Shown one piece after another: positions 1 to 64,000 of a DNA stretch of 64,000 bases. This DNA is from Escherichia phage vB_Eco4M-7. Each line of letters starts with the position of its first letter. Positions within the stretch are counted from its first letter, which is position 1. The stretch is from the sequence record MN176217; one strand, written 5' to 3'. A program made the position numbers and the translations under genes. The notes beneath the pieces were generated by a model. It was not told the DNA's origin. It ran no database searches and saw only the letters and a program-made list of their open reading frames with translations.

Positions 1-10
1 AGACTGCGAG

Positions 11-232
11 ATGATCGCCGCGATAGTAAGTCTTAACCATGACGGCTATGAAGGCCACTATGCGAGAGCAACCAACCTTCGGCTCAAGGTGCGCATCCAT
101 TTCAAGGTCGCAGGCGAGGACCGCACCGGACTCTCTAAGGAAGAGTTCAGCAGCATTGCCGAAGCAAAGGCATGGCTCAAGGCATTCTATAAGAACAACC
201 CTAAATTCTATCCAACTAAGGACGCATCATGA
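11..232 (+). CDS. hypothetical protein (may be 5'-truncated by window edge)
   Basis: ORF with protein-like composition; ATGA overlap with next ORF suggests translational coupling. Confidence 0.3.
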   Translation: MIAAIVSLNHDGYEGHYARATNLRLKVRIHFKVAGEDRTGLSKEEFSSIAEAKAWLKAFYKNNPKFYPTKDAS

Positions 233-417
233 CTAATAAAACACAGCTCATCAATTTTGAAGGCAAAGAATACGAAATAGACGCTCGTGCGCGATTCGTT
301 GCGCGCGATTCTAACGGAACCATCTGGGCGTATGAGGGTAAACCTGCATGGAACGATTGGCGCGGCCAGTGGGGGATATGCAATTGGCGATTCACTTTGG
401 TGCAAGCAAATTGGTGA
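229..417 (+). CDS. hypothetical small protein
   Basis: ORF 62 aa; start overlaps stop of upstream ORF. Confidence 0.3.
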   Translation: MTNKTQLINFEGKEYEIDARARFVARDSNGTIWAYEGKPAWNDWRGQWGICNWRFTLVQANW

Positions 418-424
418 TGGAAAG

Positions 425-721
425 ATGTTCGAAGAGAACAGACCAGCATCACGTGATTCATTAAAGGAAGTGGCAGAAATCAAAATCCAAGACCAAGCGC
501 CATCGACCGATAACCAATATGCAGTCGGGCAACGTGACATCGAGCAACTCGACGAGGGCGGCTATTATACGCGCCACATCTATGCCATGACGCATGAAGG
601 ACTTTACAGCAAGTCAGACATCGCCGCTGAACTGGCCCATCGTGACTTGCAAATTGACCTTCTCAAGATAGAAGTGCAAAACTTACGCAACACCCTTTTG
701 AATACTTGGAGCTTAAAATGA
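425..721 (+). CDS. hypothetical protein
   Basis: Internal ATG at 425 (MFEENRPAS...) of track ORF 287..721, just after stop of 229..417. Confidence 0.3.
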   Translation: MFEENRPASRDSLKEVAEIKIQDQAPSTDNQYAVGQRDIEQLDEGGYYTRHIYAMTHEGLYSKSDIAAELAHRDLQIDLLKIEVQNLRNTLLNTWSLK

Positions 722-1137
722 CGCAACGTTATGATGTTGATTATTGCACGCAGCACGCTTGCACCTGCGAAGTTGTAAAGGATGATGAAGGCGGCTACGT
801 TGAATATGAGGACTACGCCGCGCTGGAAGCGAAATACAGTGAAGCGCAACGCGAGTTGGTTGCATTACGCTCACAGGTCCGTGATGCGTCGGTGCTCGTT
901 AAGCAGTTGCATGACGTTGTTGCTACTATAGGCGTGGATGATGCGCCGAAGGAGGAAGCGTGGACCGTTTGGGAATCCAACGCAACCAATCCCGTCCCAG
1001 GACGTATGGTGATGTATATGTTGCGCGACGGCTATGAATCTAAATCACCTGTGCTTTCCGATGGGTTGCGTTGGGAGATGATGGGACTGCCACACGGAAC
1101 GGACATCGTCGCTTATCGGGTTGTTAAGGAGGGGTGA
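718..1137 (+). CDS. hypothetical protein
   Basis: ATG at 718 overlaps upstream stop (ATGA); ORF MTQRYDVDY... Confidence 0.4.
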   Translation: MTQRYDVDYCTQHACTCEVVKDDEGGYVEYEDYAALEAKYSEAQRELVALRSQVRDASVLVKQLHDVVATIGVDDAPKEEAWTVWESNATNPVPGRMVMYMLRDGYESKSPVLSDGLRWEMMGLPHGTDIVAYRVVKEG

Positions 1138-1670
1138 TGGGTAACGATGCAGGATGGGGCAAGCCGCGATACTCAAAACTTGCCCACTACTTTGACGACG
1201 GCGAGCAAATCAGCTTGTGCGGTAAATTCAGCAAAGGCAATACAGAGTTGACCGACGCTCAAGAAATGGAATCAAGTTTAACAATTGGTGATTGTTCTAA
1301 ATGTCGCAAGGCATTATATGAGTTATTAACTCTAAGGGGATTGGAAGCGGCAAAATCAAGGGATGAATGGGTCATTAACGTCTGTGAAGGGAATCCAGAA
1401 TTAATGGATGAATGGCTAAAGACGGATGCTGTTAATGCCATTTTCAAAAGGCATTATAAAACTTGTATGCGTTACAAGATGAATGATGATATTATTTTTA
1501 TGGTATTATCTTATTCAAGGAGCACAATGGACGTCAAAAAGCTTCGACAATATCGCCACAAGGTAATGTGTGAATTACGCCGTTTAGGAGTGATTGTGGA
1601 TAATAATGTTATTAAAACGGAGTTAAAGAAGCGTGATAAAAGGAATGGTGACTGGAAGGTCAGCGGATAA
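1137..1670 (+). CDS. hypothetical protein
   Basis: ATG 1137 preceded by AAGGAGG at 1126-1132; 177 aa. Confidence 0.4.
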   Translation: MGNDAGWGKPRYSKLAHYFDDGEQISLCGKFSKGNTELTDAQEMESSLTIGDCSKCRKALYELLTLRGLEAAKSRDEWVINVCEGNPELMDEWLKTDAVNAIFKRHYKTCMRYKMNDDIIFMVLSYSRSTMDVKKLRQYRHKVMCELRRLGVIVDNNVIKTELKKRDKRNGDWKVSG

Positions 1671-2023
1671 AGAACATTGATTCGTGTGTTTTGAAGAATG
1701 GAATGTGTACAATTGGTCGCTTTACGCGGCCTTTTTGTCGTTTGGGTCGTGTTTTGTGATAGAATAATTATGACGAGGTGTTTTATTTATTAATTGTGCG
1801 GAAATATTTAGAAATATATACAAACAGGATTGTTAATATTTTAATAGTGTATGGCTATTGGTCCGTGGTGTTTGTTAGATTCTATCTATGGATTGGATTT
1901 TCTTGGGTCGTGGAACGTGGTTTTGAACACATTTGATACGCCTAAAATACGGTTAAAAATTAAGCGTATCATGGCTGCAGGCCGCGCCGTTCCTGGATTC
2001 CTATTTTCAAAAGTGGTACACCC

Positions 2024-2294
2024 TTACGTCATGATACGTCATGGTTTTCTATCCGTAAGAGTGTACAGCCCTTGCCGCGCCTGGCTTGTACATTAATCTT
2101 ACGGATGATACGGATAAAACTGAGCATCGTTATATATAGAATTCGAAAAATTAATTAACTCCATTTTAAAAACATTTATATTAATTTTTTTCATATCCTC
2201 ATACTTATGTTAATTTATATATTTAACGTATCATCCGTAAGATATAAGTAAAAACAAAGACTTGCGGCAATACGGATGATACGTCATGATACGC
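2024..2294. repeat. Palindromic GGATGATACG repeat cassette, copy 1: inverted arms CTTACGGATGATACGG (2098-2113) and CGTATCATCCGTAAG (2227-2241) flank a 113-bp AT-rich core; extra half-sites at 2024-2044 and 2271-2294
   Basis: Read directly; same architecture and a conserved core (TATATAGAATTCGAAAAATTAATTA) recur at 18117-18396. Confidence 0.7.
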
Positions 2295-2458
2295 TTCAAC
2301 CAGCCAGCAGCGGCTAAGTCATTGATTTGCATAACAAGCGGCGAAAGGGATGGATTTCTTTTATACGTATCAAACAGTACACCACGCACCACGGTCCGCA
2401 ATCCTATTTGCACTATGATTTGTGTACGTTTATAGCCATAATGAACATCAATCTGCAC

Positions 2459-2488
2459 TTGAATATAATGTCCATCCATTGTATAATT
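2459..2488 (+). promoter_or_regulatory. sigma70-like promoter candidate (-35 TTGAAT, 18-bp spacer, -10 TATAAT)
   Basis: Hexamers read from sequence upstream of ORF 2508. Confidence 0.35.
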
Positions 2489-2507
2489 CACACTATTAAT
2501 TTGCACT

Positions 2508-2996
2508 ATGGGATTTTGCACTATGAGTCAAGATTATGTAGCGATGCCTGAAGACTTTGAAGACCCGCGATTCGCAGAGCACAATCAGGCTTTATTCGAT
2601 GAGTTCATTGACCTTGTTATTCAGGGCCATGACATGCGCGCAGCTTTTGCACTAGTATTTGGAATGGAAGTTGCAACGGATAACTACACTGGCCAGCGAA
2701 TCCTTTGCACGCAACGCAATCCATACTACAAGATGCGCTTCAAAAAGCGTATGGAAGAGATGCCACTCAAGGATTTGTGGAGCGTAAAAGGTGCAATTCA
2801 CAATTTGGTCAAGCTTGTGCGTGATCCAGAAGTCGCAGCGTCAGCCAAGCTTAATGCTATTCGTGAACTGAATATCATCTACGACATCACGATGATTGAT
2901 GAAAACGGCAACAGCAAGATGGGCCGTTCCATGGACGATTTCTACAAGGATTTTGGAGAGGCGGCCAAAGAAGGCGAGCAATTCTCCCGCCACTAG
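2508..2996 (+). CDS. hypothetical early protein
   Basis: ORF 162 aa with acidic N-terminus; alternative start at 2523. Confidence 0.45.
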   Translation: MGFCTMSQDYVAMPEDFEDPRFAEHNQALFDEFIDLVIQGHDMRAAFALVFGMEVATDNYTGQRILCTQRNPYYKMRFKKRMEEMPLKDLWSVKGAIHNLVKLVRDPEVAASAKLNAIRELNIIYDITMIDENGNSKMGRSMDDFYKDFGEAAKEGEQFSRH

Positions 2997-3395
2997 CCAA
3001 TTTGCACTATAAAACGGCCCTAGAACACATTGTCTCCAATTCTAGGGCCATCGGTAATACGACGGGGAAGGTTGCAACCGTAAACGCGTTAGAAAGTGTA
3101 TTATTATAAGTCATCTTTTAGTCACCTTACGTAACAATTTACGACCTTCAACCGTCCAATCGAACGACTCCACCAGCAGATTCGCACTATAACCTAAGAC
3201 CACTCGACCCTTCTCGTTATCGACCCGCCAGCAAGTCTCGAATAGCATTCGATTTGCACTATTAACTATTGCTGCGACTCGCGTAGGATAAGCGCAATTT
3301 GCACTATGGTCGTAAAGGGATAAGGTGCGACCACTTCCGATGGACAACGTAGCGATGAGAATGAGCGTATTCATAAGCCACCAATTTGCACTATG

Positions 3396-3419
3396 AAAAG
3401 CGACCCCGAAGGGCCGCCA
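3396..3419 (-). terminator. Rho-independent terminator candidate (7-bp stem, UUCG tetraloop, U tract) on minus strand
   Basis: Minus-strand RNA GCGGCCC-UUCG-GGGUCGC-UUUU immediately downstream of stop of 3425..4051. Confidence 0.45.
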
Positions 3420-3424
3420 TTCGA

Positions 3425-4051
3425 TTAGATAATCTGGAAGGTGTAGGACTTGTTGCCGAACTCGAAGTTCAAGCGTCCAGCTTCTTTAAGCTTCATGCGG
3501 AAGCGAATATGCTTGCTATCCGGCAAGCCCAGCGCGGCGAACGCTACGCGGACCGATTTGAACTCGCCTACACCCTCGACCATAACGCCGTTACGGGTGA
3601 GACGCTTTTGCGCCACTTCTTTATTATCCCAACTTTTTGCAATACCTTTGCTATTCGAACGGCGATGGGAAGGAATTGCAATTTTATTCGCTCCAACCGG
3701 AGCATCATTAAGGCCGCTTTTAACGAAGGCTTCATATTCTTCGTCGGTCATCGCGTCGAGTTCTTCCTGGGTCGGCTCGGCCTTTTTAACGACCGCGCGC
3801 GCCTTATGCGTTTTTACATCACTGGACACTTCCTCGCGAGACTTTGCGTCTGGGATGGGCGATTCGTTGGACGGATCATCGAGCGCGTTTAAGGATTCGA
3901 TTAACGCGATTACGCGAGTCTCAGCGGTGCGACGGTCCGCGAATTTTTTAATCGGCTTTGAGCCTGAATTTTCGTTATAGAATGCAACGAGGTCGGCGGT
4001 CTTGGTTGCGATTACGTCGCCGCTGGTGGAGAAACGATTCAAACTGGCCAT
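3425..4051 (-). CDS. hypothetical protein
   Basis: 208-aa minus-strand ORF with natural composition and a terminator after its stop; overlapping + strand ORFs are R/F-rich and look spurious. Confidence 0.4.
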   Translation of the reverse strand: MASLNRFSTSGDVIATKTADLVAFYNENSGSKPIKKFADRRTAETRVIALIESLNALDDPSNESPIPDAKSREEVSSDVKTHKARAVVKKAEPTQEELDAMTDEEYEAFVKSGLNDAPVGANKIAIPSHRRSNSKGIAKSWDNKEVAQKRLTRNGVMVEGVGEFKSVRVAFAALGLPDSKHIRFRMKLKEAGRLNFEFGNKSYTFQII

Positions 4052-4192
4052 AATAAACTCCTAGTTTGGGAGCGGTGTCAACGACCTATTCGTTAACTCA
4101 TCCGTCCCGATATGAGTACATTATAATATAGTGTAGAAAAAAAGTAAAGCACTTTTTCGATAAAAATGAGATAAATTATTTTATCTTTTTTC

Positions 4193-4220
4193 TTTACTTC
4201 TTCGTACACTCGCGTATACT
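4193..4220 (+). promoter_or_regulatory. Promoter-like element copy A (-35 TTTACT, 16-bp spacer, -10 TATACT) within conserved block CTTTACTTCTTCGTACACT
   Basis: Near-identical block repeated at 4589-4619. Confidence 0.4.
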
Positions 4221-4276
4221 TGTTTATATCGAGACGGGCGATGGCCCTTCCTTCTAATAGCATCGGGAGTTTTATT

Positions 4277-4579
4277 ATGACCACTTTAATCTCTTCTATC
4301 CTTACTTACGACGAAGACCGTTTAACCGTTCGCTCTCTTATCGCCGCCGTTAACGCGGAACTAGAATCCACCATTATTAAGGTCCGCGCGGTCGCTTTCG
4401 TCGGCCTTTCCTTCGACGATATTAAGTACGCCGAACGTAGCGTCATCCGCTTCGCGAAGACCGATGACGAAGCCGTTACCCTTATCGAGACGGTTACGCC
4501 GCGCGGCGAAGCGTTAATTATCGTCGAGTATATCGACGTAGAAGGCGATAAGGCTTATAAATATTTTATCGCAAAATAA
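4277..4579 (+). CDS. hypothetical small acidic protein
   Basis: ATG 4277 (MTTLISS...), 100 aa. Confidence 0.4.
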   Translation: MTTLISSILTYDEDRLTVRSLIAAVNAELESTIIKVRAVAFVGLSFDDIKYAERSVIRFAKTDDEAVTLIETVTPRGEALIIVEYIDVEGDKAYKYFIAK

Positions 4580-4590
4580 CGAAAAAGTGC

Positions 4591-4619
4591 TTTACTTCTT
4601 CGTACACTAAGACTATAAT
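4591..4619 (+). promoter_or_regulatory. Promoter-like element copy B (-35 TTTACT, 17-bp spacer, -10 TATAAT), followed by 8-bp stem hairpin GGTAGCGA-ATAGG-TCGCTACC in the leader (4641-4661)
   Basis: Read directly. Confidence 0.4.
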
Positions 4620-4686
4620 GTTTTATATCGAGAGGGGATGAGGTAGCGAATAGGTCGCTACCCTCCCGACTAACTAGGAGAATATT

Positions 4687-4977
4687 ATGATTACTTTAGC
4701 CGCTATCCGCGACGCTCGCGTCGAGACTTCCGAAAATTCCAACGTATTTGGCGAAAAGCTTAAAAACGTCTATCTTTTTAACGTAGACGCAACTATCGAG
4801 CCTATTTATGAGCCGATCAACTTCCTCGACCTTTACAAGTATCGCGACGAGGACATCGTATCATCCCGCGTAACGATCAACGGCTTCGTCTATACGATTA
4901 CCGAAATCGGCGGCGAATATCTCGCGGTCCCGCAACTCGGCGGCGAAGTAACTTTCTTTAAAATCGTAAGCCTGTAA
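4687..4977 (+). CDS. hypothetical small protein
   Basis: ORF 96 aa with AGGAG RBS at 4676-4680. Confidence 0.4.
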   Translation: MITLAAIRDARVETSENSNVFGEKLKNVYLFNVDATIEPIYEPINFLDLYKYRDEDIVSSRVTINGFVYTITEIGGEYLAVPQLGGEVTFFKIVSL

Positions 4978-4988
4978 GGAGAAGGAAG

Positions 4989-5198
4989 ATGACTAATATG
5001 AATAATTCTCTTAACGCGCGCGCCCATCGCACCGCCGTAATCGATATGTTCCGCGAGCTTAAGGAATTATGCGATAATATGAACGCGATGTTATCCATCG
5101 GCGGCTGGGGATACGAAGAAGAGGTTAAATACGCGGTTATGCGTCGCCGTCGCGATAACGTCCTTGGACAAATTAAACGCGCCGGATTATTCCTTTAA
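4989..5198 (+). CDS. hypothetical small protein
   Basis: ORF 69 aa; RBS GGAGAAGGAAG upstream. Confidence 0.4.
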   Translation: MTNMNNSLNARAHRTAVIDMFRELKELCDNMNAMLSIGGWGYEEEVKYAVMRRRRDNVLGQIKRAGLFL

Positions 5199-5224
5199 TT
5201 ATAATTACCCACCGTTACTAATAG

Positions 5225-5250
5225 GCCGCGCTTAGTCGCGGCTTTTCTTC
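5225..5250 (+). terminator. Rho-independent terminator (GCCGCG-CTTAGT-CGCGGC then TTTTCTTC)
   Basis: Perfect 6-bp GC stem plus T tract right after the + strand early gene block. Confidence 0.55.
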
Positions 5251-5370
5251 GTCCCTATCTCGATGCGCTTCTCCGCGAAAACTCCTTTATCCTTCCCTTC
5301 GTCGTCGCATAATCTTCGTCGAGATGCGCCTTAGTTCGCATAACAGGTATTACGTTAAATGGAGAACATC

Positions 5371-5442
5371 GCGTAAGTCGTTGTTTTATATAGACACATA
5401 TATCGGACCGTTAGGGCGGGTCGCGTAAGTCGTTGTTTTATA
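5371..5442. repeat. Direct repeat CGCGTAAGTCGTTGTTTTATA x2 (5371-5391 and 5422-5442)
   Basis: Read directly in 650-bp non-coding region. Confidence 0.6.
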
Positions 5443-5568
5443 AAGGCGCAAAACTTTCCCTTCGTTCCGAACTAAAACGAGAAATATGCCGACCCTTCGC
5501 CCGAAAATAGTACGCATGCGAAATTACATGCATCTCGAATAATCCCCACCGATACTATCCTACACGCA

Positions 5569-5622
5569 ATCATTCGCTTTCGAATCATTATGCTTCATAT
5601 TATCATGCGTCGAATCATTCGC
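5569..5622. repeat. Direct repeat AATCATTCGCTTTCGAAT x2 (5569-5586 and 5605-5622)
   Basis: Read directly. Confidence 0.6.
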
Positions 5623-5903
5623 TTTCGAATTGTAACGCTGGAAACTGTAACGGCGATTGATTATTGCGTTCGTGTGGTTTTTATGGCATGGGTCTTTTGG
5701 TGCGTTTTGCTACTTGATGGAATTTGCGGTACACTAATCAAAATACGACACATTTGGTCCACTAACTTTTCAAAGAAAAAGTCCTAGACAGTACCGTACT
5801 ATTTTGTACCCACAGGAAATTTGCAGTACACTCCTGCGCAGCAGGCAAAATAAAGGGCCGCACTAAGCGACCCACGATTCACGGTTAAAGCAACATCCAC
5901 CCA

Positions 5904-6368
5904 CTATTCAATCTTATGGGCATCACCAAAACCATCAGCAATCTGGCTGATCAACGACTCAATGGACACAGTTTTACCAATTGATCGAGCGGTAATAGCA
6001 AGCATATTATCAATCAAGCCACGATTGACTTCACATGTTCCAGGCTTTAACTCATCTTCAGAACAACCAAAAAGCTGGTCGCGCAGACTTTCAAGAGAAC
6101 GCTCAATATTTTCCAACTTCTCTTCTAAATCGGATTGGCGACGTAAAACCCATGTCAAGTCACGGTTGCCGACTTCCAATCCATCAGAATAGCAAGGTGG
6201 AGCGTCAATTTTGATGCTGGAACTAAAAGCAGTGCCGCTGCCTTTAGTATAAGTATGGCTCATAGAATCATTTTGGCTCATAGAATCATTTTTATTTGAC
6301 ATATCATTACCTTTAATATTTGGGTGATTAACAATAACTATAATAAAGCCGCATAGCGCGCCATTCAA
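5904..6368 (-). CDS. hypothetical protein with internal tandem 18-bp duplication
   Basis: ORF 154 aa; tandem GGCTCATAGAATCATTTT x2 at 6257-6292. Confidence 0.35.
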   Translation of the reverse strand: MNGALCGFIIVIVNHPNIKGNDMSNKNDSMSQNDSMSHTYTKGSGTAFSSSIKIDAPPCYSDGLEVGNRDLTWVLRRQSDLEEKLENIERSLESLRDQLFGCSEDELKPGTCEVNRGLIDNMLAITARSIGKTVSIESLISQIADGFGDAHKIE

Positions 6369-6399
6369 ATCGATTTATTAATTGTGACGATTGGATTCA

Positions 6400-6627
6400 T
6401 CAATCGATACAAATTGTGCAGGGTCGCCGGATACAGTTGCGCCGATGATACCCATCTGAGAGAAAAAATTCTGAATAAACTTCCTTCCAGTACTTACGCG
6501 CTGCTTTCTGGGCTTGACCTTTGCGCTTGAAGCTTTTACCTTGAAATATGAAGCGGTCTTTTGGTGCGTAATACTCCACCACACCTTCCAGCCATTGTAA
6601 GAACGCTACTGATTCATTTTTATTCAT
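6400..6627 (-). CDS. hypothetical small basic protein
   Basis: ORF 75 aa. Confidence 0.3.
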   Translation of the reverse strand: MNKNESVAFLQWLEGVVEYYAPKDRFIFQGKSFKRKGQAQKAARKYWKEVYSEFFLSDGYHRRNCIRRPCTICID

Positions 6628-6634
6628 ATTAACC

Positions 6635-7030
6635 TCAATATTTTAATAAGAAAGCACCCAACCAACTTTCCTCAACCTCACGGCCAGTAGCCACACGGTC
6701 GGTCTTGGCTATGGGTCTGTATTCGCCACAGGGCAATCCGTCTTGTAGTTGTGTACTATTGCCAATTCTCACCAGAACCTTTCCATCAGGGTCGATATAA
6801 GCGCGACAACCCATGATTTCGAGTCGTTGTAGACACTGGCGAATCGTTTTCAGCTTCTCACCGGACCGGATAGAGCGCGGTCGCGACCGCTGACCGTTTT
6901 TATTCACTGTACGCTTGGCGACCGGAATATCATTGGTGCGTTGCGGCTTGGGTCGGTAATAAGCCTCTTCGCCAGGAGTCGCACCTGGCGTCAGTTCGCG
7001 CTTGAGCGCCTTTTCAATATCAATGATCAT
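6635..7030 (-). CDS. hypothetical protein
   Basis: ORF 131 aa. Confidence 0.35.
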   Translation of the reverse strand: MIIDIEKALKRELTPGATPGEEAYYRPKPQRTNDIPVAKRTVNKNGQRSRPRSIRSGEKLKTIRQCLQRLEIMGCRAYIDPDGKVLVRIGNSTQLQDGLPCGEYRPIAKTDRVATGREVEESWLGAFLLKY

Positions 7031-7124
7031 GATTTATGCCGCAGCAGCGTGGATGATTGCGTAAACGATTCCAAACAGGGCGACAACACAAACCGTGCCC
7101 CAAAATGCAAAGCGTCGTGCCTCT

Positions 7125-7412
7125 TTATCCATTAGACCCTTCTCCGCTGTTAATGTTGTCTAGAATCAAGGTTGGAATTTCATCTTGAGTTCTGACTTTG
7201 TAATGCGAAGGCATTTTGCTTTCTAACAATGCCTGTTCGGCTTCTCCCTTTGTCTCAAAGAGCGGGATGCACCAATCAACTGCATCGCCATGTTCATCGC
7301 CTGTAACGGCTTTCAAAAAGACAAGGCGTTTGTCTGCAGGGTCGATTCCGCAAATTAAGTATTTTGGAAGAGCCTTTGCTTTCTGAGCCTTATCAATATC
7401 TTCAAATTTCAT
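7125..7412 (-). CDS. hypothetical protein
   Basis: ORF starting MKFEDIDKAQ... Confidence 0.35.
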   Translation of the reverse strand: MKFEDIDKAQKAKALPKYLICGIDPADKRLVFLKAVTGDEHGDAVDWCIPLFETKGEAEQALLESKMPSHYKVRTQDEIPTLILDNINSGEGSNG

Positions 7413-7493
7413 AAAACACCTCACTTGTTAACGTATAATGAGTATAACTTAATTGCGCATAAAGTAAAGGCGCTTTTCAGCGCCTTGAGTGAA

Positions 7494-9833
7494 TTATTTT
7501 GCTGCTTTCAGCGCGGCTATCTCTGCCTCGAGAACCTCGATGCGGTCCATCAATGCAAGAATAGCCTCGTGGTGCAGTGCTGCTGCTACGCCTGGTGTGT
7601 TGACAGATTTTATGTTATCCAACGTCGAACCGTCGCGCAGAGTAACAGGCGATGACTGTGTTTCAGATACTGCTTCAGGAAAGTCTTTCTCTACATCCTG
7701 GGCGATGAAGCCAAAACCGACGGAGCCATTAGTTTCCAGAGTCCATGCCACGCCTCTAATATTGCGCATCTTGACGAGTGGATCAGTGATCCGCTCAATG
7801 TTACTTTTAATACGTTCATCAGATATACTCCGCCACTCCTGACACCTTGCTATTCCATCGGAGCCAAAAAGATAAGAGGCCGCGCCGCCTGTCCCGCTGT
7901 AAACGTTCAATTGAGCGCGGTCCAGCGCGGTCGTGCTACTCCTTATGCCTCCGAGAATCCAGCTTCCGCTGTACCAGTCACCGCTGATTGAGTTTACAAA
8001 ATTTCCTTCTGGAACGTTGGCATAGTTTTGAATCCTTATGGCGTTGTTTTCTGCAGCAGCAACGCCTACTGAATTAACTGGGGATGCAACAAGGTCTTTA
8101 GACCGGATATATGCATCAACAAATATTGTTCCATCAGGGCGCAGAGTTCCAATCTGGGATGTGGAATTTGGCAACACCAATTTGCCATCTTGGTTAAATG
8201 CCCACTCTTGCACCCCATTAGATATCACCGCACCTTGTTCAGATGTTAATCCATCAATCTTGCCGTATGCCTGCAAGAATGCTTGATACGCGATGTTCGT
8301 GCCAATCTTATATTCAGATTTTACACTACCGCCTCTGACAAGCGTTCCGGTTGCAGGTTTTACTGCGTCACCATTAATGACGCTCCAAGTCGTATTCGCG
8401 GCAACAAATCCACCAGATGCACGAATCACCCAAACACCTTCAAAGGCATTAGGTCGAATTTCATTCGCATCATCACGTCCATAAGCGCCATTTGACAGCG
8501 ATGCATCAAAGTTCACGTCTACATAATAACCATCAGAAGTCCCGCGCATACTTCCAGCAGTTTTTACTATTTTTGGCTCAAATGCGCCATATCCTCGCGT
8601 CACGCCAGAGGTGCCGAATGCAGTAAGCATAGACACATTAGGTGAACCAGAAATATTTGGTGCAGCACTCTGCCTGACACGACCGTCGTTTGAAGATACA
8701 CCTCCATCACCACGCCCGAATAAACCTGGGATTGAGCCTGCTTGAACGCCGTTGCGGTCTGGAACTCGAAATGTAGTTGTGCCGTTGCCTAATGAATACT
8801 TGCCGCGTTTCGCTGGGTCCGCTAACCAATCTGCATCAGCAATAGGCGAAAGCATTTGCGCATATGCCCAAAGTTCAGGCCAATCTGCACGATTGAGTAA
8901 TTGGCCGTCAGAAACGACTTCGTAAGGCTGGATGTAAGCACGACTGTCTCGCAAGTGGAAGTCGCCGACGCCATAGTTCATAACACCGTTCATGCTTGGG
9001 CCAACGGTGCCTGTGTTCACTAAGTTCTCAACCCAACGCTTGGTTGCAGCATCATAATCGTTTACCGGATCACCAGCAAGCGGAGTCGGCCCTTGTGGAC
9101 GAATATTCAACCAAGCTTGAGCATTGTCTGCTGATCCTGTGCCGCCCATTGAAGTTGGAACGATGCTTTGATCAGCGACTTGTCCGAATCCAAAAGCAGA
9201 CTTCATCCCCTGTATGGTAGTTTGACCTGTGCCGCCATTTGCGACTGGTATAACGCTTTGCGTGTTATAAACTTGAACCCAATCAGACCAGGATGATATA
9301 TCGACGCTATACAACCTTTGGTATACTGTGTTTATCCAGTAAGGCGTGTATCTCTGCACACAGCTGTTCGTTGAAACTCCCGTTTGTAAAACTTCAAGTA
9401 TTCCAGCTTGTTCTACAGGATAGTTGAGTGCTGTTGACGCCCCAGCATTAGTCGGTTGGTAATATTGACCGAACCAGCTTCCGTTCAGCGCGTTAAGGTT
9501 TATGCCATTAGGAATTACGCCAAAGTTTCGGACAGTACCCGTCAAAGTCGCGGCAGTAGTTCGAATGGAAAGCATATCACCAGCCGCCCAAGCACGCGCT
9601 GCAGTACCTTCCTGTGCACGCTGCACGGTCAGGACGTTTCCAACAACGGCTGTTACTGTGACGATTTCGAATTGGAGGCCTGTTGCGGCGTCAACGATTG
9701 TCGCCACTACACGCTCGTTTGCGCCCAAGGTCGGAAAGCCCGACCCTGAGCGAATTGTGATTGTGGTGTCTGAAGTCGTCGTTGGCTGAGCGAGCGCGAC
9801 CTCAAAGTTGTTTTTGAATATTAGCCTTGGCAT
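7494..9833 (-). CDS. Tail fibre / tailspike protein with C-terminal intramolecular chaperone (peptidase S74-like) domain
   Basis: 779 aa; G/T/S/N-rich beta-type body; C-terminal SDERIKSNIE motif typical of the auto-cleaving chaperone, followed by a coiled-coil tail. Confidence 0.65.
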   Translation of the reverse strand: MPRLIFKNNFEVALAQPTTTSDTTITIRSGSGFPTLGANERVVATIVDAATGLQFEIVTVTAVVGNVLTVQRAQEGTAARAWAAGDMLSIRTTAATLTGTVRNFGVIPNGINLNALNGSWFGQYYQPTNAGASTALNYPVEQAGILEVLQTGVSTNSCVQRYTPYWINTVYQRLYSVDISSWSDWVQVYNTQSVIPVANGGTGQTTIQGMKSAFGFGQVADQSIVPTSMGGTGSADNAQAWLNIRPQGPTPLAGDPVNDYDAATKRWVENLVNTGTVGPSMNGVMNYGVGDFHLRDSRAYIQPYEVVSDGQLLNRADWPELWAYAQMLSPIADADWLADPAKRGKYSLGNGTTTFRVPDRNGVQAGSIPGLFGRGDGGVSSNDGRVRQSAAPNISGSPNVSMLTAFGTSGVTRGYGAFEPKIVKTAGSMRGTSDGYYVDVNFDASLSNGAYGRDDANEIRPNAFEGVWVIRASGGFVAANTTWSVINGDAVKPATGTLVRGGSVKSEYKIGTNIAYQAFLQAYGKIDGLTSEQGAVISNGVQEWAFNQDGKLVLPNSTSQIGTLRPDGTIFVDAYIRSKDLVASPVNSVGVAAAENNAIRIQNYANVPEGNFVNSISGDWYSGSWILGGIRSSTTALDRAQLNVYSGTGGAASYLFGSDGIARCQEWRSISDERIKSNIERITDPLVKMRNIRGVAWTLETNGSVGFGFIAQDVEKDFPEAVSETQSSPVTLRDGSTLDNIKSVNTPGVAAALHHEAILALMDRIEVLEAEIAALKAAK

Positions 9834-9871
9834 TTTACGGTCCTCGTTTTGTCGACAACCGTATTATAACC

Positions 9872-10213
9872 TTAATTTCTTTTGAGAGGAATATGACGGT
9901 TGCTGTCATTATTTGGTTTAATAATGAGCATAAAAACGATTAGAAAGATGATGGCTGATATACTTAATTCAATCAGCGCGGCTTGAGATATGGATTGATC
10001 TTCATGATACTGCTTTTGCATTTCCGCTTTCTTTTGAGCGCAAACTTCAGGTGATATATAATCGCCTTTTGAGTTGCCATAATAAATCTCGCCATTCTCA
10101 GAAATAAGCCTGCCGCAAATATCCGTTTCAGCCTTTGCACTTGACATCATAATAACGGTGCCAATGATAGCAGCGATTGTCCAGATTAGCAGTTGTGATA
10201 AAGTGTTGTTCAT
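9872..10213 (-). CDS. membrane protein (N-terminal signal/TM segment and C-terminal TM helix)
   Basis: Hydrophobic N-terminal segment ending SSAKA and C-terminal hydrophobic stretch. Confidence 0.4.
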   Translation of the reverse strand: MNNTLSQLLIWTIAAIIGTVIMMSSAKAETDICGRLISENGEIYYGNSKGDYISPEVCAQKKAEMQKQYHEDQSISQAALIELSISAIIFLIVFMLIIKPNNDSNRHIPLKRN

Positions 10214-10408
10214 GATAACCTCTTTAATTCCCTTCCCGATGTGGGAAGGGTGAATATTATTTTACGCGAAAGAATAGGCGCGTGCCACACAGCGAGTCCC
10301 AACGGCCCTCACCATCCCATATCGACCCAACACCAGCAGCGATTGGTCCAGCAGAATTGGCGGCATTGGCCCAGGCGAGTCGTTTAAGCTTCCAACTGCA
10401 CCAACGAT

Positions 10409-10660
10409 TCACAGTTCGCCTCCAGACTTCAAAATTAATCCCGCATAGATTATTGCCAGAGCTAAAGGCTCACCGTCGCCAGCCTCTCTATTCTCTTTGA
10501 TTTGAAGAGTATCCTTAAGGAATTGCAACTGAACGTTAAATTCATTTTCAATCCCAAGCGTCACAGCCAATTCTTTTACAGAATCTGCATATGCCTTGTC
10601 TAGCACTTCTTTTGGTACTTTTAAAGTTAATTCACTTGCCATTTTCTTTCCACTCCACAA
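10409..10660 (-). CDS. hypothetical protein
   Basis: ORF 83 aa. Confidence 0.3.
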   Translation of the reverse strand: MWSGKKMASELTLKVPKEVLDKAYADSVKELAVTLGIENEFNVQLQFLKDTLQIKENREAGDGEPLALAIIYAGLILKSGGEL

Positions 10661-10853
10661 ATGTGCTGCCGCTTGTTTCTCTGTTTAGCAGGTATCTGCC
10701 GCGCATCCCATGAAGGCTGAACTCAACCGTCGATGGATTAGATTTTGAAAGCCATATAGGTTGCCCGTCGAATGGACCGCCTACGCATGTATATTTCGCT
10801 TTTGGCTCACTCCTTTTGGGCCGTTTTGCCCGCTCTTTGATTGATAGTCTCAT
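10632..10853 (-). CDS. hypothetical small basic protein
   Basis: ORF 73 aa. Confidence 0.3.
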   Translation of the reverse strand: MRLSIKERAKRPKRSEPKAKYTCVGGPFDGQPIWLSKSNPSTVEFSLHGMRGRYLLNRETSGSTFVEWKENGK

Positions 10854-11068
10854 CAGTCTTCACCTTGAGATTCCAGACAAGTAAGGACAAGCCACGTCAT
10901 CGGAAGAATCAAAACCAGAGAAATGAGGGACCAGATAGACCAGCACAAGATGACAGACTTGAATGTGTGAACGTCGCCAAACACAGCAGTAAAACAGAAT
11001 CCCATTACAAACGCAATAGCTGTGGAATGGTTGTCTATGGCTTTGATGGCACGGTCGATGAGTTTCAT
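10853..11068 (-). CDS. small membrane protein with two predicted TM helices (holin-like topology)
   Basis: 71 aa, two hydrophobic stretches, charged C-terminus ESQGED; not adjacent to endolysin. Confidence 0.3.
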   Translation of the reverse strand: MKLIDRAIKAIDNHSTAIAFVMGFCFTAVFGDVHTFKSVILCWSIWSLISLVLILPMTWLVLTCLESQGED

Positions 11069-11156
11069 ATTACCTCCGGTTTTGAGTTAATATGATTATA
11101 ACGCAGACTTTCAGAAAGGCAAACTTTTTGTGAATTATGCCGTCCATGGCATTGTA

Positions 11157-11387
11157 TCAGTGTGAAGACACAATTAGTGTGCCACTTCCCTTTGCGAAAA
11201 TTTCAACTCCTGGCGGGATTTCGATTGTGCCGTTAACAGCAATGCCGATCAGCTTGTCATCGGCCTTTTCCTCAAAACAAATTTCAGCAGCGCCGCCGCG
11301 AACTTGAATGAGTGCGCCGGATACGTTTTCGGCAACGGAAATAACGGAAGTATAAGAGGGAGTGAGTTGAATGTTGACTAGGGCCAT
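11157..11387 (-). CDS. hypothetical protein
   Basis: ORF 76 aa. Confidence 0.35.
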   Translation of the reverse strand: MALVNIQLTPSYTSVISVAENVSGALIQVRGGAAEICFEEKADDKLIGIAVNGTIEIPPGVEIFAKGSGTLIVSSH

Positions 11388-11474
11388 GGTTTACTCCTGA
11401 TAAAAAAATGGCCAGAAAGAATCTGGCCGAAAGATCACCCTTTATCCACTACTAAGCTGGAATCATAATTTTAC

Positions 11475-11504
11475 TTGATATAGCTTGTACAAGCAAACTA
11501 TAAT
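11475..11504 (+). promoter_or_regulatory. sigma70-like promoter (-35 TTGATA, 18-bp spacer, -10 TATAAT) abutting the terminase ORF
   Basis: Hexamers read from sequence. Confidence 0.45.
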
Positions 11505-12965
11505 ATGAATAAAATATTAACACATAATTGGAAATTCATGTACCAGTTGAATCCTGCTTTAAAAGAAGTCTGGAAGACAAAAGCGCGATACAAAGTAATA
11601 TACGGCGGTCGTGCATCTTCCAAATCGCACGATGCCGCTGGTTTTGCTATTTATTTGGCGGCAAACTTCAAATTAAAATTCCTTTGCGTTCGACAATTCC
11701 AGAACAAGATTTCTGAATCTGTATATACTCTATTAAAAGACAAAATAGAGATTTCTGATTTCAAAGATGAGTTCAATTTATTAAAGAACTCTATTGAACA
11801 TAAAAGAACTAAATCTGAATTTCTATTTTACGGTATCGCACGTAACGTTGATGAAATTAAATCAACAGAAGGTGTTGACGTCCTTTGGTTGGAAGAAGCG
11901 CACGCGCTTACTGAAGAACAGTGGGACATTATTGAGCCGACAATCCGTAAAGAAGGGTCCGAAATATGGATCATCTTTAACCCTGATGAAGAGGCCGATT
12001 TCGTCTACCAAAACTTTGTTATGCGACCGCCGAAGAATGCCATTGTTAAAAAGATAAACTGGCAAGATAATCCATTCTTGTCGCAAACAATGCTGGACGT
12101 TATCGCAGGTATGTACGAGCGTGACCCGAAAAAGGCAGAGCACGTTTATGGCGGTGTGCCGAAGACTGGCGGCGACAAATCTGTAATCAACCGCGCATTC
12201 GTTAAGGCCGCGCTAAATCTCCACAAACACCCTATGCTGGGGTGGAGTTTGTCAGGGTCTAACCGTATAGGCTTTGACGTAGCGGACGATGGCGACGACC
12301 TTAACGCCACTGCATTCGTCACAGGAAACGTATTGCGCGGCATCAAGACGTGGGAAGGTCTGGAAGATGAATTGTTGAAATCGGCAAGCGGAGTTTGGAA
12401 AGATGCGCTTACATTTGGCGCTTCTATAACTTATGACGCCATCGGTGTCGGCGCTTTTGCTGGTTCAAAATTTGATGAACTGAACGAGTATGCAATACAT
12501 GAAAATCCATCATTTCCAAGAATCGAATTTAATGCGTTCAATGCGCAAGGGTCTGTTGATGATCCTGATGACGTTTTTCTTGAATTACCACACGTTGAAA
12601 TACTCAATAAAGACCATTTCGCAAACATAAAAGCGCAAAAGTGGACTGAAATTGCAGAGAGATTCAGAAAGACATACGAATATGCAACTGGGCAAGCCGT
12701 ATATCCGACTGATGAATTGATTTCAATCGACACCGATGGTATACCGGAACTTGGGATTCCAGCTTGGACCACTGAAGAGATTGAGACGTTTCTTTTTGAG
12801 ATGTCAGCGCCGCGCAAAGATACGTCTGTTCTTGGCAAGTTCAAAGTTGAATCCAAAAAGGATATGGCAAAGCGTGGAGTTAAATCACCTAACAAAGCGG
12901 ACGCAGCAATCATGGCATTGATGAAACCAATCGTTGCAGCATCCGGCTTCTTCTCTAACCTTTAA
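11505..12965 (+). CDS. terL: Terminase large subunit
   Basis: N-terminal Walker A YGGRASSKSH, ATPase then nuclease-type acidic motifs; first gene of morphogenesis module; true start may be ATG 11538. Confidence 0.85.
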   Translation: MNKILTHNWKFMYQLNPALKEVWKTKARYKVIYGGRASSKSHDAAGFAIYLAANFKLKFLCVRQFQNKISESVYTLLKDKIEISDFKDEFNLLKNSIEHKRTKSEFLFYGIARNVDEIKSTEGVDVLWLEEAHALTEEQWDIIEPTIRKEGSEIWIIFNPDEEADFVYQNFVMRPPKNAIVKKINWQDNPFLSQTMLDVIAGMYERDPKKAEHVYGGVPKTGGDKSVINRAFVKAALNLHKHPMLGWSLSGSNRIGFDVADDGDDLNATAFVTGNVLRGIKTWEGLEDELLKSASGVWKDALTFGASITYDAIGVGAFAGSKFDELNEYAIHENPSFPRIEFNAFNAQGSVDDPDDVFLELPHVEILNKDHFANIKAQKWTEIAERFRKTYEYATGQAVYPTDELISIDTDGIPELGIPAWTTEEIETFLFEMSAPRKDTSVLGKFKVESKKDMAKRGVKSPNKADAAIMALMKPIVAASGFFSNL

Positions 12966-12968
12966 CAA

Positions 12969-13208
12969 TCAAAGCATTCCGTGCTGAAGGTCGAGTTTTC
13001 TTGCAGCAAATGACCTGGCACGGAATCGCTTACCAGCTCTTACTGCTTGCCGAATCTTCTTTTGCATACACTTACGGTCAAAATCGTTGCGGTCAACGGC
13101 TTCGAGTAAATCCCGACGCAAAGCACCTAGTGTCGACTTTTCGGATACTTCTATGCCCAGCGCGGCTGCAACATCTTTCAAAACATCGAGTTCGGTTAAC
13201 GTTCTCAT
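12969..13208 (-). CDS. hypothetical small basic protein
   Basis: ORF 79 aa on opposite strand between terminase and portal. Confidence 0.35.
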   Translation of the reverse strand: MRTLTELDVLKDVAAALGIEVSEKSTLGALRRDLLEAVDRNDFDRKCMQKKIRQAVRAGKRFRARSFAARKLDLQHGML

Positions 13209-13621
13209 TTGATAATCCCCTTGATGTCTGATTCTGCCATAAAGATTGGAGTGCCGCTGCCAGGAACAATAGAGCGCGTTACTTTGTCGAACATATCGTT
13301 CTCTTCAACTTGAATACGATAAAATTTATTTTTGGATGAAGATGGGCACAATCCAATAAATTTACCAATGCCGCGAACGCATTCATCTTCAAAGTATACT
13401 GTTTCACCTTGAATGGATTCGATGTTTTCAACCGGATACACCTTGCGACCTAAAAGCCATTCATCCATGGTCGCCTGCAACACGTTTCGCGCATCCAAAA
13501 TCCAAGGGTCAACTGTGGCACCTTCATATCGCGCAGCAGTGGCTTTTGCCAGCTCTTCATATTCGCACACATTTACTACTTCGCCTTGATGAAGGACGAC
13601 AAATACAATTGTTGTGCTCAT
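13205..13621 (-). CDS. hypothetical protein
   Basis: ORF 138 aa, overlaps downstream ORF start. Confidence 0.4.
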   Translation of the reverse strand: MSTTIVFVVLHQGEVVNVCEYEELAKATAARYEGATVDPWILDARNVLQATMDEWLLGRKVYPVENIESIQGETVYFEDECVRGIGKFIGLCPSSSKNKFYRIQVEENDMFDKVTRSIVPGSGTPIFMAESDIKGIIK

Positions 13622-13716
13622 TTCAATCTCCTTTCGTTTGGTTAACTAAAATATAACTCAAAATGATACAAAAGCAAAATATTTTATGAACTATTTATGA
13701 TTACTATACATATCAT

Positions 13717-13745
13717 TTGCTTACAAACACATGAATATTTATAAT
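13717..13745 (+). promoter_or_regulatory. sigma70-like promoter (-35 TTGCTT, 17-bp spacer, -10 TATAAT) upstream of portal gene
   Basis: Hexamers read from sequence in AT-rich gap. Confidence 0.5.
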
Positions 13746-13783
13746 ATAGATTGATTCCCTTTCACTGTCAGGTGGCGTTAACA

Positions 13784-16159
13784 ATGAAAATTCTTGGCAT
13801 AAAACTCTGGGAGAAGACGCAACCAGAAGCCGAACCAGCGGAGATGCCGCCAGGCGACCCATTGGCACCGTTTGAACGCCTTGAAAGGCGCGGCAGCGGT
13901 CAACGCTGGGAAAAGACTGAAAGCAATCGACCGACCTTTAAAACGGTTGATGACTTCCCTTTATATGAGCCTGATATCAACGGGGACGGTGTTGCAATCA
14001 TCAAAGGTCGCTCAGTAGATTCAGCAACCGTATCCAAAAAAGTTATGGATAATGCCTTAAAGAACATCAGTTCAGAAGGGCAGGTGAATCCATACACAGT
14101 GCCTATTCAGCTGCAAAACTGGTACTTATCGCAATCATTTATCGGATATCAAGCTTGCGCCATCATCGCGCAGCACTGGCTGGTGAACAAGGCTTGTTCC
14201 ATGGTAGGTCGCGATGCGGTCCGTAAAGGCTGGGAAGTAAAATCCAGCTCTGAGTCGGAATTGTCAGTACAGGCCAGCGAACGCCTAAAGCAAATTGATA
14301 AAGAATTTAATATCAAAGAGCACTTAGTTGAAGCCGAACGATTCAAGAATATTTTTGGCATTCGCGTCATCATATTTGACGTGCGCAGCGATGACCCAGA
14401 ATATTATAGCAAACCTTTTAACATCGATGGTGTGACAAAAGGGTCTTATAAGGGAATCATTCAGGTTGACCCTTATTGGATGATGCCATTCTTGACGTCT
14501 GAAAACACTGCGGACCCTGCATCACAGCATTTCTATGATCCAGAATATTGGGTGATCAGCGGACAACGTTATCACCGCAGCCACCTCATCATCTTGCGCA
14601 ACGATGAGCCAGCTGATATTCTCAAGCCGACTTATATCTATGGCGGCATTCCTCTGACTCAGCAGATTTATGAACGTATCTATGCCGCTGAACGTACCGC
14701 TAACGAAGCGCCATTGCTGGCGATGTCTAAGCGTACAACCACGCTGCGGACCGACGTTGACAAGGCGATTGCCAATGAGCGGTCGTTTGCCGAACGTTTG
14801 ATGATGTGGATTAAGTACCGCGACAACTATGCGGTAAAAGTGCTTGGTCAGAAAGAAGAGATGGACCAGTTTGACATCAACTTGTCAGACTTCGACAGCA
14901 TCATCATGAACCAGTACCAGCTGGTGGCCGCAATCGCAAAAGTTCCGTCGACAAAACTGTTAGGGACGTCACCTAAAGGCTTTAACGCCACTGGTGAGTT
15001 CGAAATGGTCAGCTATCACGAAGAATTGGAGACTTGTCAGCAGCACGATTTGACGAAGATTCTTGACCGTCACTATAAAATCCTTTTGAAATCTGAAGGT
15101 GTTGAAGTCGACGTTAAAGTGGCATGGGAGCCAGTTGGTTCACTTACTGCTACTCAGCTTGCAGAGATTAACGACAAACGAGCGAATACTGGTAAGACTC
15201 TCATTGATGCTGGCGTCATCTCCCCTGATGAAGAGCGCGACCGCATCAAGGACGACAAAAACAGCGGCTACAACCGTTTGCCAGAAGATACAGCAGAAGA
15301 AACCCCAGGGATGTCTCCAGAGAATATGGCATTGCTTGGCAAGTCTGCTGGTGAAGTTCTGCAAGGCAAAGCCGATATTGAACAGGCCAAAGCTGATGTC
15401 GTCAAGATGAGCGGCCAGTTCTATAGTAAGACTGGTATCATGCCGGAAGGTGCCGCGCGCGGTGAGTTGGCAGAAAACCCTGACAGGGCACCAGTTGAGA
15501 TTAACATGGATGATACCGATGACGAATCAAGCCATCAGGTTGATGTCCTAACGCAACTGAAAGAAGGTCTGGAGGGTATTGCTGACTATTACCTTAAAGA
15601 AGGTCAGGATGTGGATTTTGACCCTCAAAAAGACGCAAGGTCTGTGCAGCCGTCTACCCTTCCAAGCGTAAAAGGAAATGTGGTGAATTTACGCCACAAC
15701 GTAGGGAAGATGGATGCCGCATCGCTGCCTAAGATGAAGTTGCATGGAATGATTCTTGGAATCGAGAATCCTCGCAACAGCATTCGCAGGGGTAACAGCC
15801 TTGATGGTGAATGGGCAGTTAAGATGCCGCACCATTACGGATTCATCAAAGGAACCAAGGGCGCTGATGGTGATGAAGTCGACTGCTTTGTTGGACCAAA
15901 TATGAAGTCGCCTAAAGTATTCATCATTAACCAAAATGATAATTATTCTGGCGAATTTGATGAACACAAGTGTATGCTTGGATTCGATTCAGCAGAAGAA
16001 GCGAAAGAAGCATATCAGGCATCATTTGGTAACGGTTGGAATGGATTCGACTCAATCCACGAATTGGATGTAGACTCATTCAAGGAGTGGTTGAAGGGTG
16101 ATTGCTCTCAAGCATATGGAGCACTCAATAATCCTACTAATTCACCGAAGCAAGGTTGA
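13784..16159 (+). CDS. Portal protein with about 130-aa C-terminal extension carrying an inorganic pyrophosphatase-like signature
   Basis: Large ORF directly after terminase region; ATG 13784 with GGTGG RBS; C-terminal DGDEVDC motif (15864-15884). Confidence 0.6.
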   Translation: MKILGIKLWEKTQPEAEPAEMPPGDPLAPFERLERRGSGQRWEKTESNRPTFKTVDDFPLYEPDINGDGVAIIKGRSVDSATVSKKVMDNALKNISSEGQVNPYTVPIQLQNWYLSQSFIGYQACAIIAQHWLVNKACSMVGRDAVRKGWEVKSSSESELSVQASERLKQIDKEFNIKEHLVEAERFKNIFGIRVIIFDVRSDDPEYYSKPFNIDGVTKGSYKGIIQVDPYWMMPFLTSENTADPASQHFYDPEYWVISGQRYHRSHLIILRNDEPADILKPTYIYGGIPLTQQIYERIYAAERTANEAPLLAMSKRTTTLRTDVDKAIANERSFAERLMMWIKYRDNYAVKVLGQKEEMDQFDINLSDFDSIIMNQYQLVAAIAKVPSTKLLGTSPKGFNATGEFEMVSYHEELETCQQHDLTKILDRHYKILLKSEGVEVDVKVAWEPVGSLTATQLAEINDKRANTGKTLIDAGVISPDEERDRIKDDKNSGYNRLPEDTAEETPGMSPENMALLGKSAGEVLQGKADIEQAKADVVKMSGQFYSKTGIMPEGAARGELAENPDRAPVEINMDDTDDESSHQVDVLTQLKEGLEGIADYYLKEGQDVDFDPQKDARSVQPSTLPSVKGNVVNLRHNVGKMDAASLPKMKLHGMILGIENPRNSIRRGNSLDGEWAVKMPHHYGFIKGTKGADGDEVDCFVGPNMKSPKVFIINQNDNYSGEFDEHKCMLGFDSAEEAKEAYQASFGNGWNGFDSIHELDVDSFKEWLKGDCSQAYGALNNPTNSPKQG

Positions 16160-16160
16160 T

Positions 16161-17012
16161 ATGGCTTTTAAAGCTTCGAAAAAACGTGAACGCCGCTCAC
16201 CCGATAGAATCGGGCGCGGCAGTCCGATAATCCCATCCAACGCTATTGCGATGGCCTATCGTCGTGAGATGAAAGGTCTTTGCTATACGATGATTGACGA
16301 CTATCAAGCAGGAATTGCTGAGTGGCTTGAAAAGAAGCAGGTGAAAAAGTTCTTTGCGCAAGACTCTGCTGATTCAACTTTTCAAACCTTGATGAAGCGA
16401 CTGCAACTGAAATGGGCAAAAGCCTTCGCCCGTGTCGGGTCAAAGATTGCCGCAGATTTCATCAAGTCAGTTGAAAAGGGCGCCACTTCTGCTACATTTG
16501 CAAGTCTTAAATCTGCAGGAATAGAAGCGCCAAAAGCCACATATAATAAATTCGTTGAGAACACTCTTAAAACAAGCGAGACGTTCAACACGACTTTAGT
16601 GACTAAGGTTGGCGAAGATATTCACAACAGGGTGTACGAAGCGGTGATGCTTTCGCTGACTTCGCCAGACCCAGCACAACAAGGCACGTCAGGCATTCAG
16701 GCGGCATTAAGAAATGTAAAACACTTCTCTGCAAAACGCGTAGACCTTATCGCTAAAGACCAAACAAGCAAACTTTATTGCGTATTAAGTGATGAAAGGA
16801 TGCGACAGAATGGCGTTGAGGAATTTGAGTGGGCGCATTCAGGAGCAGGCAAAGAGCCGCGAATATCACATGAGCACGTCGACGGCATGAGATTCAAGCT
16901 TGATGACAAACGCTTATGGGAAGTAGGTGGAGAACTTAAGTTCAAAAAGGGTGACATCGGTCCTCCTGGATGGGCGATACACTGCAAGTGCAGAAAAATA
17001 CCAATTATCTGA
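16161..17012 (+). CDS. Head morphogenesis protein (MuF / SPP1 gp7-like minor head protein)
   Basis: Position after portal; C-terminal HEHVDG...W pattern typical of the family. Confidence 0.55.
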   Translation: MAFKASKKRERRSPDRIGRGSPIIPSNAIAMAYRREMKGLCYTMIDDYQAGIAEWLEKKQVKKFFAQDSADSTFQTLMKRLQLKWAKAFARVGSKIAADFIKSVEKGATSATFASLKSAGIEAPKATYNKFVENTLKTSETFNTTLVTKVGEDIHNRVYEAVMLSLTSPDPAQQGTSGIQAALRNVKHFSAKRVDLIAKDQTSKLYCVLSDERMRQNGVEEFEWAHSGAGKEPRISHEHVDGMRFKLDDKRLWEVGGELKFKKGDIGPPGWAIHCKCRKIPII

Positions 17013-17019
17013 GGTCATT

Positions 17020-17940
17020 ATGACGATACCAATCAACACATTCCCTCTATCTGGACAAACTCCAGTCTTGCCTGCGGTGTATGCTAATGGCTTGGCGATT
17101 GTCTCAGAATTCACATCAGATAAAAACCTGATTGTTCCATTGAGTCCGCCGCTTGCATCAGGGTATAACTCAGTAGGTCAATTCTTTATGATTGGCAATG
17201 ATGGCGATTCGACCAGTAAGCCTAATCTGACATTGTCTGTACCTAAGATGGACATCACAGACGTTCAAACTGGCTTGACTGCATCAACAATCACCATTGC
17301 TTTTGGAGAAGCGGTGATTATAGGAATGGAGTCTGGAGGGTCCAAGAATGCTGTCGCCGTTAAGGTAGTCAAATCCAGCGACAACCAATACACGTTACCA
17401 GCTGCGACGGATTCCGTTCTCGGCGGCGTCAAAATAGGAAGCGGAATAAGCGTCGCAGGTGATGGTACAATTAGCGTCACTCAATACTCATTGCCGATTG
17501 CGTCAGCATCTACTTTAGGCGGCGTAAAGGTCGGTACAACTCTATCAATTGATGGTTCCGGTGTGCTTAACGCAGCGGAAAGCACCGTCCAGAATGCCAC
17601 GAACAGTGTTAGCAATCCTCCAACCACTTTGGTTAATCTGGCAACCTTAAACCTTCCTGCAGGAAAGTGGCTTGTGACGGCAAGTCAGTTGACTGTCGCG
17701 ACAGCAGGAATTCAAGCGAACACCGGAATTACAGCCAAATTGTCAACAAGCGATTCAGATATTACGGATGATGCATTTACGATGTCAGCGGGCATTCGGG
17801 CTGCAGGTCGTTTTGGCGGCAACATCCCGACAAAAATAATCACTCTTGCCGCGCCTGGTGATGTATATCTAAACTATCAGTGCACCGATGCATTGACATC
17901 TACCGTTCACGGACAGATCACCGCAATTAAGCTGAACTAA
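17020..17940 (+). CDS. Virion structural protein with internal LGGVK(I/V)G repeats
   Basis: Repeats LGGVKIGSGISVAGDGTISV / LGGVKVGTTLSIDGSGVLN; S/T/G-rich. Confidence 0.4.
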   Translation: MTIPINTFPLSGQTPVLPAVYANGLAIVSEFTSDKNLIVPLSPPLASGYNSVGQFFMIGNDGDSTSKPNLTLSVPKMDITDVQTGLTASTITIAFGEAVIIGMESGGSKNAVAVKVVKSSDNQYTLPAATDSVLGGVKIGSGISVAGDGTISVTQYSLPIASASTLGGVKVGTTLSIDGSGVLNAAESTVQNATNSVSNPPTTLVNLATLNLPAGKWLVTASQLTVATAGIQANTGITAKLSTSDSDITDDAFTMSAGIRAAGRFGGNIPTKIITLAAPGDVYLNYQCTDALTSTVHGQITAIKLN

Positions 17941-17950
17941 AGAGGAAGTT

Positions 17951-18088
17951 ATGCAAAAGATCATTCAGTCACGTTATGTTAAAGTGCGAAATATTAATTG
18001 CAACTCTTTGCTTTCTTGGAAATGGGCTGTTTATGACTCAATGTTGATTGGCGTTTTAGTTGCAGGAGTGCTATTTAATATTCACTGA
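17951..18088 (+). CDS. Small hydrophobic protein, 45 aa (not in ORF track)
   Basis: ATG 17951 preceded by AGAGGAAG; translation MQKIIQSRYVKVRNINCNSLLSWKWAVYDSMLIGVLVAGVLFNIH. Confidence 0.3.
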   Translation: MQKIIQSRYVKVRNINCNSLLSWKWAVYDSMLIGVLVAGVLFNIH

Positions 18089-18116
18089 ATTCATCGGCAA
18101 AGGATTGCCGCGAGTT

Positions 18117-18396
18117 TTATACGTATAATGACGTATCATACGTATCAAGTAAGTTATTGTTTTCAAAAGAATCTTACGGATGATACGGATGATACGCATC
18201 GCCGCCGTACTATATAGGAATTCAAATAAATTAATTTAAAATTATATATCTAATTTAATTTTATTTTTTTATAAACTCTTATATATGAAAAGTATCCGTA
18301 TCATCCGTATCATCCGTAGCACACCAGTGATAGCGCGGCTTATACACCGATACGGATAAAAATACGCCTCATTTTATCCGTATCATCCGTATCACA
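18117..18396. repeat. Palindromic GGATGATACG repeat cassette, copy 2: CTTACGGATGATACGGATGATACG (18173-18196) and GTATCCGTATCATCCGTATCATCCGTAG (18292-18319) flank a 95-bp AT-rich core; more half-sites at 18347-18396
   Basis: Read directly; paralogous to cassette at 2024-2294. Confidence 0.7.
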
Positions 18397-18451
18397 CTAA
18401 TAAAGGCGCGGCTATATCGGTTGTTATACATATTCAAACCATAATTATTGT

Positions 18452-18480
18452 TTGCCTAAGTTTTTTTCATTAGATATAAT
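18452..18480 (+). promoter_or_regulatory. sigma70-like promoter (-35 TTGCCT, 17-bp spacer, -10 TATAAT) for capsid operon
   Basis: Hexamers read from sequence; GAGGG RBS and ATG follow. Confidence 0.5.
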
Positions 18481-18503
18481 ACACAATACTTATTTGAGGG
18501 TGG

Positions 18504-19922
18504 ATGCGAATGCAAACGGCACGCGAAATTGACAAAAATGGATTCTTGACGATTATGGGTTGTCCAATTTCGTCATTTGGCATTTTTGATTATTCTGCTG
18601 GTCAAGTTGGTCTTGATGGTGATCCGAATCGCATCGTAAAAGTCTATCGCCCTGAGTCAGCGGTGAAAGACCCCGAAGCGATAGATTCATTCAAAAATAT
18701 CCCTTTCATCGACAATCACGAAATGCTTTCTGGATTTGAAGGTGATGAGGATAACACAGCACCCGAAGAGTATGGAGTTGATGGCGTTCTGACTGGCAAT
18801 GTTTATTATGACAAGCCATGGATGCGCGGCGACCTTAAAGTGTTTAGCCGTCGTCTGAAGAAGGCCATTGATTCTGGAAAGGTTGACTTGTCTTTGGGCT
18901 ATGACTGTGAATTCATCATACAGTCTGGAGAGTTTGACGGGCAGCCGTATGAAGTGGTGCAGACAACTCTTCGCGGCAACCACATTGCTCTCGTGGACGT
19001 TGGTCGAGTACCAGGTGCACGGGTGCTGGATGGTCGTTGCTTTGACCATCTTTGTTTGACGACTGTAACACCATCCAACGAGGATTTAGACATGCCAAAA
19101 CCGTTAAAAGGTAAAGCGCGTGATAATGCTGTTGAACAGCTGAAATCACTGATCCCTGCGCTCGAACAATTTCTGAATGAAGAGAGTACTGAAGCTGCTC
19201 ATCAGGACGAAGTTGAAGTGAAAGCAGAAGAGAAGGACTCAACCGAAAATCGTGAAGAAGTAATGGTTGATCCAGAAGTCAAGGCAGAAGCAGAAGAAAC
19301 CCCAGAAGGTGAAGAGAAGTTTGAAGTTGAAACTGAATCTAACGCTGGCGGCGAACTTCCGCAATTGATCAGCCAAATCGAAGCACTTATTGCAAAACTG
19401 AAAGGTGGCGCGGTAGGTGATGAAGAAGAAGTTGAAGCCGAAGTCAAAGACGAAGAAGTTGAAGTCAAGGCTGAAGATGTATCACCTTGCGACAAAGCTG
19501 AAGATGTGGTTAGCGGCCTGCAAAACAGCAACGTAAAGGGGGCTTCGGTCGAAAAAGATGACAAACCGACAAAAGCGGCGAAAGCGTCGCCAGGTCCAGC
19601 AAAAGGGGAACACTCAATGGCATCTGATTCAGCAGTTGCTGCTTTCTACGCTGATTCTGCTCGTAAGAATAGCCTCTACCAGCGCCTGTCTAAAGTTGTT
19701 GGTGCCTTTGATCATGCAACTATGGACTCCAAGTCCGTAGCGAAATATGGCGCTAAAAAGTTAGGCTTGAAGTGCGTTGATGGTGCTGAGTTTGACGTGG
19801 TGGATAATTATCTACGCGGCGTTGAGCACGGTCAAAAACAGCGTGTAGTCGCAAAACAAAAGGCCGCTGCGGATTCTGCAGCAACTGACGAAGCATTTGA
19901 AGCTTGGTTGAAAGGGGAATAA
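18504..19922 (+). CDS. Putative prohead protease / scaffolding fusion protein
   Basis: Globular N-terminal 190 aa then long E/K/A-rich acidic low-complexity region; sits between head morphogenesis and capsid genes. Confidence 0.45.
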   Translation: MRMQTAREIDKNGFLTIMGCPISSFGIFDYSAGQVGLDGDPNRIVKVYRPESAVKDPEAIDSFKNIPFIDNHEMLSGFEGDEDNTAPEEYGVDGVLTGNVYYDKPWMRGDLKVFSRRLKKAIDSGKVDLSLGYDCEFIIQSGEFDGQPYEVVQTTLRGNHIALVDVGRVPGARVLDGRCFDHLCLTTVTPSNEDLDMPKPLKGKARDNAVEQLKSLIPALEQFLNEESTEAAHQDEVEVKAEEKDSTENREEVMVDPEVKAEAEETPEGEEKFEVETESNAGGELPQLISQIEALIAKLKGGAVGDEEEVEAEVKDEEVEVKAEDVSPCDKAEDVVSGLQNSNVKGASVEKDDKPTKAAKASPGPAKGEHSMASDSAVAAFYADSARKNSLYQRLSKVVGAFDHATMDSKSVAKYGAKKLGLKCVDGAEFDVVDNYLRGVEHGQKQRVVAKQKAAADSAATDEAFEAWLKGE

Positions 19923-19924
19923 AC

Positions 19925-20542
19925 ATGACTTTCCAAACTAGTGTAGGCCGTCAATATACAACTGGCTTTCCTGGCGACATCGTTCGCGACGGCCCACAGC
20001 GTGGGAAGCCAGGCCGAATCGTTAGTGCCAACGACGGTGCAAACGTAAACGCCATCAGCCGTGTGTTTGGTTTTAAGGCTGACGTGTCATTAATGGGTAC
20101 TGGCCAGACCAAAACCTTGGGCGCGCAGGACTTTGAAGTTGAACTGGGCGGCACCAATTACTATGGCATCCTTGGCAACAGCAAGCGTTACGCTCTGTAT
20201 GGCAACTCTACTGGTCCTTTGGGTGCCAGCATGGTTCTGCCTCAATATAGCGAAGGCGAGTTCTACGATATGTGCACGGGCCTCGTAGTTGAAGTATTCA
20301 ACCCAAGCACCAGTCCGCAGACGCTGAACTACGGCGACCTGCTCGCTTATGTACCTAAAGGCATTTCCAGCGGTAACAACCCGAACAACTTGCCTATCGG
20401 TGCAATTATCGCCTATACTGGCTCACTGCCAACTGGCATGGTTGCCATTCCAGGCGGTATCGTGATTGACCCGACTGCTATTGCCCTTTCCGGCCCAAGC
20501 GTCCAGTCTTCCACTTATACCATTGTACAATTGACTCGTTAA
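19925..20542 (+). CDS. Capsid-associated structural protein (decoration or cement candidate)
   Basis: ATG 19925 with AAAGGGGAA RBS; immediately upstream of major capsid gene. Confidence 0.4.
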   Translation: MTFQTSVGRQYTTGFPGDIVRDGPQRGKPGRIVSANDGANVNAISRVFGFKADVSLMGTGQTKTLGAQDFEVELGGTNYYGILGNSKRYALYGNSTGPLGASMVLPQYSEGEFYDMCTGLVVEVFNPSTSPQTLNYGDLLAYVPKGISSGNNPNNLPIGAIIAYTGSLPTGMVAIPGGIVIDPTAIALSGPSVQSSTYTIVQLTR

Positions 20543-20556
20543 TAGGCAGGTGAATA

Positions 20557-21696
20557 ATGACTCGCATTAGCCAAACACACTCTCGCCTCCCAGCGAGCAA
20601 GGTGCGCCCTTTTGATATGCAATCCGTTACTGATGCGGCTGTTTCCCAGCTTGCTCGTATCGGTATTGTGTTTGATTCCGCGATTGTGCGTGATCAGATT
20701 GAGCACTTAAACCGTGCAGGCGCTTTTCGCGTAGGTGACGCCGCGTTTACTGCGCCGCAGACTACTCCGTCAATCCCGACCCCGTTGCAATTCCTGCAGC
20801 AGTGGTTGCCTGGCTTCGTCAAAATCATGACCGCTGCTCGTAAAATCGACGAACTGGTTGGTATTGATACCGTTGGTCAGTGGGAAGATGCAGAAATCGT
20901 TCAGGGTATCGTTGAACCAGCTGGCACCGCAGTTGAATATGGTGATTTCACCTCTATTCCTCTGGCAAGCTGGAACGTAAACTTTGAACGTCGTTCTATC
21001 GTTCGTGGCGAAATGGGCATGGCAGTTGGTATGCTGGAAGAAGGCCGCGCGTCTGCGATGCGTCTGAACTCCGCAGAAACCAAGCGCCAGCAGGCTGCTG
21101 TATCTCTGGAAATCATGCGTAACGCAATCGGCTTCTATGGCTGGTACAACGGGAACAACCGTACATTCGGCTTCCTGAATGATCCAAACCTGCCAGCGGC
21201 GATGACTTCCAACACCACTTCCGGCTGGGCTACTGCGACCTTCCAACAGGTGACTGCAGACATCCGTTTGATGGTTCGTCAAATTCGTGTGAACTCTCAG
21301 GACCAGATTGATCCAGAGAAGGTTGACATGACTCTGGCACTGCCGACCAACTCTATCGATTGGCTGTCCAACACCACTGACTTCGGTATTTCTGTACGTG
21401 ACTGGATCACCCAGACTTATCCGAAGATGAAGATCAAGTCTGCACCGGAACTCAACGGCGCACTTGGCAGCAACCCGACTTTCTTGAACGTGGCATACCT
21501 GTACGCTGATCACATTGATTCCTCAATCGATGGTTCAAGCGATGATGGTTCCGTATTCAGTCAGCTGGTTCAAACCAAGTTCATGACTCTGGGCGTTGAA
21601 AAGCGTGCTAAGAGCTACGTCGAAGACTACGCAAACGCAACAGCAGGCGTTCTGCTCAAGCGTCCTTTCGCAGTCGTCCGTATGACTGGTATTTAA
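20557..21696 (+). CDS. Major capsid protein
   Basis: 379 aa, position after scaffold, composition typical of HK97-fold capsid proteins. Confidence 0.65.
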
Positions 21697-21811
21697 TTGC
21701 TGTGATTACACAGTAAAACACATGGGGCGTGGTCGAAAGGCTTCGCCCCATATCAATAGACCTCAAGGGCTGTAGGGGCTTATTTGAGGCTTATATAAAT
21801 AGGACTACAAA

Positions 21812-22276
21812 ATGTCAAAATACATCGTTTCAACTATGTCTATGTCAGTAAACTACACCTTCTATACGGAAGTGAAAGAAAACCCGAATGCAAAAGCTGG
21901 TTCAGGCGCTCTTCCAAATATTCGCAAACAGATTCTAATCAAGGGCGGCGCTGGTCTTACTTCAGAAACTTCCGGCTTTGGTGAAATGGCAAAAGGCGCT
22001 GACGGTGCACCTTTGTGGACTCCTGAAGGAATCGTCACCGTTGTAAGCGATGCAGATTTTGAGCATCTGAAAGATCACCACGTGTTTAAGCAGCATCTTG
22101 AAAAAGGTTTGGTGAAAGTCGTAAATCACGACATTGTTGGCAATCACAAAGCCGTCGCTAAAGAAGTTCGCAGCATGTCAGACGACCCGTTTGCGCCTAT
22201 GACGCGCGAAACTGCTGACAAGCGCATCAAGGTGAAATTGAGCGGCGACCAAGAAGATGATTTATTCCGCGTTTAA
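21812..22276 (+). CDS. hypothetical structural protein
   Basis: ORF 154 aa after capsid gene. Confidence 0.4.
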   Translation: MSKYIVSTMSMSVNYTFYTEVKENPNAKAGSGALPNIRKQILIKGGAGLTSETSGFGEMAKGADGAPLWTPEGIVTVVSDADFEHLKDHHVFKQHLEKGLVKVVNHDIVGNHKAVAKEVRSMSDDPFAPMTRETADKRIKVKLSGDQEDDLFRV

Positions 22277-22290
22277 ATAAGGTGAATGCC

Positions 22291-22746
22291 ATGTCATTAG
22301 ATTACGAAAAGTTCAGAATTAAATTTCCACAGTTTGCTGATCAGGTTAAATTCCCTGACACAACACTTCAAGTATTCTATGACATGGCATGTGAATTTAT
22401 TGAATCACAAGACAGTCCTTGTCGTGTTTTAAATGGCAGTAAATTGGAGCTGGCATTGGAATATATGACGGCTCATCTTTTATGCATAGCCGCAGACCAA
22501 CAAGTGTCTGTGTCTTCTGGTGACGGAGTTGAACAAGGCGGCTTCGTGACTGGCGCAACAATTGGTGACATCACAGTGAACAAAGTCGCGCCGCCTGCGA
22601 GTGATGGCTGGGAATACTGGCTATCAAGCACTCCATATGGCATGGCGCTGTGGGCGCTTCTTCAAGCACTGGCCGTTGGCGGCTTGTCATTCGGCGGTCT
22701 TCCAGAGCGTGAAGGATTCCGTAAAATTGGTGGGGTATTCTGGTGA
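22291..22746 (+). CDS. Head-tail connector / adaptor candidate
   Basis: ATG 22291 with AAGGTG RBS; position between capsid and tail genes. Confidence 0.35.
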   Translation: MSLDYEKFRIKFPQFADQVKFPDTTLQVFYDMACEFIESQDSPCRVLNGSKLELALEYMTAHLLCIAADQQVSVSSGDGVEQGGFVTGATIGDITVNKVAPPASDGWEYWLSSTPYGMALWALLQALAVGGLSFGGLPEREGFRKIGGVFW

Positions 22747-23129
22747 GGATTCCTGGCGTAAACTTATATCGAGTTGCGACAAAGGTTATCGGTCGCCAAC
22801 CGATTCAATATTACATGTACAAGGGGCGCACCCTTGATAAGATGCGCAACTATGTCACTACATATGAAAAACCAATCACCTTGCTTGCTTCGGTGCAGGC
22901 TGTACTTCGAAACCAATACGTTGAGCTTGGTTTAGAGCTTCAAAAGAACTATGTTAAAATCTGGGTGGACAAAGACATTGTTGACCTTGACCGCGACGCT
23001 TCCGGCGACTATTTTGTGTTTGGTGGCAAAACGTACAAGATGGAAGATGAAACGACATGGTTTGACCAAGATGGTTGGACGACTTGCCTTGCCGTGGAAG
23101 TAAAACAAAGCTTTCCAGTGTCTACTTGA
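22743..23129 (+). CDS. Head-tail joining protein candidate
   Basis: GTG start overlapping upstream stop; 128 aa. Confidence 0.35.
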   Translation: MRIPGVNLYRVATKVIGRQPIQYYMYKGRTLDKMRNYVTTYEKPITLLASVQAVLRNQYVELGLELQKNYVKIWVDKDIVDLDRDASGDYFVFGGKTYKMEDETTWFDQDGWTTCLAVEVKQSFPVST

Positions 23130-23130
23130 G

Positions 23131-23712
23131 GTGTATATGACAGATGTCGACCTGATTGACATGCTGGCAACGCGAATTGAAGAAGGTCTGGCGGCGTATA
23201 GTCGTGCAGACCTTTCTGCTGTTCCGGTCCAGAAAAAATACCAACCGACTCAACAGGGCATTCCGACTGGTGATCAGATTTGGTTTAACCTTTTATTCTC
23301 AGTCCCATTCGGTTGGTCAATGAGAAAGAATGAATTTGTCAATGATGAATCTCAATTCGTTAATGGCAAATTTAAAGACATTGAAGATCAGATATACGCA
23401 ACACGTTTTCAAATTAGCGGCTTATTTCCAGAAGTGCCTGGCAATCCAGAAAAGCCTACGGCTAATGACGTTTTGACTTATTTAGCAAGATTCATAACCC
23501 ACAAGGCTAATTTGAGGGATTGGTTTAAAAGGCATCAAGCTTCAGTATATAGAGTCGACATGAACAACAATGAAAAGTTCTATGACGACATGTCTCAGTT
23601 TGAATCGTTTCCTTCTTTTGATTTGGTAATCCTTCACAGAAACGCAATTTCAATTGACACGCCTGCTGTTGCAAGAGCTGTTAATAACGATTTAGGCGAT
23701 ATTCCGGTGTGA
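23131..23712 (+). CDS. hypothetical structural protein
   Basis: ORF 193 aa; GAGGTG RBS. Confidence 0.4.
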   Translation: MYMTDVDLIDMLATRIEEGLAAYSRADLSAVPVQKKYQPTQQGIPTGDQIWFNLLFSVPFGWSMRKNEFVNDESQFVNGKFKDIEDQIYATRFQISGLFPEVPGNPEKPTANDVLTYLARFITHKANLRDWFKRHQASVYRVDMNNNEKFYDDMSQFESFPSFDLVILHRNAISIDTPAVARAVNNDLGDIPV

Positions 23713-23713
23713 T

Positions 23714-24199
23714 ATGACAAAATCAAAAATGATAGAAAAACAGATAAAGGCGCTTCAATCGATGAAGGGTCTTACTGTTGAGGCAGGATGGTTTGATTCT
23801 ACCAGATACCCTTCAGAAACTGGTGGAGAAGGAGTGTTGGTGTCAGAAGTCGCGCGGCTTAATGAATTTGGTCACATAGCCGTTTTGAACTTTGGACAAG
23901 GGCCAGTCAGGGTAGAAGTTCCACCCAGACCATTCATGAGATATGCCTATGAATTATTCGTTAGTGAGCGCAGTGAAATAGAGAATAAAATTGCTAAAAA
24001 GATTTTTTCCGGTAAAATAGACGCTAGACAGGCATTAGGTCAAATTGGGCTTGCGATGGAAGCAAAGATTGTCGAATCAATTAAAAACGGACCTTGGCAA
24101 AGAAACGCCAGATATACCGTGCGTGTGAAAGGATTCGACAAACCTTTAATTCACAGCAGCCTTATGTGGCAATCTGTCAACAGCCAAGTCATTAAATAA
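23714..24199 (+). CDS. Tail completion / neck protein candidate
   Basis: ORF 161 aa immediately upstream of sheath gene. Confidence 0.35.
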   Translation: MTKSKMIEKQIKALQSMKGLTVEAGWFDSTRYPSETGGEGVLVSEVARLNEFGHIAVLNFGQGPVRVEVPPRPFMRYAYELFVSERSEIENKIAKKIFSGKIDARQALGQIGLAMEAKIVESIKNGPWQRNARYTVRVKGFDKPLIHSSLMWQSVNSQVIK

Positions 24200-24211
24200 G
24201 AGGACACCGAC

Positions 24212-25750
24212 GTGATCAGTCAATCTCGTTATATTAAAATTGTATCAGGGGTCGGAGCAGGCGCGGCTGTTGCAGTTCGCAAACTGTCGCTTCGCATCAT
24301 GACTTCCAATACAGTCCTGCCGCCTGGCATTGTAGCAGAATTTTCAACTGCTGATGCCGTTGGATCATATTTCGGTTTTTCTTCCGAAGAATACAAGCGT
24401 GCAGCATTGTATTTTGGATTCATCAGCAAGCAAATCAACTCGCCTGATTCAATCAGCTTTTCTCGCGTTGTATCCACGGCGATTCCTGCAATGGTTATCG
24501 GCGATACTGAGCCTAAAACGCTTGCTACTTTTCAGGCATTCACTGGCGCTATCTTAAGCATCACTTATGACGGCACAGACTACCTGACTGACGCCATCAA
24601 CCTTTCAGCGGCAACAAGCCTTGCCAACGTAGCGGAACTTTTGGAAACGGCAATCAACACCAAGTTTGCAGCCGAAGGTGGCACGTCGGTGCCTGCACTT
24701 GCTGATGCAGAAGTGTATTGGAATGCCAACACCCAGCAGTTCACTTTGGAAGCCGCTACGTCGACCGCTGGTGCTGGAAACCTTTCGATTAACGTCACAG
24801 GTCAACCGACAGACCCATCTCAGGCGCTTGGTTGGACGACTACTGGCACCGTTACGGTTGCTGGCCAGGGTGTAGCAAGTCCGGTAGAAGCCATCGCGGC
24901 ATCTGTGGAGATTTCCAACAACTTTGGCTCATTCCTTTTCGCTGGAGCAAACCGAACGCTGGAAGAAATCACAGCCGTTGCAGCTTGGACTCACTCGCAG
25001 AACAATATGTACATGTATCTGTTCTCGACTGCATTCGCCAACATTGGCTCATACTATACCGCACTGAAAGGTTACTCAGGCGTTGGTATGATGATCCGTG
25101 CAACCAACCTTGCGAATGATTACATCGACCAGGCACCTGCTGAAATTCTCGCGGCGACAAACTATAATACTGTAAATGCAACTCAAAACTACATGTACTA
25201 TCAGTTTGACACGCGAAATGTTACTGTATCGACTGATTCACGCGCAGATACTGCTGATCAAAACCGTGCAAACTATATCGGCGCTACTCAGCAAGCTGGT
25301 CAAACGCTCGCATTTTTCCAGCGTGGCGTTCTGATGGGCGGGTCTACCGCAGCAGTTGACATGAACACTTATGCCAACGAGATGTGGCTTAAATCTGCTA
25401 TCACTTCTCAGCTGTTCAGCATGTTCTTGGATCTTGGTCGCGTGCCTGCAAACGAAGAAGGCAAAGCGACTGTCCAAGCAATGATTCAAGTTGCTGTTGA
25501 CAATGCGAAGGTTAACGGCACCATCTCTGTCGGTAAGGCGCTGACGGAAATCCAGAAACAGTACATCACGCAAACTTCCGGTGATAACACTGCTTGGCGG
25601 CAGGTTGAGACTATCGGTTATTGGTTGACTGTCGATTTTGACACTGAAACCACTTCCGATAACCGCACCGAATACTATGCAACATACACGCTAATCTACT
25701 CTAAAGATGATGCTGTGCGTCGCGTTGAAGGTCGTGACGTTCTTATTTAA
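24212..25750 (+). CDS. Tail sheath protein
   Basis: 512 aa, GTG start with AAGAGGA RBS, followed directly by tube gene. Confidence 0.6.
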   Translation: MISQSRYIKIVSGVGAGAAVAVRKLSLRIMTSNTVLPPGIVAEFSTADAVGSYFGFSSEEYKRAALYFGFISKQINSPDSISFSRVVSTAIPAMVIGDTEPKTLATFQAFTGAILSITYDGTDYLTDAINLSAATSLANVAELLETAINTKFAAEGGTSVPALADAEVYWNANTQQFTLEAATSTAGAGNLSINVTGQPTDPSQALGWTTTGTVTVAGQGVASPVEAIAASVEISNNFGSFLFAGANRTLEEITAVAAWTHSQNNMYMYLFSTAFANIGSYYTALKGYSGVGMMIRATNLANDYIDQAPAEILAATNYNTVNATQNYMYYQFDTRNVTVSTDSRADTADQNRANYIGATQQAGQTLAFFQRGVLMGGSTAAVDMNTYANEMWLKSAITSQLFSMFLDLGRVPANEEGKATVQAMIQVAVDNAKVNGTISVGKALTEIQKQYITQTSGDNTAWRQVETIGYWLTVDFDTETTSDNRTEYYATYTLIYSKDDAVRRVEGRDVLI

Positions 25751-25797
25751 ATAATTGCCGCCGTAACTGGCGGCCATCTCTCTGAGAGGAATCTGTA

Positions 25798-26265
25798 ATG
25801 ATTAACGTTTCCGGTTTTGGCGCTTCGATTCGTTTGGTAGCATCAAACACTTTTCCGAATGGTGTGACTCTTTCTGATTTTGCAGATGATGCTGATCCGA
25901 TTGACGCGCCGGACCTGCAAATCTCTGAGGCCGCAATGGGCCTTAACGGTGACTTAGTAGTATGGAACCGTGCAAACCCGCTTGAAGTTGGCGTGAACAT
26001 CATCCCTACTTCTGAAAGTGATGTCAACTTGGACGTTCTTGCAGCTGCAAACCGCGTAGGCAAGCGTAAGAACTCCGCAAAAGACGTGATCACACTTGTG
26101 CTGACTTATCCTTCTGGAATGGTTATCACGCTAAACAAAGGCACCTTGACAACTGGTTCAGTAATTCCTGGCATCCAGTCTCAAGGTCGTGTGAAAACAC
26201 GCCAATATCGCTTCAAGTTTGAGAACGTAGTCAAAACTGGCGTGAGCAACCAAGAGATTTTATAA
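25798..26265 (+). CDS. Tail tube protein
   Basis: 155 aa, directly downstream of sheath; paralog of 27216..27713. Confidence 0.55.
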   Translation: MINVSGFGASIRLVASNTFPNGVTLSDFADDADPIDAPDLQISEAAMGLNGDLVVWNRANPLEVGVNIIPTSESDVNLDVLAAANRVGKRKNSAKDVITLVLTYPSGMVITLNKGTLTTGSVIPGIQSQGRVKTRQYRFKFENVVKTGVSNQEIL

Positions 26266-26594
26266 TGTATCAAATACCACTTGACAGCGTACCTAACCAG
26301 AATATCAGCTTTAACGTTGACGGTGCATATTGGCAGTTGCACATTTTTGCCGCTATCGAGCATATGTGTGCCGACGTATATCGCAATGGTGAACTTTTGA
26401 TTCAAGGGGTGCGCTGTTTTGATGGTATCCCAATGGTGCCTTATAAGTATCTCATGATTGGGTACGGTAATTTCATTTTCGACAGCGTACCTGATTATGA
26501 AAGTTTTAACTCTGGCGGCTGTAATCTATATTACATGTCAGAATCTGAGTTGGCTGAATTCCAGGCCACTGCTGAAGCGGAGTTTGCAATTTGA
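26265..26594 (+). CDS. hypothetical tail protein
   Basis: ORF 109 aa. Confidence 0.35.
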   Translation: MYQIPLDSVPNQNISFNVDGAYWQLHIFAAIEHMCADVYRNGELLIQGVRCFDGIPMVPYKYLMIGYGNFIFDSVPDYESFNSGGCNLYYMSESELAEFQATAEAEFAI

Positions 26595-26947
26595 CAACTC
26601 TAACCATTGAAGTGAACGAAAATAATGACCTTTTTCTACCTGATGGAAGAAACTTAAATATTCTTTCAGGAGAAAAAGCGATGGTGCAAGTAATCAAGGC
26701 CGCGCATCAGATGCGACTTGGTGAAGACTTGTACGATATAGAAAACGGGGTCGATTATTTGGGGACCGTTTTCAAGTCGCCCGTTGACGAAGACGGTGCG
26801 CGAAAGTCGATTGCAGATGCTATTCTGAAGAAAGCAGACGTTGCCGGAATCGACTCATTGACTGTCACCATCCAAAACGGTATCCTTGGATTCACTGCAG
26901 AAGTGGTGACTATTTATGGCGAACGTATAAAGGTGAGTAATCAATAA
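26591..26947 (+). CDS. hypothetical tail protein
   Basis: ORF 118 aa. Confidence 0.4.
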   Translation: MTTLTIEVNENNDLFLPDGRNLNILSGEKAMVQVIKAAHQMRLGEDLYDIENGVDYLGTVFKSPVDEDGARKSIADAILKKADVAGIDSLTVTIQNGILGFTAEVVTIYGERIKVSNQ

Positions 26948-27213
26948 TGGCACAAGTAATTCATTTTGCAAATGGCGTCATGAAATTTGGCGAAAAATTT
27001 GAAGACGCATCAGAGCTGTTTAATAAGAAGGTTGAGCCTGTTACAGAAATCAAAGAGCAGGTCGAAGAAAAGTCCGTTGAACAAAAACTCGATTTTGATT
27101 CCATGAGTGTTTCAGAATTGAAGTCTTATGCCAAAGAAAATGGCATCGACATCAAGGGTCTTTCTTATAAGGATGAAATTCTTGCTGCAGTTAAATCTGC
27201 ATCTGCGGAGTAA
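26947..27213 (+). CDS. Small protein with C-terminal HeH / Rho-N-like motif
   Basis: C-terminus SVSELKSYAKENGIDIKGLSYKDEILAAV resembles helix-extension-helix DNA-binding motifs. Confidence 0.4.
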   Translation: MAQVIHFANGVMKFGEKFEDASELFNKKVEPVTEIKEQVEEKSVEQKLDFDSMSVSELKSYAKENGIDIKGLSYKDEILAAVKSASAE

Positions 27214-27215
27214 AA

Positions 27216-27713
27216 ATGGTCAATATTAGTGGATTTGGCACAAGCATTAGAATTGTCGCTCTTCAATCTTTTCCTGTTGGGCTGAATATCAGTTCTTTGT
27301 CTGATGACCAGGATTCGCTAATTATTGAGGAAGTTGAATCAGTAGGTTATCAACTTACTTACGACGGCGGCATTTGCATATACGACAAAGCCGCCGTCGT
27401 TCGCGTATCCATTGCGGTCATTCCAAACACTGAAGATGACATAAATCTTAAGCTTTTATTATCTGCCCGTAAAGGTGGATTCAAGTGGTTGCCAATTCAG
27501 GATGTGACATCAATGCTTATTACATATCCTGACGGTGGAAGGGTGGCATTCTCTAACGGAACAATAATCAGCGGTCCGCTTGGTGACTCCATAGAGCAAT
27601 CAGGCCGTCGCAAGACAAACCGATACACATTTGTGTTTGCCAGCTACGGCGGCGCGCAGAGCACGTCTCAAATTGCCAAGGGCGTGGTGCAGAGCATATT
27701 GGGGTCCATTTAA
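27216..27713 (+). CDS. Tail tube protein paralog
   Basis: Shares MxNxSGFGxSIRxVA, IPNTEDDINL and ITYPxG blocks with 25798..26265. Confidence 0.5.
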   Translation: MVNISGFGTSIRIVALQSFPVGLNISSLSDDQDSLIIEEVESVGYQLTYDGGICIYDKAAVVRVSIAVIPNTEDDINLKLLLSARKGGFKWLPIQDVTSMLITYPDGGRVAFSNGTIISGPLGDSIEQSGRRKTNRYTFVFASYGGAQSTSQIAKGVVQSILGSI

Positions 27714-28246
27714 TGGCTATCGATTTACTGTCATATAGTCTATCAAACAGAAGCTTCACGATAAAGAGCTTCAACCTTGGAGAAGTATCCACGCTTGGAT
27801 GGGCCATAGTCAACGTCAAAATAAGACTCCAAGCGAAGATATTCAAAAACCAAAGGGAAGACGGCAGCTATATTGTCGATGGCAGAGTAAAGATGCCGCG
27901 AATACTCACTGTCACCGTGATAGCGCAAACGAAAAGTGCATCAGATGCAATAGCTAAAATGCTGCAAAACAGGTCGACTATATACACAATTAATTCCCGT
28001 GGTCTAATATTCGAACGTATGGTGCTGCAAAATAACAACTTCAGCCAGGACGCTGACAATATAACGTCTCAGCCCATACAATTGGTCTTCCATGAGATAT
28101 TAACACAGCAGGATGTGTCTATTCAAACAGCGCAGGCAGGCGACTCAACAGTAATAGAGCGCGGCATTGCATACATAAAAGAAACTTCTGCCAGCGTCAC
28201 TGGCGTCGCTACAAAGGTGATGAATGGTATCAAGGGGATGTTCTGA
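27713..28246 (+). CDS. hypothetical tail protein
   Basis: ORF 177 aa. Confidence 0.4.
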   Translation: MAIDLLSYSLSNRSFTIKSFNLGEVSTLGWAIVNVKIRLQAKIFKNQREDGSYIVDGRVKMPRILTVTVIAQTKSASDAIAKMLQNRSTIYTINSRGLIFERMVLQNNNFSQDADNITSQPIQLVFHEILTQQDVSIQTAQAGDSTVIERGIAYIKETSASVTGVATKVMNGIKGMF

Positions 28247-28806
28247 TGGACTTCGTTTCGATTCTGCTTTCTGGTCAATCTTTGACCATAACGAATGAGT
28301 CAACAGGTCTTCCTGTCTGGACAAGGCTTTCACCTGTTTCTGCAGAAATAACATCCCCAGCAGAAACAACTCAATTCCCTCTTGCCGGTACAGCCATGCA
28401 GGTTGTCGAAGTATCAAGCACGTCATCAGTAAGCAATTTACAGGCGGCAAAGGTTGTAATGCCAGCCCATATGGCGTTAAACGTAATTTGCAATGACCAG
28501 TCTACAATTGAAAATATCATAAATTCATTTGATGATGACGAAGTCACATTTTCAATAACTTCTCGAAGCATCATTGCCAGTAAAATGTCGATGTCCGACG
28601 TTGAAATAACCCAGTCAGAAGAAAACTTGAATGGAGTCTCAATAGTAATAACTTTCGAGCAAACGTCATTTAGCATTCAAGGAAGCTTCGACCCTAAACA
28701 ATCTGCAGACGAATCATCAAATGGTGTTGCTATTAAAGAACCAGTCAGTTTGACTACAACTGTGAGTTCGTTATATAATAAAATAAAATCAACAGTAGGA
28801 ATATAA
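28246..28806 (+). CDS. hypothetical tail protein
   Basis: ORF 186 aa. Confidence 0.4.
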   Translation: MDFVSILLSGQSLTITNESTGLPVWTRLSPVSAEITSPAETTQFPLAGTAMQVVEVSSTSSVSNLQAAKVVMPAHMALNVICNDQSTIENIINSFDDDEVTFSITSRSIIASKMSMSDVEITQSEENLNGVSIVITFEQTSFSIQGSFDPKQSADESSNGVAIKEPVSLTTTVSSLYNKIKSTVGI

Positions 28807-28807
28807 A

Positions 28808-29224
28808 ATGAAGATCACCAACAAACAAACTGGTCGTACAGTAGAAATTAAAATCAGCAAAATGACTGCGATGGAAGGCTGGAATATTCAACGTCGCTTT
28901 GTCGAATTTGCAATGTCGAAGGACCCTGCGTTTCGTTCAGAGTATACGATGGAAGTGTTGAGCTTCGCAAAAGTCGAGCTTGATGTGGGCCAAGAAATCC
29001 CATTAAGTACTGGTGCACTAATTGACAACCATCTTGGTGACTGGGAAAACCTTAAAGAAGTCTTCGAAGCAGTCCTCATGGAGAACGGTATAAACCCAGA
29101 TACTCACGCCGAGCGTGAAGGCTACTGGGAACAAGCTGGCGGCGAAATGGCTGCAGCATTCATCGGCGAATCGATGCGATTAATCGCGCCATTCCTCAGC
29201 GGCGAGACTCCAAACAAGGGGTAA
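28808..29224 (+). CDS. Tail assembly chaperone candidate
   Basis: 138 aa acidic protein immediately upstream of tape measure. Confidence 0.4.
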   Translation: MKITNKQTGRTVEIKISKMTAMEGWNIQRRFVEFAMSKDPAFRSEYTMEVLSFAKVELDVGQEIPLSTGALIDNHLGDWENLKEVFEAVLMENGINPDTHAEREGYWEQAGGEMAAAFIGESMRLIAPFLSGETPNKG

Positions 29225-29227
29225 ACT

Positions 29228-31408
29228 GTGTCTGACTCATTAGAAAAATTTGTGCTTCAATATACGGTGGACTTGAAAGAGTCCATCAATCGTCTTGAGC
29301 AATTGCAAGATAAGGTTGATCAGACAAACAAAAAGGCAAAATCCGCTGGCAAAGATTTCTCTGGAGCATTCAAAGATGTTTTTGGCGAGCTAAAGCCGCT
29401 TACTGGTGAGCTAGGGTCAATTGACGGAATACTTGCGCGGCTGACATATCGTTTTGCCGCGCTCGTCCCTGTTGTCGCAGGATTGGCCGTCGTCGTCAAA
29501 TCCATCGTTGATGTTCGAAAAGAATACGAAGCGCAAAGAAAGCTTGGTTTTGAAGCCGGACTCTCTCCAATGGGTGTCGAACAACTACAACGACAGTTGA
29601 ATGAAAGTTCAGGGGGCATCCTTGGCGCACAGGGGTCGCGCGATTTAATCAGCAAAGCTTCTAATTTGGCATTCAACGCATACACCAACCCTGATGTGAT
29701 GAACAAGGACAACTTGTTGCTGAACAAGATGGGGACAAGTCCTTTCAACAGTAACGGCGGCATCAAAGACACGAATCAGCTGCTTGATGAAATTGGAACA
29801 AAGCTGAGAAGTGTTAATGAGCAAACCGCGCGTGCCATTGGTGCTCTGGCAGGATTCACGGCTGATGAAGTCCGCGCCCTTCGTGAGCGCAACCAGTCTG
29901 TGAAAGAAAGCACGCGCATAAGTGACGAAGAAACCGCGAAGCTGCAAAGACAGCAAGCTGCTCTTGAGACTATACGAAATAGTATGGGGCAAATTCAAGA
30001 AGATTGGCGGCGTATTGAACTGGTCATCGGTGAAAACGTTATGCCTGCATTCTCGACGCTTGTCAGCAAAACCGCCGATACAGTCGAAGGATTCCAGATG
30101 ATGTTCCAAAGAATGTCTGACGGATGGAGCGAATTTGTCGACAATTTCATTGCTGACTTGAAACATCCGTTCGACAAGCAGGCCGCTGTCAACGAGCGTC
30201 ACGAGCGTGCCGTTGATAGATGGATCACGCAGATGGCAGACGGCGATGTGAAACGCCAGAGGAATCAAGAGCAGAACGCTGCTGAACAACGTTCTGCACA
30301 GGCGCTTTTCACTCGTGATATAAATCTTTTTTCAAGCGCCGTGTCAACTTTTGCTGGCGTGATTGATGAGCGTCAAGCTTGGGCGGCATGGGCAGGTGAA
30401 ATTGGGCGCAGCGCAGGGCAATCCGCGATGCCTGGAACGCCTGCATTGAATACTGGCGCGACCATAGGGAATAATCTTGGGTCAGGAAACCCGACAGTGT
30501 ATGACTCAATATATGAGGAAGCTTCAAAACGCTATGGCATACCTGTGGCGATGATGAAGGCCGTGACTGAAGTTGAATCTGGATTCAATCCAAATGCTGT
30601 GAGCGGAGCAGGCGCGACTGGTTTGATGCAAATAATGCCTTCTAACTTCAAGGGTCTTGGAATAACCGATGGCAATGATCCTCGACAAAACATTATGGGC
30701 GGCGCTCAACTGTTGAAAGAGTATTTAAACGCTGCCAACGGCGATTGGAATCTTGCGCTGACGATGTATCACGGTGGCTACGACCGCAGCGGCTGGGGCA
30801 AGAATACACGCGCTTATCCTGGAAAGGTCATGGCCGCTCTCGACCGACAATCCAATGGTGAGTATGCCACGGCAGCGCCGCAAGGTGCACCAGTTACTCC
30901 AGTACTTAGCGGTAGCGGAGCGGAAGCGCCAAAGGGCAGCTATGCACCAGTACAAGGCCAATCGCGCCAAACGGTGCAATACAGGCAATTGCAAGAAGCC
31001 ATTGCAGGATACCTGAACGTACCAGTTGAGCAGTTGATGCAGGGACAAGTCAACAAAGGTGATATTGACTTTGCTCAAACTTACCTTAAGCTTGGCACGC
31101 AAAGGGATTATATTAAAAACATGCAACTGGCTTCAACTCCAGGTGTAAGACCGAACATTCAAGCCGAAGCGATGAAAAACGCTCGTCTTGCTGCATTCCA
31201 GCTTGAAGCATTCCAGAAATATGGCGGCGACCTTTCCGCGAATAGTCGACCTGGTGGGCGTGATATTACTATGGGTCAGAAAAACGTTGTCATCAACGTC
31301 AACGGCGCTCAAGACCCACGCAGCACGGCATTCGAAACGAAACGGGTGCTTGAACAAGATGATATCAACGACATAAACAACCTTACTGCTACACCTTTGA
31401 AGTGGTGA
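29228..31408 (+). CDS. Tail tape measure protein with lytic transglycosylase (SLT) domain
   Basis: 726 aa, helical N-terminal half; SLT motifs VTEVESGFNPNAVSGAGATGLMQIMP. Confidence 0.8.
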   Translation: MSDSLEKFVLQYTVDLKESINRLEQLQDKVDQTNKKAKSAGKDFSGAFKDVFGELKPLTGELGSIDGILARLTYRFAALVPVVAGLAVVVKSIVDVRKEYEAQRKLGFEAGLSPMGVEQLQRQLNESSGGILGAQGSRDLISKASNLAFNAYTNPDVMNKDNLLLNKMGTSPFNSNGGIKDTNQLLDEIGTKLRSVNEQTARAIGALAGFTADEVRALRERNQSVKESTRISDEETAKLQRQQAALETIRNSMGQIQEDWRRIELVIGENVMPAFSTLVSKTADTVEGFQMMFQRMSDGWSEFVDNFIADLKHPFDKQAAVNERHERAVDRWITQMADGDVKRQRNQEQNAAEQRSAQALFTRDINLFSSAVSTFAGVIDERQAWAAWAGEIGRSAGQSAMPGTPALNTGATIGNNLGSGNPTVYDSIYEEASKRYGIPVAMMKAVTEVESGFNPNAVSGAGATGLMQIMPSNFKGLGITDGNDPRQNIMGGAQLLKEYLNAANGDWNLALTMYHGGYDRSGWGKNTRAYPGKVMAALDRQSNGEYATAAPQGAPVTPVLSGSGAEAPKGSYAPVQGQSRQTVQYRQLQEAIAGYLNVPVEQLMQGQVNKGDIDFAQTYLKLGTQRDYIKNMQLASTPGVRPNIQAEAMKNARLAAFQLEAFQKYGGDLSANSRPGGRDITMGQKNVVINVNGAQDPRSTAFETKRVLEQDDINDINNLTATPLKW

Positions 31409-31412
31409 TAAT

Positions 31413-32285
31413 TTGAAAAAGAGAATCCTTAAAGTCACCTTATCTATGCCGGATGGCACAAGCCAAGTGCTTGATGAAGGATTGATGCTCAGATGCCGAA
31501 TCAAAAAGGCAGCACTTTCCGTGCAGAATAAGGCCACAATCGAAGTTGCAGGATTGACAGGGTACTTGAGAGAGTACCTGCTTTCCAACTTCACCGCATT
31601 CAACAAACGTCTGCGTGATCAAGGCCAATTGGCGGCGAATTATGTCAACGTAACAATTGAAGCTGGATATAGAGAAGGCAACGTTGTTAGTAGCAACTTA
31701 GTCTACAAGGGGCAAGTCACAACGGTCGAGATAACAGCGCCGCCGCCGAACATCGTCATACGCATCACTTGCTACACCAACCAGATAAACAGGACTAAGT
31801 TTATCACTCAAGCTGCACCGTCAAACCCAACATTCAAAGAGTTTGTGGAGTGGTCGGCAAAGCAAATGGACATTGATACTGTTATATGCGATACTTCGAT
31901 TAACAATCAGCGCCTTGTTAACCCAGGCCGCACAACATATGTTGCAGCCGCCTTGTTGCTTGAGATTCAGAACTATCAAAGGAACTCTATTGCGGCATAT
32001 ATCGATGATGATACGCTCATCGTCAAGGATAAAGACAAAATTCTGAATCCAGAACAGATAACGGTGATTGAGGAATTTGTCGGAATACCGATGTGGAACG
32101 AGTGGGGTGCTGACTTCACTTGCATGTATAACGCGGATTTGAAGCTTGCCCAAGGTGTGAAATTCAAATCAGTCTTAAACCCAAGCTTGAACGACACCAC
32201 ATTTGTCATCATGCAACTTGAATATGATTTAGCAAGTCGTGATGATATATTTACGGTGACGGGCGGCGTTGCACCATCGGCCTAA
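31413..32285 (+). CDS. Tail / baseplate hub protein candidate
   Basis: 290 aa directly after tape measure; TTG start (alternative ATG 31446). Confidence 0.4.
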   Translation: MKKRILKVTLSMPDGTSQVLDEGLMLRCRIKKAALSVQNKATIEVAGLTGYLREYLLSNFTAFNKRLRDQGQLAANYVNVTIEAGYREGNVVSSNLVYKGQVTTVEITAPPPNIVIRITCYTNQINRTKFITQAAPSNPTFKEFVEWSAKQMDIDTVICDTSINNQRLVNPGRTTYVAAALLLEIQNYQRNSIAAYIDDDTLIVKDKDKILNPEQITVIEEFVGIPMWNEWGADFTCMYNADLKLAQGVKFKSVLNPSLNDTTFVIMQLEYDLASRDDIFTVTGGVAPSA

Positions 32286-32287
32286 AT

Positions 32288-32809
32288 ATGAGAAAGAATA
32301 AAGTAATTGAGCTGTTTGGAGTTACTTATGAAATACATCAATTCAGCGCAATAGACGCGTTTGAAATGGTTGATGCGATAAGCATATTAACTCCACTTGA
32401 ATTATTAAGTGAATGTTATGTTATTAAATATGACGGAACTAAAGTCAGATTAAACTCTGAGAAGGCCATAAGTGAAGAAGTGAAAAGTGTGCCAAATCAC
32501 TTGCCGCCCAACCTTGTATTGAAAGTTCTAATGGAAGCGGTGAAGAAGCACAATTTTGGATTCCTCAGTGATTGGAAAGGCACTAAGATCCCAAATAGAT
32601 TCTTGGCTGACGTCCCGACCGTAGAGCCTAATTATCTTGAGCCGATGGTTGCAAGCCTAATAAACAATGGTCTTGCTTCGTTAAAAGAATTGGAAGAATA
32701 TTATTCATTGCGTGATGCATTCGCTATGTTTGATGGACTAATAGCAAAATCACTTAATGAAGCCTACTCAAACGAAGCTGCCATTAAAGAATCAAAGTCA
32801 AATCGCTAA
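32288..32809 (+). CDS. hypothetical baseplate-region protein
   Basis: ORF 173 aa. Confidence 0.4.
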   Translation: MRKNKVIELFGVTYEIHQFSAIDAFEMVDAISILTPLELLSECYVIKYDGTKVRLNSEKAISEEVKSVPNHLPPNLVLKVLMEAVKKHNFGFLSDWKGTKIPNRFLADVPTVEPNYLEPMVASLINNGLASLKELEEYYSLRDAFAMFDGLIAKSLNEAYSNEAAIKESKSNR

Positions 32810-32866
32810 AATATTGCTTATAGACTCCTTATAGATTATAATTTGTTGATCAGATCTAAGGAGTCT

Positions 32867-33595
32867 ATGATGGCAGAAAAGTTAACCCAACTTACAAGCC
32901 CCAACCAAACTGACAAATCAAGTATGTTTGCCGCGCTGCAGGGAATGCTGGACCGTGGCAAGTATACCACTGACGGCATGATTCCTGCACAAGTAATATC
33001 TTATGACCGCAAACAAAATTTAGCAGTCATAAAGCCTGTTATTCATTTCGTAAGTCTTGATGATAAACCAGTGGAGCGTCAACCTTTGGTGTCAATTCCT
33101 GTATTGGCAATTGGCGGCGGCGGCTTCGTGATCAACTTTCCTTTGAAAGAGGGCGATTTGGGCTGGATATTCGCTGGCGACCGCGAGTTGTCGACATTCC
33201 TTGAAGAATTGAAGCCGACCGCGCCTACCAATGGCCGCGCGAAAACTTTCGCTGATGGACTGTTCATACCGGATGTATTCCGAAAATACACCATAAGCGG
33301 AGAGGATGCAGGCTCAATGGTAATTCAGTCACTCAGCGGCGCTGTACGAATCGCATTAAGTGATGACTCGATAAACATAACTGCATCGGCTGGAGTAAAT
33401 GTGAAAACACCAATAACCACTATCGACCAACAATTGATAGTTAATGGAAAGGCAACGTTCAATGGTGGTATAGAAGGGAAAGAAGGAACGACGGCAACGC
33501 TTCCGACTGGCACAACAATCGGCGGCACAAATGTATCCACTCACGGTCACATAGGTAACGGACCTGGAAACAGAACTGGGGATATGATAGAATGA
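32867..33595 (+). CDS. Baseplate protein (spike / gpV-like candidate)
   Basis: ATG 32867 after TAAGGAG RBS; just upstream of baseplate J. Confidence 0.4.
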   Translation: MMAEKLTQLTSPNQTDKSSMFAALQGMLDRGKYTTDGMIPAQVISYDRKQNLAVIKPVIHFVSLDDKPVERQPLVSIPVLAIGGGGFVINFPLKEGDLGWIFAGDRELSTFLEELKPTAPTNGRAKTFADGLFIPDVFRKYTISGEDAGSMVIQSLSGAVRIALSDDSINITASAGVNVKTPITTIDQQLIVNGKATFNGGIEGKEGTTATLPTGTTIGGTNVSTHGHIGNGPGNRTGDMIE

Positions 33596-34863
33596 GTGCA
33601 CAATATTCTTACATAGTAAGCACTGGTGTAATAACCATCGACACAGCCGATTTGCTGGCTGACGTTCAAAGTGAATGGATTGAGTCATTAGGGGTCGGGC
33701 TTGACGTTGATGCCTCGACACCGCAAGGCACCCTAATCGCAACGGAGACTTTGGCAAGAACTTCAGTGATGAAGAACAACGCCGAGCTGGGAAGTCTCAT
33801 CAACCCAAATTATTCGTATGGCGTATACCTTGATGCCATCGCGGCATTGCTTGGGATTGAGCGAACTAAAAACATCAGCACGATGCTAAAAGGAATTACC
33901 GCAGAAGGAATGCCGCTGTTGGAGATTCCTGCTGGAAGTTTGCTGACGGATTCAAACGGTACATACTGGTATGTTCTGGAAGACGTTCAAATCGCTTCGA
34001 CTGGCAAGACAAGCAATATGACTCTTGCATCAAAAGAGTACGGCTCATTCACTGTTGCGCCTGATGAAGAGTTTACCGTGGTGCAAGGATATGACGTCAT
34101 CGGATGGTCAAGAACGTATTCAACATCAGCAACGACGACCGTACCAGGTACGCAATACATGGGCGACGGAGCGTTAAAGGCCGCTCGCGTTAAGCGCCTT
34201 TACCAGCAGGGAATTGCATCGCTTGGTGCTATTCGCGCTCGCGCCATGTCGGTCGACGGCGTGGAATCGGTTATGGTCGTGGAGAACGACACGGGATTGC
34301 CTGGAACGGTGCGCGGCATCACCTTTTCAACGCCTAACGGTGTCTGGGTGTGCGCAAGCGGAACGTTCGATAAGCAAGTTTTTGCTGAGACTATTTTCAA
34401 GGCAAAGATGGGCGGCCAGCCGTGGGACTTTGGTGCTACCAACCAGGGTGATCCAGTCAACTCGCCTGATGGAATAGAAGTTGTCGACGAAGAATCGCAA
34501 CTGTCTTATTTCGTAAAGTTCAACACTGCTGTCATATATGACTTGTATGTCGATATTACTGTTGTAAGAGGCACCGCAACCGCCGATGCCGAATCTATTA
34601 TTGCCGCTGTGTTGAATTACGGTAATGGAAATTTTAACGGCGAGCAAGGATATGCAGTGGGCCAATCTCAATCTTCTTTTGAGATTGCTTCAGCAGTGTC
34701 TTGCGAGTATCCAGGTCTGTACATTAAAGATTGCAAAATTGCAGCAGTAAAAAGCGGACAGGCAGCGCCAAATTATCCATCCGATTACGGCAGCGAGTGG
34801 ATTGCCAACCCTTGGGATAAGGCGAATACTATGCGCGGCTTCATCAACGTTAAATTTGTGTGA
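33592..34863 (+). CDS. Baseplate J-like protein
   Basis: 423 aa; position and composition typical of baseplate wedge J family. Confidence 0.55.
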   Translation: MSAQYSYIVSTGVITIDTADLLADVQSEWIESLGVGLDVDASTPQGTLIATETLARTSVMKNNAELGSLINPNYSYGVYLDAIAALLGIERTKNISTMLKGITAEGMPLLEIPAGSLLTDSNGTYWYVLEDVQIASTGKTSNMTLASKEYGSFTVAPDEEFTVVQGYDVIGWSRTYSTSATTTVPGTQYMGDGALKAARVKRLYQQGIASLGAIRARAMSVDGVESVMVVENDTGLPGTVRGITFSTPNGVWVCASGTFDKQVFAETIFKAKMGGQPWDFGATNQGDPVNSPDGIEVVDEESQLSYFVKFNTAVIYDLYVDITVVRGTATADAESIIAAVLNYGNGNFNGEQGYAVGQSQSSFEIASAVSCEYPGLYIKDCKIAAVKSGQAAPNYPSDYGSEWIANPWDKANTMRGFINVKFV

Positions 34864-34869
34864 GGAACT

Positions 34870-37608
34870 ATGCAAAAGTTTGACACAAACCTGTTGCAAA
34901 ACCTTAAGTGGATGCAGAACAACGCGCCAAACATCACATCTTTGGTTCAGAAGAAGAGTGACTGGTATGAGCGATATCAAGATCAGTTTTGGATTGACTG
35001 GTACAAGAACATATTCAACATTGATACTTGTGATGCAATGGGCATCTATATTTGGTGTGACATACTATGCATACCAAGGGATTTTGTTGACTTAAGCAAC
35101 TATGAGCACAACTGGGCATTTGGACCCACACGCGACAACTTCGAAGGGCCGGACAATATCGGCGGCAACTTCTTTGGTGCTGGCGGAAAGGTTGTGAAAA
35201 ACATCGAAGAAGCCCGCATCCTTCTGAAGCTTCGTTATCTGACGCTTACAAGTGATGGCCGCATAGAAAGCATCAACCGTATGCTTAAGTGGATTTTCAA
35301 CCGTGGAGAAGATTGGGATTACTCTTCATCGCGCTACGCATATGTGACAGATAATACTCAAGGCGCGGTGTCTTCTTCTGAAGCAACAAACGGCTCATTC
35401 CTTCTGTACGACTGGCAGGGGTCAACTGAGATTCAGCACGATTATAAACAAGTTCTTTTGAGCCACGGCAACAACGCAGGACTTACCATAAGTGGGGTGG
35501 CAGGGACCGTTTCGCGAATGGCACACCCAGACTGGTATTCATGGGGTAATGGTTCCGGCGCTGGTATTGTCGGCGGTGATACACGACAATATGGCGGCCC
35601 TGACTATTACGGCCAACTGTGCGGTGACTACCCAGGAGAGGCCATAGAGAATTTCGCCAACGCAGTACGGGTCATCAAGACCGCTTCCAGCGGCGAGCCT
35701 GTGTATTCTTTGGCCAATAATCCAAGCGCCAAATCTATTGCTCTTCCTTCTCAGGCTGGTGTAAACGTTTGCTATAGCTTCTACATAAAAGTGCTTTCTG
35801 AAAACGTGGCTTCTGTTTCCGTAACAGAGAACAGTGATGCATCGAGTAATGGAAAACTTTTCGACCCAGTGACTGGGCAGTTCAACCTTGACTCTTCTTT
35901 GAGTTATTTCATCACAGGCAAGTTCGACGGTGTGAGAAGGGAATCAAACCGTGGTGGCATCAAGGCAATCGGCGGCGATTGGTACAGAATCTGGATTGTA
36001 GAGCAAACTGCAAACGCGACGGCTGGGGTGAAAACAAGCTTTTCAATTGAGTTGAAAGCAACTGCCGCTGGATCAACCCAGACTCGCGAATTGCCTGAAG
36101 GGTCTGATGCGCTTCTTTTTGGATACTCCATTTGTGTTTGCGACCCTGTTCAAAATCCTAATGGACCTGAGCCTTATTTCTATGGGACTCAAAATCCTCC
36201 TGCAGATGGAACGGCAATCCTGTCTGTTACGGCAGGAACGCTCAACAACATATCTTGCGCAAACGGTCCGTTGACAACAAGGGATGGCGTGGTAGGTGAA
36301 TCATTCATGCAGCCTGGTTCATCGCTTGCATACTCTGGTTCAATCGACGGCTACCCGTACCCAGGAAACGCAACATTGATTGCAGAGACTGACGGCATCA
36401 GACGCTCATGGAACGTTAGCCGATTGGACGGCGTACCGCCGCCGCCGACCGCTGACTATTACATGGAATATGTCATCGGGCCTTATTTCGCCAACAACTT
36501 ATCCGACAACTTTAAGACGCTAGTTGGCGACAGGAATGAAGGATTCTTGCCAGCAAATGCCGGAATACGTTGGCAGCTTTACCAAGAAGTCGCAGACTTA
36601 TCTGATATTGATTTGACTGTCAGCAACATAACAGACACGCGAGTAGGATTCGAAACGGAAGGTGTCGCATGGATTAACACTGACGGCATCATCAGAGTTG
36701 GCGGCATAAACGAGTGGCCGTTGAACAACTTCAAAGGTGTTATACGACAGCTTGAATCTTTGAAAGGTGTGAACCAAGTTATCGACGGCGCACTTGTCAA
36801 CGACTATTCAATCTCAAAAGCATCAAGAGATGACTTTGGTCGTGAAATCCCACGTGCCGCGATCACAAACTACTGGCGATACACACAACCCAATGACGGC
36901 ACATCTTTTGGCAATATCGTCAAGGACGGAGATAACACGGTAACGGCGACGCCAATCAGCGGTGTGCCCAACCAGTTCCCATCATTCAAGCTTTCCGCTA
37001 CAATAGGGACTGTGCCAGCATCCGGCTATGCACGTGCTGTACTTGCTACTAAATACACTGGCAACCTGACTGGTCCTTTGTCATTTATCGCAATAGTTAA
37101 AAACAACACGGTAAACGGTCAAAAACTTTTCGTAACCGTACCGGATGGTATGGGCGGCTATATCCCTAAATTCTACAGCATAGGCGCAGGTGATTTGCAA
37201 CGTATCGAAATTGACCTTGCCGCTGAGATTGTTGCAGGAACGACTTGGGATGGTTCGACAGGTGGAATCAGCATTGGTTTGATATCAGGGAAAGACTTGC
37301 CGACCGAAGTTGGTACGACTCTTGAACTTGATATTTTAAGCTTGATGCTTGTTTCTGGTAATACGATGAATGCGCTTGCGATTTCAACAAGCGAAGACTT
37401 TGCAAAGAAAACTGCAACTTCTATATACATCAAAAACCCAGGGTCACTGGCGACTGGAGTTCAATTGATAGCTTCGAATGGGGATGTTGTAGCGACAGTA
37501 AACTTTCCAAGAAGTGCTGCTGGCGGTTATGTTTCAAGCATGAATATAACTGACTTAACTGGTGATTGGGCATCAACCCTTTTATCAAAAATTAAATACA
37601 TCGTGTAG
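34870..37608 (+). CDS. Large tail fibre / baseplate wedge protein
   Basis: 912 aa, G/T/S/N-rich, between baseplate J and distal fibre gene. Confidence 0.5.
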   Translation: MQKFDTNLLQNLKWMQNNAPNITSLVQKKSDWYERYQDQFWIDWYKNIFNIDTCDAMGIYIWCDILCIPRDFVDLSNYEHNWAFGPTRDNFEGPDNIGGNFFGAGGKVVKNIEEARILLKLRYLTLTSDGRIESINRMLKWIFNRGEDWDYSSSRYAYVTDNTQGAVSSSEATNGSFLLYDWQGSTEIQHDYKQVLLSHGNNAGLTISGVAGTVSRMAHPDWYSWGNGSGAGIVGGDTRQYGGPDYYGQLCGDYPGEAIENFANAVRVIKTASSGEPVYSLANNPSAKSIALPSQAGVNVCYSFYIKVLSENVASVSVTENSDASSNGKLFDPVTGQFNLDSSLSYFITGKFDGVRRESNRGGIKAIGGDWYRIWIVEQTANATAGVKTSFSIELKATAAGSTQTRELPEGSDALLFGYSICVCDPVQNPNGPEPYFYGTQNPPADGTAILSVTAGTLNNISCANGPLTTRDGVVGESFMQPGSSLAYSGSIDGYPYPGNATLIAETDGIRRSWNVSRLDGVPPPPTADYYMEYVIGPYFANNLSDNFKTLVGDRNEGFLPANAGIRWQLYQEVADLSDIDLTVSNITDTRVGFETEGVAWINTDGIIRVGGINEWPLNNFKGVIRQLESLKGVNQVIDGALVNDYSISKASRDDFGREIPRAAITNYWRYTQPNDGTSFGNIVKDGDNTVTATPISGVPNQFPSFKLSATIGTVPASGYARAVLATKYTGNLTGPLSFIAIVKNNTVNGQKLFVTVPDGMGGYIPKFYSIGAGDLQRIEIDLAAEIVAGTTWDGSTGGISIGLISGKDLPTEVGTTLELDILSLMLVSGNTMNALAISTSEDFAKKTATSIYIKNPGSLATGVQLIASNGDVVATVNFPRSAAGGYVSSMNITDLTGDWASTLLSKIKYIV

Positions 37609-37618
37609 AGGAACGGCA

Positions 37619-39406
37619 ATGCCAACACTTATTAACAGACCTTTCGCGCAAAGCGGTGATGTATCCGTGGTGCCGGATGCAAGTCCAAGCGGTTATGTGA
37701 ACTTCCAGCGCGGCTACACCCCTGACTATGCACTTGCGCTGGAAGCCGGAAACGTCGCCGCGAAAGCAGTTGAACGTGAGTCGATGAACTGGTTGCTGAA
37801 TCTGATCACCGACAACCTTATGTTCATCCAGGACCACGGCGCTCAACAGTATTTCTCGTCTGACTTGAAGCCAGATGGATACCCGAAAAATGCCATCGTT
37901 GTCAGCAACTCTGGCACCCCTTCAGCGCCTGAATGGCGCATTTTCCAGAGTGCGGTAGACGGCAACACCAGCGCAGTCCCAGCTAACGGCGAAACGGAAT
38001 CTTGGCAGGAATTGACGCTGCCTAGCGAAGCGAGAAAATATATTCCTATGCCTGCTGGCGGCGATGCGCAAAACCCGTATTTTGTTCGCGGACTGATTTC
38101 AAACTTTGTGGACTTTGATAATATCACGACTTCCACAACTATTGTCATTCAATCTGATGCCGTTGCCGCTCTCTGCTCTAATATCCCGAACGCGGTTGGT
38201 GCGACGAAGGTTGCAGGTCGTCTCCAGGTTTGCGCTTGGCAGGTTAATGCGCAGACTTTCGCCCTGCAGCAATACACGTCAATGAACGGATATGTTTTCA
38301 CCCGCTCTTATACTTCTGGTGCTTGGAGTACCTGGATTCAAAATGCTACTGTTCAAGACGTGCAAATTGGAACGCCGAATCTTGCATCAGGTAAAGGCGC
38401 ACAAGATATAATCCTTACCGTTCCAGCAGGTTATTCATGGCCTCCGTCAGCAGGTAGTCGCCTGACCATCGTTAATGATGTCACGACCACCGGACCTGTC
38501 ACCGTGACCATTGGTGCAAACAAAGTTGCAGTCCTTGGATTCGACGGCGGCGAGCTGCCAGCAGGGTCCATCGTCGGTCTTCTTCCTTTTACTATTATTT
38601 ATGACGGCACCGTTTGGCGTCTTCTTCAAGCATTCGGCGCGGCGCAAATCGGTGTCGATGCTAGTGAGCCGCAACAGTTTGTCACAAAGCGCCAACTCGA
38701 TGCTTTGGCCGCGAAGTTGATAACTATGGGTGATGTATTCGAAGTCGGTGAGACTCGATTCTTGACTAATGGCACAAACCCAAATACTAAACTGGGCGCT
38801 TACGGTCAGGTGTGGACCAGATTGCCTGACAACATGGTCATCAGGACGTCTGGCACGGCAAGAAACGGTCTTGACACTGGAGGTGCAGACTCTGTTACTC
38901 TTACCGCCGCCATGCTTCCTCTGCACAATCACAGCGTTAACATAACTACGCGACAGAGTGGTCCATGGTCCAATACCACTGGAGACGCAGGCAACCATAA
39001 CCACACAGGCGATACCAGTCAAAACGGTGCTCACGTGCACGGAATGGATTCAGCAGGCAACCACCACCATGACAGTAGCTGGGGTGAATCGAATACGAAT
39101 GATGCGCGGTATGGCGTGTATGATGGGACGCACAACAACTTCGGAAGTCGAAAGGGCGGCGACTGGGACAACTATAAATACAACACCTCAACTAACGGCA
39201 ACCACGTTCACAATATTCAATCTTCTGGGTCACACACTCATGGGTTGAATATAAATTACGCTGGCAATCACAGCCATGGATATACCCTCCCCGCTCACAC
39301 TCACGATGTGGTCGGTAACACTGGCAATGCAGGGCAGTCCGTCCCAACGGCTGTTTCAACTCTGCCGCGATATGTCGTCTTGAACGGCTGGTACAGAAGC
39401 GCATAA
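37619..39406 (+). CDS. Tail fibre protein with His-rich HxH repeat tip
   Basis: C-terminal repeats NHNHTG, AHVHG, NHHHD, NHVHN, SHTHG, NHSHG, AHTHD, as in metal-binding fibre tips. Confidence 0.6.
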   Translation: MPTLINRPFAQSGDVSVVPDASPSGYVNFQRGYTPDYALALEAGNVAAKAVERESMNWLLNLITDNLMFIQDHGAQQYFSSDLKPDGYPKNAIVVSNSGTPSAPEWRIFQSAVDGNTSAVPANGETESWQELTLPSEARKYIPMPAGGDAQNPYFVRGLISNFVDFDNITTSTTIVIQSDAVAALCSNIPNAVGATKVAGRLQVCAWQVNAQTFALQQYTSMNGYVFTRSYTSGAWSTWIQNATVQDVQIGTPNLASGKGAQDIILTVPAGYSWPPSAGSRLTIVNDVTTTGPVTVTIGANKVAVLGFDGGELPAGSIVGLLPFTIIYDGTVWRLLQAFGAAQIGVDASEPQQFVTKRQLDALAAKLITMGDVFEVGETRFLTNGTNPNTKLGAYGQVWTRLPDNMVIRTSGTARNGLDTGGADSVTLTAAMLPLHNHSVNITTRQSGPWSNTTGDAGNHNHTGDTSQNGAHVHGMDSAGNHHHDSSWGESNTNDARYGVYDGTHNNFGSRKGGDWDNYKYNTSTNGNHVHNIQSSGSHTHGLNINYAGNHSHGYTLPAHTHDVVGNTGNAGQSVPTAVSTLPRYVVLNGWYRSA

Positions 39407-39414
39407 GGTGATTT

Positions 39415-40059
39415 ATGATTAATGCAAACGTAATATCTAAAGGGACCGGATGCAGCATGGATGTCGCAGAGGAGTGGGTGGACCCTTTCAAGCAGGCTTG
39501 TGAGCACTACGGAATCAAAAGCAAGAATGCCATCGCGGCGCTGCTTGCAAACGTAGGAGTGGAAACAGGCAGTCTGAAGACCTTTGTGGAAAACTTGAAC
39601 TACTCCGCTCAAGGTCTTGCGAATACATGGCCTAGCCGTTACAGCGCCAGCGGTCGTTTCGGCGGCGCACCAAACTCCTTGGCACTGTCGATTGCCCGTA
39701 AACCAATGGAAATCGCCAATAATACATATGCAAACCGAATGGGCAATGGTTCGGTAGCATCTGGCGACGGTTGGAAGTACCGTGGCCGTGGTGCCATTCA
39801 GCTGACTGGAAAGGCCAACTATGCAGAGTATTCAAAGCAATCAGGGTATGACGCATTGAATAACCCTGACATTTTGACTGAGCCGAAATACATCGCTGAC
39901 AGCGCGGCATGGTTTTTCAAGAACAGCGGTTGCATTCCACTTGCTGATGCTGGCGCATTTGATTCGACTGTGAAGCGGATTAACGGGGCCGCGCCAAATA
40001 CGGCTAACCATGGGGATTTGCGACGGAAGCGTTACAAGGATGCACTAGCAGTTGTGTAA
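39415..40059 (+). CDS. Endolysin, glycoside hydrolase family 19-like
   Basis: Motifs LLANVGVETGSL and YRGRGAIQLTGKANY. Confidence 0.75.
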   Translation: MINANVISKGTGCSMDVAEEWVDPFKQACEHYGIKSKNAIAALLANVGVETGSLKTFVENLNYSAQGLANTWPSRYSASGRFGGAPNSLALSIARKPMEIANNTYANRMGNGSVASGDGWKYRGRGAIQLTGKANYAEYSKQSGYDALNNPDILTEPKYIADSAAWFFKNSGCIPLADAGAFDSTVKRINGAAPNTANHGDLRRKRYKDALAVV

Positions 40060-40060
40060 G

Positions 40061-40091
40061 AAAAAGGCCCATATGGGCCTTTGTTTATTTT
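40061..40091. terminator. Bidirectional rho-independent terminator (AGGCCCATATGGGCCT flanked by A and T tracts)
   Basis: Perfect palindromic stem with T-rich tails on both strands at the junction of convergent modules. Confidence 0.65.
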
Positions 40092-40311
40092 ACGGCTTCA
40101 ACCTGGACGGGCGGCGCGGAACTTGTATCAATGTCTGGCAAGTCGAAGTAATACCCCGCCATGCCAATTACGCCAACAATCGCAGCCCGTGCCACCTTGT
40201 TGCTGATTGACTCCCCAATAAGCTTTACCAACAGGGACAAGATTTGAGACGTCAAAGCCTTTTTCAGCCTTTTGTTTTCTTCCAAATCTTTCTGCATAAC
40301 TACCACCCATG

Positions 40312-40854
40312 TCAACGCACTTCCTGTGTCTTAACATTACCTGAAGCATCTCTTAAGGGCAGTGGATAGTAGGCCATTTGGTAGTCTGATACGCCTTCAA
40401 CATGATAAAACACGATTACGTCTTTGCTGTTGATGAGCATGTTAACGACATCTGATTTATCTTCTGGAGTGAGTATGAGTGCGCCGCCTGTCCTGCTGTC
40501 TACTGCAACAGGGTATGTCTTGTCGACAAGGCCGCTGTCCAATGTATTATACCTGACAACGATTTCAGCGGCATCAACTTTTGCAATTGACATTCCGAAC
40601 ACAAACGAAACGACTTGGCGACCGCGATCATTCATTACGCACATCTTTTCCTTATCAAACCTTTCCTTTATCACATCATATTTGTTCCAGCAAAATTCGA
40701 ACGATTGGCCGTTGTTAAAATATCTCGTTAACACTTTGGCATTACTATTTGGCGGTGTAAACATACTTTCAGCCGCTGCACTTTTGGTGAAGAACAAGAC
40801 TGTCAGCATAGCCATGATGGTGATCAAAACAATCTTTAAAGTTTTCGATTTCAT
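40312..40854 (-). CDS. Secreted / periplasmic protein
   Basis: N-terminal signal peptide MKSKTLKIVLITIMAMLTVLFFTKSAAA. Confidence 0.4.
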   Translation of the reverse strand: MKSKTLKIVLITIMAMLTVLFFTKSAAAESMFTPPNSNAKVLTRYFNNGQSFEFCWNKYDVIKERFDKEKMCVMNDRGRQVVSFVFGMSIAKVDAAEIVVRYNTLDSGLVDKTYPVAVDSRTGGALILTPEDKSDVVNMLINSKDVIVFYHVEGVSDYQMAYYPLPLRDASGNVKTQEVR

Positions 40855-40925
40855 TATAATTCACCTTTTGATTACGAATATTAATAGTATAGGCCGAAGG
40901 TTTTGAAAGTAAATAAGGCGAAAGG

Positions 40926-40956
40926 TAAATAAAAGAAAAGCCGGAGATTTCCGGCT
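40926..40956 (-). terminator. Rho-independent terminator on minus strand (AGCCGGA-loop-TCCGGCT then U tract)
   Basis: 7-bp stem and TTTTCTTTTATTT on minus strand, downstream of ligase gene. Confidence 0.5.
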
Positions 40957-41030
40957 TTATGTATACACTGTATATTAAATTCTATAAAACAACGCGATAG
41001 ATTATCCGCACCAATTACTTATCTAGTGTC

Positions 41031-41993
41031 TTAAAAATACTCCATATCGGTAATATCACGGAAGCATTTATACAAAGCAGAGCGCGGCACGTCGACGATG
41101 CCAAAGTTAAAGAATTTATACGTTAGGTATTTATCGCGATAGTTCTCGCGATTCTCCCAAAGCATTTTACGCTCTGCCATAGGCATTGAACCAGCGGAGA
41201 CGCGGAAAGGAATCATTTCACCTTTCTCATCCACATATTTTGGATTGACGACTATGAATGAGCCAAGGTATGCTTTCGCAACTAAACCTTCAGCCTCTTT
41301 TGAACGCTTGGTGCGACCCAATTCGTCAATGAATGCTTCGTTGTTGTTCTCCATCATCTCAACGAAGTCTATGATCAACCCTTCTTCATCGGTCCACGGC
41401 TTGTCCTTCCACACATCACGTGACTTCGGCGTCGCGCGCCCATGCTTATATTTGCCCGTCCAAGACTTGCCATACAAGCCTTCATATCCAAGCTGGTCTG
41501 CTTCGATTTGCATCGCCGCGTACTGTTCCATATTTTCGATGTTTCGATATTCGAGAGCGCGAAGGAATGGGCGTCGACCATGGTTGATGAGATGTTGATT
41601 AACTTCAGCAACTCTAGCTCGATAGTTTGCATAACGCTTTTCAAAAGGCAGATCAGGGTCGCTGAAGTCATCAAACACCCACCATGTAAAGTTAGTGATT
41701 GCATCAGTATTCATGCATGCAGTATAGGCCTGTTGCATGACGTTCTTATCATTTGGATTGCCGTCGATTAGCTCTCCATCAAGTCCGTGAATTAGCTCAC
41801 CCAAAAAGAGGAACTCTTTTTTGATTTGAACGTTGCGCAACGGCATGCCGGAAGTGCCCATTGGCAAGTTGTCATACGCCATTGCACGTATGCCATCGAC
41901 CTTGAATGACAGTCCGCAAGGCAGCGGCACGTCCTCGCCGCGCTCGATAATCTGCTTACGTTGGCAACCCTTCATTGGTTTTAATGCTGTCAT
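41031..41993 (-). CDS. ATP-dependent DNA ligase
   Basis: Nucleotidyltransferase motif I KVDGIR near N-terminus; 320 aa. Confidence 0.65.
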   Translation of the reverse strand: MTALKPMKGCQRKQIIERGEDVPLPCGLSFKVDGIRAMAYDNLPMGTSGMPLRNVQIKKEFLFLGELIHGLDGELIDGNPNDKNVMQQAYTACMNTDAITNFTWWVFDDFSDPDLPFEKRYANYRARVAEVNQHLINHGRRPFLRALEYRNIENMEQYAAMQIEADQLGYEGLYGKSWTGKYKHGRATPKSRDVWKDKPWTDEEGLIIDFVEMMENNNEAFIDELGRTKRSKEAEGLVAKAYLGSFIVVNPKYVDEKGEMIPFRVSAGSMPMAERKMLWENRENYRDKYLTYKFFNFGIVDVPRSALYKCFRDITDMEYF

Positions 41994-41995
41994 AA

Positions 41996-42619
41996 TTATT
42001 GTCCTGTAACTTCTCTGATCACACGGTCTTCAAGTTCCAGCTTCTTTACCATTTTGCAGGAGTGCTCATAAGCTGGATCAGTAGATTTGATGAACGTTCC
42101 GTTGTACATGACACCTTTGCGGTCCTTGATGTCTTCGTAGGCCGCTTGCGCACAGTCGGATAAGCGAAGGCCATAATCATGAGCTACGCCGGAAAGGTAA
42201 TCGACTGCGGCCATGATGGTGACGTCAATATCCATGGTCTGATTCTTAGCAATAGCATCACCAAGCCGTCCAAGGGTCTTTGCCAGGCGAAGGATGAATG
42301 AATGAGGGTGAGCGCCTTTATCAGCACAACCGCCGCCATTAATGTTTTCGATTTCAGTACCGTTTTGCGCCGCCAGGATGGTCAACACAACAAGACAATC
42401 GCCAATGTCGTCCTTGATTGCAGCTTGCAAGTCACAGATGGCCTGCTCTGTATATCCAATTTCAGGGTCGAAGAACACAAGGTCATGGAGTTGATCAACG
42501 TGGTCGGTTAACTCCCCAAACTCGCTGATAAGCTTCGGGTATTGGTCCTTAAGGTCGCAACCTTGGATGATGTTACGGTCAGAAGCCCACTGGCGAATGT
42601 TTGCATAAATCTGTTTCAT
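41996..42619 (-). CDS. All-alpha NTP pyrophosphohydrolase (MazG / dimeric dUTPase-like) candidate
   Basis: Acidic helical motif ISEFGELTDHVDQ; 207 aa. Confidence 0.35.
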   Translation of the reverse strand: MKQIYANIRQWASDRNIIQGCDLKDQYPKLISEFGELTDHVDQLHDLVFFDPEIGYTEQAICDLQAAIKDDIGDCLVVLTILAAQNGTEIENINGGGCADKGAHPHSFILRLAKTLGRLGDAIAKNQTMDIDVTIMAAVDYLSGVAHDYGLRLSDCAQAAYEDIKDRKGVMYNGTFIKSTDPAYEHSCKMVKKLELEDRVIREVTGQ

Positions 42620-43135
42620 TTATTTTTCCTTTGATGCATTGAATTGATCGATTTTTATTTTAGCCTGATTATAAGTATCAATCAAGCTATTAACTTTCTC
42701 TTTTAATCGATTTGTTTCTGCGGCGAACTGAACAAGAAATCTGACATCCTCTTCTGATAGTCCACAGTTTCCTTCTGGGATAGAGAGGCGTCCAGTGGTC
42801 GCAGAGTCGGGCACACTCCTGAGTAACTCACGGGAACAGCTGAGTTGCTCGCGCAACTTGACATTCCCAGACTTGTAACGAGCAATAGTGTCATCAGCAA
42901 CCAGTTGCGCTTCCTGGCGACCCTTCTCATATGCCGATGCCGATTCAACCTGTAAAGTTGCAATTTGCTCTTCGAGTGCATTTATCTTGTCCTTACGCTC
43001 ATTAAGCGATGTCAGATATTGATTATCCTTGGCCAGTGATGCGTTGGTTTGCTGCAGGTCTTCAACGTATGATCCAGCGGCAAATGCGCCAACAAGGGCC
43101 AGAATCTTCAGGAGCGGTACAATTCTTTCTATCAT
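42620..43135 (-). CDS. Membrane-anchored coiled-coil protein (i-spanin / Rz-like)
   Basis: N-terminal TM helix, heptad-rich body, nested out-of-frame ORF with signal peptide. Confidence 0.35.
   Translation of the reverse strand: MIERIVPLLKILALVGAFAAGSYVEDLQQTNASLAKDNQYLTSLNERKDKINALEEQIATLQVESASAYEKGRQEAQLVADDTIARYKSGNVKLREQLSCSRELLRSVPDSATTGRLSIPEGNCGLSEEDVRFLVQFAAETNRLKEKVNSLIDTYNQAKIKIDQFNASKEK
42703..42930 (-). CDS. Nested out-of-frame small protein with signal peptide and Cys (o-spanin / Rz1-like candidate)
   Basis: MRRVARKRNWLLMTLLLVTSLGMSSC... entirely inside 42620..43135 in another frame. Confidence 0.25.
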   Translation of the reverse strand: MRRVARKRNWLLMTLLLVTSLGMSSCASNSAVPVSYSGVCPTLRPLDASLSQKETVDYQKRMSDFLFSSPQKQID

Positions 43136-43192
43136 GATGCACCAGATAAATAAAAGGCCGCCAAACGGCAGCCTTGTTGATTTGATTGTCGA

Positions 43193-44053
43193 TTAAAACT
43201 CTTCTGCGTCGGTCGGAGTTTCATTGACAGGACCAGCGGCACCGCTTGCTTCTTCCTGCTTGCTGCGGTCGATGTTAACGTTACCGCCAACTACGTCGTT
43301 GTGGAATGCCTTGGCGACTTCGTACAGGCCTTTGTCCTGCACCAGACCTTCTAGCTCAAACTTCAGAACAGACCAGGTGTTGCCGTCTTTGGACTGGGAT
43401 GCAGTACCCATGCGAACGATGTTCATAAAGGTCGGCGGCGTTTTCAGACCCTGCGGAGTCTGAACTTTCTTCTGCTGCAGAGCGGTCATCAGCATGCGAG
43501 ACGGCTTGATCATGGAAGAAGTCAGAGACAGCATTGCGCTACCAAATTCACCAGTTTCTTCGTTCAACAGAATTACGAAGTGGTTGCGTGTATCTGCGTA
43601 GTAAGGAGATTTCTTCTCGTGCACCTTGCCGTTTTCGTCCGGCACGAATACCTTACCGTTGATCTCAACAGCGCGGCCTGCCGCGACTTCTGCATCAACG
43701 TGCTCTTTGGTGAATTCACCTTTAAAGCCTTTATCGTCGGACTCGCGACCGCCCCAAAGAATGAAGGTGCGTTTGAATGCGCAAGGGATGATCTGCACGC
43801 CTTTCTTACCGTCATACAACTCACCAGTAACGGTGTTGTAAAGCATGCCAGCTTTTGCACCAGGAACGTGTTTTGGATCATCTTCGTCGACCATAGGAGA
43901 CATCTTCTGCAGGACGACGATAAAAGGAATGGCATACGCATCGGCATCGGCACCTTCAAAACCAGCGCCAAAATCGGTCATGTCGACAAAATCAGCCATA
44001 GCGGACATCTGGGTGTTTTTCACTGCAACTTCGGTAGTTTCTTTCTTAGACAT
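43193..44053 (-). CDS. Single-stranded DNA-binding protein candidate (T7 gp2.5-like)
   Basis: 286 aa with acidic C-terminal tail ending ...TDAEEF, as in SSB interaction tails. Confidence 0.4.
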   Translation of the reverse strand: MSKKETTEVAVKNTQMSAMADFVDMTDFGAGFEGADADAYAIPFIVVLQKMSPMVDEDDPKHVPGAKAGMLYNTVTGELYDGKKGVQIIPCAFKRTFILWGGRESDDKGFKGEFTKEHVDAEVAAGRAVEINGKVFVPDENGKVHEKKSPYYADTRNHFVILLNEETGEFGSAMLSLTSSMIKPSRMLMTALQQKKVQTPQGLKTPPTFMNIVRMGTASQSKDGNTWSVLKFELEGLVQDKGLYEVAKAFHNDVVGGNVNIDRSKQEEASGAAGPVNETPTDAEEF

Positions 44054-44112
44054 TTGATATTTTCCTATAGTATCAAGTTTCGTGGCAACCTGATTTCAAG
44101 ATAAAGGTTAAA

Positions 44113-44670
44113 TTACTTTTTGCTTTTAGGCAAGGTTATTTTAGCTTCTTTGTATTCAAAAACGCTAATATCTTCACTAACTGGGTTGCCCGCTTCCAGC
44201 TGTTCTTTTACAAATGACTTCAGTGTAGCAGAATGAACGCCTTGTTTCAATGTGGCTTCAACACCATCTTCACGCAGCGCGGCAACAATCTCTTGCGCCT
44301 GTTCGATTTCTTCGCGACCGAACTCAGCCGTGACGCTGGACTTGATCAAGCCGCCGTAACCGTTGTTTACAAGCCAATCGAAAACTTTTAATTCGTTTTC
44401 TTTCTTGATTGAAGCGTTCACCTTGGACTCGACCTTGATTTTGGTCTTGTCCTCAAGCTTGATTTCGGACACACCAAGCTCATCCATAACGCCAGGAAGC
44501 AGAACAGTTTTGATTTCACTGATGCGCTGCTTTTGCATATCAGCTTCATCTTCAAGCTCTGTCAAAGCTTCTTGGCGTTCTGCCAGTTCAGATACTAAGC
44601 GCGCAAGGCGCTCTTGAATGCCCTCAGGAGCAACCTGCGGCAAATCATCTTCCCAATTAATATTGCTCAT
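44113..44670 (-). CDS. hypothetical protein with N-terminal coiled coil
   Basis: ORF 185 aa. Confidence 0.4.
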   Translation of the reverse strand: MSNINWEDDLPQVAPEGIQERLARLVSELAERQEALTELEDEADMQKQRISEIKTVLLPGVMDELGVSEIKLEDKTKIKVESKVNASIKKENELKVFDWLVNNGYGGLIKSSVTAEFGREEIEQAQEIVAALREDGVEATLKQGVHSATLKSFVKEQLEAGNPVSEDISVFEYKEAKITLPKSKK

Positions 44671-44930
44671 ATTTTACCTTCTTGCATTAGCCCTTCAACA
44701 CGGGTCATTTGATAACGTTCAGGTTTCCAAGCCGCCAAAGCCTTCTCAGCGCCTTTTAAGGTTTTATATGCCTTGATGCCAGGCACAATAACGGTATTCA
44801 CCCCAGCACCGTTGCCATAATCAAACTCTTTCACAACGCGGAACATCCCGTCAATTTCTTTGACCAAAAGACGTTTGAAAGCGATTGCGCCAGTAGCTTC
44901 ATTTTTGTAACGTTCAAGGATGCGTACCAT
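44667..44930 (-). CDS. hypothetical protein
   Basis: ORF 87 aa overlapping downstream start. Confidence 0.4.
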   Translation of the reverse strand: MVRILERYKNEATGAIAFKRLLVKEIDGMFRVVKEFDYGNGAGVNTVIVPGIKAYKTLKGAEKALAAWKPERYQMTRVEGLMQEGKI

Positions 44931-45004
44931 TTTGTATTCCTCTGTTTCGTTTCGATGAAGTAATTATGACTCATCTTCCGTGACAAGTCAAATTATTTTT
45001 GATA

Positions 45005-46528
45005 TTAATTCATCTTTTTGCCGTCGAGGATGTGATCAGCAAGCATAGACTTCATACTCAATGAACGCTGAATTTCTTCGTCGATGGTATCAACCCCAAT
45101 AAAATCAACATACAACACGCTTGATTTGGTGCCGATGCGGTGATTTCGGTCTTCGGATTGCTTGCGCAACTCGTTGTCATAGTTGCAAGAATAATAGATT
45201 GCCAAGTCGGCGGCGGTAAGCGTGATTCCGATGCCTGCCGCTGCAGCGTGACAAACTAAGACTTGCGTTCCACCGTTCTCAACTGTGTTCTTTTGGAAGT
45301 CATCAATCAAGAACTCGCGCTGCTCTTTTGATGTTTCACCGTTGTACACACCAGTGACCACGCCTTCAGACTCAAGCCAATCCTTAATCTGGTTCATCTC
45401 TTCCTTAAAGATGGCCCAAACAATGAATTTGCGCTCTGGGTCATCTTCCAACACCCCTTCCACATAGTCCTTAAAGGCCGTGAATCGTGGGTTGTCTTCC
45501 ATGTACACCATCTCATCATACACCTTAACAAAGCCTGATGTCACCTGCTTCATCTTAGTGCGAGATGCGATCATCTCAAACTTAACGTTTTCTTCTTCGC
45601 CTTTATACTCCATCAGATAGTTGTACTCATTCTTGAGTTCATCATAGACATCGCGCTGCTTAGGCGACAACTCGAAGTCGATAAACTTGTACACCTTCTC
45701 TGGAAGGTCCGGCAGGTATTCCGCTTTTGTCGCGCGGAAATAGTGCGGCTCCATCAGCCGGATAAGCTTGTCAAGGTTTTTGTACATCGGTCGGCCAAAC
45801 TGGTCTTTGCGCGGCACTTGCGGAATGCCATAACCGTTGCCGCCGATTTTCTTGAGAATGGCCTGCATCTCTGGGTCGTGCGCTTCAAGTAGTACTGTGA
45901 ATTCAGAGTTAAATGCGCGGAACGATTTGGTGCCAAGCAAACCTGCTTCAAGGAAGTGATACTGCATGTAAATATCAGCAGGCGAGCGCGGCAGCGGCGT
46001 ACCGGAAAGGATTCGACGGGCCTTTGCCAGCCGTCCCAATTCCACAACCTTGATGGAGCGTTTGGCTGTGTTATTTTTGATACGCGTCGATTCATCAATG
46101 ATCATCAAACAGCGGTATTTCTTCAAGACCGACTCAATGTGTTGATAACCGACTGGTGTGTTGACGGTGTCAATGTTGAATGAGAAGATGCGCGCAGGCA
46201 CTTCGCCTTCAGGGTAGTGATCAGCAAACATCTTCTCCCAAAGCGCCTTGCCCTTTTTAGTCTTCATCTTGTCATTGCCGCGCCAGTAATGCCCAATCCA
46301 CTTGATGGAAAGGTGTTCTGGTGCTTCACGACGAATCCAGTTTGAGTGTACACCGTTAGGAGCGATGACAACCATGGCATCAAATGCGCCAGCGGCGAAG
46401 TGTTTTTCAAACTCTGCCAAAGCGGTCCAGGTTTTGCCAAGACCCTGCTCCATAAAATAAGCAAAGTATTTTCTGCGGCCTGCTTTATCAAGCGCCAATA
46501 ATTGGTGGCGCATTCCTTGTGTTTTCAT
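45005..46528 (-). CDS. SNF2-family (DEAD/DEAH) helicase
   Basis: Motif I GLGKT, motif II IIDESTRIKN, C-terminal helicase domain. Confidence 0.7.
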   Translation of the reverse strand: MKTQGMRHQLLALDKAGRRKYFAYFMEQGLGKTWTALAEFEKHFAAGAFDAMVVIAPNGVHSNWIRREAPEHLSIKWIGHYWRGNDKMKTKKGKALWEKMFADHYPEGEVPARIFSFNIDTVNTPVGYQHIESVLKKYRCLMIIDESTRIKNNTAKRSIKVVELGRLAKARRILSGTPLPRSPADIYMQYHFLEAGLLGTKSFRAFNSEFTVLLEAHDPEMQAILKKIGGNGYGIPQVPRKDQFGRPMYKNLDKLIRLMEPHYFRATKAEYLPDLPEKVYKFIDFELSPKQRDVYDELKNEYNYLMEYKGEEENVKFEMIASRTKMKQVTSGFVKVYDEMVYMEDNPRFTAFKDYVEGVLEDDPERKFIVWAIFKEEMNQIKDWLESEGVVTGVYNGETSKEQREFLIDDFQKNTVENGGTQVLVCHAAAAGIGITLTAADLAIYYSCNYDNELRKQSEDRNHRIGTKSSVLYVDFIGVDTIDEEIQRSLSMKSMLADHILDGKKMN

Positions 46529-46947
46529 GACAATTCCTCTAAATACTTGATGATGTGATGAATAGTTCCCTTCACGATTATCTCACGTTGAACGTCTGCA
46601 GTATTATAACGCTTTAATTCAATCGAAGGGTGGACTAAATAAAACATCTTCTCAGAATCAACCTTAAGCAAAACGAATGATGGGTATCTCCAATCATTCC
46701 AAGAAGAAAGAAAGCTGCATTGACCTTTCTCAAATGCATTTCTGAAAGGTGCAGTGGTGGCCCTTGCAGGCCACGATTCAAAGAACTTCATTTCAAGCCA
46801 AAAGCCGCGCCCTTTCCGGTTGGTGCCGATTACGTCCGGCACGCCGTCACCCGTCATCGACTCGATTCGTTGAAGCTTCAATACTGATTCTGAGTGCTTC
46901 TTCAGGGGCACGAAAATGTATTTTTGTTCACGGTTATTTGTTGCCAT
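46525..46947 (-). CDS. VRR-NUC domain nuclease
   Basis: PD-(D/E)xK-type GVPDVIG...GFWLEMK; start taken at ATG 46947. Confidence 0.55.
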   Translation of the reverse strand: MATNNREQKYIFVPLKKHSESVLKLQRIESMTGDGVPDVIGTNRKGRGFWLEMKFFESWPARATTAPFRNAFEKGQCSFLSSWNDWRYPSFVLLKVDSEKMFYLVHPSIELKRYNTADVQREIIVKGTIHHIIKYLEELS

Positions 46948-49831
46948 CTGGATACACCTGTTTGATAACGTCGACGATGAACATGTCAATTCCTTCAAGC
47001 TTGCGACCTTTCATCAGGAAGAATGCGCCGTTCCCGACGTTTTCAGCAATGTATTTCCCGTACTTCTGGAACTTCTCTGGACGAATCCTGAAGCGCATTG
47101 GCGAGTCTGTCGAGTCGTCTTTGCACATAAGGTCGATGAACTGAGTCTCAAGCTTGTTCCCGTACTGGTCAAACTCTGCGTAGCGGCCATCAGCTTGAAG
47201 ACCCTTTTTAAGCTTGCCGTGCTTTGTATAGATGCCGCGCTCAAGTCGTTTACGGATGCGTGTTGCTTCGTTCTCGTCCGCAAGCACTTTCTTTGTCAAC
47301 TTGCCGATTACTATTGCACGCTCGTCATCGCCGACTTCCTTCATCTGGCGTATTGAAGCGCCGGACGTCACGCCAATCAGATAAGGGTCATTATATGCCC
47401 ATCCGAACTTTGTGTGCATCTCTGTAAGGTCGCCATATTTTACTTCAGCAGCGGCCAATGCATCCTTCTGTTTTTGCGTTAATGTTCCGGCTTCGCGCGC
47501 TTCGATATACTTCATCGCCTTCACCATGCCGTACCCTTTCGCGTTCATAATGCCGCCGATTAGCTTTCCGTTCGCGATTGTCCAGTTCATTGAAGAGTGA
47601 TCAGGGTCGATTGGAACGTAATCCACGCCTTCCTTCGCAAGTTCACGTAATATCGCAATCGTCTGGTCTTCGTCCTTAGCAGCGCGTAAGCAGGCAGCGG
47701 CAAATTCCAACGGGTAGTGTCGCTTAAGCCACAATGTCCAGTAGGTCACGACCGCGTATGACACGGAGTGCGACTTGTTAAAGCCCCATGACCCGAACGT
47801 GGCCATCGCTTGCCAAAGCTTTCTTGCATCCGCTTCCGGTACGCCGTTATTTATTGCGCCTGCAACGAAGTCTTCGCCAAGCTTGTTAAAGTATTCTTCA
47901 CCCTTACGGCCTGACATTGCCTTACGTACAGCGGATGTTTTCGCCCAGTCAAATGAACCAATCTCTTTGACCACGGCCATGATTTGCTCTTGGTAAAGAA
48001 ACACTCCGTAAGTCTCTTTTAAGTACGGCTCAAGCTGCGGCACGTCGTATTCAATCGGCGCACGCCCTGCCGCGCGTTCAATGTATTTCTGGGCCATACC
48101 GGACGACAACGGTCCAGGTCGACCAAGGGCTGTCAGGTTATCGATTTTGTTGAAGTTGTCAACGTGCACAAAGTTTGTCACTGAGCGTACAGCATCGCCT
48201 TCGAACTGGAAGATGCCTGACATCTTGTTTTCGTTAAGGATGTCAAGGACGCTTTGATCATCAAGCTTGATTCCGTAGAGCGTTTCAGCATCAATAACGC
48301 CTGTATCAGAAATAATGCCGAGAGTACGAAGGCCCAGCGCATCAAGCTTCAAAAGGTTGAGGTATTCGCTGTCAGGCTTATCGATTTGCGCAATCCCTTC
48401 TGCAGTTACAGTACAGTAATCAGAGATTGGGTCATTACAAACAATGATTCCCGCTGCGTGCACCCCTGTGTGGGACGGGTGAATCTCAAGGTCACCCATG
48501 CAACGCGCGGCGTCAGGATATTTCGCCACGAACTCTTGGCCCGTGGTCGTTGTTGCAAAGGTATCCTCCAGGCCGTGACCATAACGGGCGTCACCGGATG
48601 AGTATTCAAGCAGTGCGTTTTTAATGTTGGCCGTTTCGTGGTATCCAATGTTGAACTTCTTACCAACCTGCGCCATTACTGAGTTGGCCTTAAGCGTGTT
48701 GATGTTGCCAAGCTTTGCAACGTTCATTTCGCCGTATTTCTCTTTAAGATAATCAAACACCATATAGCGTTTGGTATCTTCAAAGTCGATGTCGATGTCA
48801 GGAAGGTCGGCGCGGCTTACGTCGATGAATCGGGCAAACAGCAGCTTATACGGGATTGGGTCCACTTCCGTGATGCCGAGGCAATAGCAAACAAGTGAAC
48901 CAGCCGATGAGCCGCGTGCAGGACCGACGAGCATTTTTGTTTTTGCGAATCGTACAAGGTCCGCTACCACCAGAAAGTATGAGTCGAAATCTTTCAGCTG
49001 AATCTGGTGAATTTCTTCGTTGAAGCGGTCCTCATATTCCTGAGTCCATTCTTTGATGTGACCTGCTTTTAGACGGTACTCCATCCCCTCGCGAGCAAGC
49101 TTTACCATGTCACCAGCAAGGTGAATAATCGGTGCCTTACGCAATTTCAAGTCAAGTCCGACTATGCCGTTTGCTATGTCAACAGCATTGGCCGTTGCCT
49201 GATCAAGTTCATCTTCAGTCAAGATGCCTTTAAGCTGTTTGCGCAAGTCTTCCACGCCAACGATGCAATGCGGCTTAACCGTATCGCGAACTTCCCAAGC
49301 ATAAGCGAAGTCAACGTGCTCAGGAGAAGGCATGTGATTGTATCCGGTTAAAACCAGCGGCCTTCCACCGCTACAATGAGCCAATGCCTGGCGCTTTGCC
49401 AAAAGGAACGATGATGGGTTGACGTCTATATAGTCGTAGTCCTCTGGCCGCAGCAGCTCCACGGCACCGCCACAGAATTTAACGACGCCATCAAGCGCAC
49501 CGAACTCTGCACGGGTAAGGCCGCCGCGCTGCGTTGCAAGTGTCGTAGCGTTGTAAAAAGATTTTAAGTCAAGGGCCAATATCCAAGCCTTCGGTTTGAA
49601 TCCCTTTTTCGGGTCCGCATCAGGGTCGATGATTGGAATCTCCATTCCAAACATAGGCTTAATATCATTTTTCTGGCATTCCTTTTCCCAGCGAACGTGA
49701 CCCCATGTGTTGTTATCAACTAATGCCGCGACTTCGCAGCCCAACTCTTTGAGCCGTGCTATAATTTCAGGATGCCGTCCATAAACTTCTTTGAACGTGT
49801 AACCGCTGCGAACTCTCAATTGTGGAAACAT
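46934..49831 (-). CDS. dnaE: DNA polymerase III alpha-type (DnaE-like) replicative polymerase
   Basis: 965 aa; signature NKSHSVSYAVVTYWTLWLKRHYPLEF; N-terminal PHP region looks degenerate. Confidence 0.75.
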   Translation of the reverse strand: MFPQLRVRSGYTFKEVYGRHPEIIARLKELGCEVAALVDNNTWGHVRWEKECQKNDIKPMFGMEIPIIDPDADPKKGFKPKAWILALDLKSFYNATTLATQRGGLTRAEFGALDGVVKFCGGAVELLRPEDYDYIDVNPSSFLLAKRQALAHCSGGRPLVLTGYNHMPSPEHVDFAYAWEVRDTVKPHCIVGVEDLRKQLKGILTEDELDQATANAVDIANGIVGLDLKLRKAPIIHLAGDMVKLAREGMEYRLKAGHIKEWTQEYEDRFNEEIHQIQLKDFDSYFLVVADLVRFAKTKMLVGPARGSSAGSLVCYCLGITEVDPIPYKLLFARFIDVSRADLPDIDIDFEDTKRYMVFDYLKEKYGEMNVAKLGNINTLKANSVMAQVGKKFNIGYHETANIKNALLEYSSGDARYGHGLEDTFATTTTGQEFVAKYPDAARCMGDLEIHPSHTGVHAAGIIVCNDPISDYCTVTAEGIAQIDKPDSEYLNLLKLDALGLRTLGIISDTGVIDAETLYGIKLDDQSVLDILNENKMSGIFQFEGDAVRSVTNFVHVDNFNKIDNLTALGRPGPLSSGMAQKYIERAAGRAPIEYDVPQLEPYLKETYGVFLYQEQIMAVVKEIGSFDWAKTSAVRKAMSGRKGEEYFNKLGEDFVAGAINNGVPEADARKLWQAMATFGSWGFNKSHSVSYAVVTYWTLWLKRHYPLEFAAACLRAAKDEDQTIAILRELAKEGVDYVPIDPDHSSMNWTIANGKLIGGIMNAKGYGMVKAMKYIEAREAGTLTQKQKDALAAAEVKYGDLTEMHTKFGWAYNDPYLIGVTSGASIRQMKEVGDDERAIVIGKLTKKVLADENEATRIRKRLERGIYTKHGKLKKGLQADGRYAEFDQYGNKLETQFIDLMCKDDSTDSPMRFRIRPEKFQKYGKYIAENVGNGAFFLMKGRKLEGIDMFIVDVIKQVYPDGNK

Positions 49832-50373
49832 TATTTACTCCAGATGTCATATACGCCAATTTGTTGGCAGACTTTGTGCAGTAATATTACGTCGTCTAAT
49901 GCACGGTGTTTCTGTTCATATTTTCCGAAATATAATTCATACAGCTCTTGAAGCTTAACTCTTCGGCCAAAAATAGGCAAGGTTTGCTCAACTGTACAAA
50001 TGTTTATTTCTGGAAAATTAACATCATCAAGCGTAAGTCCTTCGCGCTGTAGTGCATAATCAAGAATGTTTTTATCGAACGCATGGTTGTGCGCGATAGT
50101 GGCATCCGTCTTCTTGAAGATTTCTTTTAGCTGCGGGACAAAATTGATGAATGGTGGATTGCACTCAAGGTCTTCATTTGTTAATCCGGTAATCTTTGTG
50201 ATAATTTCTTCAATCACGATTTCAGGATTAATTATGAATTCAAACGTTTCAAGAATCTCTTTGCCGTCTGTCAACAGACCTGCAAATTCAATAGGGCGCG
50301 GCTGCATCCCAAGCGGCGCTTTCGGGTGCACGGTCAATCCGGTTGTTTCGAAGTCATAAGGGAGAAATAACAC
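49831..50373 (-). CDS. DnaQ-like 3'-5' exonuclease (DEDDh family)
   Basis: Exo motifs DFETTG, HNHAFD, HRALDD. Confidence 0.75.
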   Translation of the reverse strand: MLFLPYDFETTGLTVHPKAPLGMQPRPIEFAGLLTDGKEILETFEFIINPEIVIEEIITKITGLTNEDLECNPPFINFVPQLKEIFKKTDATIAHNHAFDKNILDYALQREGLTLDDVNFPEINICTVEQTLPIFGRRVKLQELYELYFGKYEQKHRALDDVILLHKVCQQIGVYDIWSK

Positions 50374-50427
50374 ATTAGCCTCCTACAAAAAGGCCGCCCA
50401 TTAGGACGGCCACAGATTCACGATTCG

Positions 50428-50979
50428 TTATACAGTGTACGGAGTACCGTCTTGATTCAAGCGCACGATAAACTTCAAATCAACGCCGATGATTTCACGC
50501 GTATCAAAGATCACATAGTTGTAACGACGTTGACCAGCAATGTTCGGGTTGGTATGAGAGTCAGTTACAACTTCCTGTGCAACCTGAATGCCTTCTTCGC
50601 TAAAGAACTTACGCCATTCAGCAAGTTCAGCGGCAGTTACGTGCATACCAAGATGGCTAACCTGATTGTCATGCGCATCGATATATTCGATGTTTTCGTT
50701 AATCCAGTTGCAACCCATTGTGTAGTCAAGGATTTCAAGCTCAAGAGGCTTACCAGCGCCCCCATCAGTACCGTTGCCAGCCTGATAGTTGAAGCGCAAG
50801 TCAGCTTCATTGGTGCAATCGTCGCGACGACCTTTAAAGTCATCAGCTTCAAATACGCGACCAGTAGCAACAACATGATCATGGAACCATTCTGTCAGGC
50901 CGATTTTAGCCAAGAAATCCTGTGCGCGCTGAGCATCTGGAATTGACAGGGCGATTTGTTCAATTTTAAAATGTGGCAT
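50428..50979 (-). CDS. VOC / glyoxalase-bleomycin resistance fold protein candidate
   Basis: 183 aa with His/Glu-rich pattern; assignment weak. Confidence 0.3.
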   Translation of the reverse strand: MPHFKIEQIALSIPDAQRAQDFLAKIGLTEWFHDHVVATGRVFEADDFKGRRDDCTNEADLRFNYQAGNGTDGGAGKPLELEILDYTMGCNWINENIEYIDAHDNQVSHLGMHVTAAELAEWRKFFSEEGIQVAQEVVTDSHTNPNIAGQRRYNYVIFDTREIIGVDLKFIVRLNQDGTPYTV

Positions 50980-51075
50980 TTTGTTTCCTTAATTAAATAT
51001 TATTGATTAATTACTGTGTTGTCTTCGTCCTGTTTCTTTTCAGGAGCGGGTGTGACAACTTCAAATGTTCGTGAT

Positions 51076-51759
51076 TTATTTACCAAATGGAATATCAGTA
51101 CCAGACATAAAGCGCCATGCGCCCGTAATTAAGATATGGCGAATGAAGTCAGCAATTACTTGCGGCTCAGTCTCCAATCCATTCATCAATGCCTTTTTCT
51201 GGTATTCAGCGGCGTATTCAGGAGTCCAGCCGCGAGTCGCGCAAACGGCATCTTCAATCTGTTTAGACATGCCAGTGCCGCGCAACTTGTTAGGACTAAT
51301 AGAGAATACCGTGATGCCGTACTTAGGCGTAAGTTCGTGAGCCATCTGCTTGCTGATCATAAGCGCAGCAGCCTTGGATGCATTATAACATAAGCTGGAC
51401 GTCATAGGAATATGCGCAGCGTTGGAAACAATGTTGATCACAAAGCCTTTGTTGTCGATAAGACTTTTCAGCGCAGCCTGAGTCGTGTTAACGAAAGAGA
51501 ATGCGTTGGTGTGCATAACGCGGTTAAACTCTTCATAGTTTACATCTTCAAACCAATTGTTAGAGTTGACACCAGCACAGTTGATCAAGCCTTCAACATC
51601 ATATGGGCTTAAAATTTCTTTCATCTGTTTAGCATCGCGGACGTCATATCCGTATGCTGAATCGATGCCAAGCACGTTATGACCGTAAGCGCCAAGGGTG
51701 TCAAAAATAGATTTACCAAGACCGGAATTGGAACCTGTTACAACAATTACTTTTTTCAT
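51076..51759 (-). CDS. Short-chain dehydrogenase/reductase (SDR)
   Basis: Cofactor motif VTGSNSGLGKS and catalytic YNASK. Confidence 0.65.
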   Translation of the reverse strand: MKKVIVVTGSNSGLGKSIFDTLGAYGHNVLGIDSAYGYDVRDAKQMKEILSPYDVEGLINCAGVNSNNWFEDVNYEEFNRVMHTNAFSFVNTTQAALKSLIDNKGFVINIVSNAAHIPMTSSLCYNASKAAALMISKQMAHELTPKYGITVFSISPNKLRGTGMSKQIEDAVCATRGWTPEYAAEYQKKALMNGLETEPQVIADFIRHILITGAWRFMSGTDIPFGK

Positions 51760-51826
51760 TTATTTATCCTTTTTTTGGACTTCGTTTCGATGAGGTAAAT
51801 ATAACTCATCGAAACGCACAAGTAAA

Positions 51827-52702
51827 CTATTTATTGAAATTAATATTATGGGTGTTGACAAGACGTTCACACATGGCGCTATAAACACCATCGTCGTGTA
51901 TCGAGTCTTCATGCTTCAGGCCGCTGATTGCGAAGCGTGTAAGCTTGACAATCTTAAGCTCGAACAGGTGCCACATGTGGTAGTCTTCCGGTGTCTTCAA
52001 CGTTACGCCATTAGGGAACAACACCTGCATAACCTGACCTACCATCACAGCGTTATCGCCATAAACGGCATTGCGCTCACGGAAGGTCGCTGCCATCGCA
52101 TCAAGAATATCAGCAGCGGTTGCTGGGGCTTGTTGTTCAACTTCAACAAGTTTAGTCTCTTCTTTTCCTGTTGCACTTGGATCAACTGCTAATTGTTGCA
52201 CCACTTCACCTGCCTTGCAAAGATTAAATGTAAAGGCGATTTTATTTTGCGCCATGGAATTATAATGCAAAGCTTCTTCTTGCATCCGCGCGAGTACGTC
52301 TTGTCTATCTTCAAATACGTTGATTATTCGATAATCGCCGTGTCGCAATACATACGATAACCATGCAGATTTCATAACAGTTGATGGACGCTTGTCGCCA
52401 TGTTCTCTCATCTTGATTGTGAATTCATCAAAAGGGAAAACGTTGTCCAGACGTTCAAAAGTGACTTGTCTGTATTTTTCTGGTCTTGCAGTCCAATATT
52501 CAACCGCCTCACCGCGAAGTGATGCCGTCTCTACTGCTGACGCAATGTTAGGATAGAACTGATCATAACCAATGCCGCTGTGGTAATCATCATAGTCGGA
52601 CAACGGGCCTGCCACCCTGATACGGTCTAAGCGCCAACGGTCATCAAACAGAGTTCCGTCAAGGTCGAATACGTTTAAGATTTGGTTATTTTTGATACTC
52701 AT
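51827..52702 (-). CDS. HAD-superfamily phosphatase domain protein with extra C-terminal domain
   Basis: N-terminal DLDGTL motif I; 291 aa. Confidence 0.5.
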   Translation of the reverse strand: MSIKNNQILNVFDLDGTLFDDRWRLDRIRVAGPLSDYDDYHSGIGYDQFYPNIASAVETASLRGEAVEYWTARPEKYRQVTFERLDNVFPFDEFTIKMREHGDKRPSTVMKSAWLSYVLRHGDYRIINVFEDRQDVLARMQEEALHYNSMAQNKIAFTFNLCKAGEVVQQLAVDPSATGKEETKLVEVEQQAPATAADILDAMAATFRERNAVYGDNAVMVGQVMQVLFPNGVTLKTPEDYHMWHLFELKIVKLTRFAISGLKHEDSIHDDGVYSAMCERLVNTHNINFNK

Positions 52703-53502
52703 CCTTTTGATACTCCATCTTTGGCAACTGGATTATTGGTGATTGGCATCGCATCCCAAAACTGGATGCGCAACTCTTCTTGCTGTGCAGTGGTATCCAT
52801 CCAATCACGATACCATGGGCAATGGGCCTTACCGTGACGAGGAAATGCGCACTTACCCATACCGATGCACTGCGGCTGTAGTAAAGGATTGGCCCACGGG
52901 TGCACCTTAAGGACTTCCGCAACCATTGCACGGAATACTTCTTGATACTCGCCTTGAGTACGCGTGCACAAGCGGTTAGAGGCCATTTGTTGTAGAGTGC
53001 GCAAGTTGAACTTTGCCATGATATGCGTTTGCATATTAGAAGGCAACACGGCACGTGCATCTTGAATCTCTGCGCCAGCCGCGCGAAGTTCTTGGTATAG
53101 GGCGTCAATGGTTGCCATTGCATCATCCCATTTCTCTGCCAGTTCAGCAGCCTTCTCGTCATGACGAGTCCATCCCTTTGGATCATCCTCTGGGTAAGTA
53201 AATTTGGCAGGACGAATCGCATCAAACGCTGATGACTCTTGAGCGCGGCTTGTGCGTTCTTGATATGCACCTGTTCGTGTGCGCACCATCTGATGAGTCA
53301 TATTCTTTGATACATCAGTGATGTCAAAGATATAGTCAACAAAGTCGAAAGGTGACTTGATGGTGTCAAGCATGTAGCGCCAGTGCTCTTGCTTCTCTGA
53401 TTCTGTCATCTCAGAGACGGGCTTGCCAGTCATGCGCGTGTTCTTTGTTTCCAGCAAAAGGTCAAGTGCATCTTGGGTGTATCGAATTAATTCAACTTTC
53501 AT
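52699..53502 (-). CDS. thyX: ThyX-like flavin-dependent thymidylate synthase homolog (variant active-site motif)
   Basis: THQMVRTRTGAYQERTSRA aligns with ThyX SHQLVRHR...S signature but has RTR in place of RHR. Confidence 0.5.
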   Translation of the reverse strand: MKVELIRYTQDALDLLLETKNTRMTGKPVSEMTESEKQEHWRYMLDTIKSPFDFVDYIFDITDVSKNMTHQMVRTRTGAYQERTSRAQESSAFDAIRPAKFTYPEDDPKGWTRHDEKAAELAEKWDDAMATIDALYQELRAAGAEIQDARAVLPSNMQTHIMAKFNLRTLQQMASNRLCTRTQGEYQEVFRAMVAEVLKVHPWANPLLQPQCIGMGKCAFPRHGKAHCPWYRDWMDTTAQQEELRIQFWDAMPITNNPVAKDGVSKG

Positions 53503-53515
53503 TTTAATTATCCTA

Positions 53516-53962
53516 TTAACGGTAGTTAACTAGTTGCTGATCACCAGAGAAGGTGCAATGATAAACGAATTGTGCGTTATAAAGCAACTGAAAACTTTTC
53601 TTTGGTTCATTATTAGAACTCATTGATGTAAAGATTTCTGCACCAGAACGGTTTTCACCAATAAGGTTTATAAAGCCGCCAGTTGAACGAGGTTGGACGA
53701 AAGTGAAACGTTGCATCCACGGAGTGCGGTTGGCACCTTTCCCTGTGAATCCCTGAATCTGAATATTCAGACCTTCTTGCTCGTTCACACCGATGTAAGT
53801 GGTAATTGTTGCGCCAGTCGTCGCTGCAGTCTTGCCGTCCATCGCTTCGCAATCGTAAACAGCGATTGAATCGGAAGTACGGACAGCGGCTTCAGTCGCT
53901 TCCATATACATGGTTCCGAGAATAGCAGTTGCGGCAAGCGCGATTCCAGTGATGCGTTTCAT
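53516..53962 (-). CDS. Secreted hypothetical protein
   Basis: N-terminal hydrophobic signal-like segment MKRITGIALAATAILG. Confidence 0.4.
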   Translation of the reverse strand: MKRITGIALAATAILGTMYMEATEAAVRTSDSIAVYDCEAMDGKTAATTGATITTYIGVNEQEGLNIQIQGFTGKGANRTPWMQRFTFVQPRSTGGFINLIGENRSGAEIFTSMSSNNEPKKSFQLLYNAQFVYHCTFSGDQQLVNYR

Positions 53963-54027
53963 TTTCGTTTCCTCTATGAGTTCTGCTTCAATGATTAAAG
54001 TATACGCCCATTGAAGCAGAAAGCAAA

Positions 54028-55023
54028 TTATTTATTAGCAATATAAGCAAATTTTTGATAGTTATTTGCTTTGATGAGTTTTTCAACTTCAGCAAGGTCA
54101 TGGGCGACGTCATCAAGCAAAATGTTTCGCCAAGTAGCGAATCGACCGACACTAAATACGTTCAAATCCATGGTCAGTTGCAGGAGTAGGGCGTGTCGTA
54201 AGTCTTTCGGAATGTCGACAATCTTGCCATACTTCTGGTCGACCTTTTCAACTTCTTCAAGAGCGATGTCACTCCATGAGAGGCCAAAAGCCGTCAACAC
54301 TTCGTCAACTTCTGCACGCAACTTAATGTCACGGTAACGAGTAATGCCGCCAGCGGCTTCAACTGCGGCTTCACTTACGCTAACCAAAGGAATTGTTTCA
54401 ATGATCAGCGTGTCACCAGTGATTGATGCGCGGTAAGTTCTGACGGAGTAGTCAGGAAAGTAAATGGTTTGATACAGTTCACACTTGCGTTTAATCTTAA
54501 AGCGGTAAACACGAATGTTTGCCTTATCGAATGAGAAATCAATCTTTTGATCAATCCCAGCAAGCTTCATCATGACTGGCAGCGGCGATGTGTTGATGAT
54601 TGGCGTCTCGCTATAGCCGCAAAGCGTGTCGACCGGAGTATTAAAGAATATACGGTCACCCAGTTTATCGACAAGCTGATCATAAAAGTCATCAGGCGCA
54701 ATATAACGCGTTGCAGTTTTAAGCTTCATGATTGAACGGCTGCCAAACTGATTGGTGACCTTCATGGAATACATATTGGCAAGGTTGATTGGGCAATGGT
54801 CGTGATAGTAGTTACCGCGAAAATACACAGCCTTGTCAACTGTCACGGCCTTAAAAGGGATTCCGGTAATACGGCTTACTTCTTCGCCGCGAAAGCGTAG
54901 CAGGGCCTTGTGCTGTGGCGCTCGCTCCCCTGCTTCGTACACAATAGAGTTCGGGAAGTGACACGCGGTAATAAGTCCTGCCAAACCGCCGCCGATAATC
55001 ATTACAGGTTGTTTCATGTTCAT
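54028..55023 (-). CDS. FAD/NAD(P)-binding oxidoreductase
   Basis: N-terminal Rossmann dinucleotide motif MIIGGGLAGL. Confidence 0.55.
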   Translation of the reverse strand: MNMKQPVMIIGGGLAGLITACHFPNSIVYEAGERAPQHKALLRFRGEEVSRITGIPFKAVTVDKAVYFRGNYYHDHCPINLANMYSMKVTNQFGSRSIMKLKTATRYIAPDDFYDQLVDKLGDRIFFNTPVDTLCGYSETPIINTSPLPVMMKLAGIDQKIDFSFDKANIRVYRFKIKRKCELYQTIYFPDYSVRTYRASITGDTLIIETIPLVSVSEAAVEAAGGITRYRDIKLRAEVDEVLTAFGLSWSDIALEEVEKVDQKYGKIVDIPKDLRHALLLQLTMDLNVFSVGRFATWRNILLDDVAHDLAEVEKLIKANNYQKFAYIANK

Positions 55024-55100
55024 TTGTCCTTTGTGGGTGATATGAGAAGTATAATAGCTAAATTATTTTACAGCAACAAGTCATTTCTATTTAGTACAGA

Positions 55101-55129
55101 CGAAAAAAGACCCACAACAAGTGTGGGTC
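55101..55129 (-). terminator. Rho-independent terminator on minus strand (GACCCACA-loop-TGTGGGTC then UUUUUU)
   Basis: 8-bp stem and T6 tract on minus strand 30 nt after stop of 55158..56003. Confidence 0.6.
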
Positions 55130-55157
55130 AATTACCGCTATATAACCGTCCTACAGG

Positions 55158-56003
55158 TTATTCCGCTTGATCACCGTCTTCAGCATCGTCGTTGGATTCA
55201 ACATCGACAAACTCGATGTGGCCCATCTCTTCCAGCTTGCTCAGGTAGGAGCGAACAGAAGCGCCAAACAGTTGATCTTTAACTTTTTCGCCCAGCTCAT
55301 CGATAGACTGTGCCACACCAACTTCGCCTTCTTTGATCGCCGCCAGAACGCGTCCACGGGTGGAATGCTCTTGCGGCTGGCTCAGGCCATTGCCAGTGTA
55401 GATGAAGTGAGTGGCTTTTGCACGACGCTGACCGTTTGCCTTTTTAGCAGCCTTACGTTCTGCGATGGCTTTGCGACGTTCTTCAGCTTCTTTCTTACGC
55501 TGTTCTTTCTGCTGTTCTGCAGCTTCTTTCGCCGCAATCTTAGCAGCTTCACGCTCTGCCTTGCGTTTCGCTTTAGCTTCTTCTTTGGCCTTCTCTTTTT
55601 CGGCCTTCGCTGCAGCACGGGCTTGATCACGCTCTGCTTTCTTGGCCGCAGCCTGCTCAGCTTTCAGGCGCTTGGCTTCTTCTTTAGCCTTTGCCTTTTC
55701 GATTTCTTTTGCTGCTTTAGCGGCTTCACGCTCTGCTTTCTTGGCAGCAGCCTTTTCTGCACGCTCTTTAGCTTTCTTAGCTGCTTCTTCAGCACGCTTC
55801 TGAGCCTTCTCATCAGCAGCCTGCTTGCGTTTCAGCGCAGCTTCTTCACGCTTGGCTTGTTTTTCCTGCTCACGCTTCTGGCGTTTTTCTTCGGCTTCTT
55901 TCTTTTTAGCCAGGCGTTTTTCTTCAGCCACGCGACGACGTTCTGCTGCGGCTGCTTGTTTTTCTTCTTTAGATAATACTTTGATTGCTTCGGCCATATT
56001 CAC
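55158..56003 (-). CDS. Lys/Ala/Glu-rich charged helical protein with small C-terminal globular domain
   Basis: About 200 aa of KAE-rich repeats then an 80-aa non-repetitive C-terminus. Confidence 0.5.
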   Translation of the reverse strand: MNMAEAIKVLSKEEKQAAAAERRRVAEEKRLAKKKEAEEKRQKREQEKQAKREEAALKRKQAADEKAQKRAEEAAKKAKERAEKAAAKKAEREAAKAAKEIEKAKAKEEAKRLKAEQAAAKKAERDQARAAAKAEKEKAKEEAKAKRKAEREAAKIAAKEAAEQQKEQRKKEAEERRKAIAERKAAKKANGQRRAKATHFIYTGNGLSQPQEHSTRGRVLAAIKEGEVGVAQSIDELGEKVKDQLFGASVRSYLSKLEEMGHIEFVDVESNDDAEDGDQAE

Positions 56004-56156
56004 AGTCCTTAAATAAATTAGTTTATTTTATATTCCCCGTTTGGGATAACTTAATTATGCCTTCAGTCGTCGCCAGTAGCAACTAAAAACTATGGCGGCA
56101 ATGCCACTTTAATTAAACTGATTTTCAGTTTTATTTTTCGTAAATTTACGTCAACA

Positions 56157-57341
56157 TTAACGCGCTTTCAAATCACGGTACACGGTCAGATTCTTCTTAG
56201 CGCGGGTGATTGCGGTGTACATCATCTTGGAGTACGGGACGCCGCGCAAGATTTCTTCCAGCACGCACACGTTATCCCACTCGCTGCCTTGCGATTTGTG
56301 CACCGTGATTACATAGCCATAGTCCATCCCGCCAACAGCGCGTTGCGCTTCTTTGCGCACTTCCTGATCAGTAGAGAAGGAAAGAGGATTGATCTTCACC
56401 TTTATATCTTTACCATCAGTTAATGAACGCAAGTTGACATACATTATTTCATTCGACTCGTCTTCATCCCTTTCAAAGTCCGGCACTGGTTCATAGCTAA
56501 TAACAATCCCCTGCTCGCCATTACAGAATCCTGGCCCGTGCTGGTTGAAGGTGCAAATAACTTTCTCGCCGATTCCTGGCATTGGCGTTATACGTCCGCT
56601 CACTTGCCGTAATAATGAATTCCATTTATCTTTGGTGCTATTATAGGAGCAAATAATTTGATCATCTTCGCCCATGAATTTCTTCAATGCAGTAACGCGC
56701 GGCGATTCTGCCAATACTTTGACGTCATCGTATTCACGCGGAGGAAGGCGGTTGCCTTGGCGCACGAAGAAGGAGGCGCGGATTATATTGGACTCTTTCC
56801 CTTGCCGCATGATTTCGGTTAACAGCACGTCAACGGCATCTTCAGTAAAGTAGGCGGCGGCTTTTACCGGAGGGACTTGTCCAATGTCGCCTAATGCCAG
56901 GACAGGGATGCGGTGATCAAGAAGGCGCTCTGTGTCCCACTCGCCAACCATCGACGCTTCATCGAGTACAACAAGGTGCGGCCTTTCATCCAGCTTTGAC
57001 TTTCTCGAAAAGATTGGCTCATTGTCGTCATTTACGCCGCGCACGTTATAGATGAACTGGTGAAGGGTCTTAGCGCCACGACAGCCTTTTTGCTTTAATC
57101 GGCTTGCAGCCTTTCCGGTCGGCGCAATATAGATAGCGCCGTACTCACCGACACAGCGGCGCACAATCTCACGAGCAATAGAGGTTTTACCAGTCCCTGC
57201 ATAGCCAGCAATGAAAAACACACGCTTCGTCGTTTTACCGTCCTGCAATCGCTTGTACCATGCAACGGCCTTCTCGATGGCATCGATTTGTTGCGCGTTA
57301 AACTGAATAACTGGCTCATCATTAAATTCTGGAATGTTCAT
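56157..57341 (-). CDS. SF1B DNA helicase (Dda / RecD-like)
   Basis: Walker A GYAGTGKTS and downstream helicase motifs. Confidence 0.7.
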   Translation of the reverse strand: MNIPEFNDEPVIQFNAQQIDAIEKAVAWYKRLQDGKTTKRVFFIAGYAGTGKTSIAREIVRRCVGEYGAIYIAPTGKAASRLKQKGCRGAKTLHQFIYNVRGVNDDNEPIFSRKSKLDERPHLVVLDEASMVGEWDTERLLDHRIPVLALGDIGQVPPVKAAAYFTEDAVDVLLTEIMRQGKESNIIRASFFVRQGNRLPPREYDDVKVLAESPRVTALKKFMGEDDQIICSYNSTKDKWNSLLRQVSGRITPMPGIGEKVICTFNQHGPGFCNGEQGIVISYEPVPDFERDEDESNEIMYVNLRSLTDGKDIKVKINPLSFSTDQEVRKEAQRAVGGMDYGYVITVHKSQGSEWDNVCVLEEILRGVPYSKMMYTAITRAKKNLTVYRDLKAR

Positions 57342-57676
57342 TATAACTCCACTACGCTGTCAAGGTCCAGATATACTGGAATAAAATGGCAATCTTCTTT
57401 TCGTTCAAACATCTCACCATCAACATGGCTGAAGAAAACAGTTGTGTTTGGTATCTTCCATCCTTTCTCGTCGCGCACTAAGTACGCCATGGATTCAACA
57501 GGGATGTACAGCGATACCGGATTTGCGGCAAAAATAAATTTGATTCTGTCTGGTTGACCCAGGAATCGCATGATTGTTAGGCTTGAATTCAATCTTGTAT
57601 TAAGGAAGGACTCAACGATTCCGACGTGTGTTGCACGTTCGCGTTGCTTCGTCTCTTTTTCGTTCATTTCAGGCAA
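57341..57676 (-). CDS. hypothetical protein
   Basis: ORF 111 aa, first gene of minus-strand operon. Confidence 0.4.
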   Translation of the reverse strand: MPEMNEKETKQRERATHVGIVESFLNTRLNSSLTIMRFLGQPDRIKFIFAANPVSLYIPVESMAYLVRDEKGWKIPNTTVFFSHVDGEMFERKEDCHFIPVYLDLDSVVEL

Positions 57677-57770
57677 CCTTTGTTAGTGCGGAAATATTTT
57701 TTGATAGTATAATTGCAGATATAGTATAAAGCAAAGTAAATCGAAATTGTGAACTAAATGGTAAATATTG

Positions 57771-57798
57771 TTGACTTTGTATCACTCAATATTATACT
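57771..57798 (+). promoter_or_regulatory. sigma70-like promoter (-35 TTGACT, 16-bp spacer, -10 TATACT) in divergent intergenic region
   Basis: Hexamers read from sequence; AGGAAAG RBS and ATG 57828 follow. Confidence 0.45.
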
Positions 57799-57827
57799 GC
57801 AGGTATTGATCACCGAAGGAAAGAAAG

Positions 57828-58910
57828 ATGGCTAGTTTAAGAGAAGAAGCAAAAATAATTGAAGAGTTTTTAACAGAACTCCAAAGAGGCATTCCAGAAG
57901 ATGAGCGCGTCATGACGGTGTTTGCTCCTGAAGCAACGGTACAGACCGACGAGCGCGGCAAGAAGATTAACAGCAGCTTCTGGCCTAAGCCTTGGAAGTT
58001 GGGCAAGCCGCTCATGCAGCACCAAAACGGCTATGCTTGCATCAGTTCAATGCGTAAGTCTCCCAACCCAAAGACGGGTGAGATGCGATACTGGCGTACA
58101 GAGTCTGCCTTTGGTCACGGCATGGCGATGATGGTTGATGACATCGGTCACGGTAAAGGGTCCAAAGGCGATTTAGATTTGGAATTCTTTTTCGAGCGAC
58201 TGAAGCCGACTGTCATCGTCGAGACTTCACCGAACAACCACCAGCTTTGGTACTTCTTTAAAGAACCGATTGGCCATCTTATTCAGTTCAAAGCGTTCCT
58301 TGGGTCTTTCGTTAACATGGTACTCAAGAAGGGCGGCGACAACACGATTAAAGACGTAACGCGCGTGGGTCGTGTTCCTGGGTGCATCAATAACAAGCGT
58401 GTGACTCACGACGGCCCCTATAAATATGTCGATGAGAACGGCGACCCGTTCCGCTGCCGACTTGTCCATGCAGACTACTCCTTGCGCTACACCATCGAAG
58501 ACATTTGTCAGGCATTTGGCTTTCACGTCGTCATGCCGCAAAAGCGTGAGATTCAAATTGACGTCGATGAATACAAGTATGATGCTGTTTGGTATAAAAT
58601 AGCCCAGCAGATTCTAGCGCGCAACAAGATGGGTGAAGGGTCTGATGGCGACGTCATCGAGAATATGTCAGGCAAGTGTCGCATAATCTGTCCTTGGGGT
58701 GAAGAGCACACCAACGGCGACCCGTATGGCGCTTACTTTCGCGGCCCTATCCCTGGTGCAGAACATGAATTTGTGTTCGGTTGCGCCCACGACTGCCACC
58801 GGAAAGGGGAAGGCAAGAAAGGTTGGACTGCTTTTGTTGAAGCAATCGTCATGCCTTATATTGAGAATCAACTTGACATGATAAATCGTCGTGCAGGTGG
58901 CATAAAATAG
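57828..58910 (+). CDS. Putative DNA primase / primase-polymerase with C-terminal Cys/His zinc-binding cluster
   Basis: Acidic MMVDDIGHG motif; C-terminal CPWGEEH...CAHDCH cluster. Confidence 0.4.
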   Translation: MASLREEAKIIEEFLTELQRGIPEDERVMTVFAPEATVQTDERGKKINSSFWPKPWKLGKPLMQHQNGYACISSMRKSPNPKTGEMRYWRTESAFGHGMAMMVDDIGHGKGSKGDLDLEFFFERLKPTVIVETSPNNHQLWYFFKEPIGHLIQFKAFLGSFVNMVLKKGGDNTIKDVTRVGRVPGCINNKRVTHDGPYKYVDENGDPFRCRLVHADYSLRYTIEDICQAFGFHVVMPQKREIQIDVDEYKYDAVWYKIAQQILARNKMGEGSDGDVIENMSGKCRIICPWGEEHTNGDPYGAYFRGPIPGAEHEFVFGCAHDCHRKGEGKKGWTAFVEAIVMPYIENQLDMINRRAGGIK

Positions 58911-59117
58911 TTTGCTTTTATTTTCATAGCAACTATAATCATTTTATGAACTGAAGCAGAGGTGATTCATGCAAAGCGAAGAATTGAACATCGAGGTTGA
59001 ATGTCTGTTAAAGTCGTTAGAACCTAAACCAGCAGAGCTTCCGACCCTTCAAGGAGTCATGGCTCACCATCAAGCGGCTGCGGCCAAACAATACTCTGAA
59101 TTTGTTAAGGAATAAAA

Positions 59118-59408
59118 ATGAACGAACCAAAAATGATGACCGTTGAAGAAGCACAAAAGCTTCGTGTTGAAAACGAGCTTAAGCTTGTCAACCAGATTCT
59201 CCCCTTGTTTGCAGGCTACGCAGTGGAGGAAGTTGTTGGGGCAATCCTTAACGTATCCACGCATGTCGCTATGAATCTTCAGGCAGAGCGATTCAACACG
59301 CTGCTGACTATTAAAGACCTTACCGTCAGCGCAACGTTCACTGTTGAGCCAGTCAATTTTGACGAAGCTTCAGCCGCGATTCAACAACAAAGAGATCAAG
59401 AGGTGTAG
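59118..59408 (+). CDS. hypothetical protein
   Basis: ORF 96 aa. Confidence 0.35.
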   Translation: MNEPKMMTVEEAQKLRVENELKLVNQILPLFAGYAVEEVVGAILNVSTHVAMNLQAERFNTLLTIKDLTVSATFTVEPVNFDEASAAIQQQRDQEV

Positions 59409-59409
59409 C

Positions 59410-59673
59410 ATGGGCGCTTTCCGTAACGAGTTCATCTGGAACGTCACCAGCAATCTCTCGACTTGTCCTAACTGTGCGAGCGATGTTATCAAGGTGCGGC
59501 AGCATCGCAACGCGGAGGAAGGTGCCTGGGAAGATGGCGACCTTGTAGAGTGCCAGTGCTGCTCTCATGAAGGTGTTGTGGAACTTCACGCTGGCAAAGG
59601 TTGTCCACCAGCAGAACGTACAGCACGCGTTGAATGGGATGCAACAGACTCCATTGGTGATCCTCAACAGTAA
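59410..59673 (+). CDS. Small zinc-ribbon protein
   Basis: ATG 59410 after AGAGGTG RBS; CPNC...CQCC cysteine pairs. Confidence 0.35.
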   Translation: MGAFRNEFIWNVTSNLSTCPNCASDVIKVRQHRNAEEGAWEDGDLVECQCCSHEGVVELHAGKGCPPAERTARVEWDATDSIGDPQQ

Positions 59674-59792
59674 ATTTAGGTATAGATACTTATGAAAGCC
59701 GTAAAGAAATACACATTAATCATTTCCCTTGTCATCATCCTGGGGCTATTATATGTATTGGATATGGCATATTATTTGGCAGGGGTGAGTGG

Positions 59793-60083
59793 ATGAATAT
59801 TGTAATTCTTTATGGTGAAAATATCAGCGATGACGACATCGAAGTTGCCGTTGATGTTTACGGTATCGATGAGGTGAAACGTGTTGAAGAAATTAGTGGC
59901 GCAAATCTCAATGAGATTGTCAAAGAGGCTGGCTGTCCTTCGGAAGAGATTCTGGTGGTTACTAACGATGACCTGTCTTCTATGGATCATTTGCGCCGCA
60001 TCTTCACCGATTGCCAATACCTTCATGCTGTTCAATCAGTAAACAAATTGAGAAAGGCATACGCCAACCAATTTCCTTGCTGA
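59793..60083 (+). CDS. hypothetical protein
   Basis: ORF 96 aa. Confidence 0.35.
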   Translation: MNIVILYGENISDDDIEVAVDVYGIDEVKRVEEISGANLNEIVKEAGCPSEEILVVTNDDLSSMDHLRRIFTDCQYLHAVQSVNKLRKAYANQFPC

Positions 60084-60219
60084 TAGTTCACCAGTTATAT
60101 TGCTTTAAATTGAGTTTTACTATATTAATATACAACGCCAGATTTCTGGCGTTTATTTACCGCACCCTGAAAGGATATATCCATGCAACAATATAACAAA
60201 GCCGTATCAGGAGGATTAA

Positions 60220-61890
60220 ATGTCAATTAATAATGGCAATCTTCCAGAGGATACAGGTGATGAATTTGGTGCAATCTTTGACGAAATTCAAGATGCAGGC
60301 GTTTCGGAAGAAATGCAGGCAGCAGAGCAGCAAGGCACCAGAGCTAAAATCAGCCTTCAACATAAAGCTGTTGAAAAAGATTCAGAGCGCATGGAATGCT
60401 ACGGTGAAGAAGACTTGGTTGAAAGAGCACGCTTGCTCGCCTCACTTCAGGTAATCAAGTTCCCTCACTACAAGCCTACCAAAGATGACTTCGTTCTACA
60501 GGCAGACCGGACGAGTGACATGAACCGTTATGCGGTTTTCGACGCGTTGTTTGATAAGGGAAGTGGCGTTGTTCCATTCCCTCACAAAGATACTTTTCGT
60601 GGGCGCTTAGTCGACCATCGCGGCGAAACATTCACCGACCGTACTTTGGAAGTCACAGAGATAGTTGCCGCTGTCGACGCAGCAGGATTGTCCAACCCAA
60701 ACTCACGTCAGGTCGCTCAATCCTATAAGGAATGGGCCTTGCGTTATCAGCGCGACGACCTGATGGACTTCTTCTACAAGAAGCTGCCTGAATGGGACGG
60801 TACTGCGCGCATCGAGAAATACCTTATCGAGCTATTCCGACCGTTCGATACAGAGTTAAACCGACAAATCGGTGTGTATTTTTGGCTATCGCTCTACAAC
60901 CGCCTGACCAACCCTGGCTGTCAAGCGCCAATCTCCATCGCGCTCATCGGCGGCCAGAACGCAGGGAAGAGTTATTTTAGCAAGCTGCTTTGCGAAGCTA
61001 TTATGAACGACCGCCACGCAACACCGATTCCGTTGAACTTAGCCGCGCAAAACTTCAACCCGTTCTTGCGAGCTATTACGGGTCGCTCGATTATCGCGAA
61101 CGTCGGCGAGATGACAGGCTTTAAAAAGGCCGACATCGAAAACATGAAAGCATTCCTGACTAAGACGGAAGATGACCTGGACTTCAAATTTGAAGATACG
61201 CAGGTTAAACCACGCCAGTGGATTGCGATCATGGACGGCAACGAATACGCAGGCATGCAGCGTGACGACACGGGCAACCGTCGTGTGTACCCTATCTTTG
61301 TTGGCCAACTCGCTGACAAGGACGGGCAACCGAACTGGTCTAAGGACTTCCAAGCCGACCTTTCCACTTTGAAAGAAGACGTTTGGCAGCTTATGGCTGA
61401 GTGCGCTGCGTGGATGGAGAAGCACGGCGAAGCAGGCTATAACGCGTTTGTTGGTGAAACATCTCGAATGCTTACTGAGTTCAGTAAAAACGAAATGGAA
61501 CGTGCGCGCGGCGTTATCCGTGATGAGATGGTGGACAACGACCTTGTTGAAGTCGTCATCACCGCGCCTTATGACCGACATCACAGCGGACGCTGGCACA
61601 TCACCAGTGGTGCTATTGCTATGGGATTCAGAGCGAAGTGTGGCAAGTCGCCTTTCTCTCGTACCCTTGCGCCGCACATGTCGAAGCTTGGTTTTGAGCC
61701 TGCAACCTATCGCAACCAGCGCGGGTACTTTACGCCGCTGATTAAGAATGAAGCAGGAGAATACATTTCTGATTTGATGACCATCTTAGCGTATCTTATC
61801 CGCGATGAGTCTGACCCTGAAGATATTGAATTCTTGAAGAAGGTTATTGAGCGTAAACGTTCTTTGGGAAGAGATAAGGATGAATTCTGA
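60220..61890 (+). CDS. P-loop NTPase, VirE / D5-like primase-associated helicase candidate
   Basis: Walker A IGGQNAGKS in the middle of a 556-aa protein; downstream of primase. Confidence 0.5.
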   Translation: MSINNGNLPEDTGDEFGAIFDEIQDAGVSEEMQAAEQQGTRAKISLQHKAVEKDSERMECYGEEDLVERARLLASLQVIKFPHYKPTKDDFVLQADRTSDMNRYAVFDALFDKGSGVVPFPHKDTFRGRLVDHRGETFTDRTLEVTEIVAAVDAAGLSNPNSRQVAQSYKEWALRYQRDDLMDFFYKKLPEWDGTARIEKYLIELFRPFDTELNRQIGVYFWLSLYNRLTNPGCQAPISIALIGGQNAGKSYFSKLLCEAIMNDRHATPIPLNLAAQNFNPFLRAITGRSIIANVGEMTGFKKADIENMKAFLTKTEDDLDFKFEDTQVKPRQWIAIMDGNEYAGMQRDDTGNRRVYPIFVGQLADKDGQPNWSKDFQADLSTLKEDVWQLMAECAAWMEKHGEAGYNAFVGETSRMLTEFSKNEMERARGVIRDEMVDNDLVEVVITAPYDRHHSGRWHITSGAIAMGFRAKCGKSPFSRTLAPHMSKLGFEPATYRNQRGYFTPLIKNEAGEYISDLMTILAYLIRDESDPEDIEFLKKVIERKRSLGRDKDEF

Positions 61891-62537
61891 TGAATAAAGC
61901 AATCAACATCGCTAAATTCTTTCAACATCTTGGTGAACTGAACAAAGAAAGTGACGTTCACGGCGAAGAAATGAACCGAATGATCTCAACCGTGTTGCGT
62001 GGCTTTGGTTATGATAAGGACTCGATCACTTGCAAGCGTACAAAGCTTGTCGATGAGTCTTATCTTTACTACGTAGAGCTGCGCATCGGGAAAGATGTGA
62101 TGATCATTGACCCTAAACTGGAAGGGGCGCACTGTTTTGGCGCTCACCCTCGTGCGAGTGAATTCAAGGGTCGCGGTCGCAACCGAATCCAGAAGCTTGA
62201 TGACGCAGGCGACTTGAACATTGCCATGTTCCTTAAAGAGTTCCTTGCTCTTCCAAAGGTTGCATCATCCACTGGTCGTGATGACCCTTGCAAGATTGGC
62301 TTCAGAACTAAAGATTTGCGCAATGCGCTACGCAAGAAGGGATTTGTGCCTTCTTATGACAACGTCGCCGCGCTGATGGCTTCAATGGAGGAAGCTGAAG
62401 CGATGGACAAGGTGCGCGGCTATTTCCTGAATACAGGCTTCACCATGTATGAATGGCACACGAAGGGATTGACTGTCGCCGACTTCATCTATTCATTAGA
62501 GCAGAAGTATGTACGCAATATGCAGGCCACAGGATAA
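61890..62537 (+). CDS. hypothetical protein
   Basis: ORF 215 aa overlapping upstream stop. Confidence 0.4.
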   Translation: MNKAINIAKFFQHLGELNKESDVHGEEMNRMISTVLRGFGYDKDSITCKRTKLVDESYLYYVELRIGKDVMIIDPKLEGAHCFGAHPRASEFKGRGRNRIQKLDDAGDLNIAMFLKEFLALPKVASSTGRDDPCKIGFRTKDLRNALRKKGFVPSYDNVAALMASMEEAEAMDKVRGYFLNTGFTMYEWHTKGLTVADFIYSLEQKYVRNMQATG

Positions 62538-62972
62538 TTATCATCAAAATATTTGCTTTTCTGACGAGGTGATATTATGATTAATTTAGACAGGATTGAG
62601 TTAGCACTTAGTACCTTAATCAAATATTACCAGTTTGCTTTTAAGGCTAGTTTGTTCGGCTTGTTCAATCCTCATCAAGCAGCAAAGGCGCGAAGCAATG
62701 CCAACCGCCTGCGCTGCACTGGTATAGTTATCCACGACCGGATATTGACAGAGGGTAGATTCAGCCATGAATACACAGGGGAGAATAACAAATCAACGTA
62801 GGGCTTTACAAGTCCTCATCCACTACCTGTCACGCCTTTATCCAACGGCGCACGAGCAGAATCCAGCACCTGGCAATCTGTTTAAGCGCCGTAACCTTTC
62901 GTTAAAAACATTCGCTTTAATCCAACATGACCGCTACCTGGACGGGCGCTACTGCGGCCCGAAGGATTCTCT

Positions 62973-63251
62973 ATGATTACTACATACAAAGTATTCTTTG
63001 TCAAGTGCACATCATCTATTGATGACCAATTTACTGCTGGCAAGAATTATCCCGTGATTTCTGAGTCAAGGCTAGATATAATCTTGAATGATCATGAAAT
63101 CTATGAGCCGATGCCAGCAACTGCGTTTGACGTTATCGGTCACGTTCGGATTAAGACGAATGTTGAGACGATGCATGACCCGTTGTTCAAGAAGCAAATC
63201 AAGAATGCCATGCAAGACTTTTGCGCGGCTATGTTTAAATATTATAAGTGA
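62973..63251 (+). CDS. hypothetical small protein
   Basis: ORF 92 aa. Confidence 0.3.
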   Translation: MITTYKVFFVKCTSSIDDQFTAGKNYPVISESRLDIILNDHEIYEPMPATAFDVIGHVRIKTNVETMHDPLFKKQIKNAMQDFCAAMFKYYK

Positions 63252-63258
63252 GTTGAAG

Positions 63259-63480
63259 ATGAGCAAGAAAACCCTTAAGGCTGGCGACCGTATCCGTTGG
63301 GTATCAGGACAACATATGCGAGCAGGCACCATCCTTGAGCTGGATGAATACCTTACCGATTCTCGCGGTCGAAATCACTACCGCGTCAGAATCGATACAG
63401 TAAAAGAAGATGACAAGTCACTGGTTGGTGAGGTCGTCATTGTAACTCCACGTCAAATCAAGGCGGCTTGTGAAGCATGA
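63259..63480 (+). CDS. hypothetical small protein
   Basis: Internal ATG of track ORF 63088..63480 (MSKKTLKAGDRIRW...). Confidence 0.3.
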   Translation: MSKKTLKAGDRIRWVSGQHMRAGTILELDEYLTDSRGRNHYRVRIDTVKEDDKSLVGEVVIVTPRQIKAACEA

Positions 63481-64000
63481 ATAAATATCAATTTAGCGAT
63501 AATAAAATCAGCAAGGCAGACGCAATCAAGCAGCTTCGCCGCGTACTTGAAGCCAGCGGACATACGAAAGAGCGTGCACGCGTCCTTGCCAAAGAGCATT
63601 ATAAACGTTTCGTGTCACAAATCAGAGGTTAATTATGATCATACATCGCCCTTTAATGTTAAAGAAAGAAGAGTGTGAAGAAATTTTACACGCATTGAGA
63701 CGTGCAGAGGCAGATGTTAACCTTCGTGTAAGGGTGAGAGACTTTATCATGAAGGAGTTTGAAAGTGATGACGTTGACTATGCCATTGATGAATTACTGA
63801 AGCGCAACGTCAAAGGCGCAACAAGACCCATTTGCCATCAATCACGTTGCGTAAGAGTTCCTATTAAAACTTATGTTGATAAAAAGCCGCGCCTTAAGCC
63901 AATTGACATATTTGACATAAAGAACGGCGACTCAATCATAAGCAAGGACGCGGAAGAGGGTGCAATTCCTGTCAATGGCCGAGTGATTCACGTGTCGCAC

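Follow-up and report, generated by a model that had tools for sequence, protein, structure and literature searches.

Two genes on the + strand of the window, the whole 64,000-nucleotide stretch of Escherichia phage vB_Eco4M-7 DNA that was analysed (MN176217), very probably encode the major tail tube (25798–26265, 155 aa; hereafter A) and an old duplicate of it that forms a single ring in the baseplate (27216–27713, 165 aa; hereafter B). The evidence obtained in this analysis comes from paralogy, orthology, synteny, fold prediction, selection and lineage distribution. The arrangement is already known from cryo-EM of related Pseudomonas phages, and the finding about A and B is real but ordinary. 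The phage belongs to the genus Wifcevirus.

The original prediction had described A and B as clear paralogs, and pairwise alignment upheld this: BLASTP aligned 143 aa without gaps, with 33% identity, 61% positives and an E value of 2e-32. Both proteins matched the Pfam family PF22764 (E217_Gp32) from end to end, A with 203.8 bits (1.2e-60, positions 1–143 of 144) and B with 180.4 bits (1.9e-53, positions 2–143 of 144), these being full-length matches above the gathering score of 27 bits. The similarity is far above chance, and A and B are confirmed as real paralogs. Three sequence blocks had been proposed as common to both. The block MxNxSGFGxSIRxVA is present exactly in A and B (MINVSGFGASIRLVA and MVNISGFGTSIRIVA, respectively), but IPNTEDDINL is the sequence of B only, A having IPTSESDVNL in the corresponding place (5/10 identical), and ITYPxG has to be shortened to TYPxG, given that B reads ITYPDG and A reads LTYPSG. 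Structure prediction, which had been suggested as a check, pointed in the same direction. The AF2 model of A (pLDDT 80.5) showed 9b42_M as its top match (TM 0.86/0.89), and its fold compared with the tube chains of E217 gp32 and Pa193 gp33 at TM 0.82–0.89. The model of B, of moderate confidence (pLDDT 73.9, from a 19-sequence alignment), had 9b45_M as its top match (TM 0.80/0.87, rmsd 2.5 Å) and was also close to 8env_I (TM 0.79/0.85). Both models thus match tube-type chains, which supports the view that A and B are tail-tube-fold proteins. A minus-strand ORF that overlaps the tube gene (25743–26093, 116 aa) is without support and was taken as spurious.

Each paralog has its own counterpart among proteins of solved structure. 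In a phmmer search against PDB, A matched 9b42_M ("gp33 Tail tube") at 1.4e-48 and 8fuv at 4e-42, but a baseplate tube only at 2.5e-25, whereas B matched 9b45_M ("gp37 Baseplate tube") at 1.1e-52 and 8env_I ("gp36") at 2.2e-49, against 1.4e-21 for the tail tube. BLASTP against the proteome of Pseudomonas phage E217 repeated this reciprocal pattern, with B scoring 180 bits for gp36 versus 92 bits for gp32. A is orthologous to the major tail tube protein (E217 gp32 / Pa193 gp33; PDB 8fuv, 9b42): its top reciprocal match is a helical-tube chain, it is 54% identical to gp32, and it likewise lies directly after the sheath gene, starting 48 nt past the sheath end coordinate 25750, with no difference of consequence. 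The orthologs of B are E217 gp36, "tail tube-B" (PDB 8env/8eon, under the name "Ripcord gp36 / Baseplate component gp36"), and Pa193 gp37, "baseplate tube" (PDB 9b45). B is their reciprocal best match, 51–52% identical over the full length (51% to gp36), with 165 versus 167 aa, the C-terminal extension described below, and a predicted fold at TM 0.79–0.87. Its gene is also in the same place: plug, sheath initiator and a small variable gene precede it, and ripcord-1 and ripcord-2 come immediately after. It differs from them in coming from an Escherichia phage, a Wifcevirus, and in being without a 2-residue insertion before position 94.

According to BLASTP, 21 genes of the window (20557–37608) are collinear, gene for gene, with E217 gp25–gp45. 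The collar is found at 22743–23129 (Pfam E217_gp28). The + strand carries the gateway or tail terminator-type neck protein, ortholog of E217 gp29 (23131–23712; Pfam E217_gp29 3.2e-38, 30% identity to gp29), and the tail sheath, ortholog of E217 gp31 (24212–25750; Pfam DUF3383 5e-119, PHROG 205 "tail sheath", 53% identity to gp31). The genes described next, as far as the hub, are all on this strand. A is followed by the baseplate adaptor or plug, a Pam3 gp18-type ortholog of E217 gp33 (26265–26594; Pfam Pam3_gp18 8.8e-17, 43% identity to gp33), and by the sheath initiator, a T4 gp25-like ortholog of E217 gp34 / Pa193 gp35 (26591–26947; PHROG 120 "baseplate wedge subunit" 8e-21, 44% identity to gp34), for which the Pfam Sheath_initiator match was sub-threshold only, and whose annotation in phage Mansfield cites HHpred similarity to T4 gp25. 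A variable slot, here an 88-aa SAP-domain protein (26947–27213; Pfam SAP 8e-6), precedes B. Directly after B lie ripcord-1, a 177-aa Dit-like ortholog of E217 gp37 / Pa193 gp38 and homolog of the tube initiator (27713–28246; Pfam Gp38_E217 3.4e-10, Dit_like 5.8e-5, PDB 9b45_S "Ripcord-1" 1.1e-20), and its distant paralog ripcord-2, of 186 aa and also Dit-like, ortholog of E217 gp38 / Pa193 gp39 (28246–28806; Pfam Gp38_E217 1.8e-71, PDB 9b45_V "Ripcord-2" 1.3e-27). The homolog of E217 gp39 (28808–29224; 52% identity, PHROG 4627 of unknown function, no Pfam match) is, judging from its position, a candidate tape-measure chaperone. It is followed by the tape measure, a 726-aa homolog of E217 gp40 with an SLT lytic transglycosylase domain (29228–31408; Pfam SLT 2.8e-24, PHROG 2013 "lytic tail protein" 3e-139, tape-measure PHROGs, 29% identity to gp40), and by the baseplate hub, ortholog of E217 gp41 (31413–32285; Pfam E217_GP41 3.4e-118, 49% identity to gp41).

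From the start of the tube gene (25798) to the start of the tape measure (29228) there are 3430 bp, in agreement with the 3.4 kb given originally. Seven genes lie between the two (plug, sheath initiator, variable small gene, tube-B, the two Dit-like ripcord paralogs and the gp39 homolog); the number of eight that had been reported is reached only when the tube gene itself is counted. This interval is indeed longer than the canonical tube, chaperone, tape measure arrangement, but it is not peculiar to this genome: it is a gene order conserved throughout the Pbunavirus/Wifcevirus-like lineage, made up of baseplate-core components of known structure. It is long because this lineage places the plug, the sheath initiator, tube-B, ripcord-1 and ripcord-2 upstream, not downstream, of the tape measure. 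The order A, plug, sheath initiator, variable gene, B, ripcord-1, ripcord-2 was kept in about 35 related IMG/VR loci, and the same order was seen in every locus with A and B and enough flanking sequence. Regarding the variable slot, unrelated ORFs fill it in different loci, and the 88-aa protein showed no similarity to E217 gp35, so that it was rejected as a diverged form of gp35. Among the records searched, it was matched in 28 Wifcevirus records only, and MS found it in purified particles from two phages; this virion-associated SAP-domain protein may represent an uncharacterised virion component.

The distribution of the paralogs was traced in related loci. In a sister group of phages from metagenomes, a single tube gene (S) and a single Dit-like gene stand in the canonical, Pam3-like arrangement, and clade-specific HMMs (E ≤ 10, filters off) detected no hidden, diverged tube-B within 6 kb on either side in these single-tube relatives. 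Tube-B can therefore be regarded as an extra ring specific to the lineage. In a neighbour-joining tree clade B was monophyletic; the tree is unrooted and has no outgroup, and its midpoint root, which parts B from A and S, fits either a duplication before the single-tube split or a faster-evolving B. Median lengths were 165 aa for clade B, 153 for A and 148 for S. Proteins of clade B extend about 10–17 aa beyond the tube core and end in a consensus tail, F.GAQS...Q..L. The last ~15 residues, which set B apart from A, were not modelled in either cryo-EM structure (chains of 151–152 of 167), and this conserved tail may be the determinant of the extra ring. The tube and Dit-like duplications co-vary perfectly in the loci sampled, which suggests one evolutionary step. 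We see an even chance that phages with an E217-type sheath, tube, gateway, hub and plug follow two discrete tail-core designs, a Pam3-like minimal one, with one tube and one Dit-like initiator gene located after the tape measure, and that of Pbunavirus/Wifcevirus, with both genes duplicated and the whole baseplate core shifted to the upstream side of the tape measure, and that a single step both added the ring and turned the initiator into a heterohexamer of the 3+3 type.

The position of these proteins in the virion has been described for the two Pseudomonas phages. In E217, gp36 is a hexamer concentric to gp32 that provides the platform for 3x gp37/gp38 and is kept on the tip after contraction, with one gp36 ring for 34 gp32 rings (PMC10329688); the description of Pa193 gp37 matches that of gp36 (PMC11456595). 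In cryo-EM each of them is seen as a single hexameric ring at the tube's distal end; in E217 this ring stands on the 3+3 gp37/gp38 ring (PMC10329688, PMC11456595). No Wifcevirus virion structure was found in the published literature searched, so that for this phage the position of the ring and its copy number are read from orthologs with 51–54% identity. By homology, B of this phage would have the same stoichiometry, ring position and behaviour on contraction. A would polymerise into stacked hexameric rings inside the contractile sheath, and six copies of B would assemble into one ring on the tube axis, at the tube's distal end. The upper face of this ring would offer the surface for the first true tube ring, and its lower face would seat a heterohexamer of three ripcord-1 (27713–28246) and three ripcord-2 (28246–28806) subunits, which would step the symmetry from six-fold down to the trimeric hub (31413–32285) and the spike. 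The B ring would be part of the inert baseplate "cap" and, as in E217, would remain at the tube tip after contraction.

The original prediction had offered tube initiator or terminator as possible roles for the second paralog. The initiator side is roughly right, in that the ring would be proximal to the baseplate and the tube would build on B. However, B showed no Pfam match to Dit_like or Gp38_E217, the domains of the Pam3 gp17 type (a tube-like beta-barrel with a C-terminal domain that points outward), whereas the two downstream genes did, and the counterpart of the "tube initiator" Pam3 gp17 would by homology be this Dit-like pair (27713–28806) and not B. The other half of the proposal, in which B is a terminator or cap at the head-proximal end of the tail, is very improbable. 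It could appeal to the tube-like fold of B, since some contractile-system terminators derive from the tube fold, and to the AFP and PVC cap entries returned by Foldseek, which were weak matches only (TM ~0.4). Nevertheless, in E217 and Pa193 the orthologs of B were modelled in the maps of the baseplate and not in those of the neck, baseplate-core genes directly adjoin B in every related locus, and the window has its own collar (22743–23129) and gateway (23131–23712) as separate neck-side genes. Neither A nor B matched the terminator/gateway families E217_gp29 and Phage_tail_terminator_9, the gateway homolog being 23131–23712. The terminator role is thus contradicted by the homologous structures and by the distinct collar and gateway genes.

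Virion proteomics had also been proposed as a check, on the understanding that finding only one paralog in virions would count against the pair. Published MS of CsCl-purified vB_Eco4M-7 contains both: A (16.5 kDa) with 6 peptides and a score of 283, and B (17.6 kDa), weakly, with 3 peptides and a score of 4.5 (PMC7048862). B was absent from the list of proteins detected in ECML-117 virions. MS scores are not quantitative, but the gap of about 60-fold between B and A fits a large difference in copy number. This gap argues against a heteromeric tube in which A and B co-polymerise along the entire tail, an arrangement that might be expected from the inter-subunit beta-sandwich scaffold and the 19 near-invariant positions that they have in common. 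Clade B, moreover, has its own signature in the extended beta-turn (LYDG..F..DKA, where the other tube has GLNGD...W) besides its C-terminal extension, and in E217 and Pa193 the helical tube is built solely from gp32/gp33 (34 rings in E217), with gp36/gp37 contributing one ring. A mixed tube is hardly more probable than the terminator role, and was ruled out on the E217 and Pa193 structures and the MS abundance. The weak detection of B and its absence from the ECML-117 list would also be compatible with a redundant or decaying duplicate that has no role in the virion. Against this, A and B are under strong purifying selection, with dN/dS of about 0.01 (0.012 for A and 0.011 for B versus phage Mansfield, at dS of about 0.5–0.6, and about 0.48 for B), the ORF of B is intact, at ~165 aa, in every two-copy-lineage locus with complete sequence, and two solved baseplates contain its orthologs as structural components. 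We consider such decay as improbable as the terminator role, and retain the single baseplate ring as the function of B.

In the deposited genome PP596836.1 (100% identity to the window), the eleven genes from the sheath to the tape measure are all annotated as "hypothetical protein", and the tube, tube-B and the two ripcords of close relatives appear as "tail fiber protein", a label present in the Pfam PF22764 description, PHROG 2420 and the BASEL GenBank records. The PHROG and Pfam names are the source of this label, which is a misnomer. The BASEL authors had earlier annotated Wifcevirus structural genes from homology to E217 and Pa193. The tube, tube-B and the ripcords can be named from solved structures, and the practical value of this analysis is improved annotation; because Wifcevirus phages are candidates for E. 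coli O157 biocontrol, an accurate parts list is somewhat useful in practice. The case shows how contractile-tail baseplates gain layers via tube and initiator gene duplication, a principle that, like the specific proteins, was previously described for E217 and Pa193.

The minimal baseplate of cyanophage Pam3 (tube gp14, tube initiator gp17, plug gp18; PMC9942802) has the same parts list as the window, with sheath, tube, tape measure, Dit-like initiator, plug, hub, spike, sheath initiator and wedge common to both, and the plug of the window matching the Pfam family named after Pam3 gp18. A Dit-like profile from the single-tube relatives matched E217 gp37 (5e-10) and Pam3 gp17 (5e-6). In Pam3 there is a single tube gene, and the initiator is one homohexamer whose gene comes after the tape measure; the lineage of the window, in contrast, adds a ring derived from the tube (tube-B), divides the initiator into a 3+3 assembly, and carries all of these genes ahead of the tape measure. 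In T4, gp48 and gp54 are tube-fold proteins of the baseplate–tube junction; the rings that they form lie within the baseplate and separate the hub from the first ring of the tube. A and B showed no detectable sequence relationship with these two proteins, and no T4 entry was among the top 50 Foldseek matches of either model. The principle of tube-fold rings inside the baseplate is the same in T4 gp48/gp54 and in B.

The genes at 25798-26265 (A, 155 aa) and 27216-27713 (B, 165 aa), both on the plus strand, aligned without gaps over 143 residues with 33% identity (E 2e-32), and both matched Pfam PF22764 (E217_Gp32) end to end as well as PHROG 2420. The original prediction of clear tube paralogs was therefore borne out, and the pair had been correctly spotted. 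Of the three motifs it described as shared, the N-terminal one is exact in both proteins, but the other two had been quoted from B alone; their counterparts in A are IPTSESDVNL and LTYPSG. The long interval it reported does measure 3430 bp from the tube start to the tape-measure start, but seven genes lie between them, eight only if the tube gene is included.

We compared both proteins with those of the Pbunavirus virions solved by cryo-EM, E217 and Pa193. In PDB sequence searches, the best match of A was Pa193 gp33 'Tail tube' (9b42_M, 1.4e-48), together with E217 gp32 (8fuv), and its match to the baseplate tube was weaker (2.5e-25). Conversely, B matched best Pa193 gp37 'Baseplate tube' (9b45_M, 1.1e-52) and E217 gp36 (8env_I, 2.2e-49), and more weakly the tail tube (1.4e-21). 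At the sequence level, these matches are reciprocal and unambiguous. The AlphaFold2 model of A (pLDDT 80.5) was closest to 9b42_M (TM 0.86/0.89) and 8fuv (0.82/0.88), with baseplate tubes ranking lower, and that of B (pLDDT 73.9) to 9b45_M (0.80/0.87) and 8env_I (0.79/0.85), with tail tubes ranking lower; the predicted folds show the same pattern as the sequence searches. BLASTP of 22 window ORFs as a set against E217 gp25-gp48 revealed one-to-one collinearity with gp25-gp34 and gp36-gp45, starting at the major capsid gene (20557) and ending at the wedge gene (34870). Within the collinear block 20557-37608, only the 88-aa ORF at 26947-27213 had no E217 counterpart. We conclude that A is very probably the major tube and B the baseplate tube ring (tube-B).

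As in E217, and in identical order, all baseplate-core parts from plug to hub have orthologs in the window: the plug/adaptor (26265-26594, Pfam Pam3_gp18), the sheath initiator (26591-26947), tube-B (27216-27713), ripcord-1 (27713-28246, gp37 ortholog) and ripcord-2 (28246-28806, gp38 ortholog), both with a Gp38_E217/Dit_like domain, a gp39 homolog (28808-29224), the SLT-bearing tape measure (29228-31408) and the hub (31413-32285). The ripcord genes are a second adjacent paralog pair, far more diverged (21% identity, E 2e-4), and their E217 equivalents make a 3+3 heterohexamer. The tape measure (726 aa) carries its lytic transglycosylase domain internally (residues 430-529), as E217 gp40 does, but is 132 aa shorter, which may mean a shorter tail.

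In E217, gp36 ('tail tube-B') resembles the tube protein gp32 (RMSD 3.6 A) and forms one hexameric ring, concentric to gp32, against 34 stacked gp32 rings; three gp37/gp38 heterodimers attach to its surface and provide three-fold symmetry for the trimeric hub gp41 and the tip gp43 (PMC10329688). Together these proteins constitute the baseplate 'cap', and after contraction the tube tip keeps gp36, gp37/gp38 and gp41 (PMC10329688). The Pa193 architecture is the same, with the names 'baseplate tube' (gp37) and 'ripcord-1/-2' (gp38/gp39) (PMC11456595). These names clash, since E217 gp36 was deposited as 'Ripcord gp36' (PDB 8env) and 'ripcord' in Pa193 is the gp38/gp39 pair (PMC11456595); the Pa193 statement that the 'C-termini of gp37 and gp38' bind gp35 seemingly reuses E217 numbering (PMC11456595).

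By analogy with E217, tube-B would act as the ring upon which the first tube ring stacks. The suggestion that the second paralog might be a terminator was excluded, because the neck-side collar (22743-23129) and gateway (23131-23712) have their own genes. The alternative guess, an initiator, would hold for function, given the predicted stacking on tube-B, but not for descent. The 'tube initiator' of cyanophage Pam3, gp17, has a beta-barrel and an outward C-terminal domain (PMC9942802). Dit_like/Gp38_E217 domains were found only in the two genes following tube-B and not in tube-B itself, and a profile made from the Dit-like genes of relatives that have only one matched E217 gp37 (5e-10), Pa193 ripcord-1 (7e-10) and Pam3 gp17 (5e-6). 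Judged from these similarities, the counterpart of gp17 by descent is the ripcord genes rather than tube-B.

Both paralogs gave low dN/dS values between the window and phage Mansfield (A, 0.012 with dS 0.61; B, 0.011 with dS 0.48). Nor is only one of them detected in virions: published mass spectrometry of CsCl-purified vB_Eco4M-7 particles includes vB_Eco4M-7_49 (16.5 kDa, 6 peptides, score 283) and vB_Eco4M-7_53 (17.6 kDa, 3 peptides, score 4.5) (PMC7048862). Masses of the window ORFs agree within 0.1 kDa with these entries and most neighbors, except for _60 (25.4 kDa, versus 26.5 kDa for ORF 32843-33595). In the sister phage ECML-117, the tube, the plug, the sheath initiator and a 9.8-kDa protein were detected, and the 17.6-kDa protein is absent from the list. 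Its weak showing fits a low-copy component, although taken alone this is weak evidence. The acidic 88-aa protein (26947-27213) carries a SAP/HeH-type motif in its C-terminal part (Pfam SAP, 8e-6), shows no similarity to E217 gp35 and was found in 28 records only, all from Wifcevirus; unrelated ORFs occupy its slot between sheath initiator and tube-B in other lineages. It scored very high in the vB_Eco4M-7 particles (2929, 10 peptides, 65% coverage; PMC7048862) and was also detected in ECML-117.

In an NJ tree, the B-type tubes were monophyletic, and the midpoint root, placed with no outgroup, separated them from the A-type tubes plus the single-copy tubes (S) of metagenomic relatives. Mean identities were 46% (A-S), 32% (A-B) and 34% (B-S). 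The chief differences from A/S lie in the extended beta-turn, in which LYDG..F..DKA in B replaces GLNGD...W, and around residues 84-94, where clade B has RK....LP and A/S have ANRVGKGK. Clade B is also extended at its C-terminus by roughly 10-17 aa, which are left out of the E217/Pa193 baseplate-tube chains (151-152 of 167 residues modeled). This clade-specific tail (residues ~145-165 of tube-B, consensus F.GAQS...Q..L) is predicted, at low confidence, to be a helix.

The region 24200-31500 (7.3 kb) is 100% identical to Escherichia phage vB_Eco4M-7n (PP596836.1), and 26 other full-length records match at 89-98%, all from Escherichia/Shigella phages of the genus Wifcevirus. In PP596836.1, every gene from sheath through tape measure is a 'hypothetical protein'; records of BASEL relatives use 'tail fiber protein' for the tube, for its paralog and for the two genes downstream of the paralog. 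As a name for tube, tube-B and ripcords (25798-28806), 'tail fiber protein' is a propagated misnomer, which recurs in the PF22764 description, the PHROG 2420 and 2580 annotations and GenBank records of relatives (PQ850631.1). The sheath initiator appears in PP596836.1 as a short 88-aa CDS (23639-23905); the 118-aa ORF starting with TTG at 26591 more probably represents the real product, because the PHROG 120 alignment begins at residue 1, E217 gp34 and the Bas101 and Mansfield annotations agree in size, and the ORF corresponds to the 12.8-kDa entry in the published mass spectrometry table.

A scan of IMG/VR yielded 80 loci. About 35 carry A and B together, with A 0.9-2.1 kb upstream, in the invariant order A, plug, sheath initiator, variable ORF(s), B, and always exactly two Dit-like genes directly after B. 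In about 40, one A-like tube stands alone, and clade-specific HMMs found no second copy within 6 kb to either side at E<=10; their order is gateway, sheath, tube, small ORF, tape measure, one Dit-like gene, Pam3-type plug, E217-type hub, spike and gp25-like ORF, which is the Pam3 order. Among loci with enough flank, co-variation was perfect: those with two tubes have two Dit-like genes, located ahead of the tape measure, and those with one tube have one Dit-like gene, located behind it. Loci L039-L080 (e.g., L068 3675-11025 and L046 4473-12375), from metagenomic phages with contigs of up to ~53 kb, have E217-type gateway, sheath, tube, hub and plug, one tube and one Dit-like gene in Pam3-like order, and the baseplate core after the tape measure; the overall impression is of a 'minimal' design, sister to the Pbunavirus/Wifcevirus tail.

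Descriptions of E217 and Pa193 already cover the two paralogs, their structural role and the order of the genes, and the BASEL paper described Wifcevirus as distant relatives of Pbunavirus and annotated their structural genes from a Pbunavirus cryo-EM structure; the finding is therefore real but already explained. Our analysis adds functional names for eleven genes that are publicly 'hypothetical' or mislabeled 'tail fiber', and the comparative observation that tube-B and the split initiator occur together, as a lineage-specific addition to a minimal core of the Pam3 type.

Follow-up and report, generated by a model that had tools for sequence, protein, structure and literature searches.

A genus-conserved Wifcevirus fibre assigned a T4 gp37-type HxH tip by homology, with variation concentrated in a small distal head

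The window analysed here, a stretch of 64,000 nucleotides from Escherichia phage vB_Eco4M-7 (sequence record MN176217), contains a fibre gene set between a baseplate wedge gene and an endolysin gene, and a second fibre gene on the other strand. The genes on which the analysis bears are the following.

33592–34863, Baseplate_J protein, a neighbouring gene
34870–37608, plus strand, baseplate wedge protein of 912 residues (Pfam DUF2612/Phage_Wedge1)
37619–39406, plus strand, fibre gene, complete in the list of open reading frames (595 residues plus stop)
39415–40059, GH19 endolysin, the downstream neighbour of the fibre gene
7494–9833, minus strand, S74 fibre of 779 residues with a Peptidase_S74 intramolecular chaperone (Pfam PF13884, E 2e-11)

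The fibre reading frame starts at the ATG at 37619, which lies 10 nucleotides past the stop of the upstream gene and follows a GAGG Shine–Dalgarno sequence (37608–37611) at a 7-nucleotide spacing; the resulting start, MPTLINRP, is shared by every annotated orthologue. A GTG at 37562 is ruled out as the start codon, as it overlaps the preceding gene, is used in none of the annotations, all of which begin at the ATG, and is not the codon that the Shine–Dalgarno sequence precedes. The order of wedge, fibre and endolysin genes is kept in metagenomic relatives (L016 and L017, 32–54% identity), and a terminator-like hairpin (40063–40082) follows the endolysin.

Over its 1,788 nucleotides the gene is 100% identical to that of Escherichia phage vB_Eco4M-7n (PP596836), where the product is labelled ‘hypothetical protein’; the assignment given here corrects this label in the phage’s GenBank record and supplies a domain map with coordinates. 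The gene is found in 28 Wifcevirus records, 27 of which carry it full length at 86.6–100% nucleotide identity; among the other Wifcevirus records, 26 span the whole gene and one spans 80% of it (86.6–98.4%). From its position in Table 1 of PMC11074155 we infer that the fibre is gp63 of vB_Eco4M-7, and by position it corresponds to Gp32 of phage Bas99, as named in the BASEL publication (PMC11990801). Position 37619 of the window is position 34577 of PP596836 (68,194 bp); this offset of 3,042 nucleotides places the start of the window ahead of the first base of that record, which implies that this copy of the genome is circularly permuted or was opened at a different point.

The fibre protein is divided into six segments, all encoded on the plus strand.

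37619–38734 (residues 1–372), N-terminal baseplate anchor and beaded β-sheet shaft of the Pbunavirus fibre type
38735–38917 (residues 373–433), N-terminal portion of the collar, with the motif TGGADSVTLTAAMLP at its end running into the first HxH
38918–39070 (residues 434–484), descending needle strand with HxH 1–4 (H436/438, H460/462, H472/474, H482/484)
39071–39202 (residues 485–528), head, forming the distal tip and the surface presumed to contact the receptor, aromatic-rich and without HxH
39203–39307 (residues 529–563), ascending needle strand with HxH 5–8 (H529/531, H539/541, H551/553, H560/562), aligning with the T4 gp37 HxH block at 966–998
39308–39403 (residues 564–595), return to the collar with the conserved terminus LNGWYRSA, aligning with the C terminus of T4 gp37 (FNYIVRLA)

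A closely similar ending, LMGWYRSA, is common to many homologues. In a monomer AlphaFold2 prediction the collar part is the best predicted, at a moderate level (pLDDT 59–87 by 10-residue block), with the needle and head below 50. The full-length monomer model, built from five sequences, has a pLDDT of 42.3 and is uninformative, and fold searches returned nothing significant.

Exactly eight HxH triplets occur in the 595-residue product, at residues 436, 460, 472, 482, 529, 539, 551 and 560, four on either side of a 44-residue stretch that has none. Together they span residues 436–562 (127 residues, window 38924–39304), a region that holds 18 of the 19 histidines of the protein, so that the initial annotation, which had counted eight or more triplets within about 120 residues, was accurate. 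When the composition of the C-terminal 175 residues was kept and their order shuffled 20,000 times, a mean of 1.75 and a maximum of 7 triplets arose; as no shuffle reached eight, the arrangement is non-random and more than a consequence of histidine-rich composition. None of the 16 motif histidines changes across 13 Wifcevirus sequences (the window and 12 orthologues, 94.6–99% amino acid identity), among which the two non-motif histidines, His483 in the middle of an HHH and His505 in the head, are variable. The 16 are invariant also in three metagenomic full-length homologues (P0010–P0012; 55, 50 and 32–37% identity). Loss of these residues in homologues had been named beforehand as grounds for giving up the idea of a metal-binding tip, and with 16 of 16 retained the idea survives.

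Homology of the C-terminal region to the tip of the T4 long tail fibre is found at the level of profiles. A profile of the 35-sequence C-terminal family aligns by hhalign with T4 gp37 residues 785–1026 (probability 99.3%, E 2.8e-20, 179 columns), the match covering gp37 812–1026 and with it the collar, both HxH blocks and the C-terminal strand; residues 373–433 here align from gp37 812 onward. Because this alignment takes in the non-repeat collar and C terminus, the homology rests on more than biased repeats. A profile of nine trimmed homologues, run against the PDB with hmmsearch, matches the T4 gp37 tip (2XGF, E 9.5e-9), and also an entry described as ‘long tail fiber’ (8kec, E 1.2e-4) and, weakly, gp10 (2fkk, E 0.45).

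Against the PDB, only a family profile succeeded for this region. The C-terminal 226 residues gave 0 matches in the PDB by direct phmmer at E ≤ 10, and Pfam searches with the query found no family, whether with the full protein (E ≤ 0.1) or with the C terminus (E ≤ 1), the sequence lying below the gathering thresholds of Collar, Gp10_C and Phage_fiber. Homologues P0001–P0008 and T4 gp37 do match the Gp10_C (PF21939), Collar (PF07484) and Phage_fiber (PF03335) models, the first two over the part corresponding to the collar. A word-indexed homologue search returned 8 proteins only and missed the orthologues, which were recovered by an exhaustive HMM search and by tblastn. The homologues are tail fibre proteins of 257–323 residues, those with names coming from Xenorhabdus and Izhakiella.

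On this evidence it is very improbable that the HxH triplets simply reflect composition or low complexity and correspond to no metal-binding needle. Gly, Asn, Ser, Thr and His are abundant in the region, and the query by itself finds nothing in direct Pfam and PDB searches, but eight triplets do not arise by shuffling, the motif histidines are held where adjacent residues vary, and the profile homology to 2XGF runs from end to end through non-repeat parts as well. Residues 373–595 are accordingly described here, as shown by homology, as a putative T4 gp37-type receptor-binding tip. The earlier suggestion of a metal-coordinating HxH tip of the T4 long-fibre kind is thereby supported at the level of sequence, the profile match to the T4 gp37 tip extending through the entire module.

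In T4, the chain of the tip passes from a collar into a needle, turns round at the head and returns, so that the needle has six strands; iron is coordinated along it by seven HxH motifs, and the gp37 head contacts the receptor (PMC12609058). The likeness to 2XGF extends to the order of parts, in which the chain leaves the collar, descends through HxH, forms the head, ascends through HxH and ends in the collar. Two HxH blocks surround a small HxH-free head at the C terminus in both proteins, 4+4 here and 3+4 in T4, where the motifs stand at 883, 915 and 929 and at 966, 980, 989 and 998. The spacer between the flanking motifs is 44 residues here and 34 in T4 gp37, with heads unrelated in sequence. 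The two tips also differ in what carries them: here it is a 372-residue baseplate-anchored shaft, whereas the T4 tip ends a four-protein, 1026-residue distal half-fibre.

Modules of this kind are widespread, with 6,368 representative clusters at E ≤ 1e-10 and 23,050 at E ≤ 1e-3, the latter an upper bound owing to compositional bias; the placing of the present fibre in this family depends on profiles drawn from a repeat region biased towards His, Gly, Ser and Thr. Among the proteins retrieved, 132 full-length module matches contain 2–9 HxH per module, and in 117 of these 132 relatives the module lies at the C terminus. A parallel in design is provided by the long and short tail fibres of Felixounavirus (Felix O1 ‘GP37’; Bas63 gp26 and gp27), which are about 30% identical over the whole 226-residue tip; by cryo-EM, both have the collar, HxH needle and head, with six or seven HxH (PMC12609058). 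Their N-terminal baseplate-binding domain and shaft are other than those found here, and the HxH tip is present on both Felixounavirus fibres but on one of the two Wifcevirus fibres. The C-terminal domain of T4 gp10 is a related collar-type domain. No significant direct match was found between the fibre tip and the T4 short fibre gp12, which has one zinc site of the HxH type and lacks a long needle; as a conserved, baseplate-committing fibre, gp12 is a possible functional analogue.

At the opposite end of the protein is a baseplate anchor. Residues 2–372 match residues 4–368 of the tail fibre gp47 of phage Pa193 (PDB 9b45, chain 2; phmmer E 6e-32), and tblastn of the anchor finds 291 Pseudomonas phage records in addition to phages of Burkholderia, Serratia and Xanthomonas. 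Residues 1–340 of Pa193 gp47 form three β-sheet beads, and its loops 38–52 dock 3:1 on the attachment loop of the wedge protein gp46 (PMC11456595). The gene just upstream of the fibre provides the counterpart: residues 4–186 of the 912-residue wedge protein, and these only, match Pa193 gp46 (‘baseplate wedge 2’ of 9b45, E 1e-41) and E217 gp45 (E 3.5e-41). The N terminus of the wedge protein is thus homologous to gp46, the Pa193 subunit bearing the fibre-attachment loop. Given a gp47-like N terminus and a gp46-like upstream gene, the fibre is a single-chain, baseplate-anchored fibre rather than a distal subunit, and the name ‘distal tail fibre’ given to it at first is wrong, there being no proximal partner for a Pbunavirus-type anchor.

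Beyond residue 186 the wedge protein continues for about 720 residues that have no significant Pfam match, whereas Pa193 gp46 and E217 gp45 are about 500 residues in all, and its homologues in distant relatives are 578 and 1082 residues long. Since the gp46-like match is limited to residues 4–186, this wedge subunit carries a long, variable C-terminal extension, which might provide a dock for the second fibre or be a binding module in its own right.

Fibres of Pbunavirus (Pa193 gp47 and PB10 gp62) and of the Serratia phage MyoSmar have a homologous anchor and shaft, and in PB10 and MyoSmar the fibre gene likewise lies between the wedge gene and an endolysin gene. The fibres of these two phages (962 and 730 residues, respectively) contain zero HxH, and their C termini are unrelated to the tip described here. 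The shared anchor, combined with HxH-free C termini in PB10 and MyoSmar, leads us to conclude that the tip has been swapped on a conserved anchor.

The presence of a gp37-like tip on this fibre is already known from an orthologue. In Humolli et al. (PLoS Biol 2025, PMC11990801), Gp32 of Bas99 (ManiWeber) is described as a ‘second tail fiber’ with an elongated T4 gp37-like tip and conserved HxH, on the basis of an AlphaFold-Multimer model; the same text describes this type of fibre as highly conserved in Wifcevirus and suggests ‘a more mechanical role’ for it. The Bas99 orthologue (locus tag Bas99_0031) is 95.6% identical in amino acid sequence, of the same length class and at the same locus. 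It differs in the head, where Bas99 has allele B and the window allele A, at about 69% nucleotide identity. Head-restricted mosaicism goes unmentioned in the available part of that publication (PMC11990801). The HxH tip is therefore real but ordinary, and the current understanding of phage fibres, in which HxH needle tips are widespread, is unchanged by it; variation restricted to the head of an otherwise strongly conserved gene is a small addition to the known picture.

This variation is sharply bounded. Among 13 Wifcevirus sequences, 34% of the columns in the head (residues 485–528) are variable, compared with 9% overall, and relative to the window the sequences diverge on average by 16.5% in the head and 3.6% overall. 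In comparison with phage WFC, nucleotide identity is 98.1% upstream of the head, 75.2% in the head and 99.5% downstream, with the divergent tract, of about 150 nucleotides, at about 39030–39180. When vB_Eco4M-7n is compared with WFC and Bas99, identity across 39030–39200 is 69–75%, against 94–99.5% on the flanks. Synonymous sites diverge along with the others: dN is 0.114 in the head and 0.013 in the rest of the gene, dS is 1.12 and 0.42, and dN/dS in the head is about 0.1. This pattern points to a tip cassette exchanged by recombination, rather than to local positive selection, as judged from the alignments. Elsewhere, tail fibres encoded in the genomes of Xenorhabdus and Photorhabdus have a head 60–65% identical to this one on collars that are only about 36% identical, and in homologue P0010 the collar is 72% identical and the head unrelated. 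The head thus looks like a recombining cassette, also in the Xenorhabdus and Photorhabdus fibres. Three head alleles (A, B and C) occur in the genus, and they do not match host serotype: phages with A and C infect O157:H7, and phages with A and B infect K-12(O16) and S. flexneri.

The other fibre of the phage was expected from the initial annotation, which had proposed the HxH fibre as a second fibre besides one with an S74 domain; the Peptidase_S74 match at 7494–9833 on the minus strand agrees with this. The S74 fibre is a mosaic, being covered to at least 80% in 3 of 38 phage records, most of which share only the N-terminal 47%. Over nucleotides 1389–2288 its gene shares about 74% identity with fibre genes of T5-like phages (vB_EcoS_FFH_1 and phiAPCEc03). 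From this 3′ match, and from the sharing of the first 47% only, it follows that the receptor-binding part has been exchanged across morphotypes.

Infection by vB_Eco4M-7 requires the O157 antigen, and resistant mutants map only to LPS synthesis; in that study the 779-residue gp27 ‘tail fiber’ and the 912-residue gp62 were tagged, and the 595-residue fibre lay outside its scope (PMC11074155). Phages Bas98–101 are, according to Humolli et al., totally dependent on the O16 antigen (PMC11990801). These observations bear on whether the HxH fibre is an independent primary determinant of host range, on a par with the S74 fibre. A gp37-type tip is present, such a tip sets host range in T4, and the genus has three head alleles, yet the head evolves under purifying selection (dN/dS about 0.1), its alleles are uncorrelated with host serotype, loss of the O antigen alone abolishes infection (PMC11074155 and PMC11990801), and the hypervariable fibre is the S74 fibre. 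Such a role is improbable.

A purely structural or mechanical fibre, which would space or steady the baseplate with no specific receptor, accords with much of the same evidence: the protein keeps 94.6–99% amino acid identity across phages from O157, O16-restored K-12 and Shigella, its head alleles have no link to the host, and resistance arises only from LPS-synthesis mutants (PMC11074155). Against it stand the roughly fourfold concentration of variation in the 44-residue head, a segment swapped by recombination, and the occurrence of a like head in Xenorhabdus and Photorhabdus genomes, where the fibre bodies are unrelated; variation and recurrence are both what is usual for a module that contacts a ligand. 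In T4, moreover, the homologous gp37 head contacts the receptor (PMC12609058). We regard a solely mechanical role as rather unlikely.

As a whole, the gene probably encodes a genus-conserved, baseplate-attached Wifcevirus fibre with a T4 gp37-type tip, with a role in recognizing a conserved part of the envelope and committing the baseplate. By homology to Pa193, residues 1–372 would attach as a trimer to the product of the adjacent upstream wedge gene. Below this shaft, if the T4 structure is a guide, three chains would form the collar, and each chain would run down with HxH 1–4, turn through the 44-residue head and return with HxH 5–8, the strands of the three chains building a six-stranded needle, as homology and the published multimer model of the orthologue also suggest. 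Each HxH would contribute, from three chains, six histidines to one metal ion on the threefold axis, giving up to eight ions here, compared with seven iron ions in T4. This column of metal would stiffen and stabilize the needle, and the head would touch the cell surface. Conservation of the fibre and its attachment to the wedge suggest that it reads a conserved envelope feature and helps to commit or trigger the baseplate, with the variable S74 fibre reading the O antigen. That the HxH fibre acts as a second reader of receptors and is no inert strut, with its head as an exchangeable cassette directed at an envelope structure conserved in Enterobacterales, for instance the LPS inner core, we put forward as a tentative proposal with a low probability of being correct.

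Coupled to this proposal, and as doubtful in conjunction with it, is the idea that an eight-site metal needle might fold without a phage-encoded chaperone of the gp38 type. The endolysin begins 8 nucleotides past the fibre stop (39406–39415) with no gene between, and no tail-fibre assembly or chaperone gene of the gp38 type is annotated after the HxH fibre in Wifcevirus records or in distant relatives. T4 gp37, by contrast, has gp38 directly downstream, with a further chaperone, gp57A, encoded elsewhere, and MyoSmar has a λ Tfa-like assembly gene after its fibre.

Phage vB_Eco4M-7 serves in the detection and biocontrol of O157. For its engineering, the analysis tells the conserved fibre from the variable one and points to a candidate exchangeable head at 39071–39202, on a needle predicted to depend on the 16 invariant histidines.

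Two further features of the region downstream were observed. The endolysin slot after the fibre varies by clade: GH19 occupies it here, and in the two metagenomic relatives it contains, respectively, a GH108 plus PG_binding_3 protein (L016, 7919–8470) and an unrecognised 150-residue protein (L017, 7798–8250). Further along, a 92-residue reading frame (42703–42981) lies wholly within a 171-residue reading frame (42620–43135) in another frame on the minus strand, at the spot where Wifcevirus records annotate an Rz-like i-spanin with an o-spanin nested in it.

Follow-up and report, generated by a model that had tools for sequence, protein, structure and literature searches.

The window analysed here was a stretch of 64,000 nucleotides of DNA from Escherichia phage vB_Eco4M-7 (sequence record MN176217). 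On its minus strand an open reading frame (ORF) for a protein of 171 residues wholly contains a second ORF, which lies in the +1 frame and encodes 92 residues from its first ATG. The features of this locus, and of the endolysin region with which it is compared below, were as follows.

42620..43135, minus strand: predicted i-spanin gene, 171 residues, with a short cytoplasmic N-terminus, a transmembrane helix, a periplasmic helix-linker-helix region and cysteines C100 and C124 (from the ORF, the match to phrog_1327, AlphaFold2, hhalign and alignment)
43067..43123, minus strand: predicted transmembrane segment of the i-spanin, residues 5-23, IVPLLKILALVGAFAAGSY (from hydropathy and translation)
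42703..42981, minus strand: predicted o-spanin gene, embedded, encoding a 92-residue precursor (from the +1 ORF, its conservation, and the annotations of phages Mansfield and Bas99, which have the same limits)
42853..42870, minus strand: lipobox LGMSSC, in which Cys43 is the predicted lipidated first residue of the mature protein and the Ala at +2 is compatible with outer-membrane sorting (from translation and the PS51257-type pattern)
42990..42994, minus strand: putative Shine-Dalgarno sequence of the o-spanin, AAGGA (from the sequence; kept in five lineages)
43154..43175, minus strand: predicted intrinsic terminator hairpin of 9 bp with a GUUU loop, followed by UUUUAUUUAU (from scan, fold and the terminator annotation of Mansfield)
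39415..40059, plus strand: GH19 endolysin gene, 214 residues, which closes the convergent tail operon (from the ORF; phrog_181, E 2.1e-69; PF00182, E 2.4e-7)
40063..40082, no strand assigned (the scan lists the plus strand only): hairpin between the convergent units, just after the endolysin stop codon (from scan)

Analyses of the outer protein indicated that it has the organization of an i-spanin. Its sole hydrophobic segment comprises residues 5-23 (Kyte-Doolittle mean of 1.8 over 19 residues and of 2.6 over 11) and is preceded by a tail of four residues that includes Arg4. A preliminary description, made from the sequence alone, had reported a 171-residue protein with an N-terminal transmembrane helix, and both the ORF and the hydropathy profile agreed with it. 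This was the only transmembrane domain found, and the rest of the chain is predicted to be periplasmic. An AlphaFold2 prediction that used five homologues (mean pLDDT 78.8) had a helix from residue 5 to 106, a non-helical linker from 107 to 127 and a second helix from 128 to 170, so that the periplasmic domain is predicted to be mostly alpha-helical, with the two segments and linker looked for in an i-spanin. In a PHROG profile search the protein matched phrog_1327, "Rz-like spanin", with an E value of 1.9e-26 (residues 6-160 against positions 9-156 of the 158 in the profile). A Pfam scan of the protein returned no match at E <= 0.1, the Phage_lysis family PF03245 included. Alignment of the outer proteins showed that C100 and C124 are invariant.

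The same gene pair has been recorded in other members of the genus Wifcevirus. A 4-kb query (41000-45000) was 100% identical to the genome of vB_Eco4M-7n (PP596836.1) and 93-99% identical to 27 other Wifcevirus records, including WFC, WFH, ECML-117, FEC19, Mansfield and Bas98-101. The pair is annotated as i-spanin and o-spanin, with the same coordinates, in Mansfield (2019; MK903282, CPT_Mansfield_057/058) and in Bas98-101 (2025), and ECML-117 was included in the 2018 spanin census of Kongari et al. (PMC6139136), where its proteins formed singleton families of an embedded i-spanin and o-spanin. In Mansfield, Bas98-101 and ECML-117 the outer ORF has 171-172 residues and the nested ORF 92, both lie between a Pam3 gp34-like gene and the MazG gene, and each protein differs from its vB_Eco4M-7 counterpart by 0-7 amino acids. 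On the strength of these annotations and of the census, the spanin pair is already known in close relatives and is, in this sense, ordinary. Other records are less complete. The RefSeq entries of WFC, WFH, ECML-117 and FEC19 name the outer gene "Rz-like spanin". In PP596836.1 all six features under the 4-kb match, the spanin gene among them, are called "hypothetical protein" and the nested o-spanin is omitted. MK373777, JX128258 and MH816966 likewise have no spanin label under the match, use "hypothetical protein" and list no o-spanin; among PP596836.1 and its sister GenBank records, two name the ligase alone in this region. The genome papers of Mansfield and vB_Eco4M-7 do not discuss lysis genes.

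More divergent relatives were obtained from a protein search, which identified four metagenomic sequences with outer proteins 52-65% identical to that of vB_Eco4M-7, and their contigs were then retrieved. A scan of viral_contigs produced just four near-identical Wifcevirus contigs and none of the divergent relatives.

The nested ORF has the features of an outer-membrane lipoprotein gene. The sequence LLVTSLGMSSC fits a PROSITE PS51257-type lipobox pattern, as needed for cleavage by signal peptidase II, and has Ala, and no Asp, at position +2; the lipobox is kept in relatives. The mature o-spanin is predicted to have 50 residues and to start with Cys-Ala, and it contains four Pro (8%) and one further Cys, which lies in a GVCP motif and was invariant among the relatives aligned. 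These properties bore out the earlier claim of a signal peptide followed by Cys and a short Pro-containing mature peptide. Both proteins therefore have periplasmic Cys residues (C100 and C124 of the i-spanin and the second Cys of the o-spanin) that could form intermolecular disulfide bonds. A Pfam scan of the o-spanin identified no spanin or Rz1 family above threshold. The nested ORF was the only plausible lipoprotein ORF in the six frames of the 64-kb window. When the outer gene was shuffled, a nested ORF meeting the same criteria arose in 29 of 20,000 codon-order shuffles and in 235 of 20,000 synonymous-codon shuffles (0.15-1.2%). The description of the nested ORF is accurate, and its origin by chance is unlikely.

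The one part of that description that did not stand was the start codon. The nested ORF had been given as 42703-42930, which is correct in frame, but the ATG at 42930 is an internal Met codon (giving 75 residues), with the first ATG lying at 42981. The Met codons 42 and 25 residues before the lipobox Cys are both kept in five lineages. The ATG at 42981 has AAGGA 8 nt to its 5' side in all five lineages, and it persists while the outer residues that it overlaps vary from lineage to lineage (N-A, Y-D, H-D, D-D and N-E). The ATG at 42930 is without a Shine-Dalgarno sequence and coincides with a conserved Tyr-Glu (YE) motif of the outer protein. Based on the conserved AAGGA, the persistence of the upstream codon despite changing outer residues and the lack of such a signal at 42930, the start at 42981 appears the better supported of the two, and the annotators of Mansfield and Bas99 likewise chose the equivalent codon. 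With this start the N-region of the signal is unusually long (27 residues) and very basic, which counts against reading the pair as an embedded spanin. Both starts lead to an identical 50-residue mature lipoprotein.

Searches beyond the genus linked the pair to spanins of other phages. In a tblastn comparison with phage genomes, distant relatives that carry a spanin annotation came from Yersinia phage PY54, Burkholderia phage Mica, and Pantoea phages LIET2 and Nafs113. The i-spanin was matched by hhalign to the Rz-like spanin of PY54 (probability 99.3%, E 2.4e-20) and to the i-spanin of Mica (probability 97.4%, E 1.1e-11), and these homologues (ORF63 in PY54) are just 28-33% identical to it. 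The o-spanins nested in the +1 frame of the PY54 and Mica genes could be aligned with the vB_Eco4M-7 o-spanin at the lipobox and share with it the motifs C-P-x-x-P-P and D-(Y/F)-x-x-x-M-x-x-F-L-F. In both of these siphoviruses the pair belongs to a late lysis cassette, directly after the genes for holin and endolysin, unlike the pair of vB_Eco4M-7. The nested o-spanin ORF is unannotated in the PY54 RefSeq record (2471-2992 of retrieved stretch L015). In Nafs113, the i-spanin homologue ORF66 (3734-4234 of retrieved stretch L017) also holds an unannotated lipoprotein ORF nested in the +1 frame (…LVISGCANNSPVIGTCPKMPPVD…MSNFLF…), which, judged by its sequence, is clearly homologous to the vB_Eco4M-7 o-spanin family. 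The gene upstream of it, ORF67, is annotated as "putative o-spanin", and inspection found in it none of the motifs of the o-spanin family.

The functional class to which such embedded two-component spanins belong was reportedly defined by Summer et al. in 2007, and by Kongari et al. in 2018. The links to lambda, whose spanins are the reference for an embedded pair, were weaker at the level of sequence. The i-spanin profile did not match lambda Rz significantly (hhalign E 0.1, probability 0.6%), and the only link of this protein to PF03245 is indirect, via Mica, whose annotators report that family. A profile of eight o-spanins aligned with lambda Rz1 over 48 columns that take in both Cys as well as the PP and M-Q-P..D-W-Q motifs, a result that is suggestive only (hhalign E 1.9e-4, probability 47.6%). 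The likenesses in organization were closer. As in vB_Eco4M-7, the o-spanin of lambda is fully embedded in the +1 frame; Rz has an N-terminal transmembrane helix, a pair of helical segments joined by a linker, and two Cys in the periplasm, and Rz1 is a short lipoprotein that contains Pro and one additional Cys. The vB_Eco4M-7 pair differs in standing outside a holin-endolysin-spanin cassette, in the longer N-region of its signal and in having four Pro in 50 residues. By analogy, the pair would be Rz/Rz1-like in its working, with the same gene architecture.

Together, the match to phrog_1327, the profile matches to PY54 and Mica, and the conservation of a nested frame with its lipobox supported the embedded i-spanin/o-spanin reading that had been proposed, and we consider it very probable that the locus encodes a two-component spanin of the embedded, lambda Rz/Rz1-type architecture.

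The genomic setting of the pair is less typical. Downstream of it are genes for a MazG-like pyrophosphatase and an ATP-dependent ligase; upstream are Pam3 gp34- and gp33-like genes and, further upstream in relatives, a helicase gene and a Pol III alpha gene. On the replication strand the pair comes first in a unit of spanin, MazG and ligase cistrons, and its reported position inside the replication module was confirmed by these replication and nucleotide-metabolism neighbors. The terminator ahead of it (fold of -19.4 kcal/mol, z -3.0) has a stem that ends 18 nt 5' of the i-spanin ATG, and a hairpin and T-run occur at the same place in all the divergent relatives; a terminator is also annotated in Mansfield. 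As this spacing leaves no room for a promoter, we infer read-through from the upstream replication genes, by which the spanin pair is probably made together with the DNA-metabolism genes. Mansfield has annotated terminators on both strands at the junction of the convergent units (40063-40082 here).

The endolysin gene ends 2,560 bp from the spanin stop codon, on the opposite strand; the orientation is as had been described, and the distance is 2.56 kb rather than 3 kb. The GH19 endolysin, of canonical cytoplasmic type, has no N-terminal hydrophobic or SAR segment and is presumed to be the functional partner of the spanins. Neither PHROG nor Pfam gave a holin match for the two small neighbors of the endolysin gene; the ORFs with two transmembrane domains at 9872-10213 and 10853-11068 had no match of any kind in either, and no holin is annotated in Bas99. 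The statement that no holin adjoins the endolysin or the pair was therefore correct in that none is recognised by family match, but a 70-residue protein of phrog_5165 remains a candidate. Its gene (40085-40297, minus strand) directly adjoins that of the endolysin at the 3' end of the latter. The protein contains two short helices, hydrophobic or amphipathic, and is conserved beside the endolysin in Wifcevirus, Myosmarvirus and Pbunavirus. We regard this protein as a candidate holin or lysis regulator.

Three further genes of the window were noted in the same searches. The minus-strand ORFs 10853-11068 (71 residues) and 9872-10213 (113 residues), about 30 kb from the endolysin, each encode two strongly hydrophobic segments, and the former resembles a class II holin in size and layout. 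A gene at 40312-40854 (minus strand), situated between those for the ligase and the endolysin, encodes a protein of 180 residues that has an N-terminal segment resembling a signal peptide (…FFTKSAAAES…) and that matched no family. All three divergent contigs long enough to include this gene (L007-L009) retain it, and its product is likely periplasmic or secreted.

A position in a lysis cassette is typical of spanin genes, and not obligatory. The pair does not have it, which counts against the embedded-spanin reading. Phage T4 provides a precedent, as pseT.3/pseT.2 are not near the holin gene t or the endolysin gene e (Kongari et al. 2018, PMC6139136). Like the vB_Eco4M-7 pair, T4 PseT.3/PseT.2 is a two-component spanin of a virulent myovirus with its genes away from those for holin and endolysin; it differs in its separated architecture, in its unrelated sequences and in an i-spanin that has no Cys. 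The scattering of lysis functions that had been suggested was thus the arrangement seen here, and T4 had already shown it.

The setting might also be explained if a spanin-like pair had another role in the envelope, such as superinfection exclusion or the anchoring of replication or packaging, with the outer membrane disrupted by other means. A pair that lies among replication genes, behind a terminator and apart from the endolysin, in a position conserved in relatives, would suit such a role. We nevertheless consider it highly improbable, based on the homologues of both subunits being the last genes of classical lysis cassettes, on the 64-kb window holding no other candidate for a lipoprotein or a unimolecular spanin, and on the bona fide spanins of T4 being similarly distant from its holin and endolysin genes.

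Comparison of the relatives allowed the two frames to be assessed separately. Loss of the nested frame, or of its lipobox or signal peptide, in homologues had been named as an outcome that would speak against the pair. Both frames were intact in all six close relatives examined and in all four divergent ones, the latter having LAISGC, LAISSC or LATSSC as their lipobox. The mature o-spanin was 66-74% identical to those of the divergent relatives and the signal region 26-38%, the lower value being expected of a cleaved signal. In a codon alignment, the mean pairwise difference at third positions of the outer gene was 0.572 outside the overlap and 0.240 over the mature o-spanin. As the third positions of the outer frame are the second positions of the nested frame, this lowered diversity gives direct evidence that the nested product is selected, and the alignments showed that both frames are under selection. 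Gene order was also kept in all four divergent relatives (gp33-like, gp34-like, spanin, MazG, ligase, the 180-residue gene and a gene for about 75 residues). All three divergent contigs that extend to the endolysin position had an opposite-strand gene there, with a weak Glyco_hydro_19 match in L009 only. In four of five lineages the +2 frame of 42620-43135 had an open stretch of 43-67 codons, with no lipobox match, which is probably a passive result of the constraint on the two other frames.

That the outer protein alone is made, with the nested ORF an untranslated by-product of conservation of the outer sequence, could draw on the +2 frame, open in those lineages without a coding signature and showing that long alternative-frame ORFs can arise passively here, and on the coincidence of the ATG at 42930 with the outer YE motif, but it is extremely improbable given that wobble positions of the outer frame vary less than half as much in the overlap, that the lipobox is kept with different residues and the signal and mature regions diverge so unequally, that changes of outer residues have left the ATG at 42981 and its AAGGA in place, that homologous nested lipoproteins occur in PY54, Mica and Nafs113 with outer proteins just 28-46% identical to the vB_Eco4M-7 i-spanin, and that shuffling so seldom yields such an ORF.

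For the two-component spanin, we infer the mechanism from the lambda model, and it is on this model that the membrane topology, complex formation, disulfide dimers, fusion and expression timing described here are based. The N-terminal helix would hold the i-spanin in the inner membrane, with the helix-linker-helix domain reaching into the periplasm. The o-spanin would be translated in the +1 frame and exported; after lipidation at Cys43 of the precursor and cleavage by signal peptidase II, it would be sorted to the outer membrane. Binding between the C-termini of the i-spanin and the o-spanin would then yield complexes that bridge the periplasm. The complexes, probably covalent dimers joined through the invariant periplasmic Cys, would be restrained by the peptidoglycan mesh; disulfide-linked spanin dimers were described by Kongari et al. 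2018 (PMC6139136), and the invariant Cys of the vB_Eco4M-7 proteins fit them. After a holin has freed the GH19 endolysin and the wall has been broken down, the complexes would complete lysis through fusion or disruption of the two membranes, inner and outer. Because spanins would be inert until the wall is gone, making them alongside the replication genes should be harmless. The development of vB_Eco4M-7 is reported to be complete within about 10 minutes (PMC7048862; see also PMC11990801), and expression with the replication genes may suit so short a cycle.

The position between the gp34-like gene and MazG was also compared in the wider lineage. Pbunaviruses (PB1-type) are distant relatives of Wifcevirus that have the order of replication and tail genes in common with it (PMC11990801), and PB1-like phages were listed with a unimolecular spanin by Kongari et al. 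2018 (PMC6139136). At the slot of the spanin pair, Pbunavirus PS44 has an unrelated membrane protein of 201 residues without a lipobox, a member of phrog_1544 (gp54; 5789-6394 of retrieved stretch L014), and a protein of the same family and length occupies the slot in Serratia phage MTx (Myosmarvirus; gp064, 5940-6545 of L013). The 201-residue protein is rich in Gly at its N-terminus and contains one or two hydrophobic segments. For PS44 there was a sub-threshold match to GTA_holin_3TM (E 0.018) and for MTx none at E <= 0.1; a tblastn search of the 64-kb window detected no homologue. We rejected the protein as the unimolecular spanin of PB1-like phages, as it has no match to the lipobox pattern, and it may instead be an unannotated holin of these phages. 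These occupants hint at a slot used for envelope or lysis genes throughout the wider lineage. We could go further and speculate that Pbunavirus, Myosmarvirus and Wifcevirus share a conserved "lysis slot" on the replication transcript, in which Wifceviruses swapped the phrog_1544 gene for a PY54/Mica-like spanin pair and where early spanins made by read-through could help a cycle of about 10 min, but we think this unlikely.

The evidence presented here justifies transferring the i-spanin/o-spanin annotation to the records that list "hypothetical protein" at this locus, and beyond annotation quality the pair itself matters little. The locus is a clean textbook case of purifying selection on two frames, and it shows again that spanin genes may stand outside the lysis cassette.

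What the first reader, a model, noticed from the sequence alone, without database searches (positions are those of the whole stretch)
46934..50373. Split replicase: DnaE-type polymerase with degenerate PHP domain plus a separate DnaQ-type exonuclease
The polymerase has the DnaE palm signature but its N-terminus (LRVRSGYT rather than a His-rich PHP motif) appears to lack metal ligands. The adjacent 180-aa DEDDh exonuclease probably supplies proofreading in trans. This is a minimal pol III-like core in a phage.
Basis: partly seen in the sequence, partly recalled or inferred. Interest (0 to 1): 0.4.

Follow-up and report, generated by a model that had tools for sequence, protein, structure and literature searches.

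The report
Phage DnaE polymerase with separate proofreader
This E. coli phage (vB_Eco4M-7n, a PB1-like myovirus) carries a bacterial-type DnaE DNA polymerase whose built-in PHP editing domain has lost its metal-binding residues, next to a small DnaQ-like exonuclease gene that most likely does the proofreading; the genes are already annotated in public records, so this is a sound but ordinary finding.

Summary
Two overlapping minus-strand genes encode a 180-aa DEDDh exonuclease (49831-50373) and a 965-aa DnaE-type C-family polymerase (46934-49831). The polymerase has an intact catalytic triad (D345, D347, D497). Its N-terminal PHP barrel is confidently folded but keeps only 1 of the 9 canonical metal ligands (R6, R8, E15, N40, E64, G77/K81, G122, H166, P168). 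The exonuclease has all five DEDDh residues, resembles E. coli epsilon and PolC exonuclease domains, and is not RNase T or Orn.

Both traits are clade-wide. In 79 polymerases from related viral loci, none has more than 4 of 9 ligands. In 76 of 76 loci with enough upstream sequence, the exonuclease gene lies upstream on the same strand. Mycobacteriophage Chill has 9 of 9 ligands and no DEDDh gene; Rhizobium phage RHEph10 has a degenerate PHP and a separate DEDDh gene. This matches the rule already published for bacteria (Barros 2013).

Trans proofreading is therefore well supported by comparison but not shown biochemically. The differences from E. coli Pol III core are that the exonuclease lacks epsilon's C-terminal alpha-binding tail and clamp motif, and the polymerase lacks a clamp motif and tau-binding domain. 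The genes are publicly annotated and listed in the 2020 genome paper. Low novelty, modest interest.

The parts
49831..50373 (-). DEDDh (DnaQ-like) 3'-5' exonuclease gene, 180 aa, GTG start. Catalytic residues D7, E9 (Exo I), D100 (Exo II), H156, D161 (Exo III). Catalytic core only, with no C-terminal extension.
50379..50383 (-). GGAGG Shine-Dalgarno, 5 nt upstream of the exonuclease GTG
   Evidence: read from the sequence
50387..50411 (-). Terminator-like element: 8-bp GC-rich hairpin (GGCCGTCC/GGGCGGCC, 4-nt loop) followed by TTTTT. It lies between the stop of the upstream 183-aa ORF and the exonuclease ribosome-binding site.
   Evidence: read from the sequence; function not tested
49829..49833 (-). 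TAATG stop/start overlap between exonuclease and polymerase, suggesting translational coupling; a GGAG lies 7 nt upstream of the ATG
   Evidence: PB1 ORF56/ORF55 also overlap by one base in the annotation
46934..49831 (-). DnaE-type C-family DNA polymerase gene, 965 aa
49112..49831 (-). PHP domain (aa 1-240): (beta/alpha)7 barrel retained, but the nine metal-ligand positions read R6, R8, E15, N40, E64, G77/K81, G122, H166, P168 against the consensus H, H, D/H, H, E, H, C/H, D/N, H
47627..49111 (-). Palm, thumb and fingers (aa 241-735) with catalytic D345, D347, D497
46937..47626 (-). C-terminal region (aa 736-965): the part aligning to E. coli alpha up to about residue 871, then a beta-rich OB-like domain (strands at 838-852, 897-904, 912-916, 937-944, 950-959). 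No clamp-binding-type motif and no tau-binding domain.
   Evidence: the OB assignment is tentative
46525..46947 (-). Context only: 140-aa ORF overlapping the polymerase 3' end by 14 nt and the SNF2-type helicase gene by 4 nt. Conserved in PB1 as ORF54. Function unknown.

Best explanation
The two genes encode a phage-borne, two-subunit C-family replicase core. The 965-aa protein is a catalytically intact DnaE-type polymerase. Its PHP domain survives only as a structural barrel and can no longer hold the trinuclear metal centre that gives PHP its 3'-5' exonuclease activity in Thermus and Mycobacterium DnaE1. The 180-aa DEDDh exonuclease is made from the same transcript with an overlapping stop/start, and it removes misincorporated 3' nucleotides in trans, as epsilon does for alpha in E. 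coli. Shown here: the identity and intactness of both active sites, the loss of the PHP ligands, retention of the fold, and clade-wide co-inheritance. Inferred: that the two proteins bind each other, and that the exonuclease proofreads. Because the exonuclease lacks epsilon's C-terminal tether, any docking must use a different interface.
For: Polymerase identity and active site. Model pLDDT 86.7; Foldseek to Mtb DnaE1, Taq and E. coli alpha at E 1e-44 to 1e-48, TMq 0.68-0.75. PHP ligands. In 79 polymerases from related loci (34-69% identity), none exceeds 4 of 9 ligands and positions 1-2 are almost always Arg/Lys; Arg replacing metal ligands is the substitution pattern Barros 2013 reports. PHP still constrained: 62 of 240 columns at >=90% conservation, and it hits the isolated E. 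coli PHP domain and RNase AM PHP. Exonuclease: DEDDh invariant; model pLDDT 95.2, TM 0.83-0.86 to the E. coli epsilon core; profile hits PolC-type exo 3.6e-14 and epsilon 2e-7. Co-inheritance: exonuclease upstream on the same strand in 76 of 76 loci with enough upstream sequence; 361 phage records with the exonuclease against 372 with the full-length polymerase, from the same host genera. Contrast: Chill and P1201 DnaE have 9 of 9 ligands, and the whole Chill genome has no DEDDh gene (best E 0.75). RHEph10 has a degenerate PHP and one separate DEDDh gene.
Against: There is no biochemical or interaction evidence. The exonuclease lacks the C-terminal segment through which E. coli epsilon binds the alpha PHP domain (abstracts), so complex formation cannot be assumed by homology. 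No natural exonuclease-polymerase fusion was seen in 75 pairs. In 7 loci, 500-2200 nt separate the two genes, and in RHEph10 they are 27 kb apart, so tight linkage is not obligatory. The contrast with intact-PHP phages rests on one whole genome (Chill), one partial locus (P1201), and tblastn counts. PHP positions 6 and 7 lie in low-confidence parts of the alignment.
Confidence: 0.75

Rival explanations
1. The DEDDh exonuclease is a free-standing nuclease with another job, such as host DNA degradation for nucleotide salvage, recombination-end processing or primer/flap trimming, and it merely sits in the replication operon. In that case the polymerase replicates without proofreading.
For: No alpha-binding tail. 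Structural neighbours also include non-replicative DEDDh nucleases such as TREX1/2, ExoX and the DinG exonuclease domain. The neighbourhood is full of nucleotide-metabolism genes: ThyX, PNK, MazG-like and ligase. Linkage is loose in some relatives.
Against: Strict co-occurrence with the PHP-degenerate polymerase across the clade, and absence from a phage with an intact PHP. Overlapping stop/start with the polymerase gene. A ~68-kb genome replicated with no proofreading at all would be unusual (general knowledge).
Confidence: 0.13
2. The PHP domain keeps a catalytic role despite the ligand changes, for example a reduced one-metal site or a pyrophosphatase activity, so the polymerase is not purely dependent on the partner.
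For: E64 (54 of 57) and D166 (52 of 57) are conserved in the family, along with several other acidic barrel residues (D39, D88, D136, E180). A paper claims pyrophosphatase activity for the ligand-poor E. coli PHP domain (PMC4822814, abstract).
Against: Both HxH histidines are Arg and position 9 is an invariant Pro. Positions 3, 4 and 6 are unconserved, and the window itself has H instead of D at position 8. The E. coli PHP domain, with more ligands retained, binds no metal (Barros 2013).
Confidence: 0.07
3. Proofreading is borrowed from the host: E. coli epsilon docks on the phage PHP domain, and the phage exonuclease is redundant or has another role.
For: The PHP fold resembles the E. coli alpha PHP domain that binds the epsilon tail (4gx8/4gx9).
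Against: Sequence identity of the PHP domain to E. coli is low (26% over the hhalign region). The same gene pair occurs in phages of Pseudomonas, Xanthomonas, Burkholderia, Serratia and others, which argues for a self-contained system.
Confidence: 0.03

Closest known systems
E. coli DNA polymerase III core (alpha DnaE + epsilon DnaQ)
   Same: DnaE-type polymerase whose PHP barrel is kept but has lost metal ligands, with Arg substitutions (E. coli R10, R203; phage R6, R8). Separate DEDDh exonuclease of about 180 aa catalytic core. Same domain order PHP-palm-thumb-fingers.
   Different: The phage PHP is more degenerate (1 of 9 against 4 of 9). The exonuclease has no counterpart of epsilon residues ~181-243, which carry the clamp-binding motif and the alpha-binding C-terminal segment. 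The polymerase has no clamp-binding-type motif and ends about where the E. coli OB domain ends, so it has no tau-binding domain. No theta subunit is evident. In the phage the two genes are adjacent and overlap, whereas E. coli dnaE and dnaQ are about 27 kb apart.
DnaE1 with active PHP proofreader (Thermus aquaticus, Mycobacterium tuberculosis) and actinophage DnaE-like polymerases (e.g. Mycobacterium phage Chill gp69)
   Same: Overall fold and polymerase core (Foldseek E 2e-48 to Mtb DnaE1). A phage-encoded C-family polymerase; even a FabG-like/ThyX neighbourhood is shared with Chill.
   Different: Chill gp69 and P1201 gp59 keep all nine PHP ligands, and Chill encodes no DEDDh partner anywhere in its genome; Thermus and Mtb DnaE1 are reported to have an active PHP exonuclease (abstracts). 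The window polymerase has lost the ligands and has a DEDDh partner.
PolC (Gram-positive Pol III) with its DEDDh exonuclease inserted in the PHP domain
   Same: The phage exonuclease scores highest against PolC-type exonuclease models (NCBIfam polC_Gram_pos 6e-18; T. maritima PolC-type exo 2p1j 3.6e-14).
   Different: The phage exonuclease is a separate polypeptide. The polymerase has an uninterrupted PHP domain and DnaE-type domain order, and PolC is a much weaker structural match (E 3e-27 against 1e-48).
Pseudomonas phage PB1 ORF56/ORF55 and other Pbunavirus/Wifcevirus replicase genes
   Same: Direct orthologues: 59% identical polymerase, 56% identical exonuclease, same order and a one-base overlap. 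Relatives annotate them as Pol III alpha plus epsilon / 'DNA polymerase exonuclease subunit'.
   Different: Nothing substantive. PB1's polymerase is 1035 aa with an insertion.

Membership tests
C-family DNA polymerase, DnaE type (Pol III alpha) | Palm domain with the three catalytic aspartates (E. coli D401, D403, D555) | tested here: met
   D345, D347 and D497 align to them and are invariant in 57 family members
C-family DNA polymerase, DnaE type (Pol III alpha) | Pfam DNA_pol3_alpha and DNA_pol3_finger above gathering score; NCBIfam superfamily model TIGR00594 | tested here: met
   214.3 bits against 23.9; 129.5 against 22; TIGR00594 474.9 against 434.35
C-family DNA polymerase, DnaE type (Pol III alpha) | NCBIfam equivalog cutoff for cellular DnaE (PRK05673) | tested here: not met
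   495.4 bits against a cutoff of 1002. It is a diverged phage lineage, not a cellular DnaE1 equivalog.
C-family DNA polymerase, DnaE type (Pol III alpha) | N-terminal PHP fold, uninterrupted by an exonuclease domain (which distinguishes DnaE from PolC) | tested here: met
   Seven beta/alpha units at pLDDT mostly above 90. Foldseek hits the isolated E. coli PHP domain (1e-7) and RNase AM PHP (5e-4). hhalign spans E. coli residues 5-307. No RNase_T domain in the polymerase.
Active PHP proofreading exonuclease (as in Taq/Mtb DnaE1) | Nine metal ligands H, H, D/H, H, E, H, C/H, D/N, H | tested here: not met
   Window reads R, R, E, N, E, G/K, G, H, P, which is 1 of 9. In 79 related polymerases the maximum is 4 of 9.
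E. coli-type Pol III holoenzyme alpha subunit | Internal clamp-binding motif (E. coli 920-QADMF-924) and C-terminal tau-binding domain | tested here: not met
   No Qxx[LMIV][FLWY] motif anywhere in the protein. E. coli 920-923 aligns to KLTK. The chain ends at about E. coli residue 1080.
E. coli-type Pol III holoenzyme alpha subunit | C-terminal OB-fold domain | tested here: inconclusive
   Beta-rich region at 838-959. Only a weak RPA OB hit (E 0.097), and no sequence-level match past E. coli ~871.
DnaQ/epsilon-type DEDDh proofreading exonuclease | Exo I/II/III motifs with D, E, D, H, D | tested here: met
   D7, E9, D100, H156 and D161 align to E. coli D12, E14, D103, H162 and D167 and are invariant in 33 sequences. 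Pfam RNase_T 78.7 bits against 24.
DnaQ/epsilon-type DEDDh proofreading exonuclease | Fold of the epsilon catalytic core | tested here: met
   Model pLDDT 95.2. E. coli epsilon 2gui/2ido/1j53: TMq 0.82-0.84, TMt 0.85-0.86, rmsd about 2.5 A.
DnaQ/epsilon-type DEDDh proofreading exonuclease | NCBIfam dnaQ cutoffs (TIGR01406 dnaQ_proteo, TIGR00573 dnaq) | tested here: not met
   43.8 bits against 222.7; 37.0 against 71.5
DnaQ/epsilon-type DEDDh proofreading exonuclease | C-terminal segment that tethers epsilon to the alpha PHP domain, and a clamp-binding motif | tested here: not met
   The protein ends about 15 residues after Exo III, and E. coli epsilon's last ~60 residues have no counterpart. 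All 120 listed homologues are 177-209 aa.
DnaQ/epsilon-type DEDDh proofreading exonuclease | Physical association with the polymerase and 3'-5' mismatch excision | not testable with these tools
   Only indirect evidence: synteny in 76 of 76 loci and the stop/start overlap
   No RNase T/Orn model among 24 NCBIfam hits at E<=0.01, none among 24 PDB profile hits at E<=0.01, and none among the top 50 Foldseek hits

The most novel reading that the evidence does not exclude
The PB1-like phage lineage evolved the 'dead PHP plus trans DEDDh proofreader' solution independently of proteobacteria, and its tail-less exonuclease docks on the polymerase through an interface unlike the epsilon C-terminal tether. 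It might, for example, seat directly on the PHP barrel in a non-covalent, PolC-like way. Hints: the exonuclease scores higher against PolC-type and actinobacterial DEDD models than against proteobacterial dnaQ (64-67 bits against 37-44). It has no tail. A FabG-DnaE-ThyX neighbourhood is shared with an actinophage whose PHP is intact, which suggests an old phage DnaE module that later recruited an exonuclease.
Probability: 0.3. Interest if true: 0.45.

Novelty: new member of a known kind. Interest (0 to 1): 0.25.

Why it matters
It extends to phages a rule known from bacteria: C-family polymerases lose PHP metal ligands when a separate DEDDh proofreader is present. Within the limits of a small sample, the rule appears to hold across phage lineages (PB1-like and RHEph10 against actinophage DnaEs). 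The pair is also a compact candidate two-protein C-family replicase with no recognisable clamp or tau contacts, which could be a convenient minimal system for studying how a DnaE polymerase hands a mismatched primer end to a trans exonuclease. It does not change current understanding, and the genes are already annotated.

Tried and rejected
- phmmer of the N-terminal 249 aa alone against PDB sequences found nothing, even at E<=10. The PHP homology is only detectable with profiles or by fold.
- I tried to obtain residue-level Taq and Mtb PHP alignments by querying with the E. coli PHP domain, but the five printed alignments were all E. coli entries. I used Barros 2013 Table 1 and two actinophage DnaEs with intact motifs as intact-PHP references instead.
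- I considered predicting an exonuclease-linker-polymerase fusion to test docking.
- I looked for natural exonuclease-polymerase fusions as Rosetta-stone evidence. None occurred in 75 pairs, and none of the 120 listed polymerase homologues carries PF00929.
- RHEph10 looked like a counter-example, with a degenerate PHP and no neighbouring exonuclease. A whole-genome scan found a distal DEDDh gene, gp092.
- I tested whether the 140-aa ORF downstream of the polymerase matches the gene downstream of Chill's DnaE. It does not, and it has no Pfam or NCBIfam family.
- Literature searches found no paper on PHP status or proofreading in phage DnaE polymerases. The search library is incomplete.
Full report
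**What is there.**
The window is 100% identical over 46934-50373 to Escherichia phage vB_Eco4M-7n (PP596836.1). It is 93-97% identical to Wifcevirus phages (WFC, WFH, FEC19, Bas98-101), with weaker nucleotide matches to Pseudomonas PB1-like phages. Two minus-strand ORFs sit exactly at the stated coordinates: a 180-aa ORF (49831..50373, GTG start) and a 965-aa ORF (46934..49831).

The junctions show a tightly coupled gene chain:
- A GGAGG lies 5 nt before the exonuclease GTG, directly after a GC-rich hairpin plus T-run that follows the upstream gene.
- The exonuclease stop and polymerase start overlap as TAATG.
- The polymerase 3' end overlaps the next ORF by 14 nt, and that ORF overlaps an SNF2-type helicase gene by 4 nt.

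**The polymerase.**
Sequence evidence for a DnaE-type polymerase is strong:
- Pfam DNA_pol3_alpha 3e-63 and DNA_pol3_finger 1e-37.
- PHROG 405 at 3.6e-269.
- NCBIfam superfamily model TIGR00594 above its cutoff; the cellular DnaE equivalog models are not reached.
- phmmer E about 1e-85 to E. coli, Taq and Mtb alpha over the palm and fingers.

The catalytic aspartates D345, D347 and D497 align to E. coli D401, D403 and D555 and are invariant in a 57-member family alignment.

An AlphaFold2 model built on that alignment is confident (pLDDT 86.7, pTM 0.80). It superposes over its full length on Mtb DnaE1, Taq and E. coli alpha (Foldseek E 1e-44 to 2e-48, TMq 0.68-0.75).

No clamp-binding-type motif is present. 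The chain ends about where the E. coli OB domain ends, so there is no tau-binding domain. This agrees with an earlier survey that found phage C-family polymerases diverge after the fingers (PMC3201878).

**The PHP domain.**
Pfam detects PHP only marginally (26.7 bits against a 26.4 cutoff, first half of the profile only). The isolated N-terminus finds nothing in the PDB by phmmer.

The fold is nevertheless there:
- The model has seven beta/alpha units at pLDDT mostly above 90.
- It hits the isolated E. coli alpha PHP domain (4gx8/4gx9, about 1e-7) and the RNase AM PHP domain.
- hhalign of the family N-terminus to E. coli alpha spans residues 5-307 (probability 96.4%, E 1.3e-9).

I read that alignment against the nine-ligand table of Barros et al. 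2013:

| Position | Consensus | E. coli | Window | Family (57 sequences) |
|---|---|---|---|---|
| 1 | H | R10 | R6 | Arg wherever the column is present |
| 2 | H | H12 | R8 | Arg, one Lys |
| 3 | D/H | D19 | E15 | variable |
| 4 | H | F44 | N40 | variable |
| 5 | E | D69 | E64 | Glu 54/57 |
| 6 | H | H83 | G77 or K81 | variable |
| 7 | C/H | G134 | G122 | Gly/Ala |
| 8 | D/N | D201 | H166 | Asp 52/57 |
| 9 | H | R203 | P168 | Pro 57/57 |

The window therefore keeps 1 of 9 canonical ligands and the family consensus 2 of 9. E. coli keeps 4 of 9 and binds no metal. Arg in place of a metal ligand is the substitution pattern Barros et al. describe.

The domain is the least conserved in the protein (51% mean identity to the window, against about 75% for palm and fingers). 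It still has 62 of 240 columns at >=90% conservation, so it is a maintained scaffold and not a decaying remnant.

**The exonuclease.**
- Pfam RNase_T 9.6e-22; PHROG 192 'DNA polymerase exonuclease subunit' 2.3e-37.
- D7, E9, D100, H156 and D161 align to E. coli epsilon D12, E14, D103, H162 and D167 and are invariant in 33 homologues.
- All NCBIfam hits are DnaQ, PolC-exo, DinG-exo or generic DEDD models, none reaching an equivalog cutoff. RNase T and Orn are absent.
- A phage-only profile hits the T. maritima PolC-type exonuclease (3.6e-14), E. coli epsilon (2e-7), PolC, DinG, ExoX, DnaQ and TREX1.
- The model (pLDDT 95.2) superposes on the epsilon catalytic core at TM 0.83-0.86 and about 2.5 A.

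The protein stops right after Exo III. It has no counterpart of the last ~60 residues of epsilon. That region contains the segment through which epsilon binds the alpha PHP domain (abstracts of PMC2528190 and PMC3664792). From general knowledge, it also holds the clamp-binding motif QTSMAF, which is visible in the E. coli row. All 120 listed homologues are 177-209 aa.

**Comparative test of the interpretation.**
tblastn finds the polymerase at >=80% coverage in 372 phage records and the exonuclease in 361, from the same host genera: Pseudomonas, Escherichia, Serratia, Burkholderia, Xanthomonas and Pantoea. PB1 itself has the same layout with a one-base overlap.

In 80 IMG/VR loci at 34-69% polymerase identity:
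- A DEDDh gene lies upstream on the same strand in all 76 loci with enough upstream sequence. The other four have little or no sequence upstream of the polymerase.
- None of the 79 polymerases recovered exceeds 4 of 9 PHP ligands.

About a thousand other phage records, mostly actinophages, carry DnaE-like polymerases that match only the palm and fingers. They are not among the exonuclease hits. Three were checked directly:
- Mycobacteriophage Chill gp69 and Corynephage P1201 gp59 have 9 of 9 ligands. A filter-free HMM scan of the whole Chill genome finds no DEDDh gene (best E 0.75).
- Rhizobium phage RHEph10 has a degenerate PHP and one separate 189-aa DEDDh gene, 27 kb from its polymerase.

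This reproduces, in phages, the coevolution Barros et al. reported for bacteria. The sample outside the PB1-like clade is small.

**Mechanism.**
Best-supported reading (confidence about 0.75): this is a self-contained two-protein replicase core. The polymerase's PHP domain is structural only, and the co-translated DEDDh exonuclease proofreads in trans.

Active-site integrity, ligand loss, fold retention and co-inheritance are shown. Complex formation and proofreading are inferred. Because the epsilon tether is absent, docking, if it occurs, must differ from the E. coli mode.

Rivals, none excluded by experiment:
- A free-standing nuclease with another role (0.13).
- Residual PHP catalysis (0.07).
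- Use of host epsilon (0.03).

**Novelty.**
The genes are annotated in relatives as Pol III alpha plus epsilon, PolC-type exonuclease or 'DNA polymerase exonuclease subunit'. [quoted passage not shown] C-family polymerases in phages have been catalogued since 2011 and occur in 1,378 of 50,697 phage records.

I found no paper describing the PHP ligand loss or the tail-less exonuclease in this clade. That is a modest extension of a known rule, so I rate it a new member of a known kind with interest 0.25.

The most novel reading not excluded is independent, convergent evolution of this arrangement in phages with a different docking mode.

Noticed in passing
window 51076-51759 (-) and 52699-53502 (-); L005 4145-4840 and 8808-9908: A FabG-like short-chain reductase and a ThyX thymidylate synthase flank the DnaE gene both in this E. 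coli phage and in mycobacteriophage Chill. The FabG-like proteins are 29% identical (E 5e-20). This suggests an old FabG-DnaE-ThyX module shared by proteobacterial and actinobacterial phages, although only the latter keeps an intact PHP.
   Followed up: partly
window 46525-46947 (-): A 140-aa ORF is wedged between the polymerase (14-nt overlap) and the SNF2-type helicase (4-nt overlap). It is labelled 'DNA helicase' through PHROG 2165 but is far too small for one and has no Pfam or NCBIfam match. It is conserved in PB1 as ORF54. It could be an unrecognised replisome accessory protein or nuclease.
   Followed up: partly
window 50387-50411 (-): An 8-bp GC-rich hairpin plus TTTTT sits immediately between the stop of the 183-aa glyoxalase-like ORF and the exonuclease ribosome-binding site. 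It may be a partial terminator separating the nucleotide-metabolism genes from the exonuclease-polymerase-helicase chain.
   Followed up: no
proteins P0113 and P0099; L004 2995-6102 (PB1 ORF55): Some family polymerases are 70-270 aa longer. P0113 (1232 aa) carries an intein domain (PF14890), and PB1's 1035-aa polymerase aligns to the window protein in two pieces, which indicates insertions in the polymerase gene in parts of the clade.
   Followed up: no
L055, L056, L081 and four other IMG/VR loci: In 7 of 75 loci, 500-2200 nt are inserted between the exonuclease and polymerase genes, against under 100 nt in most. These may be mobile or homing-endonuclease-type insertions.
   Followed up: no
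L089 1226-4639 and 31873-32442 (Rhizobium phage RHEph10): An unrelated 115-kb phage has a DnaE with a degenerate PHP (A, R, E, T, R, H, -, K, R) and a separate 189-aa DEDDh exonuclease (gp092) 27 kb away. It is a second phage lineage that follows the 'dead PHP plus separate exonuclease' pattern, without gene adjacency.
   Followed up: partly
window 43193-44670 (-): Downstream of the helicase are homologues of Pam3 gp33-like (DUF7307, 2.6e-37) and Pam3 gp34-like (4.2e-86) proteins. These are conserved PB1-group proteins of unknown function that sit in the replication operon.
   Followed up: no
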